Below are positions 1-64,000 of a stretch of DNA of 64,000 nucleotides, one piece after another (the first letter of the stretch is position 1; each line of letters starts with the position of its first letter). The stretch spans positions 268,551 through 332,550 of the forward strand of contig CP129473.1 in assembly GCA_030583745.1 (NCBI GenBank), read 5' to 3'. The position numbers and the translations under genes are program-made. Source of the stretch: Minisyncoccota bacterium (GTDB taxonomy: Bacteria; Patescibacteriota; Minisyncoccia; Phycocordibacterales; BOKC01). The notes below the pieces were generated by a model. That model saw nothing but the letters and a program-made list of their open reading frames with translations. It was not told the origin of the DNA and ran no database searches.

Positions 1-1
1 A

Positions 2-1492
2 GAAGCGGTCATCACCGTTCCGGCATATTTCAATGATGCCCAAAGAAAAGCCACCAAAGACGCCGGAGAAATTGCGGGTCTCACGGTTAAGAGAATTATA
101 AATGAGCCGACGGCGGCCGCCTTGGCTTACGGACTGAATAAAAAGAAAGACGAGAAAATCGCCGTCTTTGATTTTGGCGGCGGAACTTTTGATATTTCAA
201 TTCTTGAAGTTGGCGACAATGTAGTCGAGGTCAAATCAACCGATGGTGATTCTCACCTTGGTGGCAAAGATATAGACCAAAAAATAATAAATTATCTGGC
301 CGAAGAATTTAGAAAAGAGAGCGGGATAGATGTTAAAAACGACCCATTGGCTCTACAACGATTGGACGAAGCGGCCGAGAAAGCCAAAATTGAACTTTCA
401 AGCGCATTAGAAACTGAAGTAAATATTCCTTTTATAACTTCTGACTCAAGCGGGCCGAGACATTTACTGATCAAGATTTCCAGAGCAAAACTTGAAGAAT
501 TAGCGGAAGAATTTATTAACCGAGCGATGGAAATTACAAAAAGGGCAATGGATAATTCTCCATTCAAAGTTGGAGACATCGACGAAATTATCATGGTCGG
601 TGGACAGACCAGAATGCCAAAAATTTCAGAAAGAGTTAAAGAATTTTTTGGAAAAGAACCAAATAAATCAATCAATCCGGATGAGGTCGTGGCTCTCGGA
701 GCAGCAGTTCAGGGTGGAATCTTGATGGGTGATGTTAAAGATGTTTTGCTACTTGATGTTATTCCTCTTTCGCTCGGAATTGAGACCTTGGGTGGAGTAG
801 CAACAAAATTGATAGAAAAAAACACCACGATTCCGGCTAGCAAATCCCAGACTTTTTCTACCGCCGCCGACAACCAAACCAGTGTAGAGATTCACATTGT
901 TCAAGGCGAACGATCAATGGCCGCCGACAATAAAAGTTTGGGGCGGTTTATTTTAGACGGTGTCGCACCAGCTCCGAGAGGTATGCCACAAATCGAGGTA
1001 TCTTTTGACATCGATGCTAACGGAATTTTAAACGTCAAAGCCCGCGATAAAACCACCGGTAAAGAACAGTCCATACGCATCGAAGCCGGTTCTAGCTTGT
1101 CTAAAGATGAAATAGAAAGAATGAAAAAAGAAGCAGAAGCTCATGGCGAAGAAGACCAAAAGAAAAAAGATTTGGTTGAAGCCAAAAATTTGGCAGAACA
1201 ACTTGTTTATACAACAGAAAAAGCTCTAAAAGAAAACGAGTCAAAACTACCAGAAGACGTCAAAAATGAGATAAATGAGAAACTTGGCGCTCTAAAAAAA
1301 TCAAAAGAGACGAGTAATCTAGAAGAAATAAAATCAGCTACCGAATCTTTATCACAGACAATTCAAAAAATCGGCCAATATGCTTCAGCCGGAAATCAGC
1401 AGAATCCTGAACAAAATACCGACAAGGAAAATGTCAGAGATGCTGAAATAAAAGAAGAACAAAAAAAAGAGGACAAGGACGAGCAAAAGTAG
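2..1492 (+). CDS. dnaK: Molecular chaperone DnaK (Hsp70), 5'-truncated by window edge
   Basis: Frame is open from position 2: [27 protein letters not shown]... Typical Hsp70 substrate-binding and lid regions with an acidic C-terminus. Immediately followed by dnaJ. Confidence 0.9.
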
Positions 1493-1526
1493 TAAAATAT
1501 AAATGCTCACTTAAAGACAATAAAGT

Positions 1527-2579
1527 ATGTCAAAAAACTATTACGAAATTCTCGGGATAGATAAAAAAGCCAGCAAAGAAGAAATAAAAAAAGCTTTTCG
1601 TAAACTTGCGCATCAGTATCATCCTGATAAAAAAAGCGGTAACGAAGAAAAATTTAAAGAAATAAACGAGGCCTATGGGGTCTTGTCGGACGACAAAAAA
1701 CGAGCGGAATACGATTCTTATGGTCGGGTCTTTAACAACGCCGGAGGATTTGAGAATGGACCTTTTGAATGGCAATCCGGCGGTTTTGAAAATGCTTTTG
1801 AAGGTTTTGATTTGGGAGACATATTTGGGGATTTATTCGGTGGTGGTCAAAAAAACAAACGCGGAAGAGATATTTCAATTGATATTGAAATCCCTTTCAA
1901 AGAAGCCGTGTTCGGAACAGTTCGAAAGGTATTAATCCAAAAAACTGCACTCTGTGATGGATGTCGTGGTAGTGGAGCAAAAAAGGGGACTGAATTTTCA
2001 ACCTGTAACTCTTGCAATGGTCAGGGAAAAATAAGAGAGATCAAAAAGTCCCTGATCGGCTCTTTTGCGATTGCTAGAACCTGCGACAAATGTTCCGGCA
2101 AAGGCAAAATTCCAAAAGAAAGATGTTCAGAGTGTATGGGTCTTGGTGTCATAAAAAAAGAACAAGAAATATCGATAGAAATTCCATCGGGGATAGAAGA
2201 TGGAGAAATGATACGACTTATCGGAGAAGGAGAGGCAGCGGCAAATGGACAAAGCGGAGACTTATACGTAAAAATCAGGGTTAGAAAAGATCCGCAATTC
2301 ACAAAAGATGGCAACAATCTGATCACAACACTAAACATAAAACTGACGGATGCCCTGCTTGGCGAAGAATATGAAATAGGAACACTAGATGGAGTCCTAA
2401 AGATTAAGATACCTGAAAATGTATCCTTCGGCGAAACCTTAAGAGTCAGAGGAAAGGGCGTACCAATCGGCAAAAATCAGCGCGGTGATTTGCACATAAA
2501 AATAAATATCATCTTGCCTAAAAAACTTAGTAAAAACGCCAAGAAAATAGTTGAGGAATTGAAAAAAGAGGGGATTTAA
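1527..2579 (+). CDS. dnaJ: Co-chaperone DnaJ
   Basis: N-terminal J domain (YYEILGI...HPDK), a G/F-rich linker, and four CxxCxGxG zinc-finger repeats. Confidence 0.9.
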   Translation: MSKNYYEILGIDKKASKEEIKKAFRKLAHQYHPDKKSGNEEKFKEINEAYGVLSDDKKRAEYDSYGRVFNNAGGFENGPFEWQSGGFENAFEGFDLGDIFGDLFGGGQKNKRGRDISIDIEIPFKEAVFGTVRKVLIQKTALCDGCRGSGAKKGTEFSTCNSCNGQGKIREIKKSLIGSFAIARTCDKCSGKGKIPKERCSECMGLGVIKKEQEISIEIPSGIEDGEMIRLIGEGEAAANGQSGDLYVKIRVRKDPQFTKDGNNLITTLNIKLTDALLGEEYEIGTLDGVLKIKIPENVSFGETLRVRGKGVPIGKNQRGDLHIKINIILPKKLSKNAKKIVEELKKEGI

Positions 2580-2592
2580 AAACCTACAAAAA

Positions 2593-3093
2593 ATGAGTTT
2601 AATTTCTTCATATACCCCAGTGTTGGGATCAGAGTTGGCAGTTCTTTCTATAATTCTAATCATCTGTCTTGCTGTATCTTTCTCTTTGGGGAAAGGTAAG
2701 ATTATAGCTTTGATTTTATCTTTTTATCCGGCAGTATTTTTCTACAGCCAATTTCCAATCATAGAAAAACTAGTTTTTCTAAAAGAAAACCAATGGCAGA
2801 TTTTTTTCAACCGCCTGATTTTGTTCGCTATATTTTTTATATTAACCTTCCTCGTAATAAGTATAATTGCCGGTGGTAGGGTCTTATATACTGATAGAAG
2901 CCAGAAGTTGAAAATTTTTATTTTATCAATTTGTGTCTTTGTTTTAACTCTTCTGACAATCCACCAGATAATACCGCTTCCAGAAGCCCTGAAATATATG
3001 CCTAAATCCGGAGATTTTTTCGGTTCGGAGAAATATTTTTTCTGGCTAATCCTCTCTCCACTTGCCATCATCTTGCTTTTTATAAGAAAATGA
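2593..3093 (+). CDS. Hypothetical integral membrane protein
   Basis: 166-aa ORF with several hydrophobic segments. No recognisable motif. Confidence 0.4.
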   Translation: MSLISSYTPVLGSELAVLSIILIICLAVSFSLGKGKIIALILSFYPAVFFYSQFPIIEKLVFLKENQWQIFFNRLILFAIFFILTFLVISIIAGGRVLYTDRSQKLKIFILSICVFVLTLLTIHQIIPLPEALKYMPKSGDFFGSEKYFFWLILSPLAIILLFIRK

Positions 3094-3137
3094 ATGATGC
3101 TTCCAAAAATACAAGTCTTTTGATAGCATTTTAACCA

Positions 3138-4142
3138 ATGACTGAAAAAACAATTGTTTTAACCGGCGACAGACCAACCGGCCGGCTTCATCTCGGCCAC
3201 CTTGCCGGCTCAATTAAAAAAAGGGTGGAACTCCAGGAGCAATCCGAAAAGAATTTTTATCTTATCGCCGACCTTCAAGCTCTGACCGATAACGCCGAAA
3301 ATCCGGAAAAAGTAAAAGAGAGTGTTGTGGAGGTTGCGCTCGACAATTTGGCGTCAGGACTTGATCCAAAGAAAACCACTTTTTTAATTCAATCAAAAAT
3401 TCCTGAAATTTCTGAACTGACCATCCTTTTTCTAAACCTTGTTACTCTCGCCAGATTAAAACGCAACCCAACCGTAAAAGACGAAATGAAGCACAAGGGT
3501 TACGAAGAAAACGTGCCGGCAGGATTTTTGACTTATCCCGTAAGCCAAGCTGCTGATATTCTGTTCTGCAAAGCAAACTTAATTCCAGTCGGCGAAGACC
3601 AGCTACCGGTCATCGAGCAAGCAAACGAGATTGTGGATAAATTTAATTCTCTCTATGGTCAGACATTCCAAAAAATCAAAACTGTAACTTCTGAAACTCC
3701 GCGACTTATGGGAATAGACGGGAGAAATAAAGCCAGTAAATCTTTGAATAATGCCATTTTCTTGTCAGATCCGACAGATATCGTTGAAAAAAAAGTAATG
3801 GCAATGTTCACCGATCCCAAACATTTAAGAGCAGAGGATCCCGGCACAATTGAGGGAAATGTAGTATTCCAATACTTAGACGCTTTTGATCCGGAAAAAT
3901 CAGAATTGGAAAAAATCAAAAGAGATTATGAGCAGGGCGGACTTGGGGATGTAATTATCAAAAAACACCTTATCGAAGTTCTAGAGAAAGTCTTAGAACC
4001 AATAAGAAAAAAGCGTGACGAGCTTTCAAAAGATAAGTCAGCTATAATGAAAATCTTAAAAGATGGGACTGGTAGGGCGAGGGAAGAAGCAGCAGAGACT
4101 ATGTCCGAGGTTAGGGCCGCAATGAAAATAAATTATTTTTAA
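3138..4142 (+). CDS. trpS: Tryptophanyl-tRNA synthetase
   Basis: Class I aaRS with HIGH-type motif (TGRLHLGH) and KMSKS-type motif (KASKS). Size of 334 aa is typical of TrpRS. Confidence 0.75.
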   Translation: MTEKTIVLTGDRPTGRLHLGHLAGSIKKRVELQEQSEKNFYLIADLQALTDNAENPEKVKESVVEVALDNLASGLDPKKTTFLIQSKIPEISELTILFLNLVTLARLKRNPTVKDEMKHKGYEENVPAGFLTYPVSQAADILFCKANLIPVGEDQLPVIEQANEIVDKFNSLYGQTFQKIKTVTSETPRLMGIDGRNKASKSLNNAIFLSDPTDIVEKKVMAMFTDPKHLRAEDPGTIEGNVVFQYLDAFDPEKSELEKIKRDYEQGGLGDVIIKKHLIEVLEKVLEPIRKKRDELSKDKSAIMKILKDGTGRAREEAAETMSEVRAAMKINYF

Positions 4143-4146
4143 AAAA

Positions 4147-5529
4147 ATGGAGAGAATAAAAATTTCATCATTAAAAGAAAAAGTTGGACACGAAGTTAAG
4201 GTTTTAGGATGGATAAACGCAAGACGCGACCACGGCAAACTTATTTTTTTTGATTTGCGAGACGAAAGTGGTAAGGTCCAAATGGTTTCGCTCCCTCAAA
4301 ATCAAGACACTCACAAATTAGCTGACAGTTTAAGAGATGAGTGGGTGGTTGAAATAAAAGGCAAAGCCAACAAGCGTCCGGAAAAGATGGTTAATTCGGA
4401 AGAGGAATTGGGCCATATAGAAATAGAAATTTCAGAAATAAAAGTCTTGAATGAAGCTCAAACTCCACCCTTTAATCTTCAAGACAGCGGGTATGATATC
4501 AATGAAGAGATAAGAATGAAGTACCGATATTTGGATTTGAGAAGGCCTAGAATGCAGAAAAACATAAGAAATCGACACAAGATCATCAAATTTTTTAGAG
4601 ACTATTTAGATACAGAAGGTTTTGTTGAAGTAGAAACTCCAATCCTTACAAAATCAACCCCCGAAGGAGCGAGAGATTATATAGTGCCATCCAGAACCTA
4701 CCCGGGGAAATTTTACGCTCTGCCACAATCACCCCAGCAGTACAAACAATTATTGATGGCCTCGGGGATAGAAAAATATTTTCAGGTTGCAAAGTGCATG
4801 AGAGATGAAGACACCAGAGGCGACCGCCAAGCCGAATTTACCCAACTTGATATTGAGATGTCTTTCGTTGATCAAGAGAAAATTCTAGACTTGGTAGAAA
4901 ATATGTTTAGCAAAATGGTAAATAAGATCTACCCGGAGAAGACTTTTACTGAAAGTCCGTGGCCAAGAATAAACTATGATGAAGCCATGGAAAAATATAA
5001 TTCTGATAAGCCAGACATACGAAAAAACAAGAATGATCCAAACGAACTTGGTTTTGTCTGGGTATTAAATTTTCCACTTTTTGAAAAAGATTTGGAAAAT
5101 GGTCACTTCGCCCCGAGCCACCACATGTTTACCGCTCCCAAAGAAGAAGATCTGCAAAAGCTGGAAAATGATCCAGCAGATGCTAGATCTTACCAGCACG
5201 ATTTGGCGCTAAACGGCTTTGAGGTTGCGGGAGGTAGTATCCGTATTCATGACCCCAAAATTCAGGAAAAAATATTTAATCTCATCGGTTTTGACGAGAA
5301 ACAGAAAAAATATTTTGAACACATGTTAGACGCTTTCACGTTTGGCATACCACCTCATGGTGGCATAGCATCAGGACTCGACCGACTCATTGCTGTCTTG
5401 GAAAACGAATCAAGTATTCGGGAAGTCATCGCTTTTCCTAAAACAGGAGAGGGAAGAGACCTTACTATGGGAGCTCCTTCGGAAATCGAACAAAATCAGC
5501 TGAAAGACTTAAAAATCAAGACGGGATAA
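4147..5529 (+). CDS. aspS: Aspartyl-tRNA synthetase, short form without GAD insertion
   Basis: N-terminal OB anticodon-binding fold. Class II motif 2 is FQVAKCMRDEDTRGDRQAEFTQLDIEMSF. Motif 3 region is GGSIRIHD. Confidence 0.85.
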   Translation: MERIKISSLKEKVGHEVKVLGWINARRDHGKLIFFDLRDESGKVQMVSLPQNQDTHKLADSLRDEWVVEIKGKANKRPEKMVNSEEELGHIEIEISEIKVLNEAQTPPFNLQDSGYDINEEIRMKYRYLDLRRPRMQKNIRNRHKIIKFFRDYLDTEGFVEVETPILTKSTPEGARDYIVPSRTYPGKFYALPQSPQQYKQLLMASGIEKYFQVAKCMRDEDTRGDRQAEFTQLDIEMSFVDQEKILDLVENMFSKMVNKIYPEKTFTESPWPRINYDEAMEKYNSDKPDIRKNKNDPNELGFVWVLNFPLFEKDLENGHFAPSHHMFTAPKEEDLQKLENDPADARSYQHDLALNGFEVAGGSIRIHDPKIQEKIFNLIGFDEKQKKYFEHMLDAFTFGIPPHGGIASGLDRLIAVLENESSIREVIAFPKTGEGRDLTMGAPSEIEQNQLKDLKIKTG

Positions 5530-5568
5530 TAAAAGGTATTAGACCTTTTGTTGGCTATCCTCGGGTCG

Positions 5569-5596
5569 GAAATGAGAAAGATTACCTTCTCATTTC
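5569..5596 (+). terminator. Stem-loop downstream of aspS (GAAATGAGAA-agattacc-TTCTCATTTC)
   Basis: Perfect 10-bp inverted repeat seen in the sequence. The 3' tail is only weakly T-rich. Confidence 0.35.
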
Positions 5597-5637
5597 TCTC
5601 GCTCTACGTCGGCAATAAATACCAAAAAGCGTCATAA

Positions 5638-6384
5638 TTGGAAAAAACCCAAGAAATAAGGTATTATTCCACAATGATTGCGACCGGATTTGAAATAAAA
5701 ACCGAAAATTTTGAAGGACCTTTGGACTTACTCTTACATCTTATCGAAAAAAGAAAGCTCTACATAAATGACATTGCTCTGTCAAAAGTAACAGATGATT
5801 TTATCGATTATGTTCAAAAAAAAGAAGGTTTTCCGATAGACGAAATTGCTCAGTTTGTCGTTGTTGCAGCTACTTTGCTTTTAATAAAATCCAGATCACT
5901 TCTTCCTCTTCTTCAATTAACAGAAGAAGAGGAAGAAAGTATAGAAGACTTGGAACAAAGACTTAAGGAATATCAAAAATTCAAAGAATTAAGTCGGCAT
6001 GTAAAAAACCGATTTTCCAAGAAAATAATCTGGGGACGCGAAGGACGAATTTTTGAACCAATTTTTTCCCCGTCTGCAGAAATTAGCACCAAATCAATTT
6101 TAGAGGCCGTGAAGTGGATAATCACAGAATTCCCGAAACCGGAAAACCTACCAAAGGCTGTAGTAAAAAAAGTTGTCAGTCTGGAAGAAACTATAGAAAA
6201 ACTACTGGAGAGAATTACTGAAAGTTTCAAGATGAGCTTCCAAGAATTCTCCGGAAAAGGAGGAGGGCGGGAAAACATAATCATCAGTTTTTTGGCAGTC
6301 TTAGAATTAGTTAAAAGAGGATCAGTTTTTGCCGAGCAACAAAACCGGTATGGAGATATTGAAATACAAAAAGGCACTAATTAA
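5638..6384 (+). CDS. scpA: Segregation and condensation protein A
   Basis: ScpA signature FEGPLDLLLHLI near the N-terminus. Located upstream of scpB. Confidence 0.8.
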   Translation: MEKTQEIRYYSTMIATGFEIKTENFEGPLDLLLHLIEKRKLYINDIALSKVTDDFIDYVQKKEGFPIDEIAQFVVVAATLLLIKSRSLLPLLQLTEEEEESIEDLEQRLKEYQKFKELSRHVKNRFSKKIIWGREGRIFEPIFSPSAEISTKSILEAVKWIITEFPKPENLPKAVVKKVVSLEETIEKLLERITESFKMSFQEFSGKGGGRENIIISFLAVLELVKRGSVFAEQQNRYGDIEIQKGTN

Positions 6385-6394
6385 TATTTAAAAC

Positions 6395-6937
6395 ATGGAC
6401 TTAGACAAGAAAATAGAAGCTGTTTTGTTTTATCAAGCCGAACCTTTTTCAATCAAAAAGCTGGCGGAGATTTTAAAACAAGACGAATCATCCATAAAAA
6501 AAAGTCTGCAAATTTTGGAAGAAAATTTGAATGAGCGGGGAATTGTCCTTGTCCAAAACGGCGACAAAGTAATGCTTGGCACAAATCCAGAACTTTCTGA
6601 CCTCATAGCTGAATTAAACAAAGGTGAATTAAACAAAGAGCTCGGCAAGGCAGGGCTTGAAACTTTATCTATCATCTTATATCGCGGACCAATAAGTAAA
6701 AAAGAAATTGATTATATTCGTGGCGTTAATTCCGGATACATTCTAAGAAACCTTCTAATACGGGGTTTGATTGAAAAGACTGAACAAAAATTGAGAAGCG
6801 CATATTACCGCCCAACTCTAGATTTATTAGCTCATATGGGCGTAAAAAAGATTGAAGAATTACCGGAATTTGAAAACATCAAAACAGAATTAGAGTCTCT
6901 AAAAGTCGAAGAAAATAAAGAGACCGAATCAGAATAA
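6395..6937 (+). CDS. scpB: Segregation and condensation protein B
   Basis: 180 aa with winged-helix ScpB-like sequence (EAVLFYQAEPFSIKKLAEIL). Adjacent to scpA. Confidence 0.8.
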   Translation: MDLDKKIEAVLFYQAEPFSIKKLAEILKQDESSIKKSLQILEENLNERGIVLVQNGDKVMLGTNPELSDLIAELNKGELNKELGKAGLETLSIILYRGPISKKEIDYIRGVNSGYILRNLLIRGLIEKTEQKLRSAYYRPTLDLLAHMGVKKIEELPEFENIKTELESLKVEENKETESE

Positions 6938-6938
6938 A

Positions 6939-7937
6939 ATGTCACCCGAAAAAAAATTTTTTAATATGAGAAACGTTTTTGCTGGAGTAGTTTTAATTTT
7001 ACTTTTAATTGCTTCTTTTTTGACACCCATCACGCCATATGCATCGCAAAAAAATAATACTAACAACACTCAAGAATATAATGACAATAGTAATCAAGAA
7101 CTGATTTCGAAAAACCCGTTTGAAGAGATAACAATCGTGGGAAAATCCGCTTTTGTCTGGGACGTGGTAAAACAAAAACCATTATTTGAAAAAGACTCTG
7201 ACAAAGTTATGCCTTTGGCCTCAATCGCCAAAACGCTGTCGGCTGTTGTTTCTTTAGAGCTGGCGCCACAAAACACCGAAATCAGAATTGAGAAAGAATT
7301 TTTGGAAGCTGAGGGAGATTCCGGACTTTATGTGAATGAGAGATGGGCATTAAAAGACCTAATTGATTTCAGCTTGGTCGTCTCATCAAATGATGGATTT
7401 CGCGCTATAGCTTCGGTTATCGGCGCGATAACATTTGGCACAGATGATTTTTATTTCGGAAGGCAAAAATTCATAGAGAAAGTAAATCAAAAAGCCAAGA
7501 ATATTGGTCTTGAAAAAACAGTAATTCACGACGAAGCCGGACTTGACCAAAATGAAAACCAGAGTGGGGCCTATAGTACCGCAAAAGAAACCGCTTTGCT
7601 CTTTGAATATATTTTAAAAAACAAGCCAGAAATACTAGAGGCGACCACAAAAAAAGAAACCAGTTTCTTCTCACTCAACCAAATCAATCACACCGCCAGC
7701 AACACAAACCTTATAGTCAAAAACGTTCCCGGGATAATAGGAGCAAAGACGGGTTTTACCGACCTTGCGGGTGGCAACCTAGCGACCGTCTTTGATGCCG
7801 GACTTGGTCGACCAATAATAATCGTTGTTCTCAACTCCACCATAAACGAACGTTTTGTTGATAGTGAGAAATTGATTGAAGCTTCGAGAAGCTTTATTAT
7901 TGATGAAAAGAAAAACGCAAAATATTTAAAAATATGA
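6939..7937 (+). CDS. D-alanyl-D-alanine carboxypeptidase (serine-type, PBP5/6 family)
   Basis: N-terminal signal/anchor. Contains SxxK (ASIAK), SxN (SSND) and KTG (KTGFT) motifs. Confidence 0.8.
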   Translation: MSPEKKFFNMRNVFAGVVLILLLIASFLTPITPYASQKNNTNNTQEYNDNSNQELISKNPFEEITIVGKSAFVWDVVKQKPLFEKDSDKVMPLASIAKTLSAVVSLELAPQNTEIRIEKEFLEAEGDSGLYVNERWALKDLIDFSLVVSSNDGFRAIASVIGAITFGTDDFYFGRQKFIEKVNQKAKNIGLEKTVIHDEAGLDQNENQSGAYSTAKETALLFEYILKNKPEILEATTKKETSFFSLNQINHTASNTNLIVKNVPGIIGAKTGFTDLAGGNLATVFDAGLGRPIIIVVLNSTINERFVDSEKLIEASRSFIIDEKKNAKYLKI

Positions 7938-9004
7938 TTATAGACACGGTAAAAGTCATCGCGCCAGCAATTATCGCCTTCTCTATAGGAATAGGTATAA
8001 CACCTTTTCTGACCGAGTATCTCTACAAAAACAAGATGTGGAAAAAAAGAGCCGGTAAGATAGCGATGGACGGCAAAGAGGCCGAAGTCTTTAATTCACT
8101 GCACAAAGAAAAAGAAGTTGGTACACCGAGAATGGGCGGAGTAGTAATCTGGCTAAGCGCAACCTTAACAATTGTCGGTATCTGGATAATAGCCAAACTA
8201 GCCCCAAGCGATCTAACTTCAAAGATAGACTTTTTGAGCAGAAATCAAACATGGATTCCTTTTTTCACCTTAATAATCGGCTCGCTGATCGGCTTATTTG
8301 ATGATTTTTTGGAAGTCCAAAATTCTTCTTCAAACAATAACGGTGGATTATCGCTGAAAAAAAGACTGCTAGCGGTAATTATTTTAGGACTGCTGGCTGG
8401 GTCTTGGTTTTACTTTAAACTTGACATCACTGGGATCAACCTGCCAGTTTTCGGGATTTTAAATCTGGGGTGGCTATTTGTGCCTTTTTTCGCTTTGGTA
8501 ACTTTAGTGATTTATTCTGGCGGAATAATAGACGGCATAGACGGCTTAGCCGGAGGAGTTTTCGCCATAATGTTCTCTGCTTATGCCACCATCGCTTTCT
8601 TTTTGGAACAGATAAATTTGGCGGCTTTTTGTGCTATGCTCTCCGGCGCAATTTTAGCTTTTCTTTGGTTTAACATTCCGCCAGCTAGATTTTATATGTC
8701 TGAAACCGGAACAATGGGCTTAACCCTGACTTTATCAGTTGTAGCTTTTATGACCGACACACTTGGCAATGGTTATGGAATTCTTATCCTGCCAATTGTC
8801 GCTTTTCCACTTATTGCCACTTCTTTTTCTAACATTATCCAAATAGCATCAAAAAAATTCCGTGGCAAAAAAATATTTCTAGTAGCACCAATACACCATC
8901 ATTTTGAAGCACTGGGCTGGCCGGCATATAAAGTAACCATGAGATTTTGGGTTATCAGTGTTATCTTTGCCTTAATTGGAGTAATACTAGCTCTTATATG
9001 GTAA
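7934..9004 (+). CDS. mraY: Phospho-N-acetylmuramoyl-pentapeptide transferase MraY
   Basis: Polytopic membrane protein carrying the conserved DDFLEV and IDGIDGLAGG motifs. Confidence 0.9.
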   Translation: MIIDTVKVIAPAIIAFSIGIGITPFLTEYLYKNKMWKKRAGKIAMDGKEAEVFNSLHKEKEVGTPRMGGVVIWLSATLTIVGIWIIAKLAPSDLTSKIDFLSRNQTWIPFFTLIIGSLIGLFDDFLEVQNSSSNNNGGLSLKKRLLAVIILGLLAGSWFYFKLDITGINLPVFGILNLGWLFVPFFALVTLVIYSGGIIDGIDGLAGGVFAIMFSAYATIAFFLEQINLAAFCAMLSGAILAFLWFNIPPARFYMSETGTMGLTLTLSVVAFMTDTLGNGYGILILPIVAFPLIATSFSNIIQIASKKFRGKKIFLVAPIHHHFEALGWPAYKVTMRFWVISVIFALIGVILALIW

Positions 9005-10104
9005 AAAAACAGAAAATAGATAGGGTTTTTTTTCTAACAGTCATCGCTTTGTTAGTCTGTGGTTTCTTTGTCTTTACTTCGGCATCTTTGGGATTACTAG
9101 CGAAAGACAAAGAGAATTTCAGCGACATAGCTTTTAACCAAACATTTTTTGGTCTCTTCTTGGGAACGATTGCCATGCTGTCTTTATCAAAAGTCCACTA
9201 CCGAAGGTGGAGAAAGTTTGCCCTCTATATTTTTTTATTTTCGATTCTTACAGCAATAGGGGTTTTTATTCCCGGTTTGGGATTTGAGCATGGTGGGGCA
9301 AGAAGATGGATTTCAATTGCCGGACTATCTTTCCAACCAGCGGAATTTTTGAAATTGGGTTTTGTCATCTATCTTGCAACTTGGCTTTCCGGTGTAAAAG
9401 AAAAAATTGGAAATATAAAATTTGGCCTCTTACCTTTTCTGTTGATAGTAGCGATTATCGCCAGTCTTTTGTTAATGCAACCGGACATTGGAACTTTTCT
9501 AGTAATCGCTACTGCCGGATTTGCAATTTTCTTGTCAGCCGGTGCTAGGTGGCGAGACATCATAATAGTCTTAATTATCGGAATTTTAGGGATAATATCA
9601 ATCGCCATTCTTAAACCATATGCCGCCGAAAGAATCGTAACTTTTCTGGATCCTTCGCGTGATTATCACAGGGCTAGTTATCAACTTCAACAGTCACTAA
9701 TTGCTATTGGCGCTGGCGGCATGTTTGGTAGAGGATTCGGACAAAGCATCCAAAAATTCGGCTTCTTGCCGGAGCCGGTCGGCGATTCCGTTTTTTCAGT
9801 CGCAGCCGAAGAGTTTGGTTTTATCGGTGGTCTTTTTCTGATCTCACTCTTTGTATTTTTTGCTTTTCGCGGTCTTAAAATTGCAAGATTTTCGCCAGAC
9901 CTATTTGGGTCTCTTCTCACTACCGGCATAATAATGTTGATAATCACCCAATCTTTCTTTAATATTGCTTCCATGACCGGTGTTGTACCGATGTCCGGAT
10001 TACCACTTTTGTTTGTTAGCCACGGCGGGACAGCATTGTTTTTTACTTTAGCTTCTATAGGTATAATTCTTAATATATCAAAGTATAAGACATATAAAAA
10101 ATGA
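8998..10104 (+). CDS. ftsW: Peptidoglycan glycosyltransferase FtsW/RodA (SEDS family)
   Basis: SEDS motifs (QPDIGT, GAGGMFGRGFGQS). Start chosen at the ATG that overlaps the mraY stop (ATGG overlap). Confidence 0.8.
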   Translation: MVKKQKIDRVFFLTVIALLVCGFFVFTSASLGLLAKDKENFSDIAFNQTFFGLFLGTIAMLSLSKVHYRRWRKFALYIFLFSILTAIGVFIPGLGFEHGGARRWISIAGLSFQPAEFLKLGFVIYLATWLSGVKEKIGNIKFGLLPFLLIVAIIASLLLMQPDIGTFLVIATAGFAIFLSAGARWRDIIIVLIIGILGIISIAILKPYAAERIVTFLDPSRDYHRASYQLQQSLIAIGAGGMFGRGFGQSIQKFGFLPEPVGDSVFSVAAEEFGFIGGLFLISLFVFFAFRGLKIARFSPDLFGSLLTTGIIMLIITQSFFNIASMTGVVPMSGLPLLFVSHGGTALFFTLASIGIILNISKYKTYKK

Positions 10105-11228
10105 AAATATTATTAACAGGCGGCGGTTCAGGTGGGCATTTCTATCCAGTTATTGCTGTGGCCGAGGCCTTAAAGGATCTGCAAAAAGAACAACATATAG
10201 TCAAACCGACGCTATATTATATGGCGCCGGAACCTTACAATAAAAGACTGCTATTTGACAACGAAATAATTTTCAAAAAAAACCCAACCGGCAAATTGAG
10301 GCGATACTTTTCGCTGTTAAACATCTCCGACACCTTCAAAACATTCTGGGGAGTTTTGAAAGCAGTCTGGACAATATTTTATATTTATCCTGACGCGGTA
10401 TTTAGCAAGGGTGGTTATGGCAGTTTTCCGGCAGTCTTTGCCGCAAAACTATTTAGAATTCCGGTTATTATCCATGAGTCGGATTCAGTACCAGGCAAAA
10501 CTAATCTCTGGGCTGGCAAATTTGCCAAAAGAGTTGCTGTGTCTTGGCCTGAATCTGCTGAATATTTCCCGAAAGAAAAAGTGGCATTTACAGGAAATCC
10601 TATAAGAAAAAGTATTTTACAACCCATTGAGGATGGTGCGAAAAAAATCTTGAAACTAGAAGATAATCTGCCCGTCGTTTTGGTTTTAGGGGGTTCTCTT
10701 GGAGCACAAAAAATAAATGACACCATAATTGATTCATTGCCAGAAATCTTGGAGTTCTGCCAAATTATCCATCAAACAGGCAAAGGGGGGCTAAAAGACG
10801 CGAAGAGCCGGGCCTCGGCAATTTTATACAACTCCGAAAAAGAAAGCAGGTATAAAGTTTTTGATTACTTAAACGACGAAGCAATGAGAATGGCGGCCGG
10901 AGTAGCAGATTTGGTAGTATCAAGAGCCGGTTCAACAATTTTTGAAATAGCAAATTGGAGCAAACCAAGTATTATAATTCCAATATCAAAATCAAACGGG
11001 GATCACCAGAGAAAAAATGCTTATGGTTATGCGCGAAGTGGCGCCTGCATTGTCATTGAAGAACCAAACCTCAACGCGAATATTTTAACTTCAGAAATAA
11101 AAAACTTGTTGGCAGACAACGATAAGTTACAGACGATGTCGCAGGCGGCTCAAAAGTTCTCCAGAAAAGACGCCGCAAAAGTGATTGCCCAAGAGATATT
11201 TAATATCGCACTTGGACACGAAAAATAG
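10101..11228 (+). CDS. murG: UDP-GlcNAc:lipid I N-acetylglucosaminyltransferase MurG
   Basis: N-terminal MKILLTGGGSGGHFYPVIAV G-loop. GT28 C-terminal domain. Confidence 0.85.
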   Translation: MKILLTGGGSGGHFYPVIAVAEALKDLQKEQHIVKPTLYYMAPEPYNKRLLFDNEIIFKKNPTGKLRRYFSLLNISDTFKTFWGVLKAVWTIFYIYPDAVFSKGGYGSFPAVFAAKLFRIPVIIHESDSVPGKTNLWAGKFAKRVAVSWPESAEYFPKEKVAFTGNPIRKSILQPIEDGAKKILKLEDNLPVVLVLGGSLGAQKINDTIIDSLPEILEFCQIIHQTGKGGLKDAKSRASAILYNSEKESRYKVFDYLNDEAMRMAAGVADLVVSRAGSTIFEIANWSKPSIIIPISKSNGDHQRKNAYGYARSGACIVIEEPNLNANILTSEIKNLLADNDKLQTMSQAAQKFSRKDAAKVIAQEIFNIALGHEK

Positions 11229-11243
11229 AATTAAACAGACAGT

Positions 11244-12593
11244 ATGAAAAAAATTGTTACTAGATTTGCTCCATCGCCAACAGGTAATCTACATCTAGGG
11301 GGTGTTAGAACTGCTTTGTTTAATTTTGTTTTTGCTAAACAAAAGATGGGTGAGTTCATCTTAAGAATAGAGGATACCGACAAAGAAAGGTCAAAGAAAG
11401 AATATGAGGACGACTTAATCGCTGGCTTAGGGTGGCTTGGACTCTCACATGACAGTTTTTTCAGACAGTCAGAACGCGGAGAAATTTATAAAAAATATCT
11501 GAAAAAAATTGTTTCCGAAGGAAAAGCTTATGTTTCTAAAGAAAAAAGTAGGGAAGGGGACGGAGAAGTTGAAATAGTAAGATTTAAAAACCCAAACACC
11601 ACCATAAAGTTTGATGATGAAATCCGTGGTCAAGTTGAGTTCAAAACAGAAGATCTCGGAGATTTTGTGATAGCCAAAAATTTTGAAGAGCCCCTTTATC
11701 ACTTGGCAGTGGTAATTGATGATTTTGAAATGGAAATCAGCCATGTAATCCGCGGGGAAGATCATATTTCAAATACTCCAAGACAAATTTTGATTCAAGA
11801 AGCGCTCGGCTTTCCGCGCCCAATCTACGCCCATATACCACTAATCCTTGCAACCGACCGATCCAAGCTCTCAAAAAGAAAGCATGGGGAGCTGGTGTCT
11901 GTTAACTTTTACAAGGAGCAAGGCATAATGCCAGAAGCGATGATAAATTTCTTGGCAATGCTTGGTTGGAATCCGGGAGATGATAGGGATATCTTGAGTT
12001 TAGAAGAAATCATCTCTTGTTTTGATTTTAAAAAGGTTCAGAAAAGCGGAGCGGTTTTCAATATCGAAAAGCTTGAGTGGCTGAATCAACAATATATAAA
12101 AAATCTAAGAGTGGAAGAAAAAATTGAAAAAGTAAAAGAGAGACTTGAAAAAAAGGGGAAAACTGACTGGGTTAAATCTAAGGTTTTTGGGCAAGAATTT
12201 GTGGAATTGATCTGCGAAAGAATTAAAAAATGGGCGGACATTGACTGTCTTATAAATGACGGGGATTTAGACTTTTTTTTCAATGAACCAAGTATCGTCA
12301 GGGAGAAAATAGTGTGGGAGAAAAATCCAAATTTGGAAAAAACAATAATTCATTTAGAGAAATCGCTAGAAATTTTAGAAAGTATAGATAATGTCAGTTG
12401 GAAAACTGATATAATAAAAGAGAGGCTGATGGCTTATGCGGACAAAGAGGGAAGAGGTGAAGTGCTCTGGCCACTGCGCTACGCACTATCCGGCAAAGAC
12501 AAATCATCAGACCCTTTCACGACGTCCTTTATCTTGGGCAAAGATAATACAATAGCAAGATGGCAAAAAGCGATAGAAATTCTAAAACAATAA
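11244..12593 (+). CDS. gltX: Glutamyl-tRNA synthetase
   Basis: HIGH region (PSPTGNLHLGG) and KLSKR motif. Confidence 0.9.
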   Translation: MKKIVTRFAPSPTGNLHLGGVRTALFNFVFAKQKMGEFILRIEDTDKERSKKEYEDDLIAGLGWLGLSHDSFFRQSERGEIYKKYLKKIVSEGKAYVSKEKSREGDGEVEIVRFKNPNTTIKFDDEIRGQVEFKTEDLGDFVIAKNFEEPLYHLAVVIDDFEMEISHVIRGEDHISNTPRQILIQEALGFPRPIYAHIPLILATDRSKLSKRKHGELVSVNFYKEQGIMPEAMINFLAMLGWNPGDDRDILSLEEIISCFDFKKVQKSGAVFNIEKLEWLNQQYIKNLRVEEKIEKVKERLEKKGKTDWVKSKVFGQEFVELICERIKKWADIDCLINDGDLDFFFNEPSIVREKIVWEKNPNLEKTIIHLEKSLEILESIDNVSWKTDIIKERLMAYADKEGRGEVLWPLRYALSGKDKSSDPFTTSFILGKDNTIARWQKAIEILKQ

Positions 12594-12625
12594 AGGTTCT
12601 AGACAGCAAGCCGACGAGGCGTTGT

Positions 12626-13957
12626 ATGTCGCTAATACAAAAATTAATAATCCCAGTGCCGGCATTGATTTTTATCGCATTAATACTTTTATTTTTATCC
12701 AACAGCAATATTGCAGAAGCCGATCAAAACTTAATCAGAGAACTTCAGGAAAAGATTAGCGATAGAAGCAATCAAATAGGTGCAATTGAAAAAGAAATAG
12801 AACAATCAAAAAAACAACTTGAAGCGGTCGGCAGGGAAGTAAACACTCTACAAAACGCGGTTCGATCTATTGAGCTGACACAAAAAAAACTAGAACAAGA
12901 CATCTCTCTAACTGAAAATAAAATAATAAACGCATCTTTAAGCATAGAAAAATTAACACTGGAAATAAGCGAATCCGAGCAAAGAATAGAGAAAAACAGC
13001 CAAAGCTTGTCTGAAACACTTCGCTTACTAAACGAAACCGGGGAAAGCTCGTCTTTGGTTGAATCACTTTTAAAATACGGTGATTTCTCTTCTGTTTGGG
13101 AAGAATTTGAAACCCTGCAGAGATTTCAGGTAGAAGTCAGGCAGAACCTGAATAATCTAAAAATTATAAAAGACACATTAGAAAAGAAAAGGGAGGAGTC
13201 AGAGTCGCAAAAAGAACAGTTGGAGCTTTTAAATATGGATTTAAAAGATCAACACGGCGTCTCTCTAATAAATAAAAAACGACAAGCGTCTCTTCTAAGC
13301 GAGACTAAAAACCAAGAAGCTGAATATCAAAAAATATTACAAACAAATTTGGCTCGAAAAGCCGCGTTTGAAAAAGAACTTTTTGAGTTTGAGTCACAAC
13401 TACGCTTGGTTATTGACCCGTCTCAAACCCCACCAGCAAGACCCGGAATATTGTCGTGGCCCCTTGATAGCGTATTTGTAACTCAATATTTCGGAGACAC
13501 CGAATTTGCCCGTAGTGGAGCTTACAGAGGCCGAGGACACAATGGTATTGATTTTCGAGCAACAATGGGTACTAGAGTTAAATCAGCACTGTCCGGAATT
13601 GTCAGCCATATCGGTAACACCGACGAAATACGCGGTTGTTACTCATTCGGAAAATGGGTTTTGGTAAAACACGATAACGGACTGTCCACTCTCTATTCTC
13701 ATTTGTCATCAATCAGAGTCCAGCCGGGACAAGTTGTCCAAACCGGAGAGATGGTCGGACTAAGTGGTGGTTTGCCCGGAACTTTTGGGGCAGGGTATTC
13801 AACCGGTCCACACTTGCATTTTGGACTTTACATAACCGAAGGTCTGCGTCCACAAACCTATCGTTCAAGCACACCATGTAATGGTGCTTTTATGCCCCTT
13901 GCTGATCTAAAAGCTTATCTTGACCCAATGTCTTATTTACCAACTCTTTCTCAATAG
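12626..13957 (+). CDS. M23 family metallopeptidase with N-terminal anchor and long coiled-coil (EnvC-like)
   Basis: HxxxD (HNGIDF) and HxH (GPHLHFG) motifs of LytM/M23 in the C-terminal domain. N-terminal TM and coiled-coil repeats. Internal ATG chosen as start. Confidence 0.8.
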   Translation: MSLIQKLIIPVPALIFIALILLFLSNSNIAEADQNLIRELQEKISDRSNQIGAIEKEIEQSKKQLEAVGREVNTLQNAVRSIELTQKKLEQDISLTENKIINASLSIEKLTLEISESEQRIEKNSQSLSETLRLLNETGESSSLVESLLKYGDFSSVWEEFETLQRFQVEVRQNLNNLKIIKDTLEKKREESESQKEQLELLNMDLKDQHGVSLINKKRQASLLSETKNQEAEYQKILQTNLARKAAFEKELFEFESQLRLVIDPSQTPPARPGILSWPLDSVFVTQYFGDTEFARSGAYRGRGHNGIDFRATMGTRVKSALSGIVSHIGNTDEIRGCYSFGKWVLVKHDNGLSTLYSHLSSIRVQPGQVVQTGEMVGLSGGLPGTFGAGYSTGPHLHFGLYITEGLRPQTYRSSTPCNGAFMPLADLKAYLDPMSYLPTLSQ

Positions 13958-14018
13958 GCAACAAAAAATAAATTGAGTCAATTTATAAAAATCTAAAAAA
14001 GATTTAAAATACAAACAT

Positions 14019-14219
14019 ATGAAAAAACAAAAAGGGTTCTTAAAAACAATAATACTTATTATCATTGCCTTGGCACTTCTAAAATTGGTTTGGGATTTTG
14101 ATATAGTTGAGTTTATAAACAAACCGTTCGTCAAAGCTATCTGGGAGACCATTTGGAGCATTATAGGGCCCCTGTGGGACTTTATAAAAGGCCTTTTCAG
14201 CGTCTTTTCTAAGAATTAA
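14019..14219 (+). CDS. Small hypothetical membrane protein (66 aa)
   Basis: ORF with one hydrophobic helix and no clear RBS. Weak. Confidence 0.25.
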   Translation: MKKQKGFLKTIILIIIALALLKLVWDFDIVEFINKPFVKAIWETIWSIIGPLWDFIKGLFSVFSKN

Positions 14220-14438
14220 GATAAAACAACCCACGACAGATAAACGGACGTAAAATAGCTCTACTTGGTTGAAAGTCAATTAAATAGCCAAAAGTAAGAT
14301 AAAAAAGGACATAGTTGTGGATTTAGCAGTAGCGCGGTTGGGGATAAGTGATTTTCCAAACAATATTTTTTGTTATCATAATAATTGAGTGTTAGAGATA
14401 TTATACTCAATTTATTATAATTCAATCCTAGGATATAA

Positions 14439-15398
14439 ATGACCAACTCAAATAATAAAAGTGCTCTACCCCACCTTGAAGATTTTCTTCTTTTCATCCA
14501 ATCAAATAATTATTCAAAAGAAACTTTATATAATTATGAAAGAGATCTCAAAACTTTTGAAAGATTTCTAGAAGAAGAATTTAAAGGACTCCCCTTTTCA
14601 AAAGTCACTAAAAGGACGATCGAACAATACAAGGCGTATTTGAACTCTACTGACAGAAAAACTGCCGAAGGGTCCGGCGCGCAAAAAAATCTCAAAAGCG
14701 GTTCTATAAACCGCAACCTAAGCTCGCTTAGAAGATATCTGTCGTATCTTATAGATATGGATTATGAATCTCCGATCGCCCCAGGCGCTATCAAGCTGTT
14801 GAGAATGGAGAAAAAGCATCCGCAAGTTTCCGAACTCGAAGAGCTGACTAGTTTGATTGAAGCCCCGATGAAATTTGAAAAAAACAAAAAAGTTGCCCTG
14901 CGCAACCGCGCGGCTTTGGAAACACTTTTTGCCTCTGGTATGCGTATTTCAGAACTAATATCATTAAAAATTATCCAGCTTGATAAAACTGGTCGAATCT
15001 TCATAGAGGGCAAGGGTAAAAAACAACGATTCGTCTATCTAACAGAAAGGGCTAAAAAACATATAGACAATTATTTGAAAGTTAGAGCCGATGACTCTCC
15101 TTTTCTCTTTATTGCAAGCAGAGGACAAAATGCTGGCGACAAAAACAAACACATATCGGCAAACTACCTTCAGATGAAAATAAAAAAATATCGGGAACTT
15201 TTGGGCATAAACGTTCCAACAAGCGCTCATTCATTACGTCACGGTTTTGCTACGTATTTGGCCGAGCAAGGTGCCAACCCGGCCGCCATCCAGATTCTTT
15301 TAGGCCATGAGTCACTTGATACTACGACAAGATACGTCCACGCTTCAGACAAATATGCCGAAAGCACTCACCGCAAATTCCACCCACTTAAAGACTAA
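14439..15398 (+). CDS. Tyrosine site-specific recombinase (XerC/XerD/phage integrase family)
   Basis: C-terminal catalytic motifs R...HxxR...Y (LRHGFATYLAEQGANPAAIQILLGHESLDTTTRYVH). N-terminal SAM-like core-binding domain. Confidence 0.8.
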   Translation: MTNSNNKSALPHLEDFLLFIQSNNYSKETLYNYERDLKTFERFLEEEFKGLPFSKVTKRTIEQYKAYLNSTDRKTAEGSGAQKNLKSGSINRNLSSLRRYLSYLIDMDYESPIAPGAIKLLRMEKKHPQVSELEELTSLIEAPMKFEKNKKVALRNRAALETLFASGMRISELISLKIIQLDKTGRIFIEGKGKKQRFVYLTERAKKHIDNYLKVRADDSPFLFIASRGQNAGDKNKHISANYLQMKIKKYRELLGINVPTSAHSLRHGFATYLAEQGANPAAIQILLGHESLDTTTRYVHASDKYAESTHRKFHPLKD

Positions 15399-15436
15399 AC
15401 AAAAACTCCCCCTTTAAAGGGGGAGTTTTTGTTTTA
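15396..15436. terminator. Bidirectional rho-independent terminator between convergent genes
   Basis: AAACAAAAA-ACTCCCCC-tttaaa-GGGGGAGT-TTTTTGTTTT. Perfect 8-bp GC stem flanked by an A-run and a T-run. Confidence 0.75.
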
Positions 15437-15868
15437 TCTGTTCCAGCATTTCTTGGAGGCATTCCAAGGACGAGTACCCTCTCTTTCAAAAAGATATCTA
15501 GCGAATTCCATATTTCCTTCAATAACGTGGATATCAAGATTCATTTGTTTGGCTTTGTCAGCGTGGAAATATTCATTAATCTGCATGATCCCAACATCCT
15601 TTGAGTTTTGGACTCCGCGCAAGACATTTCCGTCTTTATCATTCTGCCTGAAGGTTGATTCGCAAAAAGCGATTCTAATCATAATCGGAGCGTCTTTGAA
15701 GTATTCGCGGACGATTTCCTCATCAGTCATTTTTATTTCTTCAGCCAAGGCCGCTTCTACCGCGGCCGTGATACTCGGCGGCTCGTCTCCACTTTCACTT
15801 AACATGACTGCGGGGGCGTTAAGCCCGGTCAAGCTGGTCAGAGTCATTAATAAAGCAATTTTTAACAT
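15434..15868 (-). CDS. Secreted lysozyme-like / lytic-transglycosylase-like protein
   Basis: Signal peptide. Motif CESTF...DVGIMQINE resembles the E-S...G(L/I)MQ core of SLT/lysozyme-like domains. Confidence 0.45.
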   Translation of the reverse strand: MLKIALLMTLTSLTGLNAPAVMLSESGDEPPSITAAVEAALAEEIKMTDEEIVREYFKDAPIMIRIAFCESTFRQNDKDGNVLRGVQNSKDVGIMQINEYFHADKAKQMNLDIHVIEGNMEFARYLFEREGTRPWNASKKCWNR

Positions 15869-16092
15869 ATTATTTTTTTAACAATAAAACTCAACCTTTC
15901 AGTTGAGTTACAAACATCCTAGCATAAACCAAACTTTTTGTCAATGACAAAAATCGTTTTGTGTGGTCTATTTAAGCAAATATATGGCTTAAAATAAGGG
16001 GTTTTAGAAAAACTGGACTATTAGATTATTATCACCGGAAGCTCAATTTCCCCTTGAAAGTTTAATCTCAAATCCACCTTACCTCCAAAATT

Positions 16093-16121
16093 TGACAAAA
16101 CATAATCTTTTGTGATAAGAT
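16093..16121 (+). promoter_or_regulatory. Sigma70-like promoter for the GL-repeat gene
   Basis: TTGACA, 17-18 bp spacer, then TAAGAT, about 85 bp upstream of the start codon. Confidence 0.4.
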
Positions 16122-16213
16122 GGTAAAGGATTTTTGCACATCAAAAAAACAGGGAGCTTGTAGCTTCCTGAACAGCAGAAACACAGCGAACAAACTATGA
16201 ACAGGAGATGGCG

Positions 16214-16825
16214 ATGGACTGGAAGAAAACGTGGTTCTGGATGGGTGTAACAGCCCTTGTGTTCGGGCTCTTCTGGCACATCTGGCACATTTTCGCTGGA
16301 GAAATTCCGGCGATTCGGGAACTTACTATGTCAGTTGGCGACGAAGAAGAGGAGAGCGCAATCTGGACTCTTCCCTTCGCAGTATCCCATTCGTGGGATA
16401 TGCTGGCGGCTCCCCTCTTCGTTCTTGCTTTCTCTTGGCTTCAGTCGAGAACAGAGGAGGGCACAGACGAAAATGACATACTGGTCGTCGGGCTGGTCTT
16501 CGGGCTGGGCCTCGGGCTGGTCGTCGGGCTGGTCTTCGGGCTGGTCTTCGGGCTGGTCTTCGGGCTGGGCCTCGGGCTGGGCCTCGGGCTGGTCTTCGGG
16601 CTGAGCTTCGGGCTGAGCTTCGGGCTGGGCCTCGGGCTGGTCTTCGGGCTGGGTTTCGGGCTGGGTTTCGGATTCAACTGCGGAATATTCTGGACGATGC
16701 CTCTGGGGGCTGTGTTCGGAGCATTAGTCATTCTGCCAAACACCGTCCTGCTCATTGTTCTCATGGGTTTGAGAGAAGCCATCCGAGGATTCTCCAACAG
16801 CAAGGCGGCTCCTTCAGAATGCTGA
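16214..16825 (+). CDS. High-GC membrane protein with 16 tandem GL(V/G/S)F tetrapeptide repeats
   Basis: RBS AGGAG 6 nt upstream of the ATG. Hydrophobic N- and C-terminal segments. Followed by a GC-rich terminator on the + strand. GC content is well above background. Confidence 0.55.
   Translation: MDWKKTWFWMGVTALVFGLFWHIWHIFAGEIPAIRELTMSVGDEEEESAIWTLPFAVSHSWDMLAAPLFVLAFSWLQSRTEEGTDENDILVVGLVFGLGLGLVVGLVFGLVFGLVFGLGLGLGLGLVFGLSFGLSFGLGLGLVFGLGFGLGFGFNCGIFWTMPLGAVFGALVILPNTVLLIVLMGLREAIRGFSNSKAAPSEC
16483..16675 (+). repeat. Tandem 12-nt repeat (GGKCYTCGGGCT) x ~16 inside the CDS
   Basis: Directly visible: ggtcttcgggct / gggcctcgggct / gagcttcgggct units in perfect register. Confidence 0.85.
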
Positions 16826-16830
16826 CACAC

Positions 16831-16863
16831 AGCCCCGCGCGGACAACCGCGCGGGGCTTTTTC
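16831..16863 (+). terminator. Rho-independent terminator
   Basis: AGCCCCGCGCGG-acaa-CCGCGCGGGGCT followed by TTTTT. Confidence 0.75.
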
Positions 16864-16885
16864 ATTTACGGTATTCTGCTAATAA

Positions 16886-17476
16886 CTAGCTTATCCAAGG
16901 AATTTTATATTCTTTAAATTCTGGAAAAAGCGGTTTGTTATAAAACAACCGAGAGAACGCTTCAGCTTCCCATTTGGCGCCGTTAAAAGCGATGTGAGGC
17001 TTTGGTTCCGCCGGCAGGCCGACATATTCCATTATTGAATCAGAATTTAAAGCGGAACGTTTATTTTCCAATGGCAAATTTAATCCCCGTTTTATCATAT
17101 GCGCCGCGCAAACCGAATGAAGGTCAAAAGTCCGATGAGCCAAAGGAAAATTTAGACCGTATTCTTCCGATGCCACTTGCAAAAAAGAAACGTCAAAAGA
17201 CGGATTCTGACCGGCAATTGTATGGTCTCTACTCTCCATCGCCCAAGCAAAAAAATCGGCGACAATTTTTTCTTCCGTTTCTTTCCTCGGGTCGGCTATC
17301 TCTTCCCTGCTAAAACCGTTTACCGCCAACCCCTCCTCGCTAATATGCGCGCCCGGCCGGATTTGGCATTCTCTGGAAAACGTTCGTTTTAAGTCTAAAA
17401 AATCAACGGCGCCAATTGAGAGAATGGAGTGTTTCCACGGATTAGTTCCTGATGTTTCTATGTCTAGTATGATCAT
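16886..17476 (-). CDS. DEDDh 3'-5' exonuclease (DnaQ/RNase T-like)
   Basis: Exo I ILDIETSG, Exo II NPSFDVSFL, Exo III HIAFNGAKWEAEAF. Confidence 0.75.
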   Translation of the reverse strand: MIILDIETSGTNPWKHSILSIGAVDFLDLKRTFSRECQIRPGAHISEEGLAVNGFSREEIADPRKETEEKIVADFFAWAMESRDHTIAGQNPSFDVSFLQVASEEYGLNFPLAHRTFDLHSVCAAHMIKRGLNLPLENKRSALNSDSIMEYVGLPAEPKPHIAFNGAKWEAEAFSRLFYNKPLFPEFKEYKIPWIS

Positions 17477-17508
17477 AAACTAACGCCTAAAGCCTAGCAC
17501 CTAACTGC

Positions 17509-17964
17509 CTATTCTAATCCTTTACAATTCCCCGCCGGGCTATAGCCGGCCGCTTTTGCCTCCTCAATTGAATTGAAATAAATTTTATTTTCTTCTTTTA
17601 TTCTTTTTGCGCCGGAACACCAAGGAAAATGATACTTGTCTGAAGTTTTAGAACCAACCAAAAGCCCACCGGCTTGTAAACTGATTTGTTCTGAAACGCT
17701 TTGCCCTAAAACCAAGGGCTCATTATTTGAAGCGGTGTCAGACGATAGAGTGGCGACATTGGCCGAAAGAGGAATTTCATTTATTTTTACCGGCTCACGA
17801 TTTTCATCCAAAGCCGAAATCCGACCTAAACCGAAAGAGGCGGTGCCAACCAGAAAAATCACGGCCACAATCAAGGCCTTTTCTCTACCCTCCGATGCCA
17901 CACAAACATTCTTGATTTTTTGTAATGCTTCAGTTATACTTTCCATCAATCTAAATAATATCAT
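17509..17964 (-). CDS. Membrane-anchored protein with C-terminal Ada-type Zn-binding-like domain
   Basis: N-terminal TM. C-terminal YHFPWCSGAKRIKEENKIYFNSIEEAKAAGYSPAGNC matches the YH.P.C...I...N...F.S..EA...GY.PC..C pattern. Confidence 0.5.
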   Translation of the reverse strand: MILFRLMESITEALQKIKNVCVASEGREKALIVAVIFLVGTASFGLGRISALDENREPVKINEIPLSANVATLSSDTASNNEPLVLGQSVSEQISLQAGGLLVGSKTSDKYHFPWCSGAKRIKEENKIYFNSIEEAKAAGYSPAGNCKGLE

Positions 17965-18019
17965 AAATTATTTGGTAGCCAGTATTTTTTAGAAAAACCA
18001 GCGTTAAATCAGCAGTAAT

Positions 18020-18295
18020 ATGGCACATAAAAAAGCAGGAGGATCAACAAAAAATAACCGGGATTCAAATCCAAAATATCTCGGGATAAAAATAGATCAC
18101 GGACAAGCTGCCAAAACCGGCGCAATTTTGGTACGCCAAAGAGGCACAGAATTTCTACCGGGACAAAATGTCGGCATGGGTAAAGACCACACTCTCTTCG
18201 CCTTGAAAAACGGAAAAGTTGGAATAACAAACAAAAGAAAAATCTCGCTAAACGGCGGAGTAAAAATTAAAAAAGTAGTGAATGTTTCGGCTTAA
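18020..18295 (+). CDS. rpmA: 50S ribosomal protein L27
   Basis: [17 protein letters not shown]...LVRQRGT.F.PG.NVG.G.DHTLFAL. Confidence 0.9.
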
Positions 18296-18744
18296 CTTTT
18301 ATCTTTTGCTTTGATTATAAATTCAATTTCCGCAGACACCCCCTCCCCTTCTATTTTAACTTTTTGACTGCCGACTTCTTTTATCGGCCTCTCAAGTCTG
18401 ATTAAATCTTGCTCTATTTCTATTCCCTCCTGATTCAATATTGATTTGACCAAATCTTTTTCGTGTAAACCCTTGAAAAGATGACCTTTCTCATTCGCTT
18501 CACTTTCAATTAAGATCGGTCTCCCCAACAGTTGCCTGATTTTTAAACGCAAATTATTTAATTTATCCTCTCTGGTTTTATTTTCTGAAGCTTTTAAGGA
18601 TTCAATTTTTGCAATTTCGGACGGATTTGCTGTTTTAGCCAATCCTCTCGGAATCAAAAAGTTAAGGGCGTAACCATCAGCCACATTCTTTATTTCAAAC
18701 TTCTGGCCGATTTTTGAAACATCTTTTAGTAAAATAACTTTCAT
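18292..18744 (-). CDS. rplI: 50S ribosomal protein L9
   Basis: MKVILLKDV...[14 protein letters not shown]-domain and a C-domain of L9 size. Confidence 0.85.
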
Positions 18745-18759
18745 ATCTTTTTTTAAATA

Positions 18760-19998
18760 CTAATTTTTTAATATTTCAATAGCTTTCTCCAAGACCAAGT
18801 CATACTCACTTTCCAAATCTTCCGACTCTATTTCCACCTCTATATCTGGCTCCAAACCGCCAAGAGAAATTGATTTTCCATTTGGCGTAACCCAACGAGC
18901 CACAGTCACCTTAAGAGAGGTGTCGGGGGTTACCCTGACAAGCTCCTGCACTGAACCCTTACCAAATGACTGATTTCCGACAATTGTCGCCACTCCGTGT
19001 TCCTGCAAAGCCCCGGCCAATATCTCCGAAGCTGAAGCACTGCCTTTATCAATTAATACAACCATTTTTAAATCATTACCAAAAATATTATAACCGCGGC
19101 TCCTATGAACTATATCCTCTCGCCGTCCACCAAAGTCTTCTTTTATCACCACTTTTCCTGCTGGCAAAAACCAACTGGCAATATCAACTGATGCGTTCAA
19201 AAATCCGCCGGGATTACCTCGCAAATCCAAAATCAATTTTCTCTCTCCAACTCGACTTCCCAAAATAAATTCTCTCAAAGCATTCCGAAAAACACCCTGG
19301 GCATTGCCAGAAAAATTGTAGAGTCGAATAATAAAAATATCGTCACGCCATTCGGTGTCGAGAGTCGGAATATCAATCGTATCTCGGATCAAAGTAATTT
19401 CAACCGGCTCATTAGAGTCTTCTCTGAAAAGTATGAGGGAAACAGGGGTTCCTTTTTTTCCACGAATCAAACTAATCGCTTCCTCAATACCAAGATTTAG
19501 AGTCTCTTTATCATCAATCTTAAAAATTTTGTCACCTGCCTTTATCCCAGCTCGATAGGCCGGAGTATTTTTCAAAGGCGCGATGACGGTTAAAACACCA
19601 TCCCTTATTCCGACTTCCATGCCAACTCCTTCAAAAGCACCACTTATTTCTTCTTCAAAAACCTCAAGTTCTTTCGGGGTTAAAAAGGTGGTGTTAGGGT
19701 CACCAAGTGATCGCACCATTCCCTTTATTGCCCCCCAAACTCTTTCTTGTCCGGAAATTGTTTTGTCTCTTGTTTCCAAGTCCGGTGGAACATATTTTTC
19801 ATCAATCAAATTCCAAACTCGCCAAAAAGAAGAAAAGTCAGCAGTAATTTCTGTCGTATGTTCTTTACCCTCAAGACCACTGACTTTGGAAATTTCCGAT
19901 ACCTGGCCTGCACCAAAATAAAAACCTAAGAAAAAAAATAGTACCGATAAGACTATCGGCTTTAAAAAACTTCTCCTATTTTGGTCTTTATCTTCCAT
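18760..19998 (-). CDS. ctpA: Carboxy-terminal processing peptidase (S41, tail-specific protease) with PDZ domain
   Basis: GNPGGFLNASVDIA and SASASEILAGALQ motifs. Start at the internal ATG (MEDKDQ...), which follows a terminator on the same strand. Confidence 0.85.
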   Translation of the reverse strand: MEDKDQNRRSFLKPIVLSVLFFFLGFYFGAGQVSEISKVSGLEGKEHTTEITADFSSFWRVWNLIDEKYVPPDLETRDKTISGQERVWGAIKGMVRSLGDPNTTFLTPKELEVFEEEISGAFEGVGMEVGIRDGVLTVIAPLKNTPAYRAGIKAGDKIFKIDDKETLNLGIEEAISLIRGKKGTPVSLILFREDSNEPVEITLIRDTIDIPTLDTEWRDDIFIIRLYNFSGNAQGVFRNALREFILGSRVGERKLILDLRGNPGGFLNASVDIASWFLPAGKVVIKEDFGGRREDIVHRSRGYNIFGNDLKMVVLIDKGSASASEILAGALQEHGVATIVGNQSFGKGSVQELVRVTPDTSLKVTVARWVTPNGKSISLGGLEPDIEVEIESEDLESEYDLVLEKAIEILKN

Positions 19999-20013
19999 AG
20001 TCAAATCATTATT

Positions 20014-20053
20014 GCAAAAAAAAGAGCGCGCCGCAAGGAGCGACGCGCGCGAC
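20014..20053 (-). terminator. Rho-independent terminator for the minus-strand small gene
   Basis: GC-rich imperfect hairpin GCGCGC(C)GC...GCG(A)CGCGCGC followed by T8 on the minus strand. Confidence 0.5.
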
Positions 20054-20057
20054 AAAC

Positions 20058-20333
20058 TCACTCTGGACTGGAGAAGACCATGAGTGAGACAGGGAGTCCT
20101 ATCATAAAGACCAAAACCCCAAAAATCCATCCAACGACCGGCTCTACTCCCAGTCCGAAGGTAAAGCCGGTTACAATAGACAGTGCTGTAGAGAAAGCTA
20201 GAACAGACAGGCAAATTCTTTGCTTGACCGCCCTCGGCATCTTCGCTGATCCGTGTTTCCTCATCGTATTCTCCTTTCTACTTCTTATTTTAGCACTAAA
20301 ATATTTTTTGTCAATCTTTTGAAATAAAAGCAT
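20058..20333 (-). CDS. Small hypothetical membrane protein
   Basis: 91-aa ORF with two hydrophobic helices and its own terminator. Confidence 0.35.
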   Translation of the reverse strand: MLLFQKIDKKYFSAKIRSRKENTMRKHGSAKMPRAVKQRICLSVLAFSTALSIVTGFTFGLGVEPVVGWIFGVLVFMIGLPVSLMVFSSPE

Positions 20334-20363
20334 ACAAGTTAAAATTAAAGCTCTGAAATCTCA

Positions 20364-21731
20364 ATGATTAAATTTTTCAACACTCTGACTCGCAAAAAAG
20401 AGAATTTTCGTCCGATAAAAAAGAAAGCAGTACAAATCTACAGCTGTGGTCCGACCGTCTATGACCGCCAGCATATCGGCAACCTTCGTTCAGCGGTCAT
20501 CTGGGATATTTTGCGCCGGACTTTGGAATTCAACGGCCTAAAAGTCCGGCAGGTCGTAAACATTACCGACTTTGGCCACCTGACCTCTGACGCTGATTCC
20601 GGCGAAGATAAGATGACTAAAGGACTTAAAAAAGAGGGGCTGGCCCTAACTCTTGAAAACATGAAAAAACTCGGAGAAAAATACGCCGAGTTTTATCTCG
20701 ATGATAGAAAAAAATTAAATACTCTCTCCCCTTTCAAGTTTCCCTTTGCCAGCGACCACATATCTGAAGATATTGAGTTCATAAAAAAACTGGAAAAAAA
20801 GGGATATGTTTACATTTTAGACGACGGAGTATATTTTGAGACCGAAAAATTTCCGGCTTATGGAAAACTTGGCGGCCTGTCGGAAATTCAAGAAACCCGT
20901 ATCGGCAAGAATCAAAAAAAGAAAAATCCGAGAGATTTTGTTTTGTGGAAAATGAATGAAAAAATCGGTTGGGATAGCCCTTGGGGCAAAGGTTTTCCCG
21001 GTTGGCACATTGAGTGTTCGGTAATGAGCGAGAAATATCTTGGTAAAACTTTTGACATCCATACTGGTGGCATAGAACACATTCCGATTCACCATAATAA
21101 TGAAATTGCTCAAAGTGAATCGGTAAACGGAAAAAAGATGGCCAACTTTTGGATGCACAACGAACACCTGATAATGCCCGAAGGTAAAATGGCAAAGTCG
21201 CTCGGTAACACCATAACGCTAACAGAAATTGAAGAAAAAGGATTTGACCCGCTGGCTTTCCGATATTGGCTTTTAGGCGCGCATTATCGCTCCCCTATTT
21301 CTTTTTCTTGGGACGCTCTTGAGGCCTCGCAAACTGCTTTTGAAAAAATTAAAAATCAAATTCAAGAAATCAAAAGTAAAGGAAAAATGTCAGACAGACA
21401 TTTGAAGAAATTTAAAGAAGCTGTCAATGATGATTTAAATACCCCAAAAGCTCTTGCAATTCTTTGGGAGGTCTTGAAAGATGAAAGTTTAACACCTCAA
21501 GACAAGAAAAAAACTGTTCTGGAAATGGATAAAGTTTTCGGGCTGGGCTTGGCGACTCTCAAAAAAGAATCGATCACAATTCCTTCTGAAGTCAAAAGTT
21601 TGGTCGAGCAAAGAGAAAAAGCCCGCCGAGAAAAAAACTGGGGTGAAGCCGATAGATTAAGGAGTGAAATAGAAAAGAAGGGTTTTGAAATTAAAGACAC
21701 AAACAAAGGGCCGGTGATAAAGAATTGCTAA
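20364..21731 (+). CDS. cysS: Cysteinyl-tRNA synthetase
   Basis: [15 protein letters not shown]...YSCGPTVYD...HIGN and KMAKSLGN motifs. Very close to canonical CysRS. Confidence 0.9.
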
Positions 21732-21844
21732 TATTTAACATCGGATTCATCAACACGACGTGGGGATGTTAATACAAAAAATATAAAAAAAGCGTCCGAC
21801 CGTAAGATGCGGGGACGCCTTGTGTCTTGACCATGTGAGTTCGA

Positions 21845-22252
21845 CTAGATGATTTCATTTTCTCCGAGAAAACGTATGACACAGCCGAACTCAAGCGGAA
21901 TTTCTTCACTAAAATTCTCAAGAACCTTGAGCGTACGGCGCCTCAAAGCATCCAGATCTTGAGCTGTCAGTTCCTTAGCCATCTCATTGTGTGCTGACCT
22001 CAGTATTCTTTGAATAAGAGGAGATTTAGGATCATAGAATCCTTGCCTGATAGACAGAGCGTATTCTGTATCATGCCACAACGAGAAAGATGCCTGGAGG
22101 AGAAAATCTGGTACTTCCATTCCTCTCACCCCTGCTCTCATCTTCTGATAGCGTTGCCTTCTTTCTAACACAAGAAGGAGAAGTTCATCTTCTGGCTTCA
22201 AGGCCATTGATCTGATCATCTTCATTCGCTGACGACCATTTTTTATGAACAC
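21845..22252 (-). CDS. Hypothetical protein (moderately high-GC ORFan)
   Basis: RBS AAGGAG followed by a GTG start. No recognisable domain. Confidence 0.4.
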   Translation of the reverse strand: MFIKNGRQRMKMIRSMALKPEDELLLLVLERRQRYQKMRAGVRGMEVPDFLLQASFSLWHDTEYALSIRQGFYDPKSPLIQRILRSAHNEMAKELTAQDLDALRRRTLKVLENFSEEIPLEFGCVIRFLGENEII

Positions 22253-22348
22253 TTACAATCTCCTTTCTTCTTTCTGAAGGGAGCTTTTTCTCCAGCACAA
22301 TGCCAGAGATTACATCTCTTAAAAACCTAGCAGATTACTACCCTCTTG

Positions 22349-23053
22349 TCAAGTTTTGGATTCCCGAGTTCCAGAAAGCAATTCTTTCTCCGCTGTTTCC
22401 AAATCGTTCGGAGCTGTTTGGGAGAGCCAGAATTTGCTTTTAACAACTTTTATTGAGAATTTTCCCAAAAGTGGAATAAGTGTTTGCGGTAAACCATATT
22501 CTGTCTTGCCGGGAATTTGGACTAAATCATAATCAAAAATTTCCGGACCTAAAACATAAAGTCCGGCATTTACCAAAGCGTTGTGTTCGTGATGGTGCGC
22601 GCCTTCAACAATGTCTTTCAAACTGCCGTCCGGATTCAAAACAACTTTTCCGCCGGCTTCCAAAAAATCAACTTCTTTCACTAAAACCGCCCAATCTTCT
22701 TTGAGGCACGCATCAATATCTTCTTTGCAGTAAATATCATCACCCATCAAAACTAAAAATCTTCCTTTTAAAAGGCCTTTCGCCTGCCACAGGGCATGAG
22801 CGGTTCCCTTCAATTCTTTCTGCCAAACGTAAGAAATTTTTTTGTCTTTGTATTGGTCTCCCAGAGATTCAATAATCTGTTCGCCGTGATAACCAACAAT
22901 AATAATTATTTCGTGAATGCTTTCCGGTAACTCATCAAGCTTCCGCTCAAGAAGGGTTTTGCCCAACACTTTTAAAAGTGGCTTTGGAGTTCCATTGGTC
23001 AAGTCCCCCATTCTGGTTCCCCTGCCGGCTGCTAAAATTACTGCTTTCCACAT
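22349..23053 (-). CDS. Sugar-phosphate nucleotidyltransferase (NTP_transferase family)
   Basis: N-terminal AVILAAGRGTRMG signature. Confidence 0.75.
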   Translation of the reverse strand: MWKAVILAAGRGTRMGDLTNGTPKPLLKVLGKTLLERKLDELPESIHEIIIIVGYHGEQIIESLGDQYKDKKISYVWQKELKGTAHALWQAKGLLKGRFLVLMGDDIYCKEDIDACLKEDWAVLVKEVDFLEAGGKVVLNPDGSLKDIVEGAHHHEHNALVNAGLYVLGPEIFDYDLVQIPGKTEYGLPQTLIPLLGKFSIKVVKSKFWLSQTAPNDLETAEKELLSGTRESKT

Positions 23054-23094
23054 ATTGCTAACAGCTTTTAAATACTAAAAACGTTGTCGGGTAA

Positions 23095-24495
23095 TTGCCT
23101 TATGGTAATATGAGATTAATGGCAAAGCAACCTTTCAACCTAAGAATCCCACCGCAGTCTCTAGATGCTGAAAAAGCCCTTCTTGGTTCAATAATGCTCC
23201 GGAGTGATACTCTCTATGAAATTATAGACATCATCGCGCCAACGACTTTTTACGCCAGAAAACATCGCTTGATTTTTGAGGCGATGATGGATCTTTTCAA
23301 GAAAAACAATCCGATTGATTTACTCTCGGTCTCTTCGCGTTTGGCGGAGAAAAAAGTGCTAGAAGAAATTGGAGGGGCGAGCTATCTGACAGAAATTGCC
23401 AATGGCGTTCCAACCGCCACCAACGTCCGTCATTACGCTGAAATAGTCAGAAAAAAACACATTATGCGACTTCTGATTGAGGCCTCCGAACAAATCGCCA
23501 ATTTGGGATATGACGAAGCGTCAGAATTGGAAGAAATTTTAGACCGCGCTGAAAAACAAGTCTTTGAAATAACATCCACAGGTAGCACTTTTCGTTTTTC
23601 CGAATTGAAAAACGAACTGTCAGAGGCCTGGGAGCGTTTGGATAGATTGCACAATATGAAAGGTGAACACCGCGGAGTACCGACCGGTTTTCCAGAAATT
23701 GACCACAAACTAGCCGGCCTACAAAATTCCGACTTGATAATTTTGGCCGCCAGACCGTCAATGGGAAAAACCTCCTTGGCACTTGATATCGCTCGACAGA
23801 CTGCCGTCAATCATGGAAATCCAGTCGGAATCTTTTCTCTGGAAATGAGCTCGCAACAACTAGTAGATCGACTGCTTGCCGCTCAAGCTCAAGTTGACGC
23901 TTGGAAATTGCGAACTGGAAAACTCTCGCGTGAGGAAGATTTCGCCGCTATCCGTCAGTCTCTGGACAAACTCTCCCAAGCCCCAATCTTTATCGACGAC
24001 CAGCCGGGTAGTAATATCTTAAAAATGCGAGCGGTAGCAAGACGACTAAAAGCCGAAAAGGGCTTGAAGCTTTTGATTGTTGACTATCTTCAACTTATGG
24101 TGCCAGTCGGCGCCAGAGCCAACGACAATCTGGTCCAGCAAGTGACTGAAATTTCAAGGTCCTTAAAACATTTGGCGCGCGAACTTGATATTCCGGTTTT
24201 AGCACTCTCCCAGCTTTCTAGAGCGGTGGAGTCGCGTGGTGGTCGGCCTCGACTTTCGGATCTTCGTGATTCAGGATCATTAGAACAAGATGCGGATGTT
24301 GTAATGTTTATCCACCGCGAAGATAGATACAAAGAAGATTCGGATAAAACCAACATTGCTGAAATTTTGATTGAAAAGCATCGCAACGGCGAAACTGGCA
24401 AAGTTGAACTTTATTTCAACGACAAAAAAGCGACTTTCCAAAATATAGATAAAAGTAATTTTGGTGGCGCCGAACTTTCATCTGAAGATTTCTAA
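23095..24495 (+). CDS. dnaB: Replicative DNA helicase DnaB
   Basis: DnaB N-domain (SLDAEKALLGSIM). Walker A ARPSMGKTSLALDIA. Arginine finger region. The true start may be the ATG at 23119. Confidence 0.9.
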   Translation: MPYGNMRLMAKQPFNLRIPPQSLDAEKALLGSIMLRSDTLYEIIDIIAPTTFYARKHRLIFEAMMDLFKKNNPIDLLSVSSRLAEKKVLEEIGGASYLTEIANGVPTATNVRHYAEIVRKKHIMRLLIEASEQIANLGYDEASELEEILDRAEKQVFEITSTGSTFRFSELKNELSEAWERLDRLHNMKGEHRGVPTGFPEIDHKLAGLQNSDLIILAARPSMGKTSLALDIARQTAVNHGNPVGIFSLEMSSQQLVDRLLAAQAQVDAWKLRTGKLSREEDFAAIRQSLDKLSQAPIFIDDQPGSNILKMRAVARRLKAEKGLKLLIVDYLQLMVPVGARANDNLVQQVTEISRSLKHLARELDIPVLALSQLSRAVESRGGRPRLSDLRDSGSLEQDADVVMFIHREDRYKEDSDKTNIAEILIEKHRNGETGKVELYFNDKKATFQNIDKSNFGGAELSSEDF

Positions 24496-24496
24496 A

Positions 24497-25114
24497 ATGA
24501 CCGAGCAAATTACAAAACTTGCCGAACTTTTTTCGCGTTTCCCCGGAGTTGGGCAGAAGCAAGCCAAAAGATTTGTTTATTTTTTGCTCGGGCAAAATCC
24601 GGTTTTCACAAAAAAACTGATTCAAGAAATAGATTTGCTGAAAAAAAGCGCTTCAGCTTGCCACGAATGTTTTCGTTTCTTCTTCAACCCAAATGATAAA
24701 AATCTCTGCTCAATTTGTAGTGACGGAAAACGAGAGAAAATTTTGATGATTGTCAGTCGAGATTTGGATATTGAAAATATAGAAAAAGCCGGTGAGTTTA
24801 AGGGGCGATATTTTGTTTTGGGCGGCAGTTTGCCGATTTTGGAAAAAGAACCGGCAAAAAAGATTAGAATCATAGAACTTCTAAATTATTTGGAAAAACT
24901 GGGACACGGAAAACATGTTGGCGAAATAATTTTAGCGACCGACTTCAATCCGGAAGGTGAAAACACCGCCGAGTTTGTCAAAAAACAAATAGAACCGCTT
25001 TCAAAAAAATTTGGCTTTAAAATTTCATCTTTAGGCAAGGGCTTGTCGCTTGGCACCGAACTTGAATACTCCGATCCGGAAACCATTAAAAATGCCCTGA
25101 AAAATAGACATTAA
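24497..25114 (+). CDS. recR: Recombination protein RecR
   Basis: HhH (RFPGVGQKQAKRF), C4 zinc finger (CHEC...CSIC) and Toprim domain. Start is 1 nt after the dnaB stop. Confidence 0.85.
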   Translation: MTEQITKLAELFSRFPGVGQKQAKRFVYFLLGQNPVFTKKLIQEIDLLKKSASACHECFRFFFNPNDKNLCSICSDGKREKILMIVSRDLDIENIEKAGEFKGRYFVLGGSLPILEKEPAKKIRIIELLNYLEKLGHGKHVGEIILATDFNPEGENTAEFVKKQIEPLSKKFGFKISSLGKGLSLGTELEYSDPETIKNALKNRH

Positions 25115-25285
25115 AAAAATCCCGATTTTAGCTATATTTTGAGACTACAGAAAAGAAGGAAAGAGAGAAAACTATTGGTTCCGACTGGCAGGGGGTTTCT
25201 TTTTCTTGCAACTTATTCCTTATTTGGTAATATCTCAACGGAAAAAAGGAGGGCTTGTGGCTTCTCCGAAAAAAAGGAGGCGAAG

Positions 25286-25867
25286 ATGGGAAAGTCCGGC
25301 TCTCTCACAATGGATATCACTTTCGTTGCTTTGATACTCTTTATTTTTGGCGCTCCTGTTTTTTGGTTGCTCCTTGACTCTCCACATCAAGTGGCAACGA
25401 GAAAACAACCAGACAAACCACCGGTACTTCAAGAACAACAGCAAATTCAGAAGCCGGAGCCGGAACAGACAGAAAACCCATGGCACCAGTGGGAGAAAGA
25501 GATGGTCAAGCTGCTCGGCGGCAAGATCACAAATCTCTCGCCCGAGGACATCGAACGGATGAATTCGGGGATTGATGTGAGCCACTGGCGCCTCGGCGAA
25601 GCCGGCGATTTGGTCAGATTCCAAGACGGCTTCGTCTGGGTGGTTGAATCAGTCTGGCCGGAAGGGTTGAATCTCATCACCTTCCGCTCGAGGGATACTC
25701 TCGGAATCTTCCTGCCGATCTTCAAGTTCCACGTTCTCTCCGACACGGCGGACTTGATCAGCCGCGGAGATCCGAGCAATCCGGAGGAAGAGTGGCGAGA
25801 AGGGGTGGAAGAGCTCTTCCGTCAACAGTTTGACTGGCCCGGAGAAATCCAAAAGCCGTCATCCTAG
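25286..25867 (+). CDS. Hypothetical membrane-anchored protein (high-GC ORFan)
   Basis: Strong RBS GGAGG. N-terminal TM, a Pro/Gln-rich linker and a C-terminal globular region. Followed by a GC-rich terminator. Confidence 0.5.
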   Translation: MGKSGSLTMDITFVALILFIFGAPVFWLLLDSPHQVATRKQPDKPPVLQEQQQIQKPEPEQTENPWHQWEKEMVKLLGGKITNLSPEDIERMNSGIDVSHWRLGEAGDLVRFQDGFVWVVESVWPEGLNLITFRSRDTLGIFLPIFKFHVLSDTADLISRGDPSNPEEEWREGVEELFRQQFDWPGEIQKPSS

Positions 25868-25882
25868 ACCGACGCATTCAAC

Positions 25883-25914
25883 GCGCGGGCGAATTCTCGC
25901 CCGCGCTTTTTTTT
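25883..25914 (+). terminator. Rho-independent terminator
   Basis: GCGCGGGCGA-attc-TCGCCCGCGC followed by T8. Confidence 0.75.
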
Positions 25915-26258
25915 GGTTGTAGAAAATGACCCGCAGATCCAATCAGCAATGTTTTACACTTGAGTTAAGGTTGAGTAAGCGCGGGGTTGTTTTTTAAATT
26001 TTATTAAAAAACCCGACCCACTAAACACTACTATACTATATAGTATGATAGTGCTCTGATTCTATAAAAATTTCGAAACATCAACAAAAATCGGAAAATG
26101 ATATTTAGACAAAATAATCGATATCATATCCACAACAAAACATATATAAAAATTACATAAAAAGTTCAGTAAAAAAACACATTGCAACGATGGCAAACAA
26201 TGGCAAACTTGATGTGAGGGCTTGCTAAAAAAAATGTTTTAATATATTACTTAATCCC

Positions 26259-28454
26259 ATGACAACTACACTAGTCATAGTAGAGTCGCCTGCTAAAGAG
26301 AAAACAATTTCAAAATATCTGGGCAAGGGCTACACGGTTAAGGCCTCAATTGGCCATATCCGCGATCTGCCAAAAAGTAATAAAAAAGCTATAGATATTG
26401 AAGCTGGCTTCGTGCCACATTATGAAATTTCCCCGGGCAAAGAAAGAGTGGTTGCGGAAATTAAAAACTCGGCGAGAAAGGCCGACGAAATTTTGTTAGC
26501 AACCGATCCAGATCGAGAGGGCGAAGCCATTGCATGGCATATTTCTAAAGCCGCTGATTTGAAAAATCCTAAAAGGATAGTTTTTTATGAAATTACAAAA
26601 GATGCGGTGTTGGAAGCTTTAAAACATCCGAGGAAAATTGATATAAATCTAAAAGAAGCCCAAGAAGCGAGAAGGGTTCTCGATCGACTTGTCGGCTATG
26701 ACCTTTCTGGGCTTATTTGGAAAAAAGTTCGGTATGGACTTTCAGCCGGCCGAGTTCAATCCCCCGCACTTCGAATAATAATGGAGCGCGAGCGAGAGAT
26801 CAGAGCTTTTGAATCTCATAAATTTTGGGTCATAACGGCAGACGTATTAAATAAGAATAAAGAACCTCTCACCCTGACTTGTTCGGAAGAACCAACCGAT
26901 TTTCAAGAGGTTCAAAGAATTCTGGAAAACGGCAAGGTGGCGAAGTGGCGAGTTAAGGAAGTAAAAGAGAGCGAAGCAAAAAGATCGCCGAGGGCACCCT
27001 TTATCACCTCAACGCTTCAACAAACCGCGAGCTCGCGACTCGGCTTTTCTCCGGCAAAAACCATGTCCGTCGCGCAAAAACTTTATGAGGCCGGACTGAT
27101 TACATACATGAGAACGGACAGTACAAACTTAAGTTCGTCTGCTCAAGCCCAAATTGCCAAAATCATCAACGAAAAATACGGTAAAGACTACTTTTCACCA
27201 AGAAACTACAAGACCAAAAGCAAATCCGCCCAAGAAGCTCACGAAGCTATTCGACCATCAGATGCCAGCAAAGAAATGGCGGGCCAAAATGAAGACCAGA
27301 AAAAATTATATAGACTGATTTGGCAAAGAACTGTAAGTTCGCAAATGTCGGACGCTAAAATCTTGAGAAGCAAAATAACCGCAAAGACCACCGAATCTGA
27401 CATACCGGAATTTTACGCCACTGGCTCCCGAATTATTTTTGACGGCTGGCTTAAAGTTGACTCGGCTGCCAAAGGAGAAGATCTGATCTTGCCCAAAGTT
27501 TCCGAGGGTGAAGAGTTGTTTCTTCAAGAAATCAAAACTGAAGAAAAAGAAACACAGCCGCCGTCGCGTTATACTGAAGCCGGCTTAATTAAGGAATTGG
27601 AAAAAAGAGGAATCGGCCGGCCTTCAACCTACGCTTCCATTATTAAAACCATTCAAGATCGCGGTTATGTTGAGAAACGTCCGGAAACTGGCGGAAAAGC
27701 CCTGTTCCCCACTGATACGGGCGACGTGGTCAGCACTTTTTTGGAAGAAAATTTTACTCAATACGTAAGCGATACTTTCACCGCGGAGATGGAAGATAAG
27801 CTCGACCTTGTCGCGCAAGGAAAATTAAAATACGAAGAAATTTTGGGGGATTTTTATAAACCTTTTCTTAAAGAAGTAAAATCAAAAGAAAAAATGGAAA
27901 AAATAACCAATCTGGGGAAAGCGGACGCGAAACTCAAATGTCCAAAATGTAAAAGTCCCATGATTATCAAACTTAGCAAGTCTGGAAAGTTTTTAAGCTG
28001 TGAAAAATTCCCAGAATGTAGCGGTGCTAGAACAATTGAAGGTGAGGAACTTCAAGGTCCAAAAGAAACCGGCGAAGACTGCCCAGAATGCAGTAAGGGT
28101 CGGCTCATAGAAAGAGACGGTAGATACGGCCGGTTTGTTTCTTGTAATCGCTATCCAAAATGCAAATTTATCAAAAAAGACCCGGAGGCAGAAAAGAAGG
28201 CCTCAACCGGTGTCAAATGCCCAGAATGTAATTCGCCAGATGGCGGAGGAGAGCTGACAGAAAAACGCGGACGTTTCGGAGTTTTTTACGCTTGCACAAA
28301 TTATCCGAAATGTAAATTTACAATCAAATCAAAACCGACCGGCGAAATCTGTAAGCTCTGTGGTTCACTTATGATGGAAGGGACAAAAACAATCCCAGAA
28401 AGATGTTCGGATAAAAATTGTCCTAATCATAATCCGCATAAACTAAACAAATAG
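26259..28454 (+). CDS. topA: DNA topoisomerase I
   Basis: Toprim N-terminus (LVIVESPAKEKTISKYLG), type IA core, and three C-terminal C4 zinc ribbons. Confidence 0.9.
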   Translation: MTTTLVIVESPAKEKTISKYLGKGYTVKASIGHIRDLPKSNKKAIDIEAGFVPHYEISPGKERVVAEIKNSARKADEILLATDPDREGEAIAWHISKAADLKNPKRIVFYEITKDAVLEALKHPRKIDINLKEAQEARRVLDRLVGYDLSGLIWKKVRYGLSAGRVQSPALRIIMEREREIRAFESHKFWVITADVLNKNKEPLTLTCSEEPTDFQEVQRILENGKVAKWRVKEVKESEAKRSPRAPFITSTLQQTASSRLGFSPAKTMSVAQKLYEAGLITYMRTDSTNLSSSAQAQIAKIINEKYGKDYFSPRNYKTKSKSAQEAHEAIRPSDASKEMAGQNEDQKKLYRLIWQRTVSSQMSDAKILRSKITAKTTESDIPEFYATGSRIIFDGWLKVDSAAKGEDLILPKVSEGEELFLQEIKTEEKETQPPSRYTEAGLIKELEKRGIGRPSTYASIIKTIQDRGYVEKRPETGGKALFPTDTGDVVSTFLEENFTQYVSDTFTAEMEDKLDLVAQGKLKYEEILGDFYKPFLKEVKSKEKMEKITNLGKADAKLKCPKCKSPMIIKLSKSGKFLSCEKFPECSGARTIEGEELQGPKETGEDCPECSKGRLIERDGRYGRFVSCNRYPKCKFIKKDPEAEKKASTGVKCPECNSPDGGGELTEKRGRFGVFYACTNYPKCKFTIKSKPTGEICKLCGSLMMEGTKTIPERCSDKNCPNHNPHKLNK

Positions 28455-28668
28455 TCTTCAGGGGAGCACGCAACCTGCGTTGCGTGCGTAGATTGTTTTT
28501 GTCGGGCGGAGCGATGCCGAGCGAGCTCGCGAGGCAGCGAGCCGGGGTCGCGAAGTTTTACGAGCGGCGGCGAGTAAAATATTTGTGACCAAAAACAATC
28601 CCAGAAAGATGTTCGGATAAAAATTGTCCTAATCATAATCCGCATAAACCAAACGATAAAATACAAAA
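28385..28668 (+). repeat. Direct duplication (~70 bp) of the topA 3' end flanking a 137-bp GC-rich insert
   Basis: 28385-28454 and 28592-28668 are near-identical (aaaaacaatcccagaaagatgttcggataaaaattgtcctaatcataatccgcataaac...). The segment between them is GC-rich with the hairpin GCACGCAAC-ctgc-GTTGCGTGC. Confidence 0.7.
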
Positions 28669-28752
28669 ACCGACCACCTAATTAAAGTATAGGGGGGGGC
28701 TTGGGATCGCTCTTCACTCTCCCCTTTCGCAAGTTTATAGTATTATGAAAGA

Positions 28753-30303
28753 ATGATTGTATCTAAAGAACCGAGATTAGAAGAAATTATTTCTCTAACT
28801 AGCGGTTTTTCCAAAAAAGACACAGAGCTTCTTAAAAATGCTTTTGAATTTGCTAAAAAAGCTCACGACGGACAAAAAAGAATGTCGGGAGAAGATTATT
28901 TTATTCATCCATTTGAAACGGCAAAAATTTTAGCCGAGCTCGGTGTTGGACCAAAAACTATTGCCGCGGGCCTGCTTCATGACGTTTTGGAGGACGCGCT
29001 TATCAGTAGAGAAGAGTTTGAGAAAGAATTCGACAAAGAAATTCTTTTTTTAGTTGAAGGCGTAACAAAACTCGGGAAAATTAAATATCGTGGTGTCAAA
29101 AGACATAGTGAAAGTTTAAGAAAACTTTTTGTCGCCATGTCACAAGATATAAGAGTTATATTAGTTAAATTAGCTGACCGGCTTCATAACATGCGGAGCT
29201 TGGAACATGTTCTACCTCACAAACAAAAGCGAATCGCCGAAGAAACTTTAGAAATTTATGCTCCTATTGCCTACCGCCTCGGAATTGGACAGCTAAAAAA
29301 ACAACTAGAAGACTTATCTTTTCCTTATGTTTTTCCAAAAGAATACAAGGAAGTAAAAGAGTTGACCAAGCAGAAAAGCAAGGACACCCAAAAACGACTT
29401 GAAAAAATTTACCGAGCTTTACAAATAAAGTTGGCAAAAGAAGGGATACGGATACTAAAAGCTGATTTCCGACTTAAAGGAATCTTTAGTCTTTTTCGAA
29501 AACTGAAAAAGTACGATATGGATATAGAAAAAATTTACGATATTTATGCTTTGAGAATCGTGGTTAAAGATGTGGCTGATTGCTATAAAGTCCTAGGAGT
29601 AATACACGAGTTCTGGCGTCCTCTACCCGGCAGGATTAAAGACTATATTGCCGACCCAAAACCTAATGGGTATAGAAGTATTCACACCACAATTTTTACC
29701 GGTGACGGTGGTATAGCCGAAATACAAATAAGAACAGAAGAAATGCACAAAGAAGCCGAGTTCGGAGTCGCTTCCCATATTTCTTACAAAGGGGATGGGA
29801 AAAAAAACCCTTGGGGCTTGGCTTGGGTTTTTCATCTCCTACCTTACGTCGGCAAAAAAAATAAGAATGATAGTGAAAAAGAAAAAGATGACATCCCGCT
29901 CTGGGTCAAAGAATTAGCTGAATTTCAATCGGAATTTGGTCAGGAAAAATTTGAAGAAGAATTAAAATCTAATTTCTTCAAGGAGCGAATTTTTGTTTTC
30001 ACACCTAAAGGAGATGTTATGGATCTGCCATTTGATGCCACGCCGGTTGATTTTGCTTACGCGATTCATTCAGATGTCGGTGATCATATGTTTGGGGCAA
30101 AGATCAATGGCAAATTTTCAGCCCTAAGTTCCAACCTGAAAAATGGCGATATCGTTGAAATTCTTACAAGACAAGGAAGTCACCCCAGTCAAAAATGGCT
30201 CGAAGATGCTAAAACAGCATTGGCGCAGAAAAAAATAAAATCGACATTATCCGATGCCAACAAAAGGTCGGAGTCTAAAAAGGAGTCTAAAAAAAAGCGC
30301 TAG
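28753..30303 (+). CDS. Bifunctional (p)ppGpp synthetase/hydrolase, RelA/SpoT homologue (short form)
   Basis: HD hydrolase motif (HDVLEDA), synthetase motif (YRSIHTTI) and a TGS-like C-terminus. Confidence 0.85.
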   Translation: MIVSKEPRLEEIISLTSGFSKKDTELLKNAFEFAKKAHDGQKRMSGEDYFIHPFETAKILAELGVGPKTIAAGLLHDVLEDALISREEFEKEFDKEILFLVEGVTKLGKIKYRGVKRHSESLRKLFVAMSQDIRVILVKLADRLHNMRSLEHVLPHKQKRIAEETLEIYAPIAYRLGIGQLKKQLEDLSFPYVFPKEYKEVKELTKQKSKDTQKRLEKIYRALQIKLAKEGIRILKADFRLKGIFSLFRKLKKYDMDIEKIYDIYALRIVVKDVADCYKVLGVIHEFWRPLPGRIKDYIADPKPNGYRSIHTTIFTGDGGIAEIQIRTEEMHKEAEFGVASHISYKGDGKKNPWGLAWVFHLLPYVGKKNKNDSEKEKDDIPLWVKELAEFQSEFGQEKFEEELKSNFFKERIFVFTPKGDVMDLPFDATPVDFAYAIHSDVGDHMFGAKINGKFSALSSNLKNGDIVEILTRQGSHPSQKWLEDAKTALAQKKIKSTLSDANKRSESKKESKKKR

Positions 30304-31301
30304 ACAGAAAAGTTTTTGATAAAATAAATTTCTTCGTTTTCTTTTTCCTCACGGCTTCTGTCATCCAACGGAGCAACCGCTTCTGTTTCTGGAGGTGTGT
30401 CCGTTTCAGCTAACTTACCCGCCTCCTCTCCACCCTGAACAACCTCACCTTGAGACGACAAATTAATCTTGCCAGCATTTATTAAATCCAAAATCGTTCC
30501 CAAATCTGAGTCAGAAAAGAAATCAATCAAAATTTTTCCGCCAATCTGCTTTTTCTCTATGAGAACTCTAGTACCGAAAGTCTCACTTAGCTCATTCTCC
30601 AGAGCTTTAATTTCAGGGCTTAAATCTCTTTTCCTAGCTCTTTCAACAGCAACTCTTCTGGCGATCGCCTCGCTGTCCCTAACTGTCAATTTCCTGTCTA
30701 TGATTTCTTTAAAAAGAGCTGTTTGTTCTTCCGGTTTTTCAGAAAGCATCATCAGAGGTCGCGTATGGCCTTCAGAGATTTTACCTTGATTCAATGCGTC
30801 TAGAATTTCGTCCGGCAAAGTCAGAATTCTGATTGTGTTGGCAACATATTCCCTACTCTTTCCAACTTTCTCGGCAATTTGATTCTGCTTGAATTTGAAT
30901 TCTTCAGCTAATCGATGAAAAGCTCTAGCCCTGTCCACCGGACTCAAATCCTCGCGCTGGATATTCTCGATAATGGCAAGCTCCAATTTCATCAAGTCCG
31001 TATCTTCTGACGCCCTAATTAGAGCTGGCACCTGCGAAAGACCGGCCAGTTTTGCCGCCCTCAAACGCCTCTCGCCAGCGATAAGCTCATATTCCGTTGA
31101 AAGACCGCCGTCCGGATGAATAATCTCTCTCCTTGTTACCACAAGGGCTTGAAGTACACCATATTGCCTGATTGATTCAGCCAGACTACGGAGTGCGATT
31201 TCGTCAAACTCCCTTCTTGGCTGGAATGGATTTGGCTTGATTTTGTCTACTTCAATCCAGAAAACTGAATTGTTGTAAAATTCTGATGGCTTTGGTTGCA
31301 T
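30300..31301 (-). CDS. parB: Chromosome partitioning protein ParB/Spo0J
   Basis: ParB box (LQALVV...IAGERRLRAAKLAG) plus HTH. C-terminal extension. Confidence 0.85.
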   Translation of the reverse strand: MQPKPSEFYNNSVFWIEVDKIKPNPFQPRREFDEIALRSLAESIRQYGVLQALVVTRREIIHPDGGLSTEYELIAGERRLRAAKLAGLSQVPALIRASEDTDLMKLELAIIENIQREDLSPVDRARAFHRLAEEFKFKQNQIAEKVGKSREYVANTIRILTLPDEILDALNQGKISEGHTRPLMMLSEKPEEQTALFKEIIDRKLTVRDSEAIARRVAVERARKRDLSPEIKALENELSETFGTRVLIEKKQIGGKILIDFFSDSDLGTILDLINAGKINLSSQGEVVQGGEEAGKLAETDTPPETEAVAPLDDRSREEKENEEIYFIKNFSV

Positions 31302-31394
31302 ACTATTATTTTTTTATAAGCTAATTTTAGCATAATTCCCTTTTATAGAAAATTGAAATTTACCCTGATTTAATATAATATTTTCATCAGACAA

Positions 31395-31476
31395 GCTGGA
31401 GTGGCGGAATTGGTAGACGCGCACGACTCAAAATCGTGTGGGGTAACCCGTGGGAGTTCGATTCTCCCCTCCAGCA
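31395..31476 (+). tRNA. tRNA-Leu (anticodon CAA)
   Basis: Cloverleaf: acceptor GCTGGAG/CTCCAGC, anticodon loop CTCAAAA, long variable arm, T-loop TTCGATT. No encoded CCA. Confidence 0.85.
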
Positions 31477-31534
31477 TTTTGTACGGAATAGTAAACCAAG
31501 AGAATTTGGTCTTTAACTTTGCTATAATTTAAAA

Positions 31535-33661
31535 ATGGATATTTATTTGATTTTGAGAATCCTACATCTCTTGGGATTTGCTATCGGCATTGGTGGCGCC
31601 ACGGCATCCGATGCCCTATTTTTTAGAAGTCTAAAAGACAAAAAAATTACAGATGACGAATTGAACTTGTTAAAAACTTTGTCGAGGTTGATGTGGGCTG
31701 GAATTTCTATCTTGGTCATTTCGGGAGCGGGATTTTTAATTTATTCACACGTCACAACAGGCAGTATACCGCTTCTGTCTAATCCCCGATTTTTAGCAAA
31801 ACTGACAATTGTTGGTGTGATAATAACAAACGGTGTTGTCTTCCATTCTATTATTCTGCCTTTCTTGTCAAAATCAGTCGGTAAAAAACTAAACAAAAAA
31901 TCCTTAGGTAATAAATTCATGCTTTTGGTTTCGGCGGGTGGAATTTCAATCGCCTCTTGGTACAGTACTTTTATTTTTGCGATGTTAAAGCAGTTTTCTA
32001 TGCCATATTTCGTCTGGATAAATATCTACGTTTTAGCTGTTCTCTTGGCGATTACCGGGGGATATTTTGTTTTTTCCTTTAAACTGAAAAATAAAAACGA
32101 ACAAAAAAAAGCTAATGCTAAAAACATAAATCCAAATCCCCCTAATAGCGGTAACAAAAACAAAACCGAAAAAATAATCTTTAGCGCGCTTGTTTTACTC
32201 GTTATTTTATCAGCTGTCTTAATCACAAAACCTTTTGCTACTTCCGACAAAAATTATTATGTTTGTATAGATGAAATTCCGCCATGGTTCCATCCTGAAG
32301 TTTTAGAAATAAAAAAAGGAGATACCGTCATTTGGAAACATTGCAAAAATACAAATAAATCAGAAAACGACCGTCACCTAAGAAATACTCTTGAATCGAT
32401 TTTTTTAAAAAAAATAAACGCTCACGAAGAGAATGGTGGCGACAATTACAAGCATATCCACACCCACCCGATACTGGCGATCTCTGGACCAGAAATTTTT
32501 TCTAGTGGCTTTAGACCAATAGGCCACATTGAAGATAAAAACGAATTTTCTTTTAAATTTACTAAAGAAGGAATTTACGAATATCTCTGCCCTACCCATC
32601 CATATATGAAAGGAATAATCGCTGTTGGTGAAAAATCCCCAGTAGAATCACTCTGGCCGCCAAAAGAAAAACTTGATCAAAATTTAATGGTTTTGCCGAA
32701 AACTCCGGGAATTGGAGAAATTTGGGTTGATACCCAGTTTGAAATAGTCCCCGGACAAAGACATCCAGGAACAATAACCGTTATAGATGCCGAGACTTGG
32801 GAAATCAAAAATATAATCAAAGACCATGATTTTAATAACCCTCACAATCTTTGGAATACTCCGGATAACAAATTCATTTTCCAAACCCAGTGGCATCATA
32901 ATATTGTGACAAAAATAGACGCAGAAACAAAAGAGGTTTTAAAAAACCTTCCGCTTGGTAATGCGCCGGCTCACGTTTTTGTTCACCCCAAGAAAGAGAG
33001 GGTTTACTGGACGATAAATAACGAAACGCAAATTATTATTACTGATTACGAACTGAACGTCCTAGAAGAAATTCCAACCTCATTCGGACCACATGGTGTT
33101 TGGATTGACCCTTCTGGAAAGTGGATGAGTGTCGCCGCTACTTTAGCAGAGGAAATAAACATAATTGACCTTGAAAAAGAAGAAATAGTGGCGACCTTTG
33201 AAGCGCCGGGTTTACCTCTAGCAACACAGATTACCAATGATGGAAAATACGCAATGGTAAGTCTTCTCCTTGAAAACAAAGTTAGGTTTATTGATTTGGA
33301 AAAAATGGAAATAGTAAAAGATGTGGAGGTCGGAACTTTCCCAATTTGGGCTATTCCAGAACCGACCGGAAAATATGTTTTTGTCGCAAACACCGGCACA
33401 GCCGACATCAGTATAATTTCCCTAGAAAGATTTGAGGTTGAAAAAACCATTCCAGCGGCAGCCGGCGCTCACGGCATTATCTTTGGCAAAAAATCAGGTG
33501 GCGGATATTATGGATACTTTTCCAATAAATTTGCCCGCGCCGTTGGCATAATTGACTTAGATACATTAGAAACAGTTGGTTTTATTCCTCTTGGTGAAAA
33601 TCAATGGGGAGGCAATGGAATTTTGGTAATACCAAACCCTTATGACGAAATTAGTTTCTGA
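31535..33661 (+). CDS. Multidomain protein: CopD-like polytopic N-domain + cupredoxin (type-1 Cu) domain + YVTN-type beta-propeller repeats
   Basis: Five or six N-terminal TM helices. HTHP...YEYLCPTHPYMKGIIAV matches the plastocyanin H/C/H/M ligand pattern. C-terminal ~40-aa repeats. Confidence 0.6.
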   Translation: MDIYLILRILHLLGFAIGIGGATASDALFFRSLKDKKITDDELNLLKTLSRLMWAGISILVISGAGFLIYSHVTTGSIPLLSNPRFLAKLTIVGVIITNGVVFHSIILPFLSKSVGKKLNKKSLGNKFMLLVSAGGISIASWYSTFIFAMLKQFSMPYFVWINIYVLAVLLAITGGYFVFSFKLKNKNEQKKANAKNINPNPPNSGNKNKTEKIIFSALVLLVILSAVLITKPFATSDKNYYVCIDEIPPWFHPEVLEIKKGDTVIWKHCKNTNKSENDRHLRNTLESIFLKKINAHEENGGDNYKHIHTHPILAISGPEIFSSGFRPIGHIEDKNEFSFKFTKEGIYEYLCPTHPYMKGIIAVGEKSPVESLWPPKEKLDQNLMVLPKTPGIGEIWVDTQFEIVPGQRHPGTITVIDAETWEIKNIIKDHDFNNPHNLWNTPDNKFIFQTQWHHNIVTKIDAETKEVLKNLPLGNAPAHVFVHPKKERVYWTINNETQIIITDYELNVLEEIPTSFGPHGVWIDPSGKWMSVAATLAEEINIIDLEKEEIVATFEAPGLPLATQITNDGKYAMVSLLLENKVRFIDLEKMEIVKDVEVGTFPIWAIPEPTGKYVFVANTGTADISIISLERFEVEKTIPAAAGAHGIIFGKKSGGGYYGYFSNKFARAVGIIDLDTLETVGFIPLGENQWGGNGILVIPNPYDEISF

Positions 33662-34067
33662 CAAAAAATTTGTTGGGTTAATTTTGACTTTGATTATTTT
33701 GTTTTGTTTGACTCTGTTTTTGCAGATATTTTCAGCTCCAAATCAAACATTCAAAGAAAGAAATCTGGAAAATAATTTAACGGAAAATGAAAAATTAGTT
33801 TTTGTTGGAGAAATGTATTTTAAGCAAAAAGAACCGGAAATGCCAAGAAATGTTCTGAACTTTAAAAAAGGAGAAATAGTAAAATTCTATAATGAAGGAA
33901 GTGTTCCCCACACCGTCACGGTAGAGGAATTTGTCTTTGATGAGGTAATTAATCCCGGGGAATCAACTTATTTCTCGGCAGAAAAAGTCATCGAAAATAC
34001 CTTGGTTACCTGTCGTTTCCATCCAGGTCATCGCTCTAGTCTTACTATAAGCCAGTCGTCGGATTAA
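33642..34067 (+). CDS. Small membrane-anchored cupredoxin-like protein
   Basis: N-terminal TM. VPHTVT...VTCRFHPGH resembles a blue-copper ligand set. Confidence 0.45.
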   Translation: MTKLVSDKKFVGLILTLIILFCLTLFLQIFSAPNQTFKERNLENNLTENEKLVFVGEMYFKQKEPEMPRNVLNFKKGEIVKFYNEGSVPHTVTVEEFVFDEVINPGESTYFSAEKVIENTLVTCRFHPGHRSSLTISQSSD

Positions 34068-34979
34068 ATGCTCGGTAGTAAAATAGAAAAAAGAAAGGTT
34101 ATTGTAATAATAGGCCCAACCGCAACGGGAAAAAGTGGGCTTGCTGTTGAGTTAGCAAAAAAATTTAATGGAGAAATTATTTCTGCTGACTCGAGGCAGG
34201 TTTATAAGGGGCTCAACATCGGTACAGGAAAAATAACAAAAAGAGAAATGCAGGGTGTGCCCCACTATCTACTTGATGTCGCTAATCCGAAAAGAAGATT
34301 CACTGTCGCGGAATACAAAAAACTAGCAGAAAAAATACTACCATATATGGTAGTGCGAAATAAACTGCCGATAATTGTTGGTGGCACAGGATTTTATATT
34401 GAAGCTCTAGTTGACGATTTAAATTTGCCGGAAGTTCCTCCGAATTTAGGATTGCGAGAGAAATTAGAGAAAAAATCTACTGAAGAGCTTTTTAAAATTC
34501 TCCAAAAACTGGATCCAAAACGTGCAAAAAATATTGATTACAAAAACCCCCGCCGCCTCATCCGTGCTATTGAAATCGCCAAACATCTCGGAAAAATTCC
34601 CCCCTATACCCTAAACCCTAGTGGCTATACCCCACTTTTTATCGGTCTAGATTTACCTGATAAAAAACTCAAGCAAAAAATAAAAAAACGTCTGGAAGAG
34701 AGAATAAAAAAAGGGATGATTTCAGAAGCCAAAAAACTTCATAAAAACGGCTTGAGTTACAAAAGAATGGAAGAACTGGGATTAGAATATCGCTTCTTGG
34801 CTAAATATTTGAAAGGAGAAATAAGTAAAGAAGAAATGAAAAAACTTCTGGAAACCGCCATCTGGCAATACGCCAAACGCCAACGCACTTGGTTTAAGAG
34901 AGATAAGAGAATTAAATGGATAAAGCCGAACGGACAAAATAAAATCGAGAAAGAAATAGAAAGATTCCTAAAAATCTGA
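34068..34979 (+). CDS. miaA: tRNA dimethylallyltransferase
   Basis: P-loop GPTATGKS...ISADSRQVYKGLNIGTGK. Confidence 0.85.
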   Translation: MLGSKIEKRKVIVIIGPTATGKSGLAVELAKKFNGEIISADSRQVYKGLNIGTGKITKREMQGVPHYLLDVANPKRRFTVAEYKKLAEKILPYMVVRNKLPIIVGGTGFYIEALVDDLNLPEVPPNLGLREKLEKKSTEELFKILQKLDPKRAKNIDYKNPRRLIRAIEIAKHLGKIPPYTLNPSGYTPLFIGLDLPDKKLKQKIKKRLEERIKKGMISEAKKLHKNGLSYKRMEELGLEYRFLAKYLKGEISKEEMKKLLETAIWQYAKRQRTWFKRDKRIKWIKPNGQNKIEKEIERFLKI

Positions 34980-35106
34980 GTTCTTTCATTTACCCATTCG
35001 TACGAATAGGTAAATGAAAAACAAACTGGATTAAAAATCAAAAAGAAATAGAGGGTTAAAAAAGAGGCGGGTCTCTTTTTTAAATAAAGACATCACCAAT
35101 TCTGAT

Positions 35107-35892
35107 TTGATATACTTAAACATGATGAGTTTTGAAGGACCAAAATTTAACACCGAGCCCAATAAATCTGAACAAGAACCCTTAAGCGGTGATTTTTTGA
35201 AGCAGCAAATTCGTCTTCCGGAAGCAGAATGGGATGAAAGGTTTAGAAAATTAGTTACAAGAAAGATAAAAGAGAAGAAGGATAGAGAATCTAAAGAACC
35301 AGAAGAATCTCCGGAAGTTCTTCGTGAAGAATCATACAGACGTTATTTAAAGGTATTAAATTTGGATGAAGAATTATTAAGGGGAAAAAAGATATTAGAT
35401 TTTGGATCTGGTGAAGGTGAGTTTGTAAAATATCTTATAGATAAAGAAATTACTCAAGAAGCATACGGGATTGATGAGGACCTGGATCAAAATACAGTTG
35501 AAGAAGAATTTCAAAATCATTTCTTTCAGGGTGACTTCAGAGACGATCTTCCAGTAAAAGATGCAGACTACATTGTTTCTGTAGGCGCTATGAACGCGGT
35601 TTGGACAGATGAAGATGTCAGAGATGTAAAACGTATGGTTGACAAAACCCTTGCCTCTCTTAAAAAGAATGGGGAAATAAGAATAGCTGGTATAGCGGAA
35701 CCCGCTAAGGCAAACCCTATCGAACTTGAGGGTCTCGATACTACCTTAAAGAGATGGCGCGAATTACTTAAAGATATATCTGAAAGTCAAGGAATAGAAT
35801 GCAGACTTGAACCACAAGATATCGAGCTTATGGGTGAAGACAATCATATTGCATTGCAATATGTGTTGGTTATAAAAAGAAAGGAAAATTAA
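35107..35892 (+). CDS. Class I SAM-dependent methyltransferase-like protein
   Basis: Motif I KILDFGSGEGEF. Acidic N-terminal extension. Confidence 0.55.
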   Translation: MIYLNMMSFEGPKFNTEPNKSEQEPLSGDFLKQQIRLPEAEWDERFRKLVTRKIKEKKDRESKEPEESPEVLREESYRRYLKVLNLDEELLRGKKILDFGSGEGEFVKYLIDKEITQEAYGIDEDLDQNTVEEEFQNHFFQGDFRDDLPVKDADYIVSVGAMNAVWTDEDVRDVKRMVDKTLASLKKNGEIRIAGIAEPAKANPIELEGLDTTLKRWRELLKDISESQGIECRLEPQDIELMGEDNHIALQYVLVIKRKEN

Positions 35893-35894
35893 TT

Positions 35895-36368
35895 TTATTT
35901 AAAATCATCCCGAATTTTCATCCAAATTTTCCCAACCATATTCTCTCCATCCCCTTCTGGACCAATACCCCAGAAGTTATCAACTGGTGAATTTTCTATA
36001 ATTTCCTTGTTACCTGTTTTCTTCAATATTTCTCGTACATCTTTGTGCTGTTCGGCTTTGGCTTTTAATATTTCTTCCATAACAGAAACTTTTCTGTCGT
36101 GCCAGTCACTTGGTTGGTTTGATTTATTTGCATCAGAGATCTCTTTTACAAGATGCGGACTTTTTGCTTCTAAGATTTTATCGGCAATTTCAGCATCGGT
36201 TTCAGAAAATTTTTTCCATTGAAAAGCATGCTCGGCGGTCGAAAATTCTTTATCCCAAATATTTATTACGTGTGCTGAAAAATTATCCAGCGGATGAAAT
36301 GCCGGAGTAAAAAAGTAAACAGCATTATCTGTCTCTTTATTTAAATCTTTATTAGATTTTGGATACAT
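35895..36368 (-). CDS. NADAR/YbiA-family (DUF1768) protein
   Basis: FSNFS-like start, EHAFQWKKF, DNFWGIGPEGDGENMVGKIWMKIR. Internal ATG start avoids overlap with the upstream gene. Confidence 0.6.
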   Translation of the reverse strand: MYPKSNKDLNKETDNAVYFFTPAFHPLDNFSAHVINIWDKEFSTAEHAFQWKKFSETDAEIADKILEAKSPHLVKEISDANKSNQPSDWHDRKVSVMEEILKAKAEQHKDVREILKKTGNKEIIENSPVDNFWGIGPEGDGENMVGKIWMKIRDDFK

Positions 36369-36393
36369 GATACATACCAAGCGATGAAAATTT

Positions 36394-36945
36394 TTATTTC
36401 CTATAACCCTCAAGGATCTTGGACCATTTTTCGTAATTTTCTCTAGCAATTTCTTTTCGCTTTTTTGAACTAATACGATTAAACATCCAGTCTAATTTTT
36501 CTTTTACCTCTTCATATCCTTCTATCGCGGCTTTTTCATTTACAAACAATTCAGCATTAGTTTCAAAAAAGCTCACCGAATCTGCATCCATAAGAGCATT
36601 CTGTTCTTCATCGCCACCAACTTCATGCTTACTTATTAAATGCCTAACAGTTTTGATAACATCTTCAGAGGATTTTTGAGATTTCAAAAACTTAGCCATA
36701 ATCTCAGCGCCTTTCTCTTGGTGGACTCTTAAAAATTCCTTATCAAGATAATTTTTTAAATTATTTTTAGTTTTTTCATCTCGAAAAGATCGTTCAATAT
36801 CATGACTATAAGCAGCAATTTTATGAGCTTCGTTTGCTTCCGGCAAAAATCTTTCAAGCCAAAATACTGTTCTCTCAAAATGAGGTTTCTGCTTCCACTG
36901 AAATGATTTGTCCACATACTCAATTGTTTTTGAAAAAAGATCCAT
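36394..36945 (-). CDS. Hypothetical protein, HD-domain-like
   Basis: AAYSHDIER motif. Helical protein with no further assignment. Confidence 0.4.
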   Translation of the reverse strand: MDLFSKTIEYVDKSFQWKQKPHFERTVFWLERFLPEANEAHKIAAYSHDIERSFRDEKTKNNLKNYLDKEFLRVHQEKGAEIMAKFLKSQKSSEDVIKTVRHLISKHEVGGDEEQNALMDADSVSFFETNAELFVNEKAAIEGYEEVKEKLDWMFNRISSKKRKEIARENYEKWSKILEGYRK

Positions 36946-36963
36946 ATTTAATAGTTTTTATTT

Positions 36964-37036
36964 TGCGGGTCCAGCAGGACTTGAACCTGCAGTCCGGGAT
37001 TTGGAGTCCCGTGGTTTACCAATTAACCGATGGACC
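36964..37036 (-). tRNA. tRNA-Trp (anticodon CCA)
   Basis: Reverse complement folds as GGGTCCA...anticodon loop CTCCAAA...T-loop TTCAAGT...TGGACCC-G. Confidence 0.85.
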
Positions 37037-37679
37037 CTTTCATATACTCTCTGGCTATAGCCAATAAATCTTGAGCCAGACGAGCATCATAATATCGAAT
37101 ATTAGCACAACCTTGATAATTTTTCCTTACCCTCTTTCCTCCATTATTTTTCTTATAGGATTTCATAAACTGACCTTGAGGAATCTTTGTTATTCTTGAC
37201 CAGAAAGCTTTCTGTGTTTTTTCACTATGATAATTATGTAGATGAATACAAACTCTGAATTTTTTCTCGTTTAAAACGAAAGAAGCTCTTAAAAGTTTTA
37301 GAAAAGTAGAAATCAAATTAGGGTCTGAATTGATAAAACCAAAATATGAATCATTTTTTACCCCTTCACACCAATAAATAACAGCGCATATAACCTTTTT
37401 TGATTCTTTGTCTAGATCTACTACTTTTAAAATATCTAGAGCTTTTTGTTTTGATTCATCCAGGCGCGCTCTTTTCTTTGCTCTAAGAACTTCTTGGGAG
37501 GCAATTTGTCCTCTTGTATATTTTTTTCTTAACAACTCTTTCGCTTCATCAGATAATTCTACGTCCCTTACCCATAAAGATACAGAGCTTTTCGAAACAT
37601 TTAAGTTATCCGAAATTTCTTTAAGTGAAAATCCTTTTCCCCTCAACTGCACCGCTTTGTGCCTTTCTTTTAATTTCAT
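37023..37679 (-). CDS. HTH-domain protein, possibly LAGLIDADG-like homing-endonuclease fold
   Basis: N-terminal sigma-70 region-4-like HTH (GFSLKEISDNLNVSKSSVSLWVRD). Central AVIYWCEGVK resembles a degenerate LAGLIDADG helix. The 3' end overlaps tRNA-Trp by 14 nt. Confidence 0.4.
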   Translation of the reverse strand: MKLKERHKAVQLRGKGFSLKEISDNLNVSKSSVSLWVRDVELSDEAKELLRKKYTRGQIASQEVLRAKKRARLDESKQKALDILKVVDLDKESKKVICAVIYWCEGVKNDSYFGFINSDPNLISTFLKLLRASFVLNEKKFRVCIHLHNYHSEKTQKAFWSRITKIPQGQFMKSYKKNNGGKRVRKNYQGCANIRYYDARLAQDLLAIAREYMKGSIG

Positions 37680-37798
37680 ACTCTGAACCTACTAGTTAGT
37701 TCATATTAACTAATTATAACATAATAGATAATACCAAAAAGAGCGATAATTCTCTATCACCCCCCTATTGGCTATTGGCTAAACCCTATACCCTATCC

Positions 37799-37957
37799 CT
37801 ATTTCTTGGTTTCTTTATGCACCTGCCTTTTTCTGCAGGTATTGCAATATTTTTTAAGTTCAATCTTCCGCTCCACCAATTTCTTATTCTTGGAGGACCG
37901 GTAGTTAATATTTTTGCACTTACTGCAAGCAAGTTTTATTAATCTGTCTTGACTCAT
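37799..37957 (-). CDS. rpmG: 50S ribosomal protein L33 (52 aa; missed by the 60-aa ORF track)
   Basis: MSQDRLIKLACSKCKNINYRSSKNKKLVERKIELKKYCNTCRKRQVHKETKK. This is the canonical L33 C4 zinc-ribbon pattern. Confidence 0.8.
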   Translation of the reverse strand: MSQDRLIKLACSKCKNINYRSSKNKKLVERKIELKKYCNTCRKRQVHKETKK

Positions 37958-38065
37958 GTTACTAGGTTTATTAAGCTCTAGGCTTTAGGCACTAGGAATT
38001 TTTATTAAAGCTAAAGAATAATAGAAAATGTCTAAAAAAGCAACTAGATGTATCCGTCCAGCACA

Positions 38066-38368
38066 TATGAGACTGCTTTGCTGATAATATACTAAAAATA
38101 TACTGCATCGGAATATTATCAAGGAAATTCCTTGATAAGGACATAAGGATATATGATGTTGAATATTATCAAGGAATTTTAAGGATGAATTAAATTATCA
38201 AACAATCTATGACGGCCGTCATAGATTGTTTGATGATTTCTGAAACTGGCATGTTATCTTTTTTGAATACATTAAAAAAACTGCTAAAAAAACCTGTATG
38301 TATTTTTTTGCAAATTTACATATAAGACTTTAAATTAAAGTCTTATATGTATCTGAACTTATGCACTA
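38066..38368. repeat. Left copy of ~300-bp inverted repeat module (contains three internal palindromes)
   Basis: Reverse complement matches 47128-47416 almost base for base. Internal palindromes are at 38116-38138 (TTATCAAGGAAATTCCTTGATAA), 38199-38232 (34-bp perfect CAAACAATCTATGACGGCCGTCATAGATTGTTTG) and 38318-38350 (ACATATAAGACTTTAAATTAAAGTCTTATATGT). Confidence 0.85.
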
Positions 38369-39565
38369 GACATAAAATCTTTTAATCAAAGGATTAATTC
38401 TAGTGATTATTTCATAGTTTGTGGTGTCAGCAAGCCGAGCTAGCTCGTCAGCCGAAACTTCCTCCCCACTTTGCCTTCCTAAAATCACCACCTCATCACC
38501 TATTCTAGGGTTTCGGATTTTGCCTGCCTGCCGGAGCTTTGACGCGGGCAGGGGGTTAGAGTTTGGGGAAATGCCTGATACGTCGACGGCAATCATATCC
38601 ATAGACACCCTGCCTAAAACTCGGCACTTTTTGCCGCCAACTAAAACCCAACCAATAGACGAGAGCGAACGCGGAAAACCGTGCCAGTAGCCAATCGGGC
38701 AAATCGCGACCAAAGAATCTTTTGTGAGCGTCTCGGTTAGGTCATAACCAATTTTTGATCCCTTCGGCAATTTTTTAATCTCCCCCACCACAGTCTTCCA
38801 AGACAAAACCGGCTGTAATTTTAATTTATCTTTGCAAAAAGCTTCAACTTCCGGCGAAGGCCAGAGGCCGTACATTGCGATTCCGATTCTCACCAAATCA
38901 AAATGTGTATCTGGAAAAATTAAAGTGCCGGAACTGGCGGCTGCATGCTTGATTGGGTTAAATCCCACTTCTTCAAATGCATTAACCCACTTTTTGAATT
39001 CTTCTAGCTGACTGTAAGTATATTTTGGAAATGAAGGGTTTTTGGCCGCCGCAAAATGAGTATAGAGACCCTCGATCTCAACATTTAAGGCCTGACGATT
39101 GACTTTTAACTGGTTGAGAATTTTTGGCAAATCAGACACAAAAAACCCCTGACGTCCCATTCCAGTATCAACTTTTATATGAAGCTTTGCCGGCTTCTTT
39201 ACCTTTATTTTTTTTAAAGCATCTAAAACTTCAAAAGAAGGGACTGTGATACTGATATCATTTTCAATCGCCAGCTTTAACATTTCTGGTAGAGTGTGTC
39301 CAAGAACCAGAATCGGCTTTTTGATTCCGGCTTTCCGTAAAGCAAGGGCTTCAATGACCGAGTCGACACCGAGCCAATCAATACCGAGCCAACTTATTTC
39401 TTTCGAAAAGTCAATAATTCCGTGTCCGTAAGCGTTTGATTTAACGACAGACATCAAGCGACATTTTTTTGGAACTATTGAGCGAAAAACTTGATAGTTA
39501 TTTTTCAGAGCTTTTTTATCAACTTCTATCCAAGTCCTCAATCCAGCTCTTTTTCTTTTATCCAT
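38366..39565 (-). CDS. alr: Alanine racemase
   Basis: PLP-binding VVKSNAYGHG motif near the N-terminus. Two-domain size. The stop codon lies inside the left repeat module. Confidence 0.8.
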   Translation of the reverse strand: MDKRKRAGLRTWIEVDKKALKNNYQVFRSIVPKKCRLMSVVKSNAYGHGIIDFSKEISWLGIDWLGVDSVIEALALRKAGIKKPILVLGHTLPEMLKLAIENDISITVPSFEVLDALKKIKVKKPAKLHIKVDTGMGRQGFFVSDLPKILNQLKVNRQALNVEIEGLYTHFAAAKNPSFPKYTYSQLEEFKKWVNAFEEVGFNPIKHAAASSGTLIFPDTHFDLVRIGIAMYGLWPSPEVEAFCKDKLKLQPVLSWKTVVGEIKKLPKGSKIGYDLTETLTKDSLVAICPIGYWHGFPRSLSSIGWVLVGGKKCRVLGRVSMDMIAVDVSGISPNSNPLPASKLRQAGKIRNPRIGDEVVILGRQSGEEVSADELARLADTTNYEIITRINPLIKRFYV

Positions 39566-39608
39566 AATTAACACCAATTTATCAAAAAAACGGTTAACAA
39601 ACAACAAA

Positions 39609-39636
39609 GCACCCCCGCGTCTCGGCGGGGGTTTTC
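39609..39636. terminator. GC-rich hairpin terminator (ACCCCCGC-gtctcg-GCGGGGGT, T-run)
   Basis: Seen directly. Separates alr from the high-GC cassette. Confidence 0.5.
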
Positions 39637-40007
39637 AGAAGAAACAAACCAGAAAGAAAATGGTTGTGATGGAAAAACCGAGAAAAAGTCCGAGGATAAA
39701 GCAGAACTTCCCTCGGTGTTTGAAGACTCTGTCATACCGCGACCGATCCTCTGTATAATCCATATTTCTTTCCTCCTTTCTAAAATGGAGAGTACCATAA
39801 AAAAACCGAAAAATAAAACGAGTCAAATTCTGGTGCACGATATTAAAGATAGTTCGAACGCATTTCGCCGCCGCAGGCGGCGGGGAGGCCACCAAAAAAT
39901 CGGAGCGGCTTCGCCGCGCACTTTGACAATTTCACATGCTTCTTTTGCGGCAAACTATTTTGAGTTCGCGAAGCGAACACAATTTCAGTATAGAAAATTT
40001 TTAATGG

Positions 40008-40053
40008 GCTGAAAAGAAAAGACCCGTCGCAAGTTGTTAGCTCACGACGGGTC
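40008..40053 (-). terminator. Rho-independent terminator of the high-GC secreted-protein gene
   Basis: GACCCGTCG-(15 nt)-CGACGGGTC followed, on the minus strand, by TTTTCTTTTC. Confidence 0.5.
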
Positions 40054-40079
40054 AATGACCTTGTGGAGGAACGTCCGTT

Positions 40080-40646
40080 TCAGCCACGCCTGTCGAAGAT
40101 CTTGACAACCTTCTTCTGCTCCGAGTTCCACTCCCAGCGTTGGCTGAGGTTGTCCTCGTTGTGCAGACGACTCATGGCGAGGTCGAGCTCGGCGATGGCG
40201 AAACTGATCGCGCGATCGCTGAACGGCTGTACCACTCCTTCGTCGGCCGGGCAAGGCTCGAACTTCCAGCCACTTGCGGTGCGAATGACCGAGTTACACC
40301 CGAACTCCGAGTACTCTGGGTGCCGGCCGACCAGTTCGTGATTGCCGCAGTAGAACACGCGATCCCACTTGCCATCGTTGTCGTAGTCGTGCCCTGTGAT
40401 CCCGACGTAGCTCGGACTGTCGACAAGCCTCAGATGAACCAGTCGACGGAAACCGTAGCCATGATCGGCTTCGTCGATCTCCACGTTGTAGGCGATGTTC
40501 TCCGACTGGAGCTCTCCGTGATAGAGATTCCAGGTCACGAGATGCTCGCCCCGCTCGTCGATGACCGCCGTGTAGATCATGGCACCCACCGCGACGACGA
40601 GCGCGATGGCGGCCAGGCCCAAGGCCAGATTGTTTCGGTTGCGCAT
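40080..40646 (-). CDS. Hypothetical secreted/membrane-anchored protein (high-GC, foreign-looking)
   Basis: GGAGGT RBS 7 nt before the ATG. N-terminal hydrophobic anchor. Markedly GC-rich. No known domain. Confidence 0.55.
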   Translation of the reverse strand: MRNRNNLALGLAAIALVVAVGAMIYTAVIDERGEHLVTWNLYHGELQSENIAYNVEIDEADHGYGFRRLVHLRLVDSPSYVGITGHDYDNDGKWDRVFYCGNHELVGRHPEYSEFGCNSVIRTASGWKFEPCPADEGVVQPFSDRAISFAIAELDLAMSRLHNEDNLSQRWEWNSEQKKVVKIFDRRG

Positions 40647-40678
40647 GGCATACCTCCTATCGTTTGGAATGTGCTGGC

Positions 40679-40699
40679 GATGAGTCACCATGACTCATC
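40679..40699. promoter_or_regulatory. Perfect 10-bp-arm palindrome GATGAGTCAC-c-ATGACTCATC upstream of the high-GC gene
   Basis: Seen in the sequence ~35-55 nt upstream of the start codon. Geometry is operator-like. Confidence 0.35.
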
Positions 40700-40906
40700 T
40701 ATGAACCAAAATAAGCTTAGCATAAAACATTTTCTATGTCAAGGTCGAGCAGATAAACAAAAACAGCCCTCTTGGGCCGTTAAGATGAATTCAAAAAATT
40801 TCTTTTTTCAACCGAGAACCGCGTTTTAAATTTCGTGCCCAAAGAGCCGTACGATTTAATAGCCGAGGCCGCGAATGCGGCCGAGGCAAACTTGACTTTT
40901 CCATTC

Positions 40907-40993
40907 TGGTGCGCCGGGTAGGATTCGAACCTACGTAGCCCTAAGGGCGACAGATTTACAGTCTGTTGCGATTGACCACTCCGCCACCGACGC
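40907..40993 (-). tRNA. tRNA-Tyr (anticodon GTA), CCA encoded
   Basis: Reverse complement: GCGTCGG...anticodon loop CTGTAAA...long variable arm...GGTTCGAATCC...CCGGCGCACCA. Confidence 0.85.
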
Positions 40994-41065
40994 AAAAAGA
41001 ACAAAGAACACTAAAAAAATACTATAAGTTCAGAGAAAAGACAATTAAATTTTAATTTCTTAGCT

Positions 41066-43768
41066 TTAGCTCTTTGTTAGCGCCTCATCCATAAACGGGC
41101 TTTTTTCTACCAAACTCCCCTTTCGGCCTTTTTTGATGTCAAACTTAAATTCCTTGTTCAAGACATCAACCACCACAAACCCACCCCTAACCAAACCTTT
41201 GGAAATAATTAGTGAAGCGACAGGAGAAAGAATCTTGTTCTGGATCAAGCGCCTCATCGGCCGAGCGCCGTACTGTGGGTCAAAGCCGATTTCTGCCAAA
41301 TATTCAATCGCCGCCGGGGTTACTTCAAGTTTAATCTCTTTCTGTTCAAGGCGTTTCGCAATCTCCCCAACTTGAATTTGTGCAATTTGCTTTATAGCTT
41401 CTTTGCTTAAAGTGTCAAAGACAATAATATCGTCCAGACGATTCAAAAATTCCGGCTTGAAATGATCTTTCAAGCTTTCCAATACTTTTTCTTTCATTTC
41501 TTGATAATTTCCAAATCCATCTTTCTCACCGCCAAAGCCAATTTTTTGCATCCGATCAATATATTGAGCGCCGACGTTAGAAGTCAGAACAATAACGGTA
41601 TTTCTAAAATTAATTGTCCGACCTTTGGCATCGGTCAGTCGTCCGTTGTCTAAAATCTGAAGCATGATATTAAAAACTTCCGGATGAGCTTTTTCAATTT
41701 CATCAAATAAGACAACGGAGTAAGGCCTGTGTCTTATTTTTTCAGTAAAAGTTCCGCCTTCTTCAAAACCAACGTAGCCCGGTGGCGCGCCGATAATTTT
41801 TGAAACAGAATGTTTTTCCATATATTCCGACATATCAACTCGAATCAAAGCTTTTTCATTGTCAAACATAAACTCAGCGAGGGCTTTGGTCAATTCAGTT
41901 TTACCAACTCCAGTCGGACCTAAAAAGATAAAAGAACCAATTGGTCTTTCCGGATCAGCAATACCGGCGCGAGAGCGTTTGACGGTATCGGTGATTCTCT
42001 TTACCGCTTCATCTTGACCGATAATACGATTTTTCAACCAATCTTCCATCCTATTCAATTTTTCAGCTTCCGCTTCAAGCATCTTTGAAACCGGCACTCC
42101 AGTCCAACGAGAAACAACCTCGGCAATATCAGTTTCAGTAATTTCTTCTTTTAAAATCCGGCGGAAACTTTGGAGTTTCTTTAGACGCTTTGTTCTTTGA
42201 TCCAACTCCTTTTCTAGAGCTGGTATCTTGCCGTATCTAATTTCGGCCACCAGAGTTAAGTCCGCTTGGCTTTCGGCTTTTTCGGCTTGAATTTTCAAAT
42301 CATCAATTTCTTTCTTGACCGACTTCATTTCCGAAACTGTTTCTTTTTCATTTTTCCACTTTAGCTCAATCTCAGAGGTTTTTTCTTTCAAATCTGCAAT
42401 TTCTTTTTCTATTTCTTTTATTCTGGCTTTGACCTTGCTACTTTTGGAGTCTTTGGAAGACTTGGCTTCTTTCGTTAGAGCCTGTCTTTCTATTTCTAGC
42501 TTCATTATTTTTGACTGTGCTTCTTCAAGAATTGGCGGCATATTTTCCAAAGAAATTTTCAACTGTGAGGCCGCTTCATCTATCAAATCAACCGCCTTGT
42601 CTGGCAAAGATCTGTCAGTGATATAGCGACTTGAAAGATTGACAGCCGAGATAATCGCGTCATCAGTTATCCTAACACCATGATATAGCTCGTACTTTTC
42701 TTTAAGACCACGAAGAATTGTAACAGCATCTTCGATTGAAGGTTCGCTGACAAAAACCGGTTGAAAGCGCCTGGTCAAAGCCGGGTCTTTCTCTATGTAT
42801 TTTTGATATTCTTTCAGGGTGGTCGCGCCAATTGCCCGAAGTTCTCCTTGCGCAAGCGGAGGTTTCAACATATTTGACGCATCAATTGATCCTTCGGCTG
42901 CGCCAGCACCTACAATTGTATGGATTTCATCAATAAAAAGAATTATCTTACCGTTTGAACTTTCTATTTCTTTCAGAATTTTTTTCAACCGATCCTCAAA
43001 TTCTCCGCGGTATTTGGTTCCGGCAACCAAAAGCCCAAGATCCAAAGAAACAAGCTCTTTGTCTTTTAATGATTCAGGCACGTCGCCTTTTGCAATTTTT
43101 ATTGCCAAACCTTCGGCAATAGCGGTCTTGCCAACTCCGGCTTCTCCAATCAATATCGGATTGTTTTTTTTCCTGCGAGACAAAATCTGAATTATTCTTG
43201 AAATTTCAATATCTCTGCCAATCACCGGATCTAATTTGTTTTCCGAAGCCATTTTCGTCAAACTTCTAGTATATTTCGGCAAGAATCTGTATTTTTTAGT
43301 CTGACCAACATCAGTAATCTTGCTATGACGTAATTCCTCAAGAACTTTCAAAACCCTGTCTTTGTCTATTTTAAACTTAGACAATATTTCTTTAGCAACA
43401 GACGGCACCTCGCAAGCGGCAATAAACAAATGTTCCGTTGATACAAATTGGTCGTTTAAGCCCGAAGCGATTTTTGGGCTCAACTCTATGGTTTGAGCCA
43501 GCTCCGGAGTTATGTAGATTTGATAAGAAGGCGCCATGGTTGTTGAGCCTTCCGGCGCTTCGGTCGCGTCCAGAATAGAATCTGTCAAAAGAATGGTGTC
43601 CACTTCCAAACGCTCCAAAATTGAAAACACGATACTCTCTTCCTGCAAGATTAAAGCGGCCAGCAAATGAAGCGGGTTCACATGATTTTGACCTCGCTCA
43701 ATTGCCATCTCGTGAGCTTTTCTGATGGCTTCTTTGGCCTTAGTTGTAAATTGATTGAATGGCGGCAT
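41066..43768 (-). CDS. clpB: ATP-dependent chaperone ClpB
   Basis: Clp_N repeat, two AAA+ modules ([15 protein letters not shown] and [15 protein letters not shown]) and a coiled-coil M-domain. 900 aa. Confidence 0.9.
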
Positions 43769-43853
43769 ATTTAAAAAAGATTAAAACAAAAAAATCTTAA
43801 TCTAAATTGTAAGTTTTTTTAATATGTTTGTCAAATTTAATAATCTAATCTAG

Positions 43854-44621
43854 TTAGTTTCCTTTTTCAGCTTTCAATACATTTATCGGAATAAAAATCG
43901 AACCTCCTACTGAATTTAGACCAACGACTTCCCCCTTCAGATTGACTATAGGGCTCAAACTCTCGTTGTTCAAAATATCAGTTTCAATTGAAGAAAATTT
44001 TGAGACCGCACCTTCTTCGTTTCTAGACAAACTCAAAATCCGTCCGATTGAGACAGAAGTCTTAGATTCTCCCCTCATCGAAATAACCGTTTGTCCGAGC
44101 TGAAGACTGTCTGAATTGGCCAAAACCGCCGGCTTCATTACCGAATCTCCCGGCACCTGCTCGGTCTTAAAAAAAGAGAAGTGTGTAGTATTGAGAGTGC
44201 TGTTGATTTTGGAAATTGAACCATCTGGCAAAACCGCTTCGAAAAACAAACCTCCTGCGGTATCAAGCTTGCCAGTCGCAATAAGCCCGTCTTTGTCCAA
44301 AAGCAAACCCAAACCGACAAAAACTTTTTCTTCGCCAGAAACTCTAAAGATTCTCACCAAACTCGGTTCGTTATTAGCAATAGCTTCTATAACCAAATCC
44401 TCCTCTTGAACAACAACTGTCACTTCTCTTGTCACCACATCTCTAGTCTGTTGAGGCACAATCGTCTCGACAGTTCTCTCAACGACTCTGTTTACTGTTT
44501 GAGTTACGGTCGGCGGAGCTTCTACTAAAAGAGAGTAGGTCATAATACTTGTTGCGACTGAACCAACAAAACTGACTAAAAGTGCCAATAAGATTATTTG
44601 GTTTTTATTAAGATCTTCCAT
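43854..44621 (-). CDS. Membrane-anchored trypsin-like (HtrA-like) domain protein, possibly catalytically degenerate
   Basis: N-terminal TM. C-terminal region aligns to the S1C fold (…NESLSPIVNLKGEVVGLNS…), but a canonical catalytic His is not evident. Confidence 0.4.
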   Translation of the reverse strand: MEDLNKNQIILLALLVSFVGSVATSIMTYSLLVEAPPTVTQTVNRVVERTVETIVPQQTRDVVTREVTVVVQEEDLVIEAIANNEPSLVRIFRVSGEEKVFVGLGLLLDKDGLIATGKLDTAGGLFFEAVLPDGSISKINSTLNTTHFSFFKTEQVPGDSVMKPAVLANSDSLQLGQTVISMRGESKTSVSIGRILSLSRNEEGAVSKFSSIETDILNNESLSPIVNLKGEVVGLNSVGGSIFIPINVLKAEKGN

Positions 44622-44744
44622 ATTTTAAATTATAGCAAAAAACAAAAAAAGATATACAGTGTTTGCAAACCCCTAATCCAAAATCTGTTGATAAATTAAT
44701 GTTTTACATTTAAATCGGCAAAGGATAAAATACATTCCATAAAA

Positions 44745-45239
44745 ATGGAAAAATTTACAACACTCAACAACGAAACATTCTTTATTTTGGCACTAGCATT
44801 ATCATTCGTCGTCGTGTTTTCGCTTTTTTTATGGATTTGGCGGTTAGAAAGAAAAATTAAAAAAATTTTGGGCGGAGGAGTGAGCGCAAATATTGAATCT
44901 GTAATTCTAGAAAACCACAAAAGAATAAAAAGGGTGGAAGAGCAACAAAAAGTAACTATCGAGAGATTAAGTCTGATAGAAAACAAATTAAGAAAAAGTG
45001 TCAGGGCAATAGAAACCATCAGATTTAATCCTTTCAAGGGGGTTGGTGTTGGTGGTAATCAGAGCTTCTCTTCGGCTTTCTTGAACGAAGATGGGGACGG
45101 ATTAGTCTTGTCAGGACTATACTTGAGAGATCGGGTCTCAATTTACGCCAAACCACTAAAAAACCTACAAGCAGAATTTGAACTTTCCGAAGAAGAAAAA
45201 TTGGCTATTAAAAAAGCTCTGGACTCTACTAAAAACTAA
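44745..45239 (+). CDS. Hypothetical protein with N-terminal TM (DUF4446-like)
   Basis: RFNPFKGVGVGGNQSFSSAFLNEDGDGLVLSGLY block. Confidence 0.45.
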   Translation: MEKFTTLNNETFFILALALSFVVVFSLFLWIWRLERKIKKILGGGVSANIESVILENHKRIKRVEEQQKVTIERLSLIENKLRKSVRAIETIRFNPFKGVGVGGNQSFSSAFLNEDGDGLVLSGLYLRDRVSIYAKPLKNLQAEFELSEEEKLAIKKALDSTKN

Positions 45240-45314
45240 ATACAGGTTTTGCGAATTAGGTTTTTCAAGCCGATTTTTGTTATTGGACAATAACACTAAA
45301 AAATGTAAACTCTA

Positions 45315-46844
45315 TTGAATATGCCCGAAAAAAAACAGAAAAAACAAGGAACGAAACAGCGCTCGCCTATTGTTGTGGTTATGGGGCATATTGATCATGG
45401 CAAATCAACACTTCTTGATTACATCAGGAAAACCAAAATTACAGAAAACGAAAAAGGTGGAATAACACAACATATGGGTGCTTACGAAGTTGAAACTGCA
45501 CCAAACAAAAAAATTACTTTTCTAGACACCCCGGGGCATGAGGCCTTTCAAGCCATAAGATCGCGAGGGGCCAAAGTCGCTGACATCGCTGTATTGGTTG
45601 TGGCGGCAGACGACGGCGTCAAACCCCAAACCCTTGAAGCACTGAAGTGTATTCGCGAAGAAGAAATGCCCTTTGTCGTCGCCATCAACAAAATCGATAA
45701 ACCAGACGCAAATATAGAAAAAACAAAAAATGATCTAGCCGAAAACGAAATTTTTTTGGAAGGATTCGGCGGAGATGTGCCTTTCGCCGCCATCTCTGCA
45801 AAAACCGGAGAAAATATAAACGAGCTTTTAGATTTACTCTGGCTTATGGCTGAAATGGAAGAATTGAAGGGTGATCCAGAAATCTTGGCCGAGGGCGTTG
45901 TTCTTGAAAGCCATTTAGATCCCAAAAAGGGTGTGGCGGCGACGCTCGTCATCAAAGACGGAACTTTAAAAAAAGGATTGTTTGTTGCGACTAGCGAAGC
46001 GTTAGCCCCGGTCCGAATTATGGAAAGCTTTCTTGGAGAAAATATTTCGGAAGCCAGTTTCTCAAATCCAATTAGATTAGTTGGCTGGAATGTAATGCCA
46101 AAAGTCGGAGAAATTTTTAAAGCTTTTAAAACCAAAAAGGAAGCCGAAGTGTTTATTATCTCATCAAAATTGATTGGAAAAAACCCCGACCGAAGTGAGA
46201 ATGGTGCAAGAGAGCAAAACAGAAAAACAATAGTTCCGGTAATAATAAAAGCTGATACCGCCGGAGGTGTCGAAGGGGTTGAACATGAATTGAAAAAACT
46301 TGGAAACGAACATCTGGAGTTTAAAATTTTAAGCTCCGGAATCGGAATAATAACCGAAAAAGACGTGCAGAAAGCCACCGCCGGGCAACAAAAAGGCACA
46401 ATAATCGGCTTTAACGTAAAAATAGACAATTCGGCAAAAAATTTGGCGGAGAGGGACGAAATAATGATAAAAAATTTTGAAATAATTTATAAAATCACTG
46501 AATGGTTGAAAACTGATCTCTCGCAATATTTGCCGAAAATTGAGGTAGAGGAGATCACGGGTAAAGCCAAGATTCTTAAACTCTTTGGCGAACAAAAGGG
46601 ACGCCAAATAGTCGGGGGAAAAGTTCTGGAAGGAGAGATTCCGGCTGACGGACTATTTAGAATTATCCGCCGAGAAAATATTTTAGGAGACGGTCGGATA
46701 AAAGAATTACAACAGAAAAAAGAAAAATCTGGAAAAGTGGAGGCCGGCAACGAATTCGGAGCCCTTTTGGAAGCAAAACAGGAGGTAGCCGCCGGTGACA
46801 CTTTAGAAATTTATAAGAAGGTCTTCCAGACAATAAAAATCTGA
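45315..46844 (+). CDS. infB: Translation initiation factor IF-2 (short form)
   Basis: G-domain motifs GHIDHGKST, DTPGHEAF and NKID. Beta-barrel domains II and IV. Confidence 0.9.
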   Translation: MNMPEKKQKKQGTKQRSPIVVVMGHIDHGKSTLLDYIRKTKITENEKGGITQHMGAYEVETAPNKKITFLDTPGHEAFQAIRSRGAKVADIAVLVVAADDGVKPQTLEALKCIREEEMPFVVAINKIDKPDANIEKTKNDLAENEIFLEGFGGDVPFAAISAKTGENINELLDLLWLMAEMEELKGDPEILAEGVVLESHLDPKKGVAATLVIKDGTLKKGLFVATSEALAPVRIMESFLGENISEASFSNPIRLVGWNVMPKVGEIFKAFKTKKEAEVFIISSKLIGKNPDRSENGAREQNRKTIVPVIIKADTAGGVEGVEHELKKLGNEHLEFKILSSGIGIITEKDVQKATAGQQKGTIIGFNVKIDNSAKNLAERDEIMIKNFEIIYKITEWLKTDLSQYLPKIEVEEITGKAKILKLFGEQKGRQIVGGKVLEGEIPADGLFRIIRRENILGDGRIKELQQKKEKSGKVEAGNEFGALLEAKQEVAAGDTLEIYKKVFQTIKI

Positions 46845-47134
46845 TGCGGCCTTACAAAAAAGAAAAGGTGGAAGAGATTTTGCACCATGCGGCCGCTGAA
46901 TTTTTTAGAAAAGAATCAGGACCGCAATCGCTTTTGACGGTCGTTGGTGTCAATTTTGACGAAAAGAAAAAAAGAGCAGTTATTCTTTTCAGTATTTTGC
47001 CTGTAGAAAAAACAAAATCAGCAATTGATTTTATTGAGAGACAGAAAAGAGATTTTATTGACTATTTAAAGAAGAATACAAAAATGAAAATTATTCCGTT
47101 TATTTCTTTTGAGTTGTCACCAATAATTGCATAA
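46844..47134 (+). CDS. rbfA: Ribosome-binding factor A
   Basis: 96-aa KH-like protein immediately downstream of infB with an overlapping stop/start. Conserved synteny. Confidence 0.6.
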   Translation: MRPYKKEKVEEILHHAAAEFFRKESGPQSLLTVVGVNFDEKKKRAVILFSILPVEKTKSAIDFIERQKRDFIDYLKKNTKMKIIPFISFELSPIIA

Positions 47135-47416
47135 GTTCAGATACATATAAGACTTTAAATTAATCTTATATGTAAATTTGCAAAAAAATACATACAGGTT
47201 TTTTTAGCAGTTTTTTTAATGTATTCAAAAAAGATAACATGCTAGTTTCAGAAATCATCAAACAATCTATGACGGCCGTCACAGATTGTTTGATAATTTA
47301 ATTCATCCTTAAAATTCCTTGATAACATTCAACATCATATATCCTTATGTCCTTATCAAGGAATTTCCTTGATAATATTCTGATGCAATATATTTTTAGT
47401 ACGTTGTCAGCAAAGG
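47128..47416. repeat. Right copy of ~300-bp inverted repeat module
   Basis: Near-identical to the reverse complement of 38066-38368. Begins inside the rbfA stop codon. Contains the 34-bp palindrome (one mismatch) at 47259-47292. Confidence 0.85.
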
Positions 47417-47448
47417 GGTCTCGTATGCGCTGGACTAGTACAATAATT

Positions 47449-47477
47449 TGACTATCGGCTTTTTGCTCAATAGAATA
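47449..47477 (+). promoter_or_regulatory. Sigma70-like promoter for the tRNA cluster
   Basis: TTGACT, 17-bp spacer, then TAGAAT, about 15 nt before tRNA-Cys. Confidence 0.45.
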
Positions 47478-47493
47478 GTAACTGTCGATAGGT

Positions 47494-47565
47494 GGTGGCG
47501 TAGACAAGTGGTAAGTCAAGAGTCTGCAAAACTCTTATGCGGCGGTTCGATTCCGCCCGCCACCT
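47494..47565 (+). tRNA. tRNA-Cys (anticodon GCA)
   Basis: Acceptor GGTGGCG/CGCCACC, anticodon stem AGAGT/ACTCT with loop CTGCAAA, T-arm GGCGG-TTCGATT-CCGCC. Confidence 0.8.
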
Positions 47566-47570
47566 CATGT

Positions 47571-47652
47571 GCCCGGGTGGCGTAATTGGTAGCCGCAATC
47601 GACTTAAGATCGATCGCCGTAAGGCATGCGAGTTCGAGTCTCGCCCCGGGCA
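47571..47652 (+). tRNA. tRNA-Leu (anticodon TAA)
   Basis: Acceptor GCCCGGG/CCCGGGC, anticodon loop CTTAAGA, long variable arm. Confidence 0.85.
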
Positions 47653-47654
47653 TC

Positions 47655-47770
47655 AGACCGCCCATAGCTGTCTTGGTAGATATGAAGTTAGGTAACCGCT
47701 ATAGCTGTCTTGGTAGATATGAAGTTAGATGACCGCCCATAGCTGTTTTGGTAGATATGAAGTTAGATGA
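47655..47770 (+). repeat. Three tandem ~38-bp copies of the 5' end of tRNA-Lys fused to a common 22-nt tail
   Basis: The unit (at)gaccgcccatagctgtcttggtagatatgaagttag occurs three times. The first 14-16 nt equal the 5' end of the intact tRNA-Lys that follows. Confidence 0.75.
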
Positions 47771-47843
47771 CCGCCCATAGCTCAGTTGGCAGAGCAGTCG
47801 CCTCTTAAGCGAACGGTCGTAGGTTCAAATCCTACTGGGCGGA
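47771..47843 (+). tRNA. tRNA-Lys (anticodon CTT)
   Basis: Acceptor CCGCCCA/TGGGCGG, D-arm GCTC-AGTTGGCA-GAGC, anticodon loop CTCTTAA, T-arm GTAGG-TTCAAAT-CCTAC. Confidence 0.7.
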
Positions 47844-47883
47844 TAGCCATGATTTAGAGTTTAGAAATTAGAAATTAAGTTTT

Positions 47884-47965
47884 GGGCGAGTGGCGTAATT
47901 GGTAGCCGCGCTGCGCTTAGGACGCAGTGGAGTAATCCGTGGAGGTTCGAGTCCTCTCTCGCCCA
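47884..47965 (+). tRNA. tRNA-Leu (anticodon TAG)
   Basis: Acceptor GGGCGAG/CTCGCCC, anticodon stem CTGCG/CGCAG with loop CTTAGGA, long variable arm. Confidence 0.85.
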
Positions 47966-47977
47966 TAAAATATCAAA

Positions 47978-48010
47978 AAAAAAGAAGGCCACGCGAGGTG
48001 CGTGGCCTTT
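47978..48010. terminator. Bidirectional rho-independent terminator at the tRNA-cluster / island boundary
   Basis: A9-GGCCACGC-gaggt-GCGTGGCC-TTT. Confidence 0.7.
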
Positions 48011-48035
48011 AGGGTTACGTTGTTGCTTCAGGAGG

Positions 48036-48613
48036 TTACGAACCGCCGGACCTGGAGGTGGCACCGGAGTTGGAGTCGGCATTTCCACCTGCTCCGCCCT
48101 GTCCCGTGGCCGTGGCAGACGACCCACCTCCTTCCTGTGTCACGTTCGTCCTCGCGGGGCGAAGCACGTATGCACCACCCACAATTCCTGCCGGCATTGC
48201 GACAGACTCCAGGATGCTCCGAGAATTAGCGTCCGAAGCGCCGAGATGCCAAGACTCCCCTGTAAGTTCGTTGAGAAGGTGGCTGTCGAAGCGCTTCAGT
48301 CCCGGAGAAAGGAGACCAGCCGGGGAATTGCTCTCCACCGTCTGATGCCACAAACTCCAATGTCGAACAACTGGGATCATCATCTGAGACGTGGTTTGAG
48401 ACATGCCCTGAGACATGCCTTGGACGTCGGCGTAGTTTTGGAGAGTGTCCGGGTTCGAGTCGTTGTTGGTGTTGTTGTGGGCCATGCCCCTGGCTTCTGC
48501 CAGGTCCACGGCAGAGAAAAGCTCCACCGGACGATGAGCTGTGACCGTAGTGGAACATCCACTCACGACGACAGTCACGATCAGTCCGAACAGACAGACA
48601 ACAATCTTCATCA
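48036..48613 (-). CDS. Putative lipoprotein with Gly/Ser-rich C-terminus (high-GC)
   Basis: RBS AAGGGAG. Signal peptide ending in lipobox LVVSGC. Start set at the MMKIVV ATG. Confidence 0.55.
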
Positions 48614-48652
48614 TCACTGATCTCCCTTTCTTTTGTTCTGTTGATTCTCTTT

Positions 48653-49414
48653 TCAACTCCACACGATGTGGATTCTGAATGGTGGAGGCCATCTCCGCCA
48701 CATACCTTCTACGAAAAAAATGAAGCCCTCGTCAAACTCACGAATCGGCACGTCTTTGAAGATCAGTTTTTCTTCGGGAAAGTTGTCGTGAGTAAGTACC
48801 ACCATTTTTGCCCTCCGGTCATTTAGGGTCGGTGGTGACTGAGAAGAAAGTGTTTCGGGCTTCACCTTTTCATTCAGCCGGTTTTCTAGACGACTGACAG
48901 CTGAGTTGACCTCGGCGATTTCTTGCCGAAGCTTCTCCTGCTCTGCCCGGTCGCCTTGGCCGGCAACGCTTAGAGCAAAGACGTCGCTAAGTTTAGTGTT
49001 GATGTCTTGTAGTGTGCCGGTGAGAGCCGAGAGATTTTCCCGAATTTCTCCGAGAGAATCCTCGACGCTTCCCTGCTGACCTTGGAGTTGCGAGAACTCC
49101 AACGCCAGCTGATTGACCCTGATCGTGAGATCCTGAACGGACTTCGCGATCAGGTCTTCTTCCGGTTCCGGCTCAACAGCCAGAGCTTTGACTTCTTCGG
49201 ACTTCTGCTCTACTTGATCTTCTTCCGGTTTCTCCTCTCTTTCTGTTTCCCCCTCCGTCACTTCGGACTTCTTCTCGTCCTCCGATTTGGACGCGGTTGC
49301 TGACTCCGCAACCTTCTGATTCGCCGACTGGTCAAAATCCGGGGCATTAACATACCCCAAAACAGCGACACAGAGCGCCACAAGCGCTCCAAAAACCCGA
49401 GTGAAATCCCTCAT
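48653..49414 (-). CDS. Secreted acidic coiled-coil protein (high-GC)
   Basis: Signal peptide, a Glu/Lys-rich region and heptad-like segments. RBS AGAGGGG upstream. Confidence 0.55.
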   Translation of the reverse strand: MRDFTRVFGALVALCVAVLGYVNAPDFDQSANQKVAESATASKSEDEKKSEVTEGETEREEKPEEDQVEQKSEEVKALAVEPEPEEDLIAKSVQDLTIRVNQLALEFSQLQGQQGSVEDSLGEIRENLSALTGTLQDINTKLSDVFALSVAGQGDRAEQEKLRQEIAEVNSAVSRLENRLNEKVKPETLSSQSPPTLNDRRAKMVVLTHDNFPEEKLIFKDVPIREFDEGFIFFVEGMWRRWPPPFRIHIVWS

Positions 49415-49669
49415 TTTTCCCCTCTTTTTTTCTCTTTCTTGTGTTAGTTTGATTCAAACTTCCGGTACGCCCAGAAGCCTGATTTATGCAACAACGTCAA
49501 TGTCCATCCAATAAAGAGTATGCGCCTTTGTTCATAAAAGTCAATAGACAAAAATTTGACTTTCATAAAAACATGATATACTATTGTAAGCAGTAGTTCC
49601 TTGACGTGAGGAATTTATACACACAGATTCAGATTTGCCATAACAACGGCAAGAAAAAAGGAGAGAATC

Positions 49670-50932
49670 ATGGAAAGTGTCGTGTGGTGGTTGGATCTGA
49701 TTGGTAAGCTAACCCTTGTGATCATAACCTTTCTACTCCCTCTTTGGTTCATTCTTCTGGCTAGGTGGTTAGCCAAAATTGGCGAACAAATCCCGTACCT
49801 GCAGTTCTTCACAGTCGTCAACGAGGGAGAAGCAAAAACAATAACAGTCAACGGAAAGTTTGACAGAGCTATCATGTCATTCACTGGTTACGCTTTCAGG
49901 TGGCAGGTCTTCTCTAGAGAAGAGGAAATTGACTTTACACCTGACGAACTTAGGTGGGCCAAGGAAAGACTGACAGAAGAGAATTCAACATTCAGTTCCC
50001 AACCGAAAAGACAGCAAGAATCGTTGAGCAGAGACTGGCTCAAGAGGGAAGCTGTCGGGGAGCCAGGGCCCTGGGATGTCATCCGTCTATCAGAAAACCT
50101 AGAAATTCGCAGAGGTCAACTCATTCTTCTCTCTAGTTTACCCTTTATAGGCAAATTGGTCGGTGGTCTTCGCTGGGTGGGAATCCTGCCCGGAATCTCT
50201 CACAGAGTCTATCAGATGCCCCGCTTTGCTTGGGCATCTGTCGAATACCGAAAGGATGAGCAAGGAAATCCTACCCACGACAGGGTTGTCGTGCCCAAGG
50301 AAATGTCGAGCTACGAAGTAGTGTTTGTCAAGAGAGATGTCTATCCTGTCATCCTTCGACCAGCAATTGTCGATGAGGGTGTGCAAATAAACCTTGTAGT
50401 ACTCCTGCAAATCTGCAGCAGAAACCCCTTCAAGACCATGCATCGTATTGAGCACTGGTTTGAATCTGTCTCCAACAGAGTGCAAACTAGGTTGAGAGAG
50501 TTGGTTGGCCGAAGGGGGCTTAAAGAAGTCTACGGCAGTGGACCGCAACCCCTACTTGCCGAGGCGCTCTTACGCGAACTTCAGGACATCATTACAGATG
50601 TAAGGATTAGATTCGGAATCCAGATTGACGCTATAGAAATCTTCTCTGCTGAATTCGCTCGAAATACCGACAACGACATCTACATACTCCCCTTCAAGTC
50701 AGAACAGGAGGCACAAGGTATCAAGATCATCGCGAAGGCACGAGAGGAGGAGGCTAGGTTGGTGTTGCGGGCAACAGAACAGTATGGCGGAAGAGAAGCT
50801 GTAGAAACTCGACTCCTGACTGGACCGGACTCCAAGGTAACTACGGTTGTCCAGAAAGGCGCTATTAACGTAGCTCTTCCCCCCTCGTCTCCACCCACCC
50901 CGCCGGCAACCGGCGGTGGGACGGGAACCTGA
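49670..50932 (+). CDS. Membrane-anchored SPFH/band-7 (stomatin/prohibitin/flotillin-like) domain protein (high-GC)
   Basis: N-terminal TM. Central region resembles the SPFH fold (…VQINLVVLLQICSRNPFKTMHRIEH…GIQIDAIEIFSAEF…AQGIKIIAKAREEEARLV…). Pro/Gly-rich tail. Confidence 0.55.
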   Translation: MESVVWWLDLIGKLTLVIITFLLPLWFILLARWLAKIGEQIPYLQFFTVVNEGEAKTITVNGKFDRAIMSFTGYAFRWQVFSREEEIDFTPDELRWAKERLTEENSTFSSQPKRQQESLSRDWLKREAVGEPGPWDVIRLSENLEIRRGQLILLSSLPFIGKLVGGLRWVGILPGISHRVYQMPRFAWASVEYRKDEQGNPTHDRVVVPKEMSSYEVVFVKRDVYPVILRPAIVDEGVQINLVVLLQICSRNPFKTMHRIEHWFESVSNRVQTRLRELVGRRGLKEVYGSGPQPLLAEALLRELQDIITDVRIRFGIQIDAIEIFSAEFARNTDNDIYILPFKSEQEAQGIKIIAKAREEEARLVLRATEQYGGREAVETRLLTGPDSKVTTVVQKGAINVALPPSSPPTPPATGGGTGT

Positions 50933-50954
50933 ATCCTCACTTCACGCATCGCTT

Positions 50955-50994
50955 CTCGCCCCGACGCACTCGCGTCGGGGCGTTTCTTTTTATT
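50955..50994 (+). terminator. Rho-independent terminator
   Basis: CGCCCCGACGC-act-cGCGTCGGGGCG followed by TTTCTTTTTATT. Confidence 0.75.
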
Positions 50995-51114
50995 GACTTA
51001 ACAAGTAAAACATGATAACATTTATAACGGAAAGTTCGTTGCCAAAAACATCCACTTTGTCAGTGTAGGCAAAGTAGAATCGTCGAAACATGTGCAAGAA
51101 GAAAGGAGTGCGAG

Positions 51115-52428
51115 ATGAACATCACCCTTGCGGTTCTCGGAGTTTTGTTTTTCATCTCGATGCTCATAGTCGGGATGGAAAGATTCGTAAACTGGAAACA
51201 TCCTGGAAAACAGGGCGATCGGAGCAAAGGAAAAGGAAGGAAAAGGAAGTCGGATCCCAAACGCCTGAACAGAAAAGTTCTGATTGGTAAGATTGCTGTC
51301 TATATTGTCTTCTTTGGGCCAGCATTATTTGTTTCAATGGCCATATTCTTCCAACTCTTCCACGAGAGACCCGATCGAGAAACAGCCTTCAGTGTGTGGG
51401 CTGTCGTTGGCTTGGCAGTTTTATTTACTCTCATCATCTTTGTTGCGGTGTTAATAACACAACGACAGGGGAAATCGGCAATCAAGTGGGCAATGATCGC
51501 AACTATGATAGCCCTACCAATCTACCTTGTTTGGTACTTCCTAGATATCCACACAACAACTTGGATTGTGATGCTGTACGTAGTAAAAATCCAAGTCGCA
51601 ACTGAAGAACTCGAGTCAGAACACAGGAAAGTCCTGTGGTGGATCACAACAACCATCATCGCCCTTGTGGTCTTCTTCGCATTCTGGTGGCTCTCCAAAC
51701 TCTTCAAAAAGAAAGTGAGGTCAGAAGACGGAACACGTCGTGCAGGTGTTTTCGAAAACACCTGCAGACGGGTCCTAAAATACGACGTAGGTTCAACCAC
51801 GCTCTTCCGGTTCTTCGCAACCGGACTTGTGACGCTTGTCATCATGATCGGCGTCCACTTCCTCGCACAAATCTACTGGCCGGATAGCTGGAGCGGGTGG
51901 CGAAGAAGCGGGGTTGAGTTGTTCTGGATTCCAAATCTGGCAATCCTCCTGTTCTTCCCGCTAATCATCACGTTCCGCCGCTGGGGTTGGCTGCCGGCGT
52001 TAGCCATTGTCGGCATTACAGTGCTTGGTGTCCTCTCCAGCTTGGACTGGCTATCAAGCACGACGTCGACCGACAATGGCAGACACAGATCGACGGCAAC
52101 CCAACCGTCTCAACCACAAGAGTGGCTCTCTGTCGGAGAACTGCGAGGAAAACAGAGCGTCACCACTCTACGAAACCTCTACTACGACGAATACCAGCTG
52201 TCGTACGACATCTGGTATCCCGACAGCAGGGGGAAGCGTGGAGAAGCGAAGCTCAAAAGGTGCATCGAGGACGGCAAGTACTACGGCACCTTTGAATACC
52301 GAAACCCAAGAGGAGAGGGCGATGTCTGGCTGGAAGAGATTCCAGATAGGCCCGGGCACTTCAGGGGTCAGTCCTGGAGTGATTACACTAACGGCGAAAG
52401 GGTCTGGTTCGAGATCAGACCCAAGTAG
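51115..52428 (+). CDS. Polytopic membrane protein (~9 TM) with ~100-aa C-terminal soluble domain (high-GC)
   Basis: RBS AAAGGAG. Multiple hydrophobic helices rich in Trp. No known family recognised. Confidence 0.55.
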   Translation: MNITLAVLGVLFFISMLIVGMERFVNWKHPGKQGDRSKGKGRKRKSDPKRLNRKVLIGKIAVYIVFFGPALFVSMAIFFQLFHERPDRETAFSVWAVVGLAVLFTLIIFVAVLITQRQGKSAIKWAMIATMIALPIYLVWYFLDIHTTTWIVMLYVVKIQVATEELESEHRKVLWWITTTIIALVVFFAFWWLSKLFKKKVRSEDGTRRAGVFENTCRRVLKYDVGSTTLFRFFATGLVTLVIMIGVHFLAQIYWPDSWSGWRRSGVELFWIPNLAILLFFPLIITFRRWGWLPALAIVGITVLGVLSSLDWLSSTTSTDNGRHRSTATQPSQPQEWLSVGELRGKQSVTTLRNLYYDEYQLSYDIWYPDSRGKRGEAKLKRCIEDGKYYGTFEYRNPRGEGDVWLEEIPDRPGHFRGQSWSDYTNGERVWFEIRPK

Positions 52429-52447
52429 GCAACGATAACTACACGCA

Positions 52448-52477
52448 AGCGGCGAGCATCATGCTCGCCGCTTTTTC
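52448..52477 (+). terminator. Rho-independent terminator
   Basis: AGCGGCGAGCAT-c-ATGCTCGCCGCT followed by TTTTT. Confidence 0.75.
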
Positions 52478-52509
52478 AATTCTATATTTTTTCGCACCAG
52501 ACGTTTGAT

Positions 52510-52770
52510 TTAAGGAATTATGCCTCCCGGCGCTGAAATTCCGAAAGTTCCGAGAATAATTTTGATTATCCCAAAAACGGCCACCATAATGAAAAGTCCG
52601 ATAATCCCCCAGAGCATATGTTTCTTACCGGTCGCCCTTTTTTCTTCACTTTCCATTCCAGCAACAAACTGCAAAATACCCCAGAGAAAAACAAGACTGG
52701 CAGTAGCCAAAAGCAGAATAATCAGCGGATTAATAATGACCTGATTGACTTTGTAAATAATTTCGATCAT
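52510..52770 (-). CDS. Small pilin-like membrane protein, TrbC/VirB2-like (paralog 1 of 7)
   Basis: Shares the core …FLWG…FV.AG.E(E/D)KR..GK..M(I/L)WGII… with the six ORFs upstream. Two hydrophobic helices flank a charged loop. Confidence 0.5.
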   Translation of the reverse strand: MIEIIYKVNQVIINPLIILLLATASLVFLWGILQFVAGMESEEKRATGKKHMLWGIIGLFIMVAVFGIIKIILGTFGISAPGGIIP

Positions 52771-52820
52771 TTGTTTTCAAGGCAAGAACCCCGCCAAAAG
52801 CGGGGTTCTTCAGAAAAATC

Positions 52821-53174
52821 TTAAAGTCCTGGAATCGCTGGAGGAGCGGGCGGTTGTCTTTCCGGAAAAATAGTAATCAGAAGGTTCACAATTCCCCAAA
52901 TCGCAACCATCACAAAGAAAGCAATAATACCCCAAATCATGATTTGCTTACCTTTTCCTCTTTTTTCTTCGTCACCGGCAGAAGCCACAAACATCATCAA
53001 GCCCCAAAGGAAGAAGACCAAAGCTAAAGCGATAATGACCCCTGTAACAACATTCAAGAATCCCTTGAAAGCGTTCAAGAAATTACCAACTTCGCCGAAT
53101 TGGGCATTTAAGACAGCAACCGGAAGAATAAAAAGAAATCCGGCCGGCAAAACCCATGCTAATAATTTTTTCAT
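52821..53174 (-). CDS. Small pilin-like membrane protein (paralog 2 of 7)
   Basis: Signal peptide. VFFLWGLMMFVASAGDEEKRGKGKQIMIWGIIAFFVMVAIWGIV. Confidence 0.5.
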   Translation of the reverse strand: MKKLLAWVLPAGFLFILPVAVLNAQFGEVGNFLNAFKGFLNVVTGVIIALALVFFLWGLMMFVASAGDEEKRGKGKQIMIWGIIAFFVMVAIWGIVNLLITIFPERQPPAPPAIPGL

Positions 53175-53269
53175 TTATTTTGTGAATAAAAAAACAACTT
53201 TTAAATTTTAACGACCTTTTAAATTTTAATACGATTAAACATTTTATTCAACCGCAGTTTTGCACAAAA

Positions 53270-53641
53270 TTACCTTGGCAAAACCGGAGGAATAAAAATC
53301 GGCGGTAGAGGTGCCCCAGTCGGTAGAAAAATTGAAGCTAAAAGTCGAACTATACCCCAGATTGCGATCATCACTGCAAGAACAATAATCCCCCAGAGCA
53401 TCTTTTGTTTCCCTTCAGACCTTTTGTCCTCGCTTCCGGCATTCAATACAAACAAGGCCATTCCCCAGAGAAAGAAAATAAGCGCTAAAGCGATAATGAC
53501 CTTGACCAGAATATTTGCAAGAGCCAAAAAATTAACTAGAAAAACAACAAACGGACCATAGTGGTCAAAACCGGGTATTCCAAGAAGATACTGGCAAACA
53601 TCTTTTGGTATTGCGCCCCAATTGCAAAGAATTTGAATCAT
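53270..53641 (-). CDS. Small pilin-like membrane protein (paralog 3 of 7)
   Basis: IFFLWGMALFVLNAGSEDKRSEGKQKMLWGIIVLAVMIAIWGIV. Confidence 0.5.
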   Translation of the reverse strand: MIQILCNWGAIPKDVCQYLLGIPGFDHYGPFVVFLVNFLALANILVKVIIALALIFFLWGMALFVLNAGSEDKRSEGKQKMLWGIIVLAVMIAIWGIVRLLASIFLPTGAPLPPIFIPPVLPR

Positions 53642-53687
53642 ATTTATAAATTATACGATAATTTTAAAAATTATTCTGACTTTTAAT

Positions 53688-54026
53688 CTATCTAGGGATG
53701 GGCGACAGTCCGAATCCTAATTGCAAAGCCCACATAATCCCGCCAATACCAACCATTATCACCAAAGCTACGATCCCCCACAACATTCTTTGCCTCCCTT
53801 CCCTTCTCTTGTCTTCATTGCCGGAATTCAAAATAAAAACCGCAGCGCCCCAAAGAAAAAACGCTAAAGCAAAACCCATAATGGTAATAAGTAAAAGATA
53901 AAGTGGTATCCAAGCCCAAGCCAGAAGAGACTGAATGGTCGGATTTTGAGCCGAAACAAGAGCGGGCGAAAACAAAAAAAATATCGCCAAGAATTTCAAG
54001 TGTTTATTTGTAATAGAATATTTCAT
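53688..54026 (-). CDS. Small pilin-like membrane protein (paralog 4 of 7)
   Basis: Signal peptide. AFFLWGAAVFILNSGNEDKRREGRQRMLWGIVALVIMVGIGGIM. Confidence 0.5.
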   Translation of the reverse strand: MKYSITNKHLKFLAIFFLFSPALVSAQNPTIQSLLAWAWIPLYLLLITIMGFALAFFLWGAAVFILNSGNEDKRREGRQRMLWGIVALVIMVGIGGIMWALQLGFGLSPIPR

Positions 54027-54388
54027 TTTGTTCTTAATTGGGGTAAAAATTTAAATTCGGAACCAAGAACGCTGGCGTATAGAATCCCAACCAAAGCCCA
54101 AGTTGAAACGGCAATAAAAAGCGCGATAATGCCCCAAATCATCAAAGTCTTTCCACTCTTTCTCTTGTCCTCTTCATCGGCTTTCAAGATAAAAATCGCC
54201 AATCCCCAAAAAAATATTACAAAAGAAATAAAGATTACGAGGGGCGCGGCTAAAGACAATATGTTTAAAACTATATCCGCAAATTCCTGAAAATTTCTTG
54301 GGGTTCTCGGTTGAAGTTGCGCGCTCGCAATATGTGGCAAAAAAAACAAAGTTGACAGAATAAGTGAAAATTTTGAAAACTTCTTCAT
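54023..54388 (-). CDS. Small pilin-like membrane protein (paralog 5 of 7)
   Basis: Signal peptide. IFFWGLAIFILKADEEDKRKSGKTLMIWGIIALFIAV. Confidence 0.5.
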   Translation of the reverse strand: MKKFSKFSLILSTLFFLPHIASAQLQPRTPRNFQEFADIVLNILSLAAPLVIFISFVIFFWGLAIFILKADEEDKRKSGKTLMIWGIIALFIAVSTWALVGILYASVLGSEFKFLPQLRTK

Positions 54389-54389
54389 T

Positions 54390-54812
54390 TTATTTTTTTG
54401 GACATTCTAATCCCGGAATATCAGAAATCAAACAAATTGTATTTTTTATACCCTCGGAAATCACCAACGCGCCGAGTAAAACAGCAATACCAACAACCGT
54501 CCAAGTCAGAGATTTCTTGGCGGTCTTCAACTTGTCTTCATTGCCCTGCGCCGTAACAAAAAGAAAGCCGGTAAAGATCAAAGCCAAGACCGCTATCACA
54601 GCGCCAATCGGCAAAACAATATCTCTCAAAATCAAGTTAAGAAGACCAATAAGAGTCATTTTTGGGTCCTTGAACGGCGACTCTATGCCGGGAGGATTTG
54701 CGGGCTCGGTTATGTTGGCCAAAACCGGATTTACGAAAAATAAAATTAGAAAAATGGAAAACAAACAAAGAGAAACTGCCGAAAAAAAATATTTACTTTT
54801 CATTTTCAACAT
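54390..54812 (-). CDS. Small pilin-like membrane protein (divergent paralog 6 of 7)
   Basis: Signal peptide. LIFTGFLFVTAQGNEDKLKTAKKSLTWTVVGIAVLLGALV. Extra C-terminal Cys pair. Confidence 0.45.
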   Translation of the reverse strand: MLKMKSKYFFSAVSLCLFSIFLILFFVNPVLANITEPANPPGIESPFKDPKMTLIGLLNLILRDIVLPIGAVIAVLALIFTGFLFVTAQGNEDKLKTAKKSLTWTVVGIAVLLGALVISEGIKNTICLISDIPGLECPKK

Positions 54813-54825
54813 AATTATATCACGA

Positions 54826-55302
54826 TTATTTGTTCGGTCTTAAGAGCTGAAGAAGTGAATCTTCCCGTAACAGAGTTGAAATAATAAGCCAGACAATAAG
54901 CCAAGCCGCCAAGACAAGAAAAAGACCAATCGCCACGTTTTTAAAAATCTCGTGGGCTTTCTTGATTTTGTCTTCACTGCCCGCTGCTGTCAAATATAGA
55001 AATCCGGCATAAGCAAAAGCGATGGCGGAAAGAGGTAGAGAAATTATAATCAAAAAATTCATTACGTTTTGTGCCAAAATCAAAAGCTCCGTCCAACCGC
55101 AACCTTCCGGCGGACAGTTTGGAACCAATCCCCCGCCACCCTGCTGTGATTGCTCGCTTTGCGGTTCAGATGGGGGTGGAGGTGTTGATTCGCCAACTCC
55201 GTCTCCAGCATCGGGTAATATTTGCCCTGTCGCTAAGAAAGGCAAAGGGGTAAAAACAAAAACCAGAGTAAAAATTATAGAAAAAAATAAAAACTTCTTC
55301 AT
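54826..55302 (-). CDS. Small pilin-like membrane protein (divergent paralog 7 of 7) with Pro/Gln/Gly-rich N-region
   Basis: Signal peptide. AFAYAGFLYLTAAGSEDKIKKAHEIF…IGLFLVLAAWLIVWLI. Confidence 0.45.
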   Translation of the reverse strand: MKKFLFFSIIFTLVFVFTPLPFLATGQILPDAGDGVGESTPPPPSEPQSEQSQQGGGGLVPNCPPEGCGWTELLILAQNVMNFLIIISLPLSAIAFAYAGFLYLTAAGSEDKIKKAHEIFKNVAIGLFLVLAAWLIVWLIISTLLREDSLLQLLRPNK

Positions 55303-55307
55303 TTAAT

Positions 55308-56603
55308 TTATCTCAAAATCAAATTAAGTTCTTGATGAGCTCTTTGAACGGCGTCGCGAACTACCGCTCGGCCACCAGTAACCGATTCTATCATGTTTCT
55401 GAAGATATTCGACACTCTTGTTTTATCCGGCACTGGCCAAGTCTTTGAAATTACAGCGCTTTGATAAAAAGTCTCCATAAAAGCTCTTTCCGGTCGCAAG
55501 GAAAGCAGGTCTCTTCTTGCTGGCGGCAAATTCCTAATCTGACTGAAAGCTCGGGAATTATCTTGGCCGGAAAGAATTGAAGCTACTCTGAAAGCTCCGG
55601 CAATATTTCTAGAGCGGTTACTTATCGCAAGACCCTCCATTTTTCCATAGACAATTCTATTATTAACACTTTCGGCTTGGGGTATTAGAGCTACGTCAAA
55701 ATTAAGGTTAGGATTTCTATCGCGAATTTCAAAAAGTTCGGAAGCAAAACCAAGATAGATCGCTAAATCCCCAGCAACGAAAAAGTCTTTTGACTTGGGC
55801 AGGGCGCGGTTCCAGCTATAAAAAGGTTTTAAAGGGTTTGAAAATTCGGTATAAAAACTTAAAGCTCTTTCGGCCGGTAGGGCCGGCAGACCTCTTGCCT
55901 CGTCGAGCGTGCTCGTCAAAACCCCGTTTGACTTTTTTTCGGCTATCGGATTTCCGGCCTGCATAATAAGTAAACTCAAAATCTCAAAAGCGTGGTTTAT
56001 GTTGGTAAACTCACCTAAGGCCAAAGCGCTTCTGGTGATATTAAAATTTGGGTCTCTTCTCGTCAGTGCGGAAGAGATATCATAAAACTCATCCCAAAAC
56101 GAAGGTGGCTCGATCAATCCGGCAAAGGTAAAAATGTCTCGATTCCAGTACATCACCATAGGATCAATTGAGATCGGCAAAGCCCAAACCCCTTCTTCAG
56201 ACAAAAAAACTTCAGCGCCCTCAATGAAGGATTTTTTGAAATCTCTTTCCGAAAAACTAGCAAGAGGAACAGCGAAAATTCTCTGTTTTTGCTTCAACAA
56301 ATTATCACTGCTAACAAAAAACAAGTCTGGTCCGGCGTCTTTTGCCAATGCCTCAAGAAGTTCCTGGTCAAATGTCTCCGGCCTCTTTTCTTCGTAACTT
56401 ATTTTAATTTCTTCGTTTTGGTCTAGACCGGTAGCTTTAAGGACTTCAGCAAATTGGTTTCTCGGCATCGCTCCCCACATTAAAACCTCAATAACCGCAG
56501 TCCTACTCCCACTTCTTGCCATCGCAAAAACCAAAATGCCGATTATGAAAAAAGCGGCAAAAACACCAAGAACAATTAATTGGAATTTAGAAATATTTTT
56601 CAT
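55308..56603 (-). CDS. Membrane-anchored extracellular solute-binding-protein-like (SBP family 1-like) protein
   Basis: N-terminal TM. Size of ~400 aa and sequence are compatible with a periplasmic-binding fold. Weak assignment. Confidence 0.4.
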   Translation of the reverse strand: MKNISKFQLIVLGVFAAFFIIGILVFAMARSGSRTAVIEVLMWGAMPRNQFAEVLKATGLDQNEEIKISYEEKRPETFDQELLEALAKDAGPDLFFVSSDNLLKQKQRIFAVPLASFSERDFKKSFIEGAEVFLSEEGVWALPISIDPMVMYWNRDIFTFAGLIEPPSFWDEFYDISSALTRRDPNFNITRSALALGEFTNINHAFEILSLLIMQAGNPIAEKKSNGVLTSTLDEARGLPALPAERALSFYTEFSNPLKPFYSWNRALPKSKDFFVAGDLAIYLGFASELFEIRDRNPNLNFDVALIPQAESVNNRIVYGKMEGLAISNRSRNIAGAFRVASILSGQDNSRAFSQIRNLPPARRDLLSLRPERAFMETFYQSAVISKTWPVPDKTRVSNIFRNMIESVTGGRAVVRDAVQRAHQELNLILR

Positions 56604-56630
56604 GTCAGATTTAGAAATATAATAACACGA

Positions 56631-57167
56631 CTACAATTTCCTAAAGACTAGACCATAATGATGCTCTCCGACATCCGATAACACTCTCTCTAGTACAAAA
56701 CCGTTTCGGGAAAAAATCTCCTTGGCGACTTCCGGAGAAACCACGCGACTTTTCTCCGGCCCAAGATTGCCAAAAGAATCAAGCCAGTCAATAAGATAAA
56801 CTTTGCCTTTACCTGTCTTTAAAATTCTTTTGGTTTCCTGAACAAAACTCTCTTTGTCTTCAATTTGAAAAAAAATGTTTGAAGCGATAGCGACATCAAC
56901 AGAATCATCAACAAGATGTGTCCCGCCCAGCTTTTCAACGTCACCCCAAATTACCTCAATGTTAAAAATCCGTTTTTCTTGCGCGCGTCTTTTCAAGCTT
57001 GTTAAGACATCTTTCTGGATATCAACAGCATAAAGCCGGCCTTTTTCTCCAGCGAGTAAAGCTGCCAAAAGTGAGTATTCCCCAGATCCGCAACCTAAAT
57101 CAACTACGCAAGTTCCGGGCAAAATCTGGAATTTTTCTATATTTTTCTTAGGATTGGTAAAAGGCAT
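56631..57167 (-). CDS. Class I SAM-dependent methyltransferase
   Basis: Motif I VVDLGCGSGEYSL. 178 aa. Confidence 0.7.
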   Translation of the reverse strand: MPFTNPKKNIEKFQILPGTCVVDLGCGSGEYSLLAALLAGEKGRLYAVDIQKDVLTSLKRRAQEKRIFNIEVIWGDVEKLGGTHLVDDSVDVAIASNIFFQIEDKESFVQETKRILKTGKGKVYLIDWLDSFGNLGPEKSRVVSPEVAKEIFSRNGFVLERVLSDVGEHHYGLVFRKL

Positions 57168-57229
57168 TCGGTTTTAATTATACTAAAAAACCAAAAACCG
57201 TCTTTAAATTTATTAACAATAGAAAACTT

Positions 57230-59701
57230 TTACAAGCAAATTGAAGACGCGATTTTGTCACCCTCTCTAAGCTTCATTATTCTAACACCTTGAGTCTGTC
57301 GTCCAAGAGTCGGAATCTCGGAAAGCGCGGTTCTGATGACCTGACCTTTTTGTGAAATAGCAACAATTTCTTCCTCCTCTTCTATAACTTTAGCAGTGAT
57401 AAGTGGTCCGGTCTTTTCAGTAACCTTCGCTGTCTTAATCCCCGACCCACCACGCTTCTGATTTTTGTATTCTTTTAAACTGGTTTTCTTGCCGTAACCA
57501 CCGCGACTGACAACAAGAATTTCCGGATCTTTATATTCTTTCTTTGCGACCTGCATAGCAACAACGACGTCGTTTTTCCCGAGTCTAATGGCCCTGACAC
57601 CGGTTGCCCCTCGCCCCATATCTCGAAAATCAGATTCTTTGAATCTGATTGACTGACCTTTGGAAGAAACAACAACCACATCGTCGCCCACACTAACAAG
57701 CTCAACCGAGACAAGTCTGTCGCCGGACGGTAGTTTGATAGCGATAATTCCGCTTCTTCTGACATCGCTAAAACTCTCGGCTTTGACTTTTTTGGCAGTA
57801 CCACGCTCGGTTATCATAAAAACTGAAAGTTTTGAAACATCCTTGCCTTTCTTCAGAGGTAGAATGGAGGTTATTTTTTCATCGGCTTCAAGCGAAATAA
57901 AGTTCATAACCGACTTGCCACGAGTCGCCCTTCGGCCTTCTGGCAGTTCGTACATTTTAGTCTTGTAGACCTTGCCTTTGTCAGTAAAAAATAAGACGTC
58001 ATCGTGAGTGGAAGCTGTCAAAAGGATTGTTACAAAATCTTCTTCTTTGGTATCCAAATCAATAACGCCGACCCCACCGCGTTTTTGTCTTCTAAATTCT
58101 TCCGGGTTGGTTCTTTTGATATAACCTCCAGCCGTCAGAACTAGAGCATTTTCTTCTTCCGGCACCAAATCTTCAACTGAAAGATTCTTGACTCCGCCCT
58201 TAACGACCTTTGTCCTCCTCTCGTCTCCATGCTTTTCGGCAATTTCTTTGATTTCGTCTTTGATAATTTGCAAAATCATCTTCGGACTGGAAAGAATGGA
58301 TTTTAATTTTTTAATAAGCTCTTGGGTGGTTTTCAAATCCTCTTCTATCTTTTTTCTTTCCAGACCAGCTAATTTCTGAAGGCGCATTTCCAAAATTGCC
58401 GTGGCTTGTATATCAGAAAACTTGAACTCCTGCTTTAGTTTCTTGTGTGCATCCGTAACGTCTTTTGAAGATTTTATAAGCTTGATTATTCGATCTATAT
58501 GATCAAGAGCTTTTTTAAGCCCTAGAAGAATGTGCTCTTTTTCTTCTGCTTTTCTTAAATCATATTCTGTTCTCTTTCGAACAATCACCACTCTGTGTTC
58601 AGCAAATTCTTCAAGCAATCCCTTTAAGGAAAGTGTTTGAGGCACGCCTTTAACCAAGCCGACTGTATTGTAATGGAAAGTTTCTTCCAGTTGGGTGTGT
58701 TTATAGAGATAATTCAAGACATTTTGAGGGTGGGCGGTGTTTTTCAAATCTATTACAACCCTAATGTCTTTTGTTGATTCATCGCGCAAGGCCTTAATAC
58801 CTTCAATTTTTTTCTCGCGAACCATGTCAGCAATCTTCATTATTAAGTCGGCCTTATTGACGCGATAAGGAATTGAAGAAATGATAATCTGCGACTGGCC
58901 GGTTTTGTTTTCAACAATTTCCGCTTCGCCTCGAACAATCACCCCGCCTCGGCCGGTGGCATAAGCATGATGAATATCTTTTTCGTTGAAAATAACTCCG
59001 CCTGTTGGAAAATCAGGCCCCTTAACAAATTTCAAAAGATCTTCGGTTGTTGCATCTTTGTTGTCAATTAAATAAATGGCCGCCTCTGCTACTTCCCGCA
59101 AATTATGTGGCGGGATATTGGTCGCCATGCCAACAGCAATGCCAAGCGTACCGTTTAAAAGCAAATTCGGCGCGGCGGCCGGCAAAACAGTCGGCTCTTG
59201 CCTTGTGCCTTCGTAATTCGGCCTCCATTCAACCGTCTCTTTTTCCAAATCGCGTAAAAGCTCGCCGGCGATTCTAGACATTTTGGCTTCGGTATATCTT
59301 GGTGCCGCAGCGTTGTCGCCATCAATTGAGCCAAAATTTCCTTGGCCGATAATCAACGGGTAGCGCATAACAAAGGGTTGTGCCATTTTCACCAACGCTT
59401 CATAGACAGCAGTATCGCCGTGAGGATGATAATTACCAGTTACATCTCCAGTAATTTTGGCTGACTTTCTAGTCTTGGCACCAGCTGAAAGACCGATCTC
59501 ATGCATAGCGTAAAGAATTCTCCTTTGGACCGGCTTTAGGCCGTCTCGCACGTCCGGCAAAGCGCGCGCGGTAATAACCGACATCGCATAATCCAAATAC
59601 GATTCTTTCATCTCCAAAGTTATATCGCGAGAAATAATTCCGGAGTTTTCTGCTCTTAAATCATCTTGTAATCCTTTTTTTTCTGGCTTTTCTTTTGGCA
59701 T
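57230..59701 (-). CDS. gyrA: DNA gyrase subunit A
   Basis: [16 protein letters not shown], active-site [10 protein letters not shown], and C-terminal beta-pinwheel repeats. Confidence 0.9.
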
Positions 59702-59718
59702 AAAATCACTTAAAGTTT

Positions 59719-60117
59719 TTAATCAAGGACAATGACTTGACTGTCATCAAGACTTTTCTCTTCTGTTGTCGAAACACTCTTTTCAATTTCCTCAAAAACC
59801 TCGGCTTGCTTAGCAAAAAAGTCAGTCATAGCCGATTTTAAGGAAGCAAAGTTTTGCTTGGGAATTTCAAAAGTCTGGCTGAAATTTTTCCGTAACGTTG
59901 AGAAAGGTGTATTACCATACTCGCTCTCTTTTGCTTTGGCCAAGGATTCGTTTTGAGACCGAAAGTCTATTATCCAGAAAGAAAATATTACTAGGGTTAT
60001 AAAAAAAGAAATAACAAAAGCGATGGTTTTCTTTTGCCGTTGCGAACTGTTTGCAATCTTTCCAAAAAAATCTTCGTTCATTTTTAAGAAAATAAAATTA
60101 ACCTTGAGATAAGACAA
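59719..60117 (-). CDS. Hypothetical membrane-anchored protein
   Basis: 132 aa with one TM helix. No motif. Confidence 0.35.
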
Positions 60118-60733
60118 CGATCTCGCCCTGCTTACCGACTAAATCTTTTTTCCTCAAAGACAGCTTTTCAACCGGCTTCAAATTTTCCTCTCCACCTTCT
60201 TTCAAAAAGGTCTTCAAAGAATTTTTGTCGCCATTGAAATTGAAATGGATCGGAATAATTATTTTTGATTCCAGTCCGACTGCTGTCTTATAAGCTTCAG
60301 CGGCGCTTAACACGCCATCCCCGCCAATCGGTATAAAAAGTATATCAACTTCTTCTTCTAAAGCGTTGAGGTGGTCTTTTATATTTTCAGAACTTATGGC
60401 ACCAAGGAAACAAATCGACGTCTCTTCCAAAATCACGTTATAAAATGTATTTGGGCGTTTTTTATTTTTATAAGAAGAAAAAGACGGAAAACCGCGAACA
60501 AAGACTCCTCTGAATTCATATTCTCCGGGTCCATTTATGACAAAAGGTTCCTTCTCCCCTCTCGCCAACGATTGCCAACCGTTAAAATCGGGGTCATTCA
60601 AACTGATAAAAGCCATATCGGCGCCAAAGGACGACGATTTGTAGTCGGAAGATTTGGAAACAGGGTTAAAAGCAATCGTAATGTCACCAAAGGTTATTTT
60701 GACAAATTCTAAACCGTGGTAAGTGATTACCAT
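60098..60733 (-). CDS. Metallo-beta-lactamase-fold hydrolase (Lactamase_B_3/UlaG-like)
   Basis: MVITYHGLEFVKITFGDITIAFNP… and …GGDGVLSAAEAYKTAVGLESKIIIPIHF. Confidence 0.55.
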   Translation of the reverse strand: MVITYHGLEFVKITFGDITIAFNPVSKSSDYKSSSFGADMAFISLNDPDFNGWQSLARGEKEPFVINGPGEYEFRGVFVRGFPSFSSYKNKKRPNTFYNVILEETSICFLGAISSENIKDHLNALEEEVDILFIPIGGDGVLSAAEAYKTAVGLESKIIIPIHFNFNGDKNSLKTFLKEGGEENLKPVEKLSLRKKDLVGKQGEIVVLSQG

Positions 60734-60852
60734 GCTTAAATTATAGCATACCGCTATTTTAAAATACAGATAGAAAGGCCTAATTTTATCTTTTGACACA
60801 AATTAAATAATCAATATAATGGTATAACTTGTCCCAAAAAGACATATAAAAA

Positions 60853-62055
60853 ATGACCCAAACAGCCACTTTAGAATTAGAGAGAGAAGAAACATCAGAA
60901 GGCAAGACTAGGAAATCGGTTTCCGAGGAAAATTCTATTGGAGACGATGATAAGTCATTGACCAGCAAATTCATAAGCGAAATCTCAAACCCGCCGGCTG
61001 TTGGTGACCTTGTCGATGGCCAGGTTATAGACGTCTATAAAAATTCAGTTTTTGTTGATCTCCAACCGTTCGGCACAGGAATCATTTACGGCCGAGAATT
61101 CAATATCGCAAGAGACATCATCAAAAATGTCAGTCCTGGGGACAACATCAGCGGAAAAATAATAGACCTTGAAGAAAAAGATGGTTATTTTGAAATTTCA
61201 TTAAAAGAAGCTAGGCAAGCAAAAGTTTGGAGCGAAGCTGAAGAAGCTATAAAAAGTAAGAGTATTTTTGAGCTCGTTGTGCAAGAGGCAAACAAAGGTG
61301 GCTTAATGCTGACCTGGCAGGGAGTAATCGGATTTCTACCAGCTTCCCAGCTTAATTCTGAACATTATCCGCGCGTTGCAGATGGCGACAAAGACAGGAT
61401 TCTTGAAGAATTGAAAAAAATGGTTGGTCAGAAACTTTCCGTCTCAATCATCAACGCCTCGCCGAAAGAAGGAAAATTGATTTTTTCTGAAAAAAGTCCA
61501 GAGTTGAAAAAGAAGATAAAGATTATAGAAAAATATTCAGTCGGCGACGAAGTTGAAGGAGAAATTACCGGAGTTGTTGATTTCGGAGCTTTCGTTAAAG
61601 TTGAAGAAGGTCTTGAAGGGTTAGTACACATTTCAGAAATGGATTGGGGTTTGGTTGAAGATCCAAAACAAATGTTTAAGGTCGGTGAAAAAGTCCGAGT
61701 TAAAATCATTGAGGTCAAAGACGAAAAAATATCACTTTCAATCAAGGCCCTAAAAAAGAACCCTTGGACCGAAGCCGAGAAAAAATACAAAAAAGACGAC
61801 ATTGCCACCGGAGTTGTCATCAAATTCAACAAGCACGGAGCTTTGGCTTCAATTGAAGAAGGGGTGGCCGGCTTGGTGCATATCTCCGAATTCGGCAATG
61901 AATCAAAACTCCGCGAAAAATTATCTTTAGGCAACAGCTATAAATTCAAAATCACTCTGTTTGAACCAAAAGAACAAAAAATGACTCTCTCTTATATGGA
62001 AGCGCATCCGGAAGAAAAGCCGGCCACAAAAGATACGGTAACAGCTAAAGAATAA
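60853..62055 (+). CDS. rpsA: 30S ribosomal protein S1 (four S1 domains)
   Basis: Repeated OB-fold S1 motifs (GDLVDGQVIDV…, GDEVEGEITGVVDFGAFVKV…, GVVIKFNKHGALASI…). Confidence 0.8.
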   Translation: MTQTATLELEREETSEGKTRKSVSEENSIGDDDKSLTSKFISEISNPPAVGDLVDGQVIDVYKNSVFVDLQPFGTGIIYGREFNIARDIIKNVSPGDNISGKIIDLEEKDGYFEISLKEARQAKVWSEAEEAIKSKSIFELVVQEANKGGLMLTWQGVIGFLPASQLNSEHYPRVADGDKDRILEELKKMVGQKLSVSIINASPKEGKLIFSEKSPELKKKIKIIEKYSVGDEVEGEITGVVDFGAFVKVEEGLEGLVHISEMDWGLVEDPKQMFKVGEKVRVKIIEVKDEKISLSIKALKKNPWTEAEKKYKKDDIATGVVIKFNKHGALASIEEGVAGLVHISEFGNESKLREKLSLGNSYKFKITLFEPKEQKMTLSYMEAHPEEKPATKDTVTAKE

Positions 62056-62065
62056 AATTTTATTT

Positions 62066-62656
62066 CTAATTCCACTTCCCCATTGCTTTCGGGAGACCTT
62101 CGGAAATTATATCTTCAATCGCCAAAACTGATTTTTTTGAAATTTTTTTCAGCTCATCAATTTCTGGTTTTCGAAATTTTCCTAAAATAAAATCAATTAC
62201 CGCTTTTTCACCTTGCGGTTTTTTCAGTTTCCCGCTCGGAGTCTGTGGAGATATGCCGATTCTCAATCTACCGAACTCTCTGGTTTTCAAACTTCTCTCA
62301 ATTGATTCAATCCCCCTGTGGCCGCCAGCTCCCCGATTGAAAGAAATTTTCATTTTACCCAACGGCAAATCCAAATCATCGTAAATAACAATCAGGTCTC
62401 GAGCTTTTTTGACTGAAGTCACAAAAGAAGCGGCAGAGATACCAGATTTATTCATAAAAGTTTCTGGTTTGATTAAAAGAACTTCGGTTTTTCCGATTTT
62501 ACCTTTTGAAATCAGGGATTTGGACTTCTTATCAATTTTCCATTCGGGAAATTTTGCCGAACGATGAAAAAAATCGACAACCATCCTTCCAGTGTTGTGC
62601 CGAGTCTCCTCATACTCTTCGCCGGGATTACCCAAACCAATTATATAAATCATCAA
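62066..62656 (-). CDS. pth: Peptidyl-tRNA hydrolase
   Basis: MIYIIGLGNPGEEYEETRHNTGRMVVD… with the catalytic His region. Confidence 0.85.
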   Translation of the reverse strand: MMIYIIGLGNPGEEYEETRHNTGRMVVDFFHRSAKFPEWKIDKKSKSLISKGKIGKTEVLLIKPETFMNKSGISAASFVTSVKKARDLIVIYDDLDLPLGKMKISFNRGAGGHRGIESIERSLKTREFGRLRIGISPQTPSGKLKKPQGEKAVIDFILGKFRKPEIDELKKISKKSVLAIEDIISEGLPKAMGKWN

Positions 62657-62733
62657 ATATAGAATACTTGAAAAAGTTAAAATCTCAAATTAAAAAAATG
62701 AATTTTAACCACTAGAAAAACCAAGAGGGCTGA

Positions 62734-63375
62734 ATGTTTATGTCAGACTCGGCACTCGAGCTTGCGTTATTTTTTTATTCGTATAAAATGGTCTGCAAGA
62801 TGACGGAAGAAACTCCTCAAGTACATAAAAAAAGCGGTTTTTTTAAAGAGTTAGTGAAGTTTACCTTAATCGCTTTCCTCATCGTTGTCCCTTTCAGGAT
62901 ATTTATCGCCCAACCATTCATAGTTAATGGTGCCTCCATGGAACCAACCTTTCATCCGGGTGAATATTTGATTGTAGATCAGCTAACTTACAAGGCGTTT
63001 AGCCAGCCAAAGCGTGGAGAAGTCATAATTTTCCGCTATCCGCAAGACACTACAAAATTTTTTATTAAAAGGGTTGTTGGTCTGCCCGGAGAAACTATCG
63101 AAATCAGAGGAGAAAATATCAGAATCAGCAATTCTGATTTTCCTGAAGGATTTCTCCTTGACGAAGATTATCTTTCATTCAGAAAACAAGACAACTTAAA
63201 AACAAAATTAAAAAGCGACGAGTATTTTGTAATGGGAGACAACCGACCCCAAAGCTCCGACTCAAGAATCTGGGGTCCATTAAAAGAAGAACTGATAATC
63301 GGTCGACCGCTTGTCCGACTGTTTCCAGTCAACCGGCTTCAGTTCCTACCTGGAAGTTTCAGTTTTCAACGATAA
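62734..63375 (+). CDS. lepB: Signal peptidase I
   Basis: Box B GASMEPT and box E YFVMGDNRPQSSDSRIWG. The true start may be the ATG at ~62800. Confidence 0.8.
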   Translation: MFMSDSALELALFFYSYKMVCKMTEETPQVHKKSGFFKELVKFTLIAFLIVVPFRIFIAQPFIVNGASMEPTFHPGEYLIVDQLTYKAFSQPKRGEVIIFRYPQDTTKFFIKRVVGLPGETIEIRGENIRISNSDFPEGFLLDEDYLSFRKQDNLKTKLKSDEYFVMGDNRPQSSDSRIWGPLKEELIIGRPLVRLFPVNRLQFLPGSFSFQR

Positions 63376-63395
63376 ATAAACAAAAATGTCATCCA

Positions 63396-64000
63396 CCAAA
63401 ATAAACAAAAAAAATAGTTTGATTTTGGAGGAAATAGACAAAGCCCTTGAAACGGCGATGTTTTACGGTTTCGTGCCAATCAAGAAACCGAGAGTAACTA
63501 AAGAAGATTCGGTATTATCCGGAGATTGCAATGATTGCATCGCTGAGCCAGAAATAGGAAGCGAAATGGAGAGGAGTCACAGACTGGAGAACAAAATCAG
63601 AATCTTAAGAAGTTATCTTGACGGGCACTTTCAGAAACTCCCGTCGCCGACAATGGTCTGCTATAAAGAAACAGTGGGCAAACAAAACACCGAGTCTGTT
63701 CTAAACCTTTTGATTTTAGGTCAACTTGAGAGTATCGCAGAGGCGATTGCTATAAAAACCGCCACATCCCTTTTATCTCAACATGCTCAAAATCTGAAAG
63801 TTGAGATAAATCATATCGGCGATCGAGAGTGTTTTACTAAATTTGAAAAAGATTTCTTCGGTCATTTGAAAAAAAATCTGGACAATACGCCGGGCAACCA
63901 AATACAAGACTCCAACATAAACAGGGTCTATAGAAAATATAAAGAAAACGAAAATCTCAAGAGCTTCTGGAATAGCGCCCCAAAACCACTCGATTATTTA
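63396..64000 (+). CDS. Histidyl-tRNA synthetase-like protein (HisS/HisZ family), 3'-truncated by window edge
   Basis: …LKVEINHIGDRECFTKFEKDFFGHLKKNLD…APKPLDYL parallels the HisRS LELNSIGS…Y…LGDYL region. The N-terminus is divergent. Confidence 0.4.

Follow-up and report, generated by a model that had tools for sequence, protein, structure and literature searches.

A putative hypervariable envelope locus with a stomatin-type SPFH gene beside a VirB2-like pilin array in Paceibacteria

Described systems and how the locus compares with them

Modules that pair an SPFH protein with an NfeD protein are known from E. coli (QmcA-YbbJ; PDB 8z5g), Pyrococcus (stomatin PH1511 with PH1510), and B. subtilis (FloT with NfeD2/YuaF). 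We analyzed a window of 64,000 nucleotides from a Minisyncoccota bacterium (contig CP129473.1) in which four envelope genes, g1 to g4, lie between a tRNA cluster and a pilin array. The SPFH protein encoded by g3 is like those of these modules in having a TM anchor, an SPFH core, a long helix, and a C-terminal strand. Next to the SPFH gene, and on the same strand, there is always a downstream gene for a small polytopic protein that terminates in a ~100-amino-acid (aa) soluble, beta-rich domain, as in SPFH-NfeD operons. The locus departs from these operons in that no NfeD (PF01957) signature is detectable in the partner, partners of different genomes cannot be aligned with one another, and g4 of the window has its own promoter and terminator. 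To our knowledge, strain-level allele replacement is undescribed for SPFH-NfeD pairs.

A different likeness is to replacement flexible islands, or "metagenomic islands," such as the cell-wall island of Haloquadratum walsbyi (PMC4535781), as well as to SAR11 hypervariable regions and O-antigen or capsule loci. Shared features are a fixed position with conserved flanks, nonalignable versions in strains with >95% identical flanks, envelope products, atypical composition, and assemblies that fragment at the edges. In contrast to such islands, the locus is tiny (4.5 kb, four genes), keeps its slot over family-level distances, and encodes putative protein scaffolds instead of glycosyltransferases. 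Its cassette boundaries fall inside coding sequences, another difference, giving chimeric proteins with conserved tails or C-terminal parts and variable bodies. Whereas replacement islands are usually AT-richer than the genome, this locus is GC-richer.

In CPR/Patescibacteria, 441 VirB2-like pilin arrays of 2 to 11 genes have been reported, among them an essential array in Ca. Southlakia epibionticum (bioRxiv 10.1101/2025.01.22.634366). The seven-gene T4SS_pilin array of the window is of this kind. That report mentions no SPFH gene beside the arrays, the term "SPFH" occurring zero times in its text; in the window, the pilins are mostly near-invariant between strains, whereas the neighboring SPFH module varies. 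The position 3' of a tRNA gene and the atypical composition also recall tRNA-associated integrative islands, from which the locus differs in having neither integrase nor att repeat and in that every relative examined has it at this position.

Composition and gene organization of the block

The DNA at 48011-52478 is compositionally foreign-looking, with 50.2% GC versus 39.9% in the remaining window. An earlier note on this DNA had described a jump to ~60%; a distinct block at about these limits is evident, but the size of the jump was overstated, 55 to 59% being reached only in the initial ~500 bp. The GC3 and tetranucleotide checks proposed in that note both mark the block as unusual. GC3 is 0.52 to 0.64 in g1 to g4, above the 0.25 to 0.46 of background genes, and tetranucleotide usage is atypical, correlating with the rest of the window at r=0.52, whereas 4.5-kb background chunks reach 0.87 to 0.94. 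In this usage the island is closer to g3/g4 from five distant genomes (correlation, 0.78) and to the alternative cassettes (0.84). Nor does it stand alone within the window, where three single genes (16208-16825, 25139-25867, and 40080-40691) match it in GC richness, with GC3 of 0.59 to 0.78. Across eight genomes, g3/g4 GC is 0.45 to 0.57 on backgrounds of 0.39 to 0.54 (slope, 0.25), and the excess over background ranges from +0.105 down to -0.06; the pair lies 6 points under its own genome GC in L022 and equals it in L021. Over these eight genomes, g3/g4 GC is thus uncoupled from that of the genome around it.

On its left, the locus has as conserved flank a cluster of tRNA genes, Cys-GCA, Leu-TAA, Lys-CTT, and Leu-TAG (47494-47966, plus strand), which ARAGORN identified in agreement with the earlier reading. 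The GC-rich hairpin at 47985-48009 had been assigned to tRNA-Leu(TAG) as its terminator. Just three T residues follow it on the plus strand, so it is not primarily a tRNA terminator, and the T9 that follows on the minus strand indicates that it terminates g1. The layout of two divergent pairs, g1 and g2 on the minus strand and g3 and g4 on the plus strand, holds, as does the claim of strong ribosome-binding sites, which are of the AGGAG type on all four genes. Strong terminators number three, however, rather than one per gene: the minus-strand hairpin just described, the g3 terminator (50957-50982, plus strand; terminator scan), and the g4 terminator (52447-52473, plus strand), which forms the right edge of the GC-rich block. 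With none between g2 and g1, these two genes look like one operon. What had been taken for a palindrome, AAAGTCAA...TTGACTTT, is actually a pair of back-to-back TTGACT -35 boxes belonging to two divergent promoters and starting at 49544 (minus strand) and 49556 (plus strand) in a promoter scan; the scan also places a g4 promoter, which resembles these two, at 50993-51021 (plus strand).

Gene g1 (48036-48614, minus strand) encodes a 192-aa lipoprotein with lipobox VSGC and the G/S-rich C-terminal tail recognized earlier, and it has no relative in Pfam, NCBIfam, or PDB. The 253-aa product of g2 (48653-49414, minus strand) is secreted or anchored and, as first described, combines a signal sequence, an acidic region, and a coiled coil; its matches among Pfam, NCBIfam, and PADLOC profiles are coiled-coil noise only.

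A 420-aa stomatin-type SPFH protein is encoded by g3 (49670-50932, plus strand). It comprises an N-terminal TM helix, an SPFH core, a long helix (residues 335 to 372), C-terminal strands, and a P/T/G tail. The original SPFH/band-7 call is borne out by the Pfam Band_7 score (28.0 bits; gathering score, 23.6), by a family profile that matches the PH stomatin at 8.5e-24, and by an AF2 model (pLDDT, 83.5) for which Foldseek returned stomatin, HflK/C, and QmcA. Judging from this model, g3 is probably a membrane scaffold and, by analogy with the same three proteins, would form an oligomeric cage on the membrane. The envelope module envisaged in the earlier note thus stands as regards its envelope products and its SPFH protein, the probable scaffold.

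Gene g4 (51115-52428, plus strand) specifies a 437-aa polytopic membrane protein whose ~8 to 9 helices and C-terminal ~100-aa beta-rich domain fit the ~9-TM protein with a soluble C-terminal domain that had been noted. The NfeD Pfam profile (PF01957) has no match in it, and its AF2 model is unusable (pLDDT, 44.6). Proteins in the g4 position across genomes have no detectable mutual sequence similarity, and we infer their equivalence by position and architecture only. On the same grounds, as opposed to sequence membership, g4 may act as an NfeD-type partner comparable to that of QmcA-YbbJ.

Convergent with g4 are seven VirB2-like pilin paralogues (52510-55302, minus strand), assigned to Pfam T4SS_pilin by a run on the first two and by precomputed hits for all seven on the identical contig L001. 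The pilin array does adjoin the block, as had been stated, with its start at 52510.

Cassette replacement between strains and synteny in relatives

All four genes, in unchanged layout, are present in sister strains L005, L006, and L010. Flanks are 96 to 99% identical between strains, yet three sharply bounded stretches are swapped for unalignable sequence between short conserved anchors. Variable cassette 1 (48080-48868), which covers the g1 body and the 3' end of g2 with its C-terminal domain, has no blastn match in L005 or L010 and is 97.7% identical in L006. Anchor A (48869-49613; blastn and promoter scan), the 5' part of g2 with the divergent promoter region, shows 94.7 to 97.7% identity with all three strains. 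For cassette 2 (49614-50890, plus strand), comprising the g3 5' untranslated region and body, there is no blastn match in any of the three. Anchor B (50891-51156, plus strand) contains the g3 tail TPPATGxGTGT, the g3 terminator, the g4 promoter, and the 14 initial g4 codons; its identity with L005 and L006, 88 to 90%, falls under that of the flanks, as expected for deeper coalescence beside variable cassettes. Cassette 3 (51157-51631, plus strand) spans the N-terminal ~170 codons of g4 and exists as at least three allele types. The cassette edges are exact break points of contigs from several metagenomes, and one Logan contig, L003, covers precisely 49614-50983, which suggests assembly-graph branch points at these edges. 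L010, which has an IS30-like insertion within the locus, combines an L005-type left module with an L006-type right module, indicating that the two modules reassort between strains. As judged from these alignments, wholesale cassette replacement between near-identical strains is newly found here.

At the protein level, L005 and L010 have an unrelated 150- to 154-aa lipoprotein in the g1 position, with the tail ...ATS(R/K)SGGS alone retained, and g2 consists of a conserved N-terminal ~205 aa and a variable C-terminal ~50 aa. The g3 alleles, of 420, 507, and 511 aa, have only the C-terminal tail in common by BLASTP, and the window allele is nearer to those of distant genomes (26 to 34% identity) than to the sister-strain alleles. 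The family hidden Markov model still recovers the L006 allele, in a collinear match of 30 bits interrupted by a ~230-aa insertion, and the L005 allele gives a weak Pfam match (18 bits); such continued detection suggests that the g3 alleles are probably very deep SPFH lineages. Residues 174 to 437 of g4 are 89 to 92% identical in the sister strains, while residues 1 to 170 are unalignable. Values of dN/dS are 0.53 to 0.98 in the conserved island genes and 0.02 to 0.19 in most flank genes; two near-invariant flank pilins have 0.56 to 0.62, from a handful of substitutions. Most of the seven pilins are invariant or close to it between strains (dN of 0 to 0.011), with 0.020 for pilin 1 versus L005. 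Each allele has so far been observed in this population alone, with no donor found for any.

Among distant relatives, the order of SPFH gene, small TM protein gene, convergent VirB2-like pilins, and solute-binding protein gene recurs in 7/7 loci with downstream sequence, the pilin array adjoining the SPFH/partner pair in L004, L016, L017, L019, L020, and L021. GyrA comes next in the six distant loci whose contig extends there, separated from the solute-binding protein gene by a methyltransferase gene except in L004. In L016, IF2-RbfA and tRNAs Cys/Leu/Lys/Leu lead directly into the SPFH gene, after which come the partner gene and the pilin array; the tRNA quartet of the window is also found in sister strain L010. 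Spacing between SPFH gene and partner is sometimes a gap of 0 to 2 nt or a 4-nt overlap (L017, L019, L020, L021, and L004), which again resembles SPFH-NfeD operons. The g3-g4 pair and the pilins belong to different transcription units that converge, and their adjacency may be conserved synteny rather than joint function.

Explanations for the locus

We consider it reasonably likely that this is an ancestral, fixed-position, hypervariable Paceibacteria envelope locus, a "replacement" flexible genomic island and not an integrated element. Its core would be the two-gene module g3-g4, which across the clade meets the VirB2-like pilin array tail-to-tail; to this core the window lineage would have added the divergent operon of the g2 acidic coiled-coil protein and the g1 lipoprotein. 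Homologous recombination would exchange the cassettes, with short conserved stretches as anchors, these being the promoter region, the tail codons retained in g3 and in g1, and the last two-thirds (3') of g4, and would yield alleles that are unalignable as DNA and barely or undetectably similar as proteins within flanks 96 to 99% identical across the population. The left module (g1 and the g2 C terminus) would reassort independently of the right (g3 and the g4 N terminus). Alleles would be drawn from a deep pool of its own composition, which the compositional data suggest is shared across lineages, so that the locus resembles a GC-rich island in a 40%-GC genome. The likeliest driver would be selection on components of the envelope, negative frequency-dependent or diversifying in kind, and probably the frequency-dependent kind acting on a stomatin/NfeD-like envelope module, with phages or host-cell surface recognition as the presumptive selecting agents.

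The earlier note had instead proposed a tRNA-targeted island that came by horizontal transfer from a high-GC source, an actinobacterial host for example, and has since degraded. GC 10 points over background, the atypical tetranucleotide signature, the placement directly 3' of the tRNA cluster, and the orphan-like genes fit this proposal, which we nonetheless regard as very improbable. As the note itself had observed, the island has no integrase or transposase and no att-like repeat; the tRNA-Leu 3' end occurs only once in the window, even with up to 3 mismatches allowed in 25 nt. Insertion is contradicted by relatives with the same genes, place, and composition: the three sister strains share all four genes at the site, and distant relatives share the g3-g4 pair, which in L016 stands with its pilins straight after the same four tRNAs. 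Phage, plasmid, and IMG/VR collections gave no match. A search of 1.84 billion sequences returned 243 g3 homologue representatives at E ≤ 1e-3; the two organism names among the best 20 of these matches, Candidatus Parcubacteria and Candidatus Yonathbacteria, are both CPR, and from these names and gene contexts g3 homologues look confined to CPR. An old, degraded integration also disagrees with the equilibrium GC derived from polarized polymorphisms, ~0.55 in the conserved C-terminal part of g4 versus 0.32 to 0.35 in the flanks; decay toward host GC is contradicted by this spectrum. A chimeric MAG, in which assembly or binning fused a fragment from some higher-GC organism with CPR DNA, would account for the abrupt shift in composition and for short-read contigs that end near the tRNA-Lys tandem repeat and the cassette edges, but is scarcely credible given that L001 and L002, from two other samples, span both junctions at 100% identity and that sister strains, including GenBank metagenome contig L010, run from tRNAs through island to pilins.

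Replacement between strains at a site fixed next to tRNAs, the IS30-like insertion in L010, and raised dN/dS would also suit an anti-phage defense hotspot with swapped alternative systems, in which SPFH/membrane proteins serve as membrane-disrupting effectors or sensors. This is unlikely, as neither the four proteins nor the alternative alleles have a credible PADLOC match (the weak ones, E of 1.8e-4 to 3.5e-3, look like coiled-coil or low-complexity noise), Pfam and NCBIfam reveal no domain typical of effectors or sensors, such as a nuclease, an ATPase, or a protease, and architecture is constant across alleles. Moreover, the g3 family lies beside the pilin array clade-wide, unlike the mixed unrelated systems of defense islands. 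We give a somewhat better, though still small, chance to an ancestral fast-evolving locus whose GC was raised in situ by GC-biased gene conversion at a recombination hot spot or by GC3 selection, instead of arriving with alleles out of a pool of different composition. The W-to-S singleton rate in the C-terminal part of g4 is 2.3 times that of the flanks, with S-to-W equal, on small counts (22 versus 20); these singletons may be recombination imports and not mutations. The window's three other GC-rich genes are likewise fast-evolving or replaced membrane proteins, the one at 25139-25867 (25283-25867) having 88% amino acid identity where its neighbors have mostly 98 to 100%, except MiaA with 85%. 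In contrast, a one-directional GC-raising force does not predict the L022 pair, which is GC-poorer than its genome, or that of L021, which matches it.

A stomatin-type SPFH gene pair beside the pilin array

The source MAG is a Candidatus Paceibacterota bacterium. On its 691,769-bp contig, the GC-rich block at window positions 48011-52478 lies between four tRNA genes, tRNA-Cys(GCA), -Leu(TAA), -Lys(CTT), and -Leu(TAG) (47494-47966; ARAGORN), and an array of T4SS_pilin genes (52510-55302, minus strand). Its four genes encode a lipoprotein with lipobox VSGC and a G/S-rich tail (g1; 48036-48614, minus strand), a protein with a signal sequence, an acidic region, and a coiled coil (g2; 48653-49414, minus strand), an SPFH protein (g3, QY304_01685; 49670-50932, plus strand), and a polytopic membrane protein predicted to have about 8 to 9 helices followed by a beta-rich domain of ~100 amino acids (g4, QY304_01690; 51115-52428, plus strand). 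These protein types had been correctly identified in an earlier note, and the lipobox, signal sequence, and transmembrane (TM) helices, all sequence predictions, point to envelope or exposed products. The same note described a jump to ~60% GC. The jump is real but amounts to about 10 points rather than 20 (50.2% in the block versus 39.9% in the remaining window), with 55 to 59% GC confined to the first ~500 bp. The windowed analysis that it called for confirms that the block is atypical, with GC3 values of 0.52 to 0.64 for g1 to g4 versus 0.25 to 0.46 for background genes, and a tetranucleotide correlation with the remaining window of 0.52 versus 0.87 to 0.94 for size-matched background chunks. 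Its reading of the transcription signals fared less well. With its T9 run on the minus strand, the hairpin at 47985-48009 terminates the g2-g1 operon and not the tRNA transcript; there are three strong terminators rather than one for each of the four genes; and the supposed palindrome consists of the TTGACT -35 boxes of two divergent promoters, lying back to back. In a promoter scan, a third promoter, serving g4, is very similar to these.

Profile, Pfam, and structural matches identify g3 as a divergent stomatin-type SPFH protein. Its Band_7 (PF01145) score is 28.0 bits, above the gathering score of 23.6; 63 of 76 family members also match this Pfam model, and the family profile recovers Pyrococcus (PH) stomatin (8.5e-24), human stomatin (1e-13), and QmcA (4.5e-13). 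An AF2 model built from the 76-sequence alignment, which is too divergent for deriving search patterns, has a pLDDT of 83.5 and a pTM of 0.73 and comprises a TM helix (residues 2 to 40), an SPFH core, a long helix (335 to 372), and terminal strands. With this model, Foldseek returned stomatin, HflK/C, erlin, prohibitin, and flotillin at probability 1.0, and also QmcA-YbbJ; isolated SPFH domains superpose with a TM score of about 0.8 and an rmsd of 2.1 to 2.5 Å. The Band_7 score and the modeled fold bear out the SPFH/band-7 call of the earlier note. As the helix and C-terminal strand elements with which solved relatives build cages are present in the model, we infer that g3 may form an oligomeric membrane cage.

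To place the locus, relatives of g3 were sought and their surroundings compared. A word-indexed search of 5.8 billion proteins gave a single relative (26% identity), on the ENA contig L004, where it is followed by a small TM protein, a T4SS_pilin array, a solute-binding protein, and GyrA, the gene order of the window's own right-hand neighborhood. Exhaustive phmmer against 1.84 billion representatives gave 243 relatives at E≤1e-3, 74 of them at E≤1e-10, the best being 33 to 34% identical. Among seven further contexts, six (L016, L017, and L019 to L022) have an SPFH-like gene and then a TM protein of 166 to 279 amino acids. In every distant locus whose contig continues downstream, a convergent pilin array and then a solute-binding protein gene follow; GyrA comes next wherever the contig extends far enough, with a methyltransferase gene between in all but L004. 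In L016, moreover, IF2-RbfA and the window's four tRNAs, in unchanged order, immediately precede the SPFH block. For sister species, a genome-contig scan with IF-2 yielded nothing beyond unrelated loci of archaea, Chloroflexi, and Chlorobi. The site shared across distant loci implies that g3-g4 was already there before these lineages diverged; g1-g2 is absent from the distant loci and appears to be a lineage-specific addition. The locus is best read as an ancestral stomatin-centered envelope module, fixed beside a VirB2-like pilin array.

VirB2 arrays in CPR are already known, including an essential one, and a survey of CPR VirB2-like arrays leaves an adjoining SPFH module unmentioned (bioRxiv 10.1101/2025.01.22.634366). 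The array in the window comprises seven VirB2-like paralogues, highly diverged from one another, most of which vary little or not at all between strains (dN 0 to 0.011, except pilin 1 at 0.020). In the sister-strain contig L006, no gene is called for the first pilin (86 amino acids).

The gene following g3 is a candidate partner. The classical partner of a stomatin-type SPFH gene is one for NfeD, a protein of TM helices and a small beta-barrel. The g4-position proteins may resemble NfeD in architecture, TM helices and a beta-rich soluble domain being predicted, and they share its position beside an SPFH gene: in all 8 distant loci, the window, and the sister strains, the g4-position gene adjoins the SPFH gene and is co-oriented with it, and it abuts or overlaps it in five loci (L004, L017, L019, L020, and L021). 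They carry no detectable NfeD signature and are unalignable between genomes. PF01957 gave no match even at E≤5 to the C-terminal domain of window g4 or to five positional counterparts, and phmmer of eight g4-position proteins, all against all, found no similarity beyond sister strains. An AF2 prediction for g4 from a 4-sequence alignment placed about 9 helices before 7 strands, at a pLDDT of 44.6 that makes the model unusable. By analogy, our reasoned guess is that g4 would work like an NfeD partner.

Replacement of cassettes between near-identical strains

In contigs of sister strains from other samples, the tRNAs and the pilin array enclose four genes in the same arrangement, and the flanks are 98.8% (L006) and 95.6% (L005) identical to the window by blastn. 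Inside the locus, alignment is repeatedly lost and regained. The g1 body and the 3' end of g2 (48080-48868) have no blastn match in L005 or L010, and are 97.7% identical in L006. There follow an anchor at 48869-49613 (94.7 to 97.7% in sister strains), the 5' untranslated region and body of g3 (49614-50890; no match in L005, L006, or L010), a second anchor at 50891-51156 (88 to 90% in L005 and L006), g4 codons ~15 to 170 (51157-51631; no match in L005, L006, or L010), and, from 51632 onward, the C-terminal part of g4 and the flank (95.6 to 99% in sister strains). Fixed position, unalignable versions, and flanks >95% identical are found together in L005, L006, and L010, and the locus behaves as a miniature replacement island whose cassette boundaries are intragenic. 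Cassette replacement between near-identical strains at this locus is a new finding.

The three g3 alleles, of 420, 507, and 511 amino acids, share BLASTP similarity limited to a C-terminal tail, TPPATGxGTGT. The family HMM recognizes the 511-residue allele (30 bits), with two collinear segments on either side of a ~230-residue insertion, and Pfam recognition of the 507-residue allele is weak (18 bits); on these sequence matches, the alleles probably represent SPFH lineages of great depth and not unrelated genes. For g4 there are at least three N-terminal allele types. L010, a GenBank metagenome contig, combines an L005-type left module with an L006-type right module, a mosaic which indicates that the two modules reassort. 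Between its g3 terminator and g4 promoter (L010 positions 4012-5071), L010 also carries an IS30-like insertion of ~1.06 kb, which encodes a 311-residue transposase (HTH_38 and rve) and shows a duplication of about 6 bp at its junction; no copy of this insertion is present in the window. Among contigs from other samples, L003 corresponds exactly to window 49614-50983, L012 starts at 50984, the IS30-like insertion point, and L011 starts at 51632. Such short-read contig ends at cassette edges would be expected if alleles coexist within a sample, and hint at that situation.

For island genes, dN/dS in the conserved parts is 0.53 to 0.98, versus 0.02 to 0.19 for most flanking genes; two near-invariant pilins reach 0.56 to 0.62, from very few substitutions. 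Programmed diversification by a DGR, a shufflon, or silent-cassette conversion was rejected for the locus, where no reverse transcriptase, invertase, or long internal repeats are found. PADLOC models of known anti-phage defense proteins gave no meaningful match, only weak coiled-coil or low-complexity noise (E from 1.8e-4 to 3.5e-3).

All alleles keep their C-terminal tails despite unrelated bodies, ...TPPATG(G/S)GTGT in g3 (window 50918-50932) and ...ATS(R/K)SGGS in g1 (window 48036-48060). These low-complexity tails may be mere recombination anchors, or they may be a shared sorting or modification signal.

Origin of the GC-rich composition

The earlier note read the block as an integration next to the tRNA-Leu(TAG) gene, possibly old or degraded, with a high-GC host as a tempting source. 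Part of what it saw stands: there is no integrase and no att-like repeat, the only four ORFs of the island having no recombinase domain. A copy of the tRNA-Leu 3' end at the island ends, which it proposed to seek, is not there, as the 25-nt end occurs once in the window at ≤3 mismatches; nor was a flanking direct repeat found around the island. The integration itself is refuted by findings that the note had itself set against it. The site 3' of the tRNAs is filled by the same four-gene layout in L005, L006, and L010, with the g3-g4 part following the same tRNAs in L016, and, among the 20 best g3 hits looked up, the only two organism-named relatives are both CPR (Candidatus Parcubacteria and Candidatus Yonathbacteria). 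Searches of phage and plasmid collections with the whole island (blastn), of IMG/VR with g2, g3, and g4, and of PDB sequences with g1 and g4 gave no match. Chimeric assembly is likewise excluded: independent contigs span both junctions, and the window allele set is present at 100% identity in three further samples.

Comparison across genomes shows that the composition of g3 and g4 is decoupled from that of the resident genome. Background, g3, and g4 GC contents, with the excess of the pair, are 0.393, 0.495, 0.502, and +0.105 in the window; 0.421, 0.492, 0.509, and +0.080 in L016; 0.452, 0.452, 0.448, and -0.002 in L021; 0.452, 0.531, 0.532, and +0.080 in L020; 0.486, 0.520, 0.536, and +0.042 in L004; 0.494, 0.548, 0.561, and +0.061 in L017; 0.539, 0.483, 0.474, and -0.060 in L022; and 0.539, 0.567, 0.558, and +0.024 in L019. 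Regression of g3/g4 GC on background GC has a slope of 0.25 (r=0.34; n=8 genomes), and the pair looks GC-rich in the window only because the window genome is AT-rich. In tetranucleotide usage, the island correlates with alternative cassettes at 0.84, with g3/g4 of five distant genomes at 0.78, with three other GC-rich genes of the window at 0.72, and with its own genome at 0.52.

Substitutions in the conserved g4 part speak against a degraded integration. From majority-polarized singletons, in small counts, the W-to-S rate is 2.3 times that of the flanks and the S-to-W rate is equal; the implied equilibrium GC, on equally small counts, is 0.55 versus 0.32 to 0.35 in the flanks, which indicates that island GC is maintained and not decaying. 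In situ GC-biased gene conversion or selection is a possible cause of raised GC at the locus, although it does not predict the GC deficit of L022. We favor repeated import of alleles, in which a deep, Paceibacteria-wide pool would give the locus its GC.

Candidate function and other variable sites

CPR/Patescibacteria are mostly uncultured episymbionts, and to our knowledge hardly anything has been learned about the molecules that set their host attachment or phage attack. Few loci have been shown to be essential in a cultured member of the CPR, and VirB2-like pilin arrays belong to these. Across Paceibacteria, a stomatin-type SPFH gene with its partner is now seen to be a fixed neighbor of such arrays, and it is this pair that is replaced between near-identical strains, most pilins being invariant or nearly so. 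As a candidate strain-specific envelope determinant, the pair is therefore concrete and open to testing, and its composition offers a simple marker for finding similar loci. The result is also a warning that GC-rich patches beside tRNAs in CPR MAGs are not to be read as host-derived islands.

Functionally, g3 would act as a cage scaffold with its partner, a link of the SPFH module to the pilin apparatus is possible, and phage or host recognition may exert selection on the locus. A fuller reading, to which we assign a low probability, would have the CPR VirB2-like pilus or T4SS-like apparatus rest on a membrane platform made of the stomatin-like cage protein and its partner, or would have these two act alongside that apparatus as a surface determinant. 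The module would then serve as a strain-specific host-range or phage-receptor determinant; the cassettes would come from a pan-Paceibacteria allele pool with its own composition, and other GC-rich orphan membrane genes dispersed in this genome would be of the same compositional class. If true, GC-rich genes in low-GC Paceibacteria would flag a host-interface "variome."

Three further single genes of the window are as GC-rich as the island (16208-16825, 25139-25867, and 40080-40691), all encoding membrane or anchored proteins without known domains. Two of them behave much like the island when compared with L013 (GCA_016860785.1), a very close relative in which most neighboring proteins are 98 to 100% identical to those of the window. 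The gene at 16208-16825 (plus strand; 58% GC, GC3 0.70) encodes a 205-residue membrane protein with no match in Pfam or NCBIfam; it has a long (G-L-x-F/V) repeat, GLVFGLGLGLVVGLVFGL.... A tyrosine-recombinase (Phage_integrase) gene (14439-15398) is located about 0.8 kb upstream of this gene. An anchored-protein gene between RecR and TopA (25283-25867, plus strand; 51 to 53% GC) has an L013 orthologue that is 88% identical, with dN/dS of 0.45 versus 0.04 to 0.19 for its neighbors and GC staying at 53%. The most GC-rich gene of the window, at 40080-40691 (minus strand; 59% GC, GC3 0.78), encodes an anchored protein of ~190 residues of unassigned family; it has its own GC-rich terminator and adjoins tRNA-Tyr (40907-40993). 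At this site, downstream of alanine racemase, L013 has a different GC-rich small membrane ORF and then a serine recombinase (resolvase) gene, and the site looks like a second replacement site.

A recombination boundary and AT-rich variable segment, opposite in composition to the GC-rich cassettes, occupies 34068-37723. Here MiaA is 85% identical to its L013 counterpart, genes upstream being 98 to 100% identical, and L013 has no DNA counterpart of the ~2.7 kb after MiaA (34974-37723; 33 to 36% GC), which includes genes for a methyltransferase and an HTH_23 protein. Within the tRNA cluster, a 38-bp tandem repeat (3.4 copies, 91% identity) lies between tRNA-Leu(TAA) and tRNA-Lys (47656-47782). 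The first ~14 nt of tRNA-Lys (GACCGCCCATAGCT) recur at the start of each unit. L010 lacks the repeat, its tRNA-Leu(TAA) and tRNA-Lys being 3 nt apart, and the Logan contigs L001 and L002 break at it.
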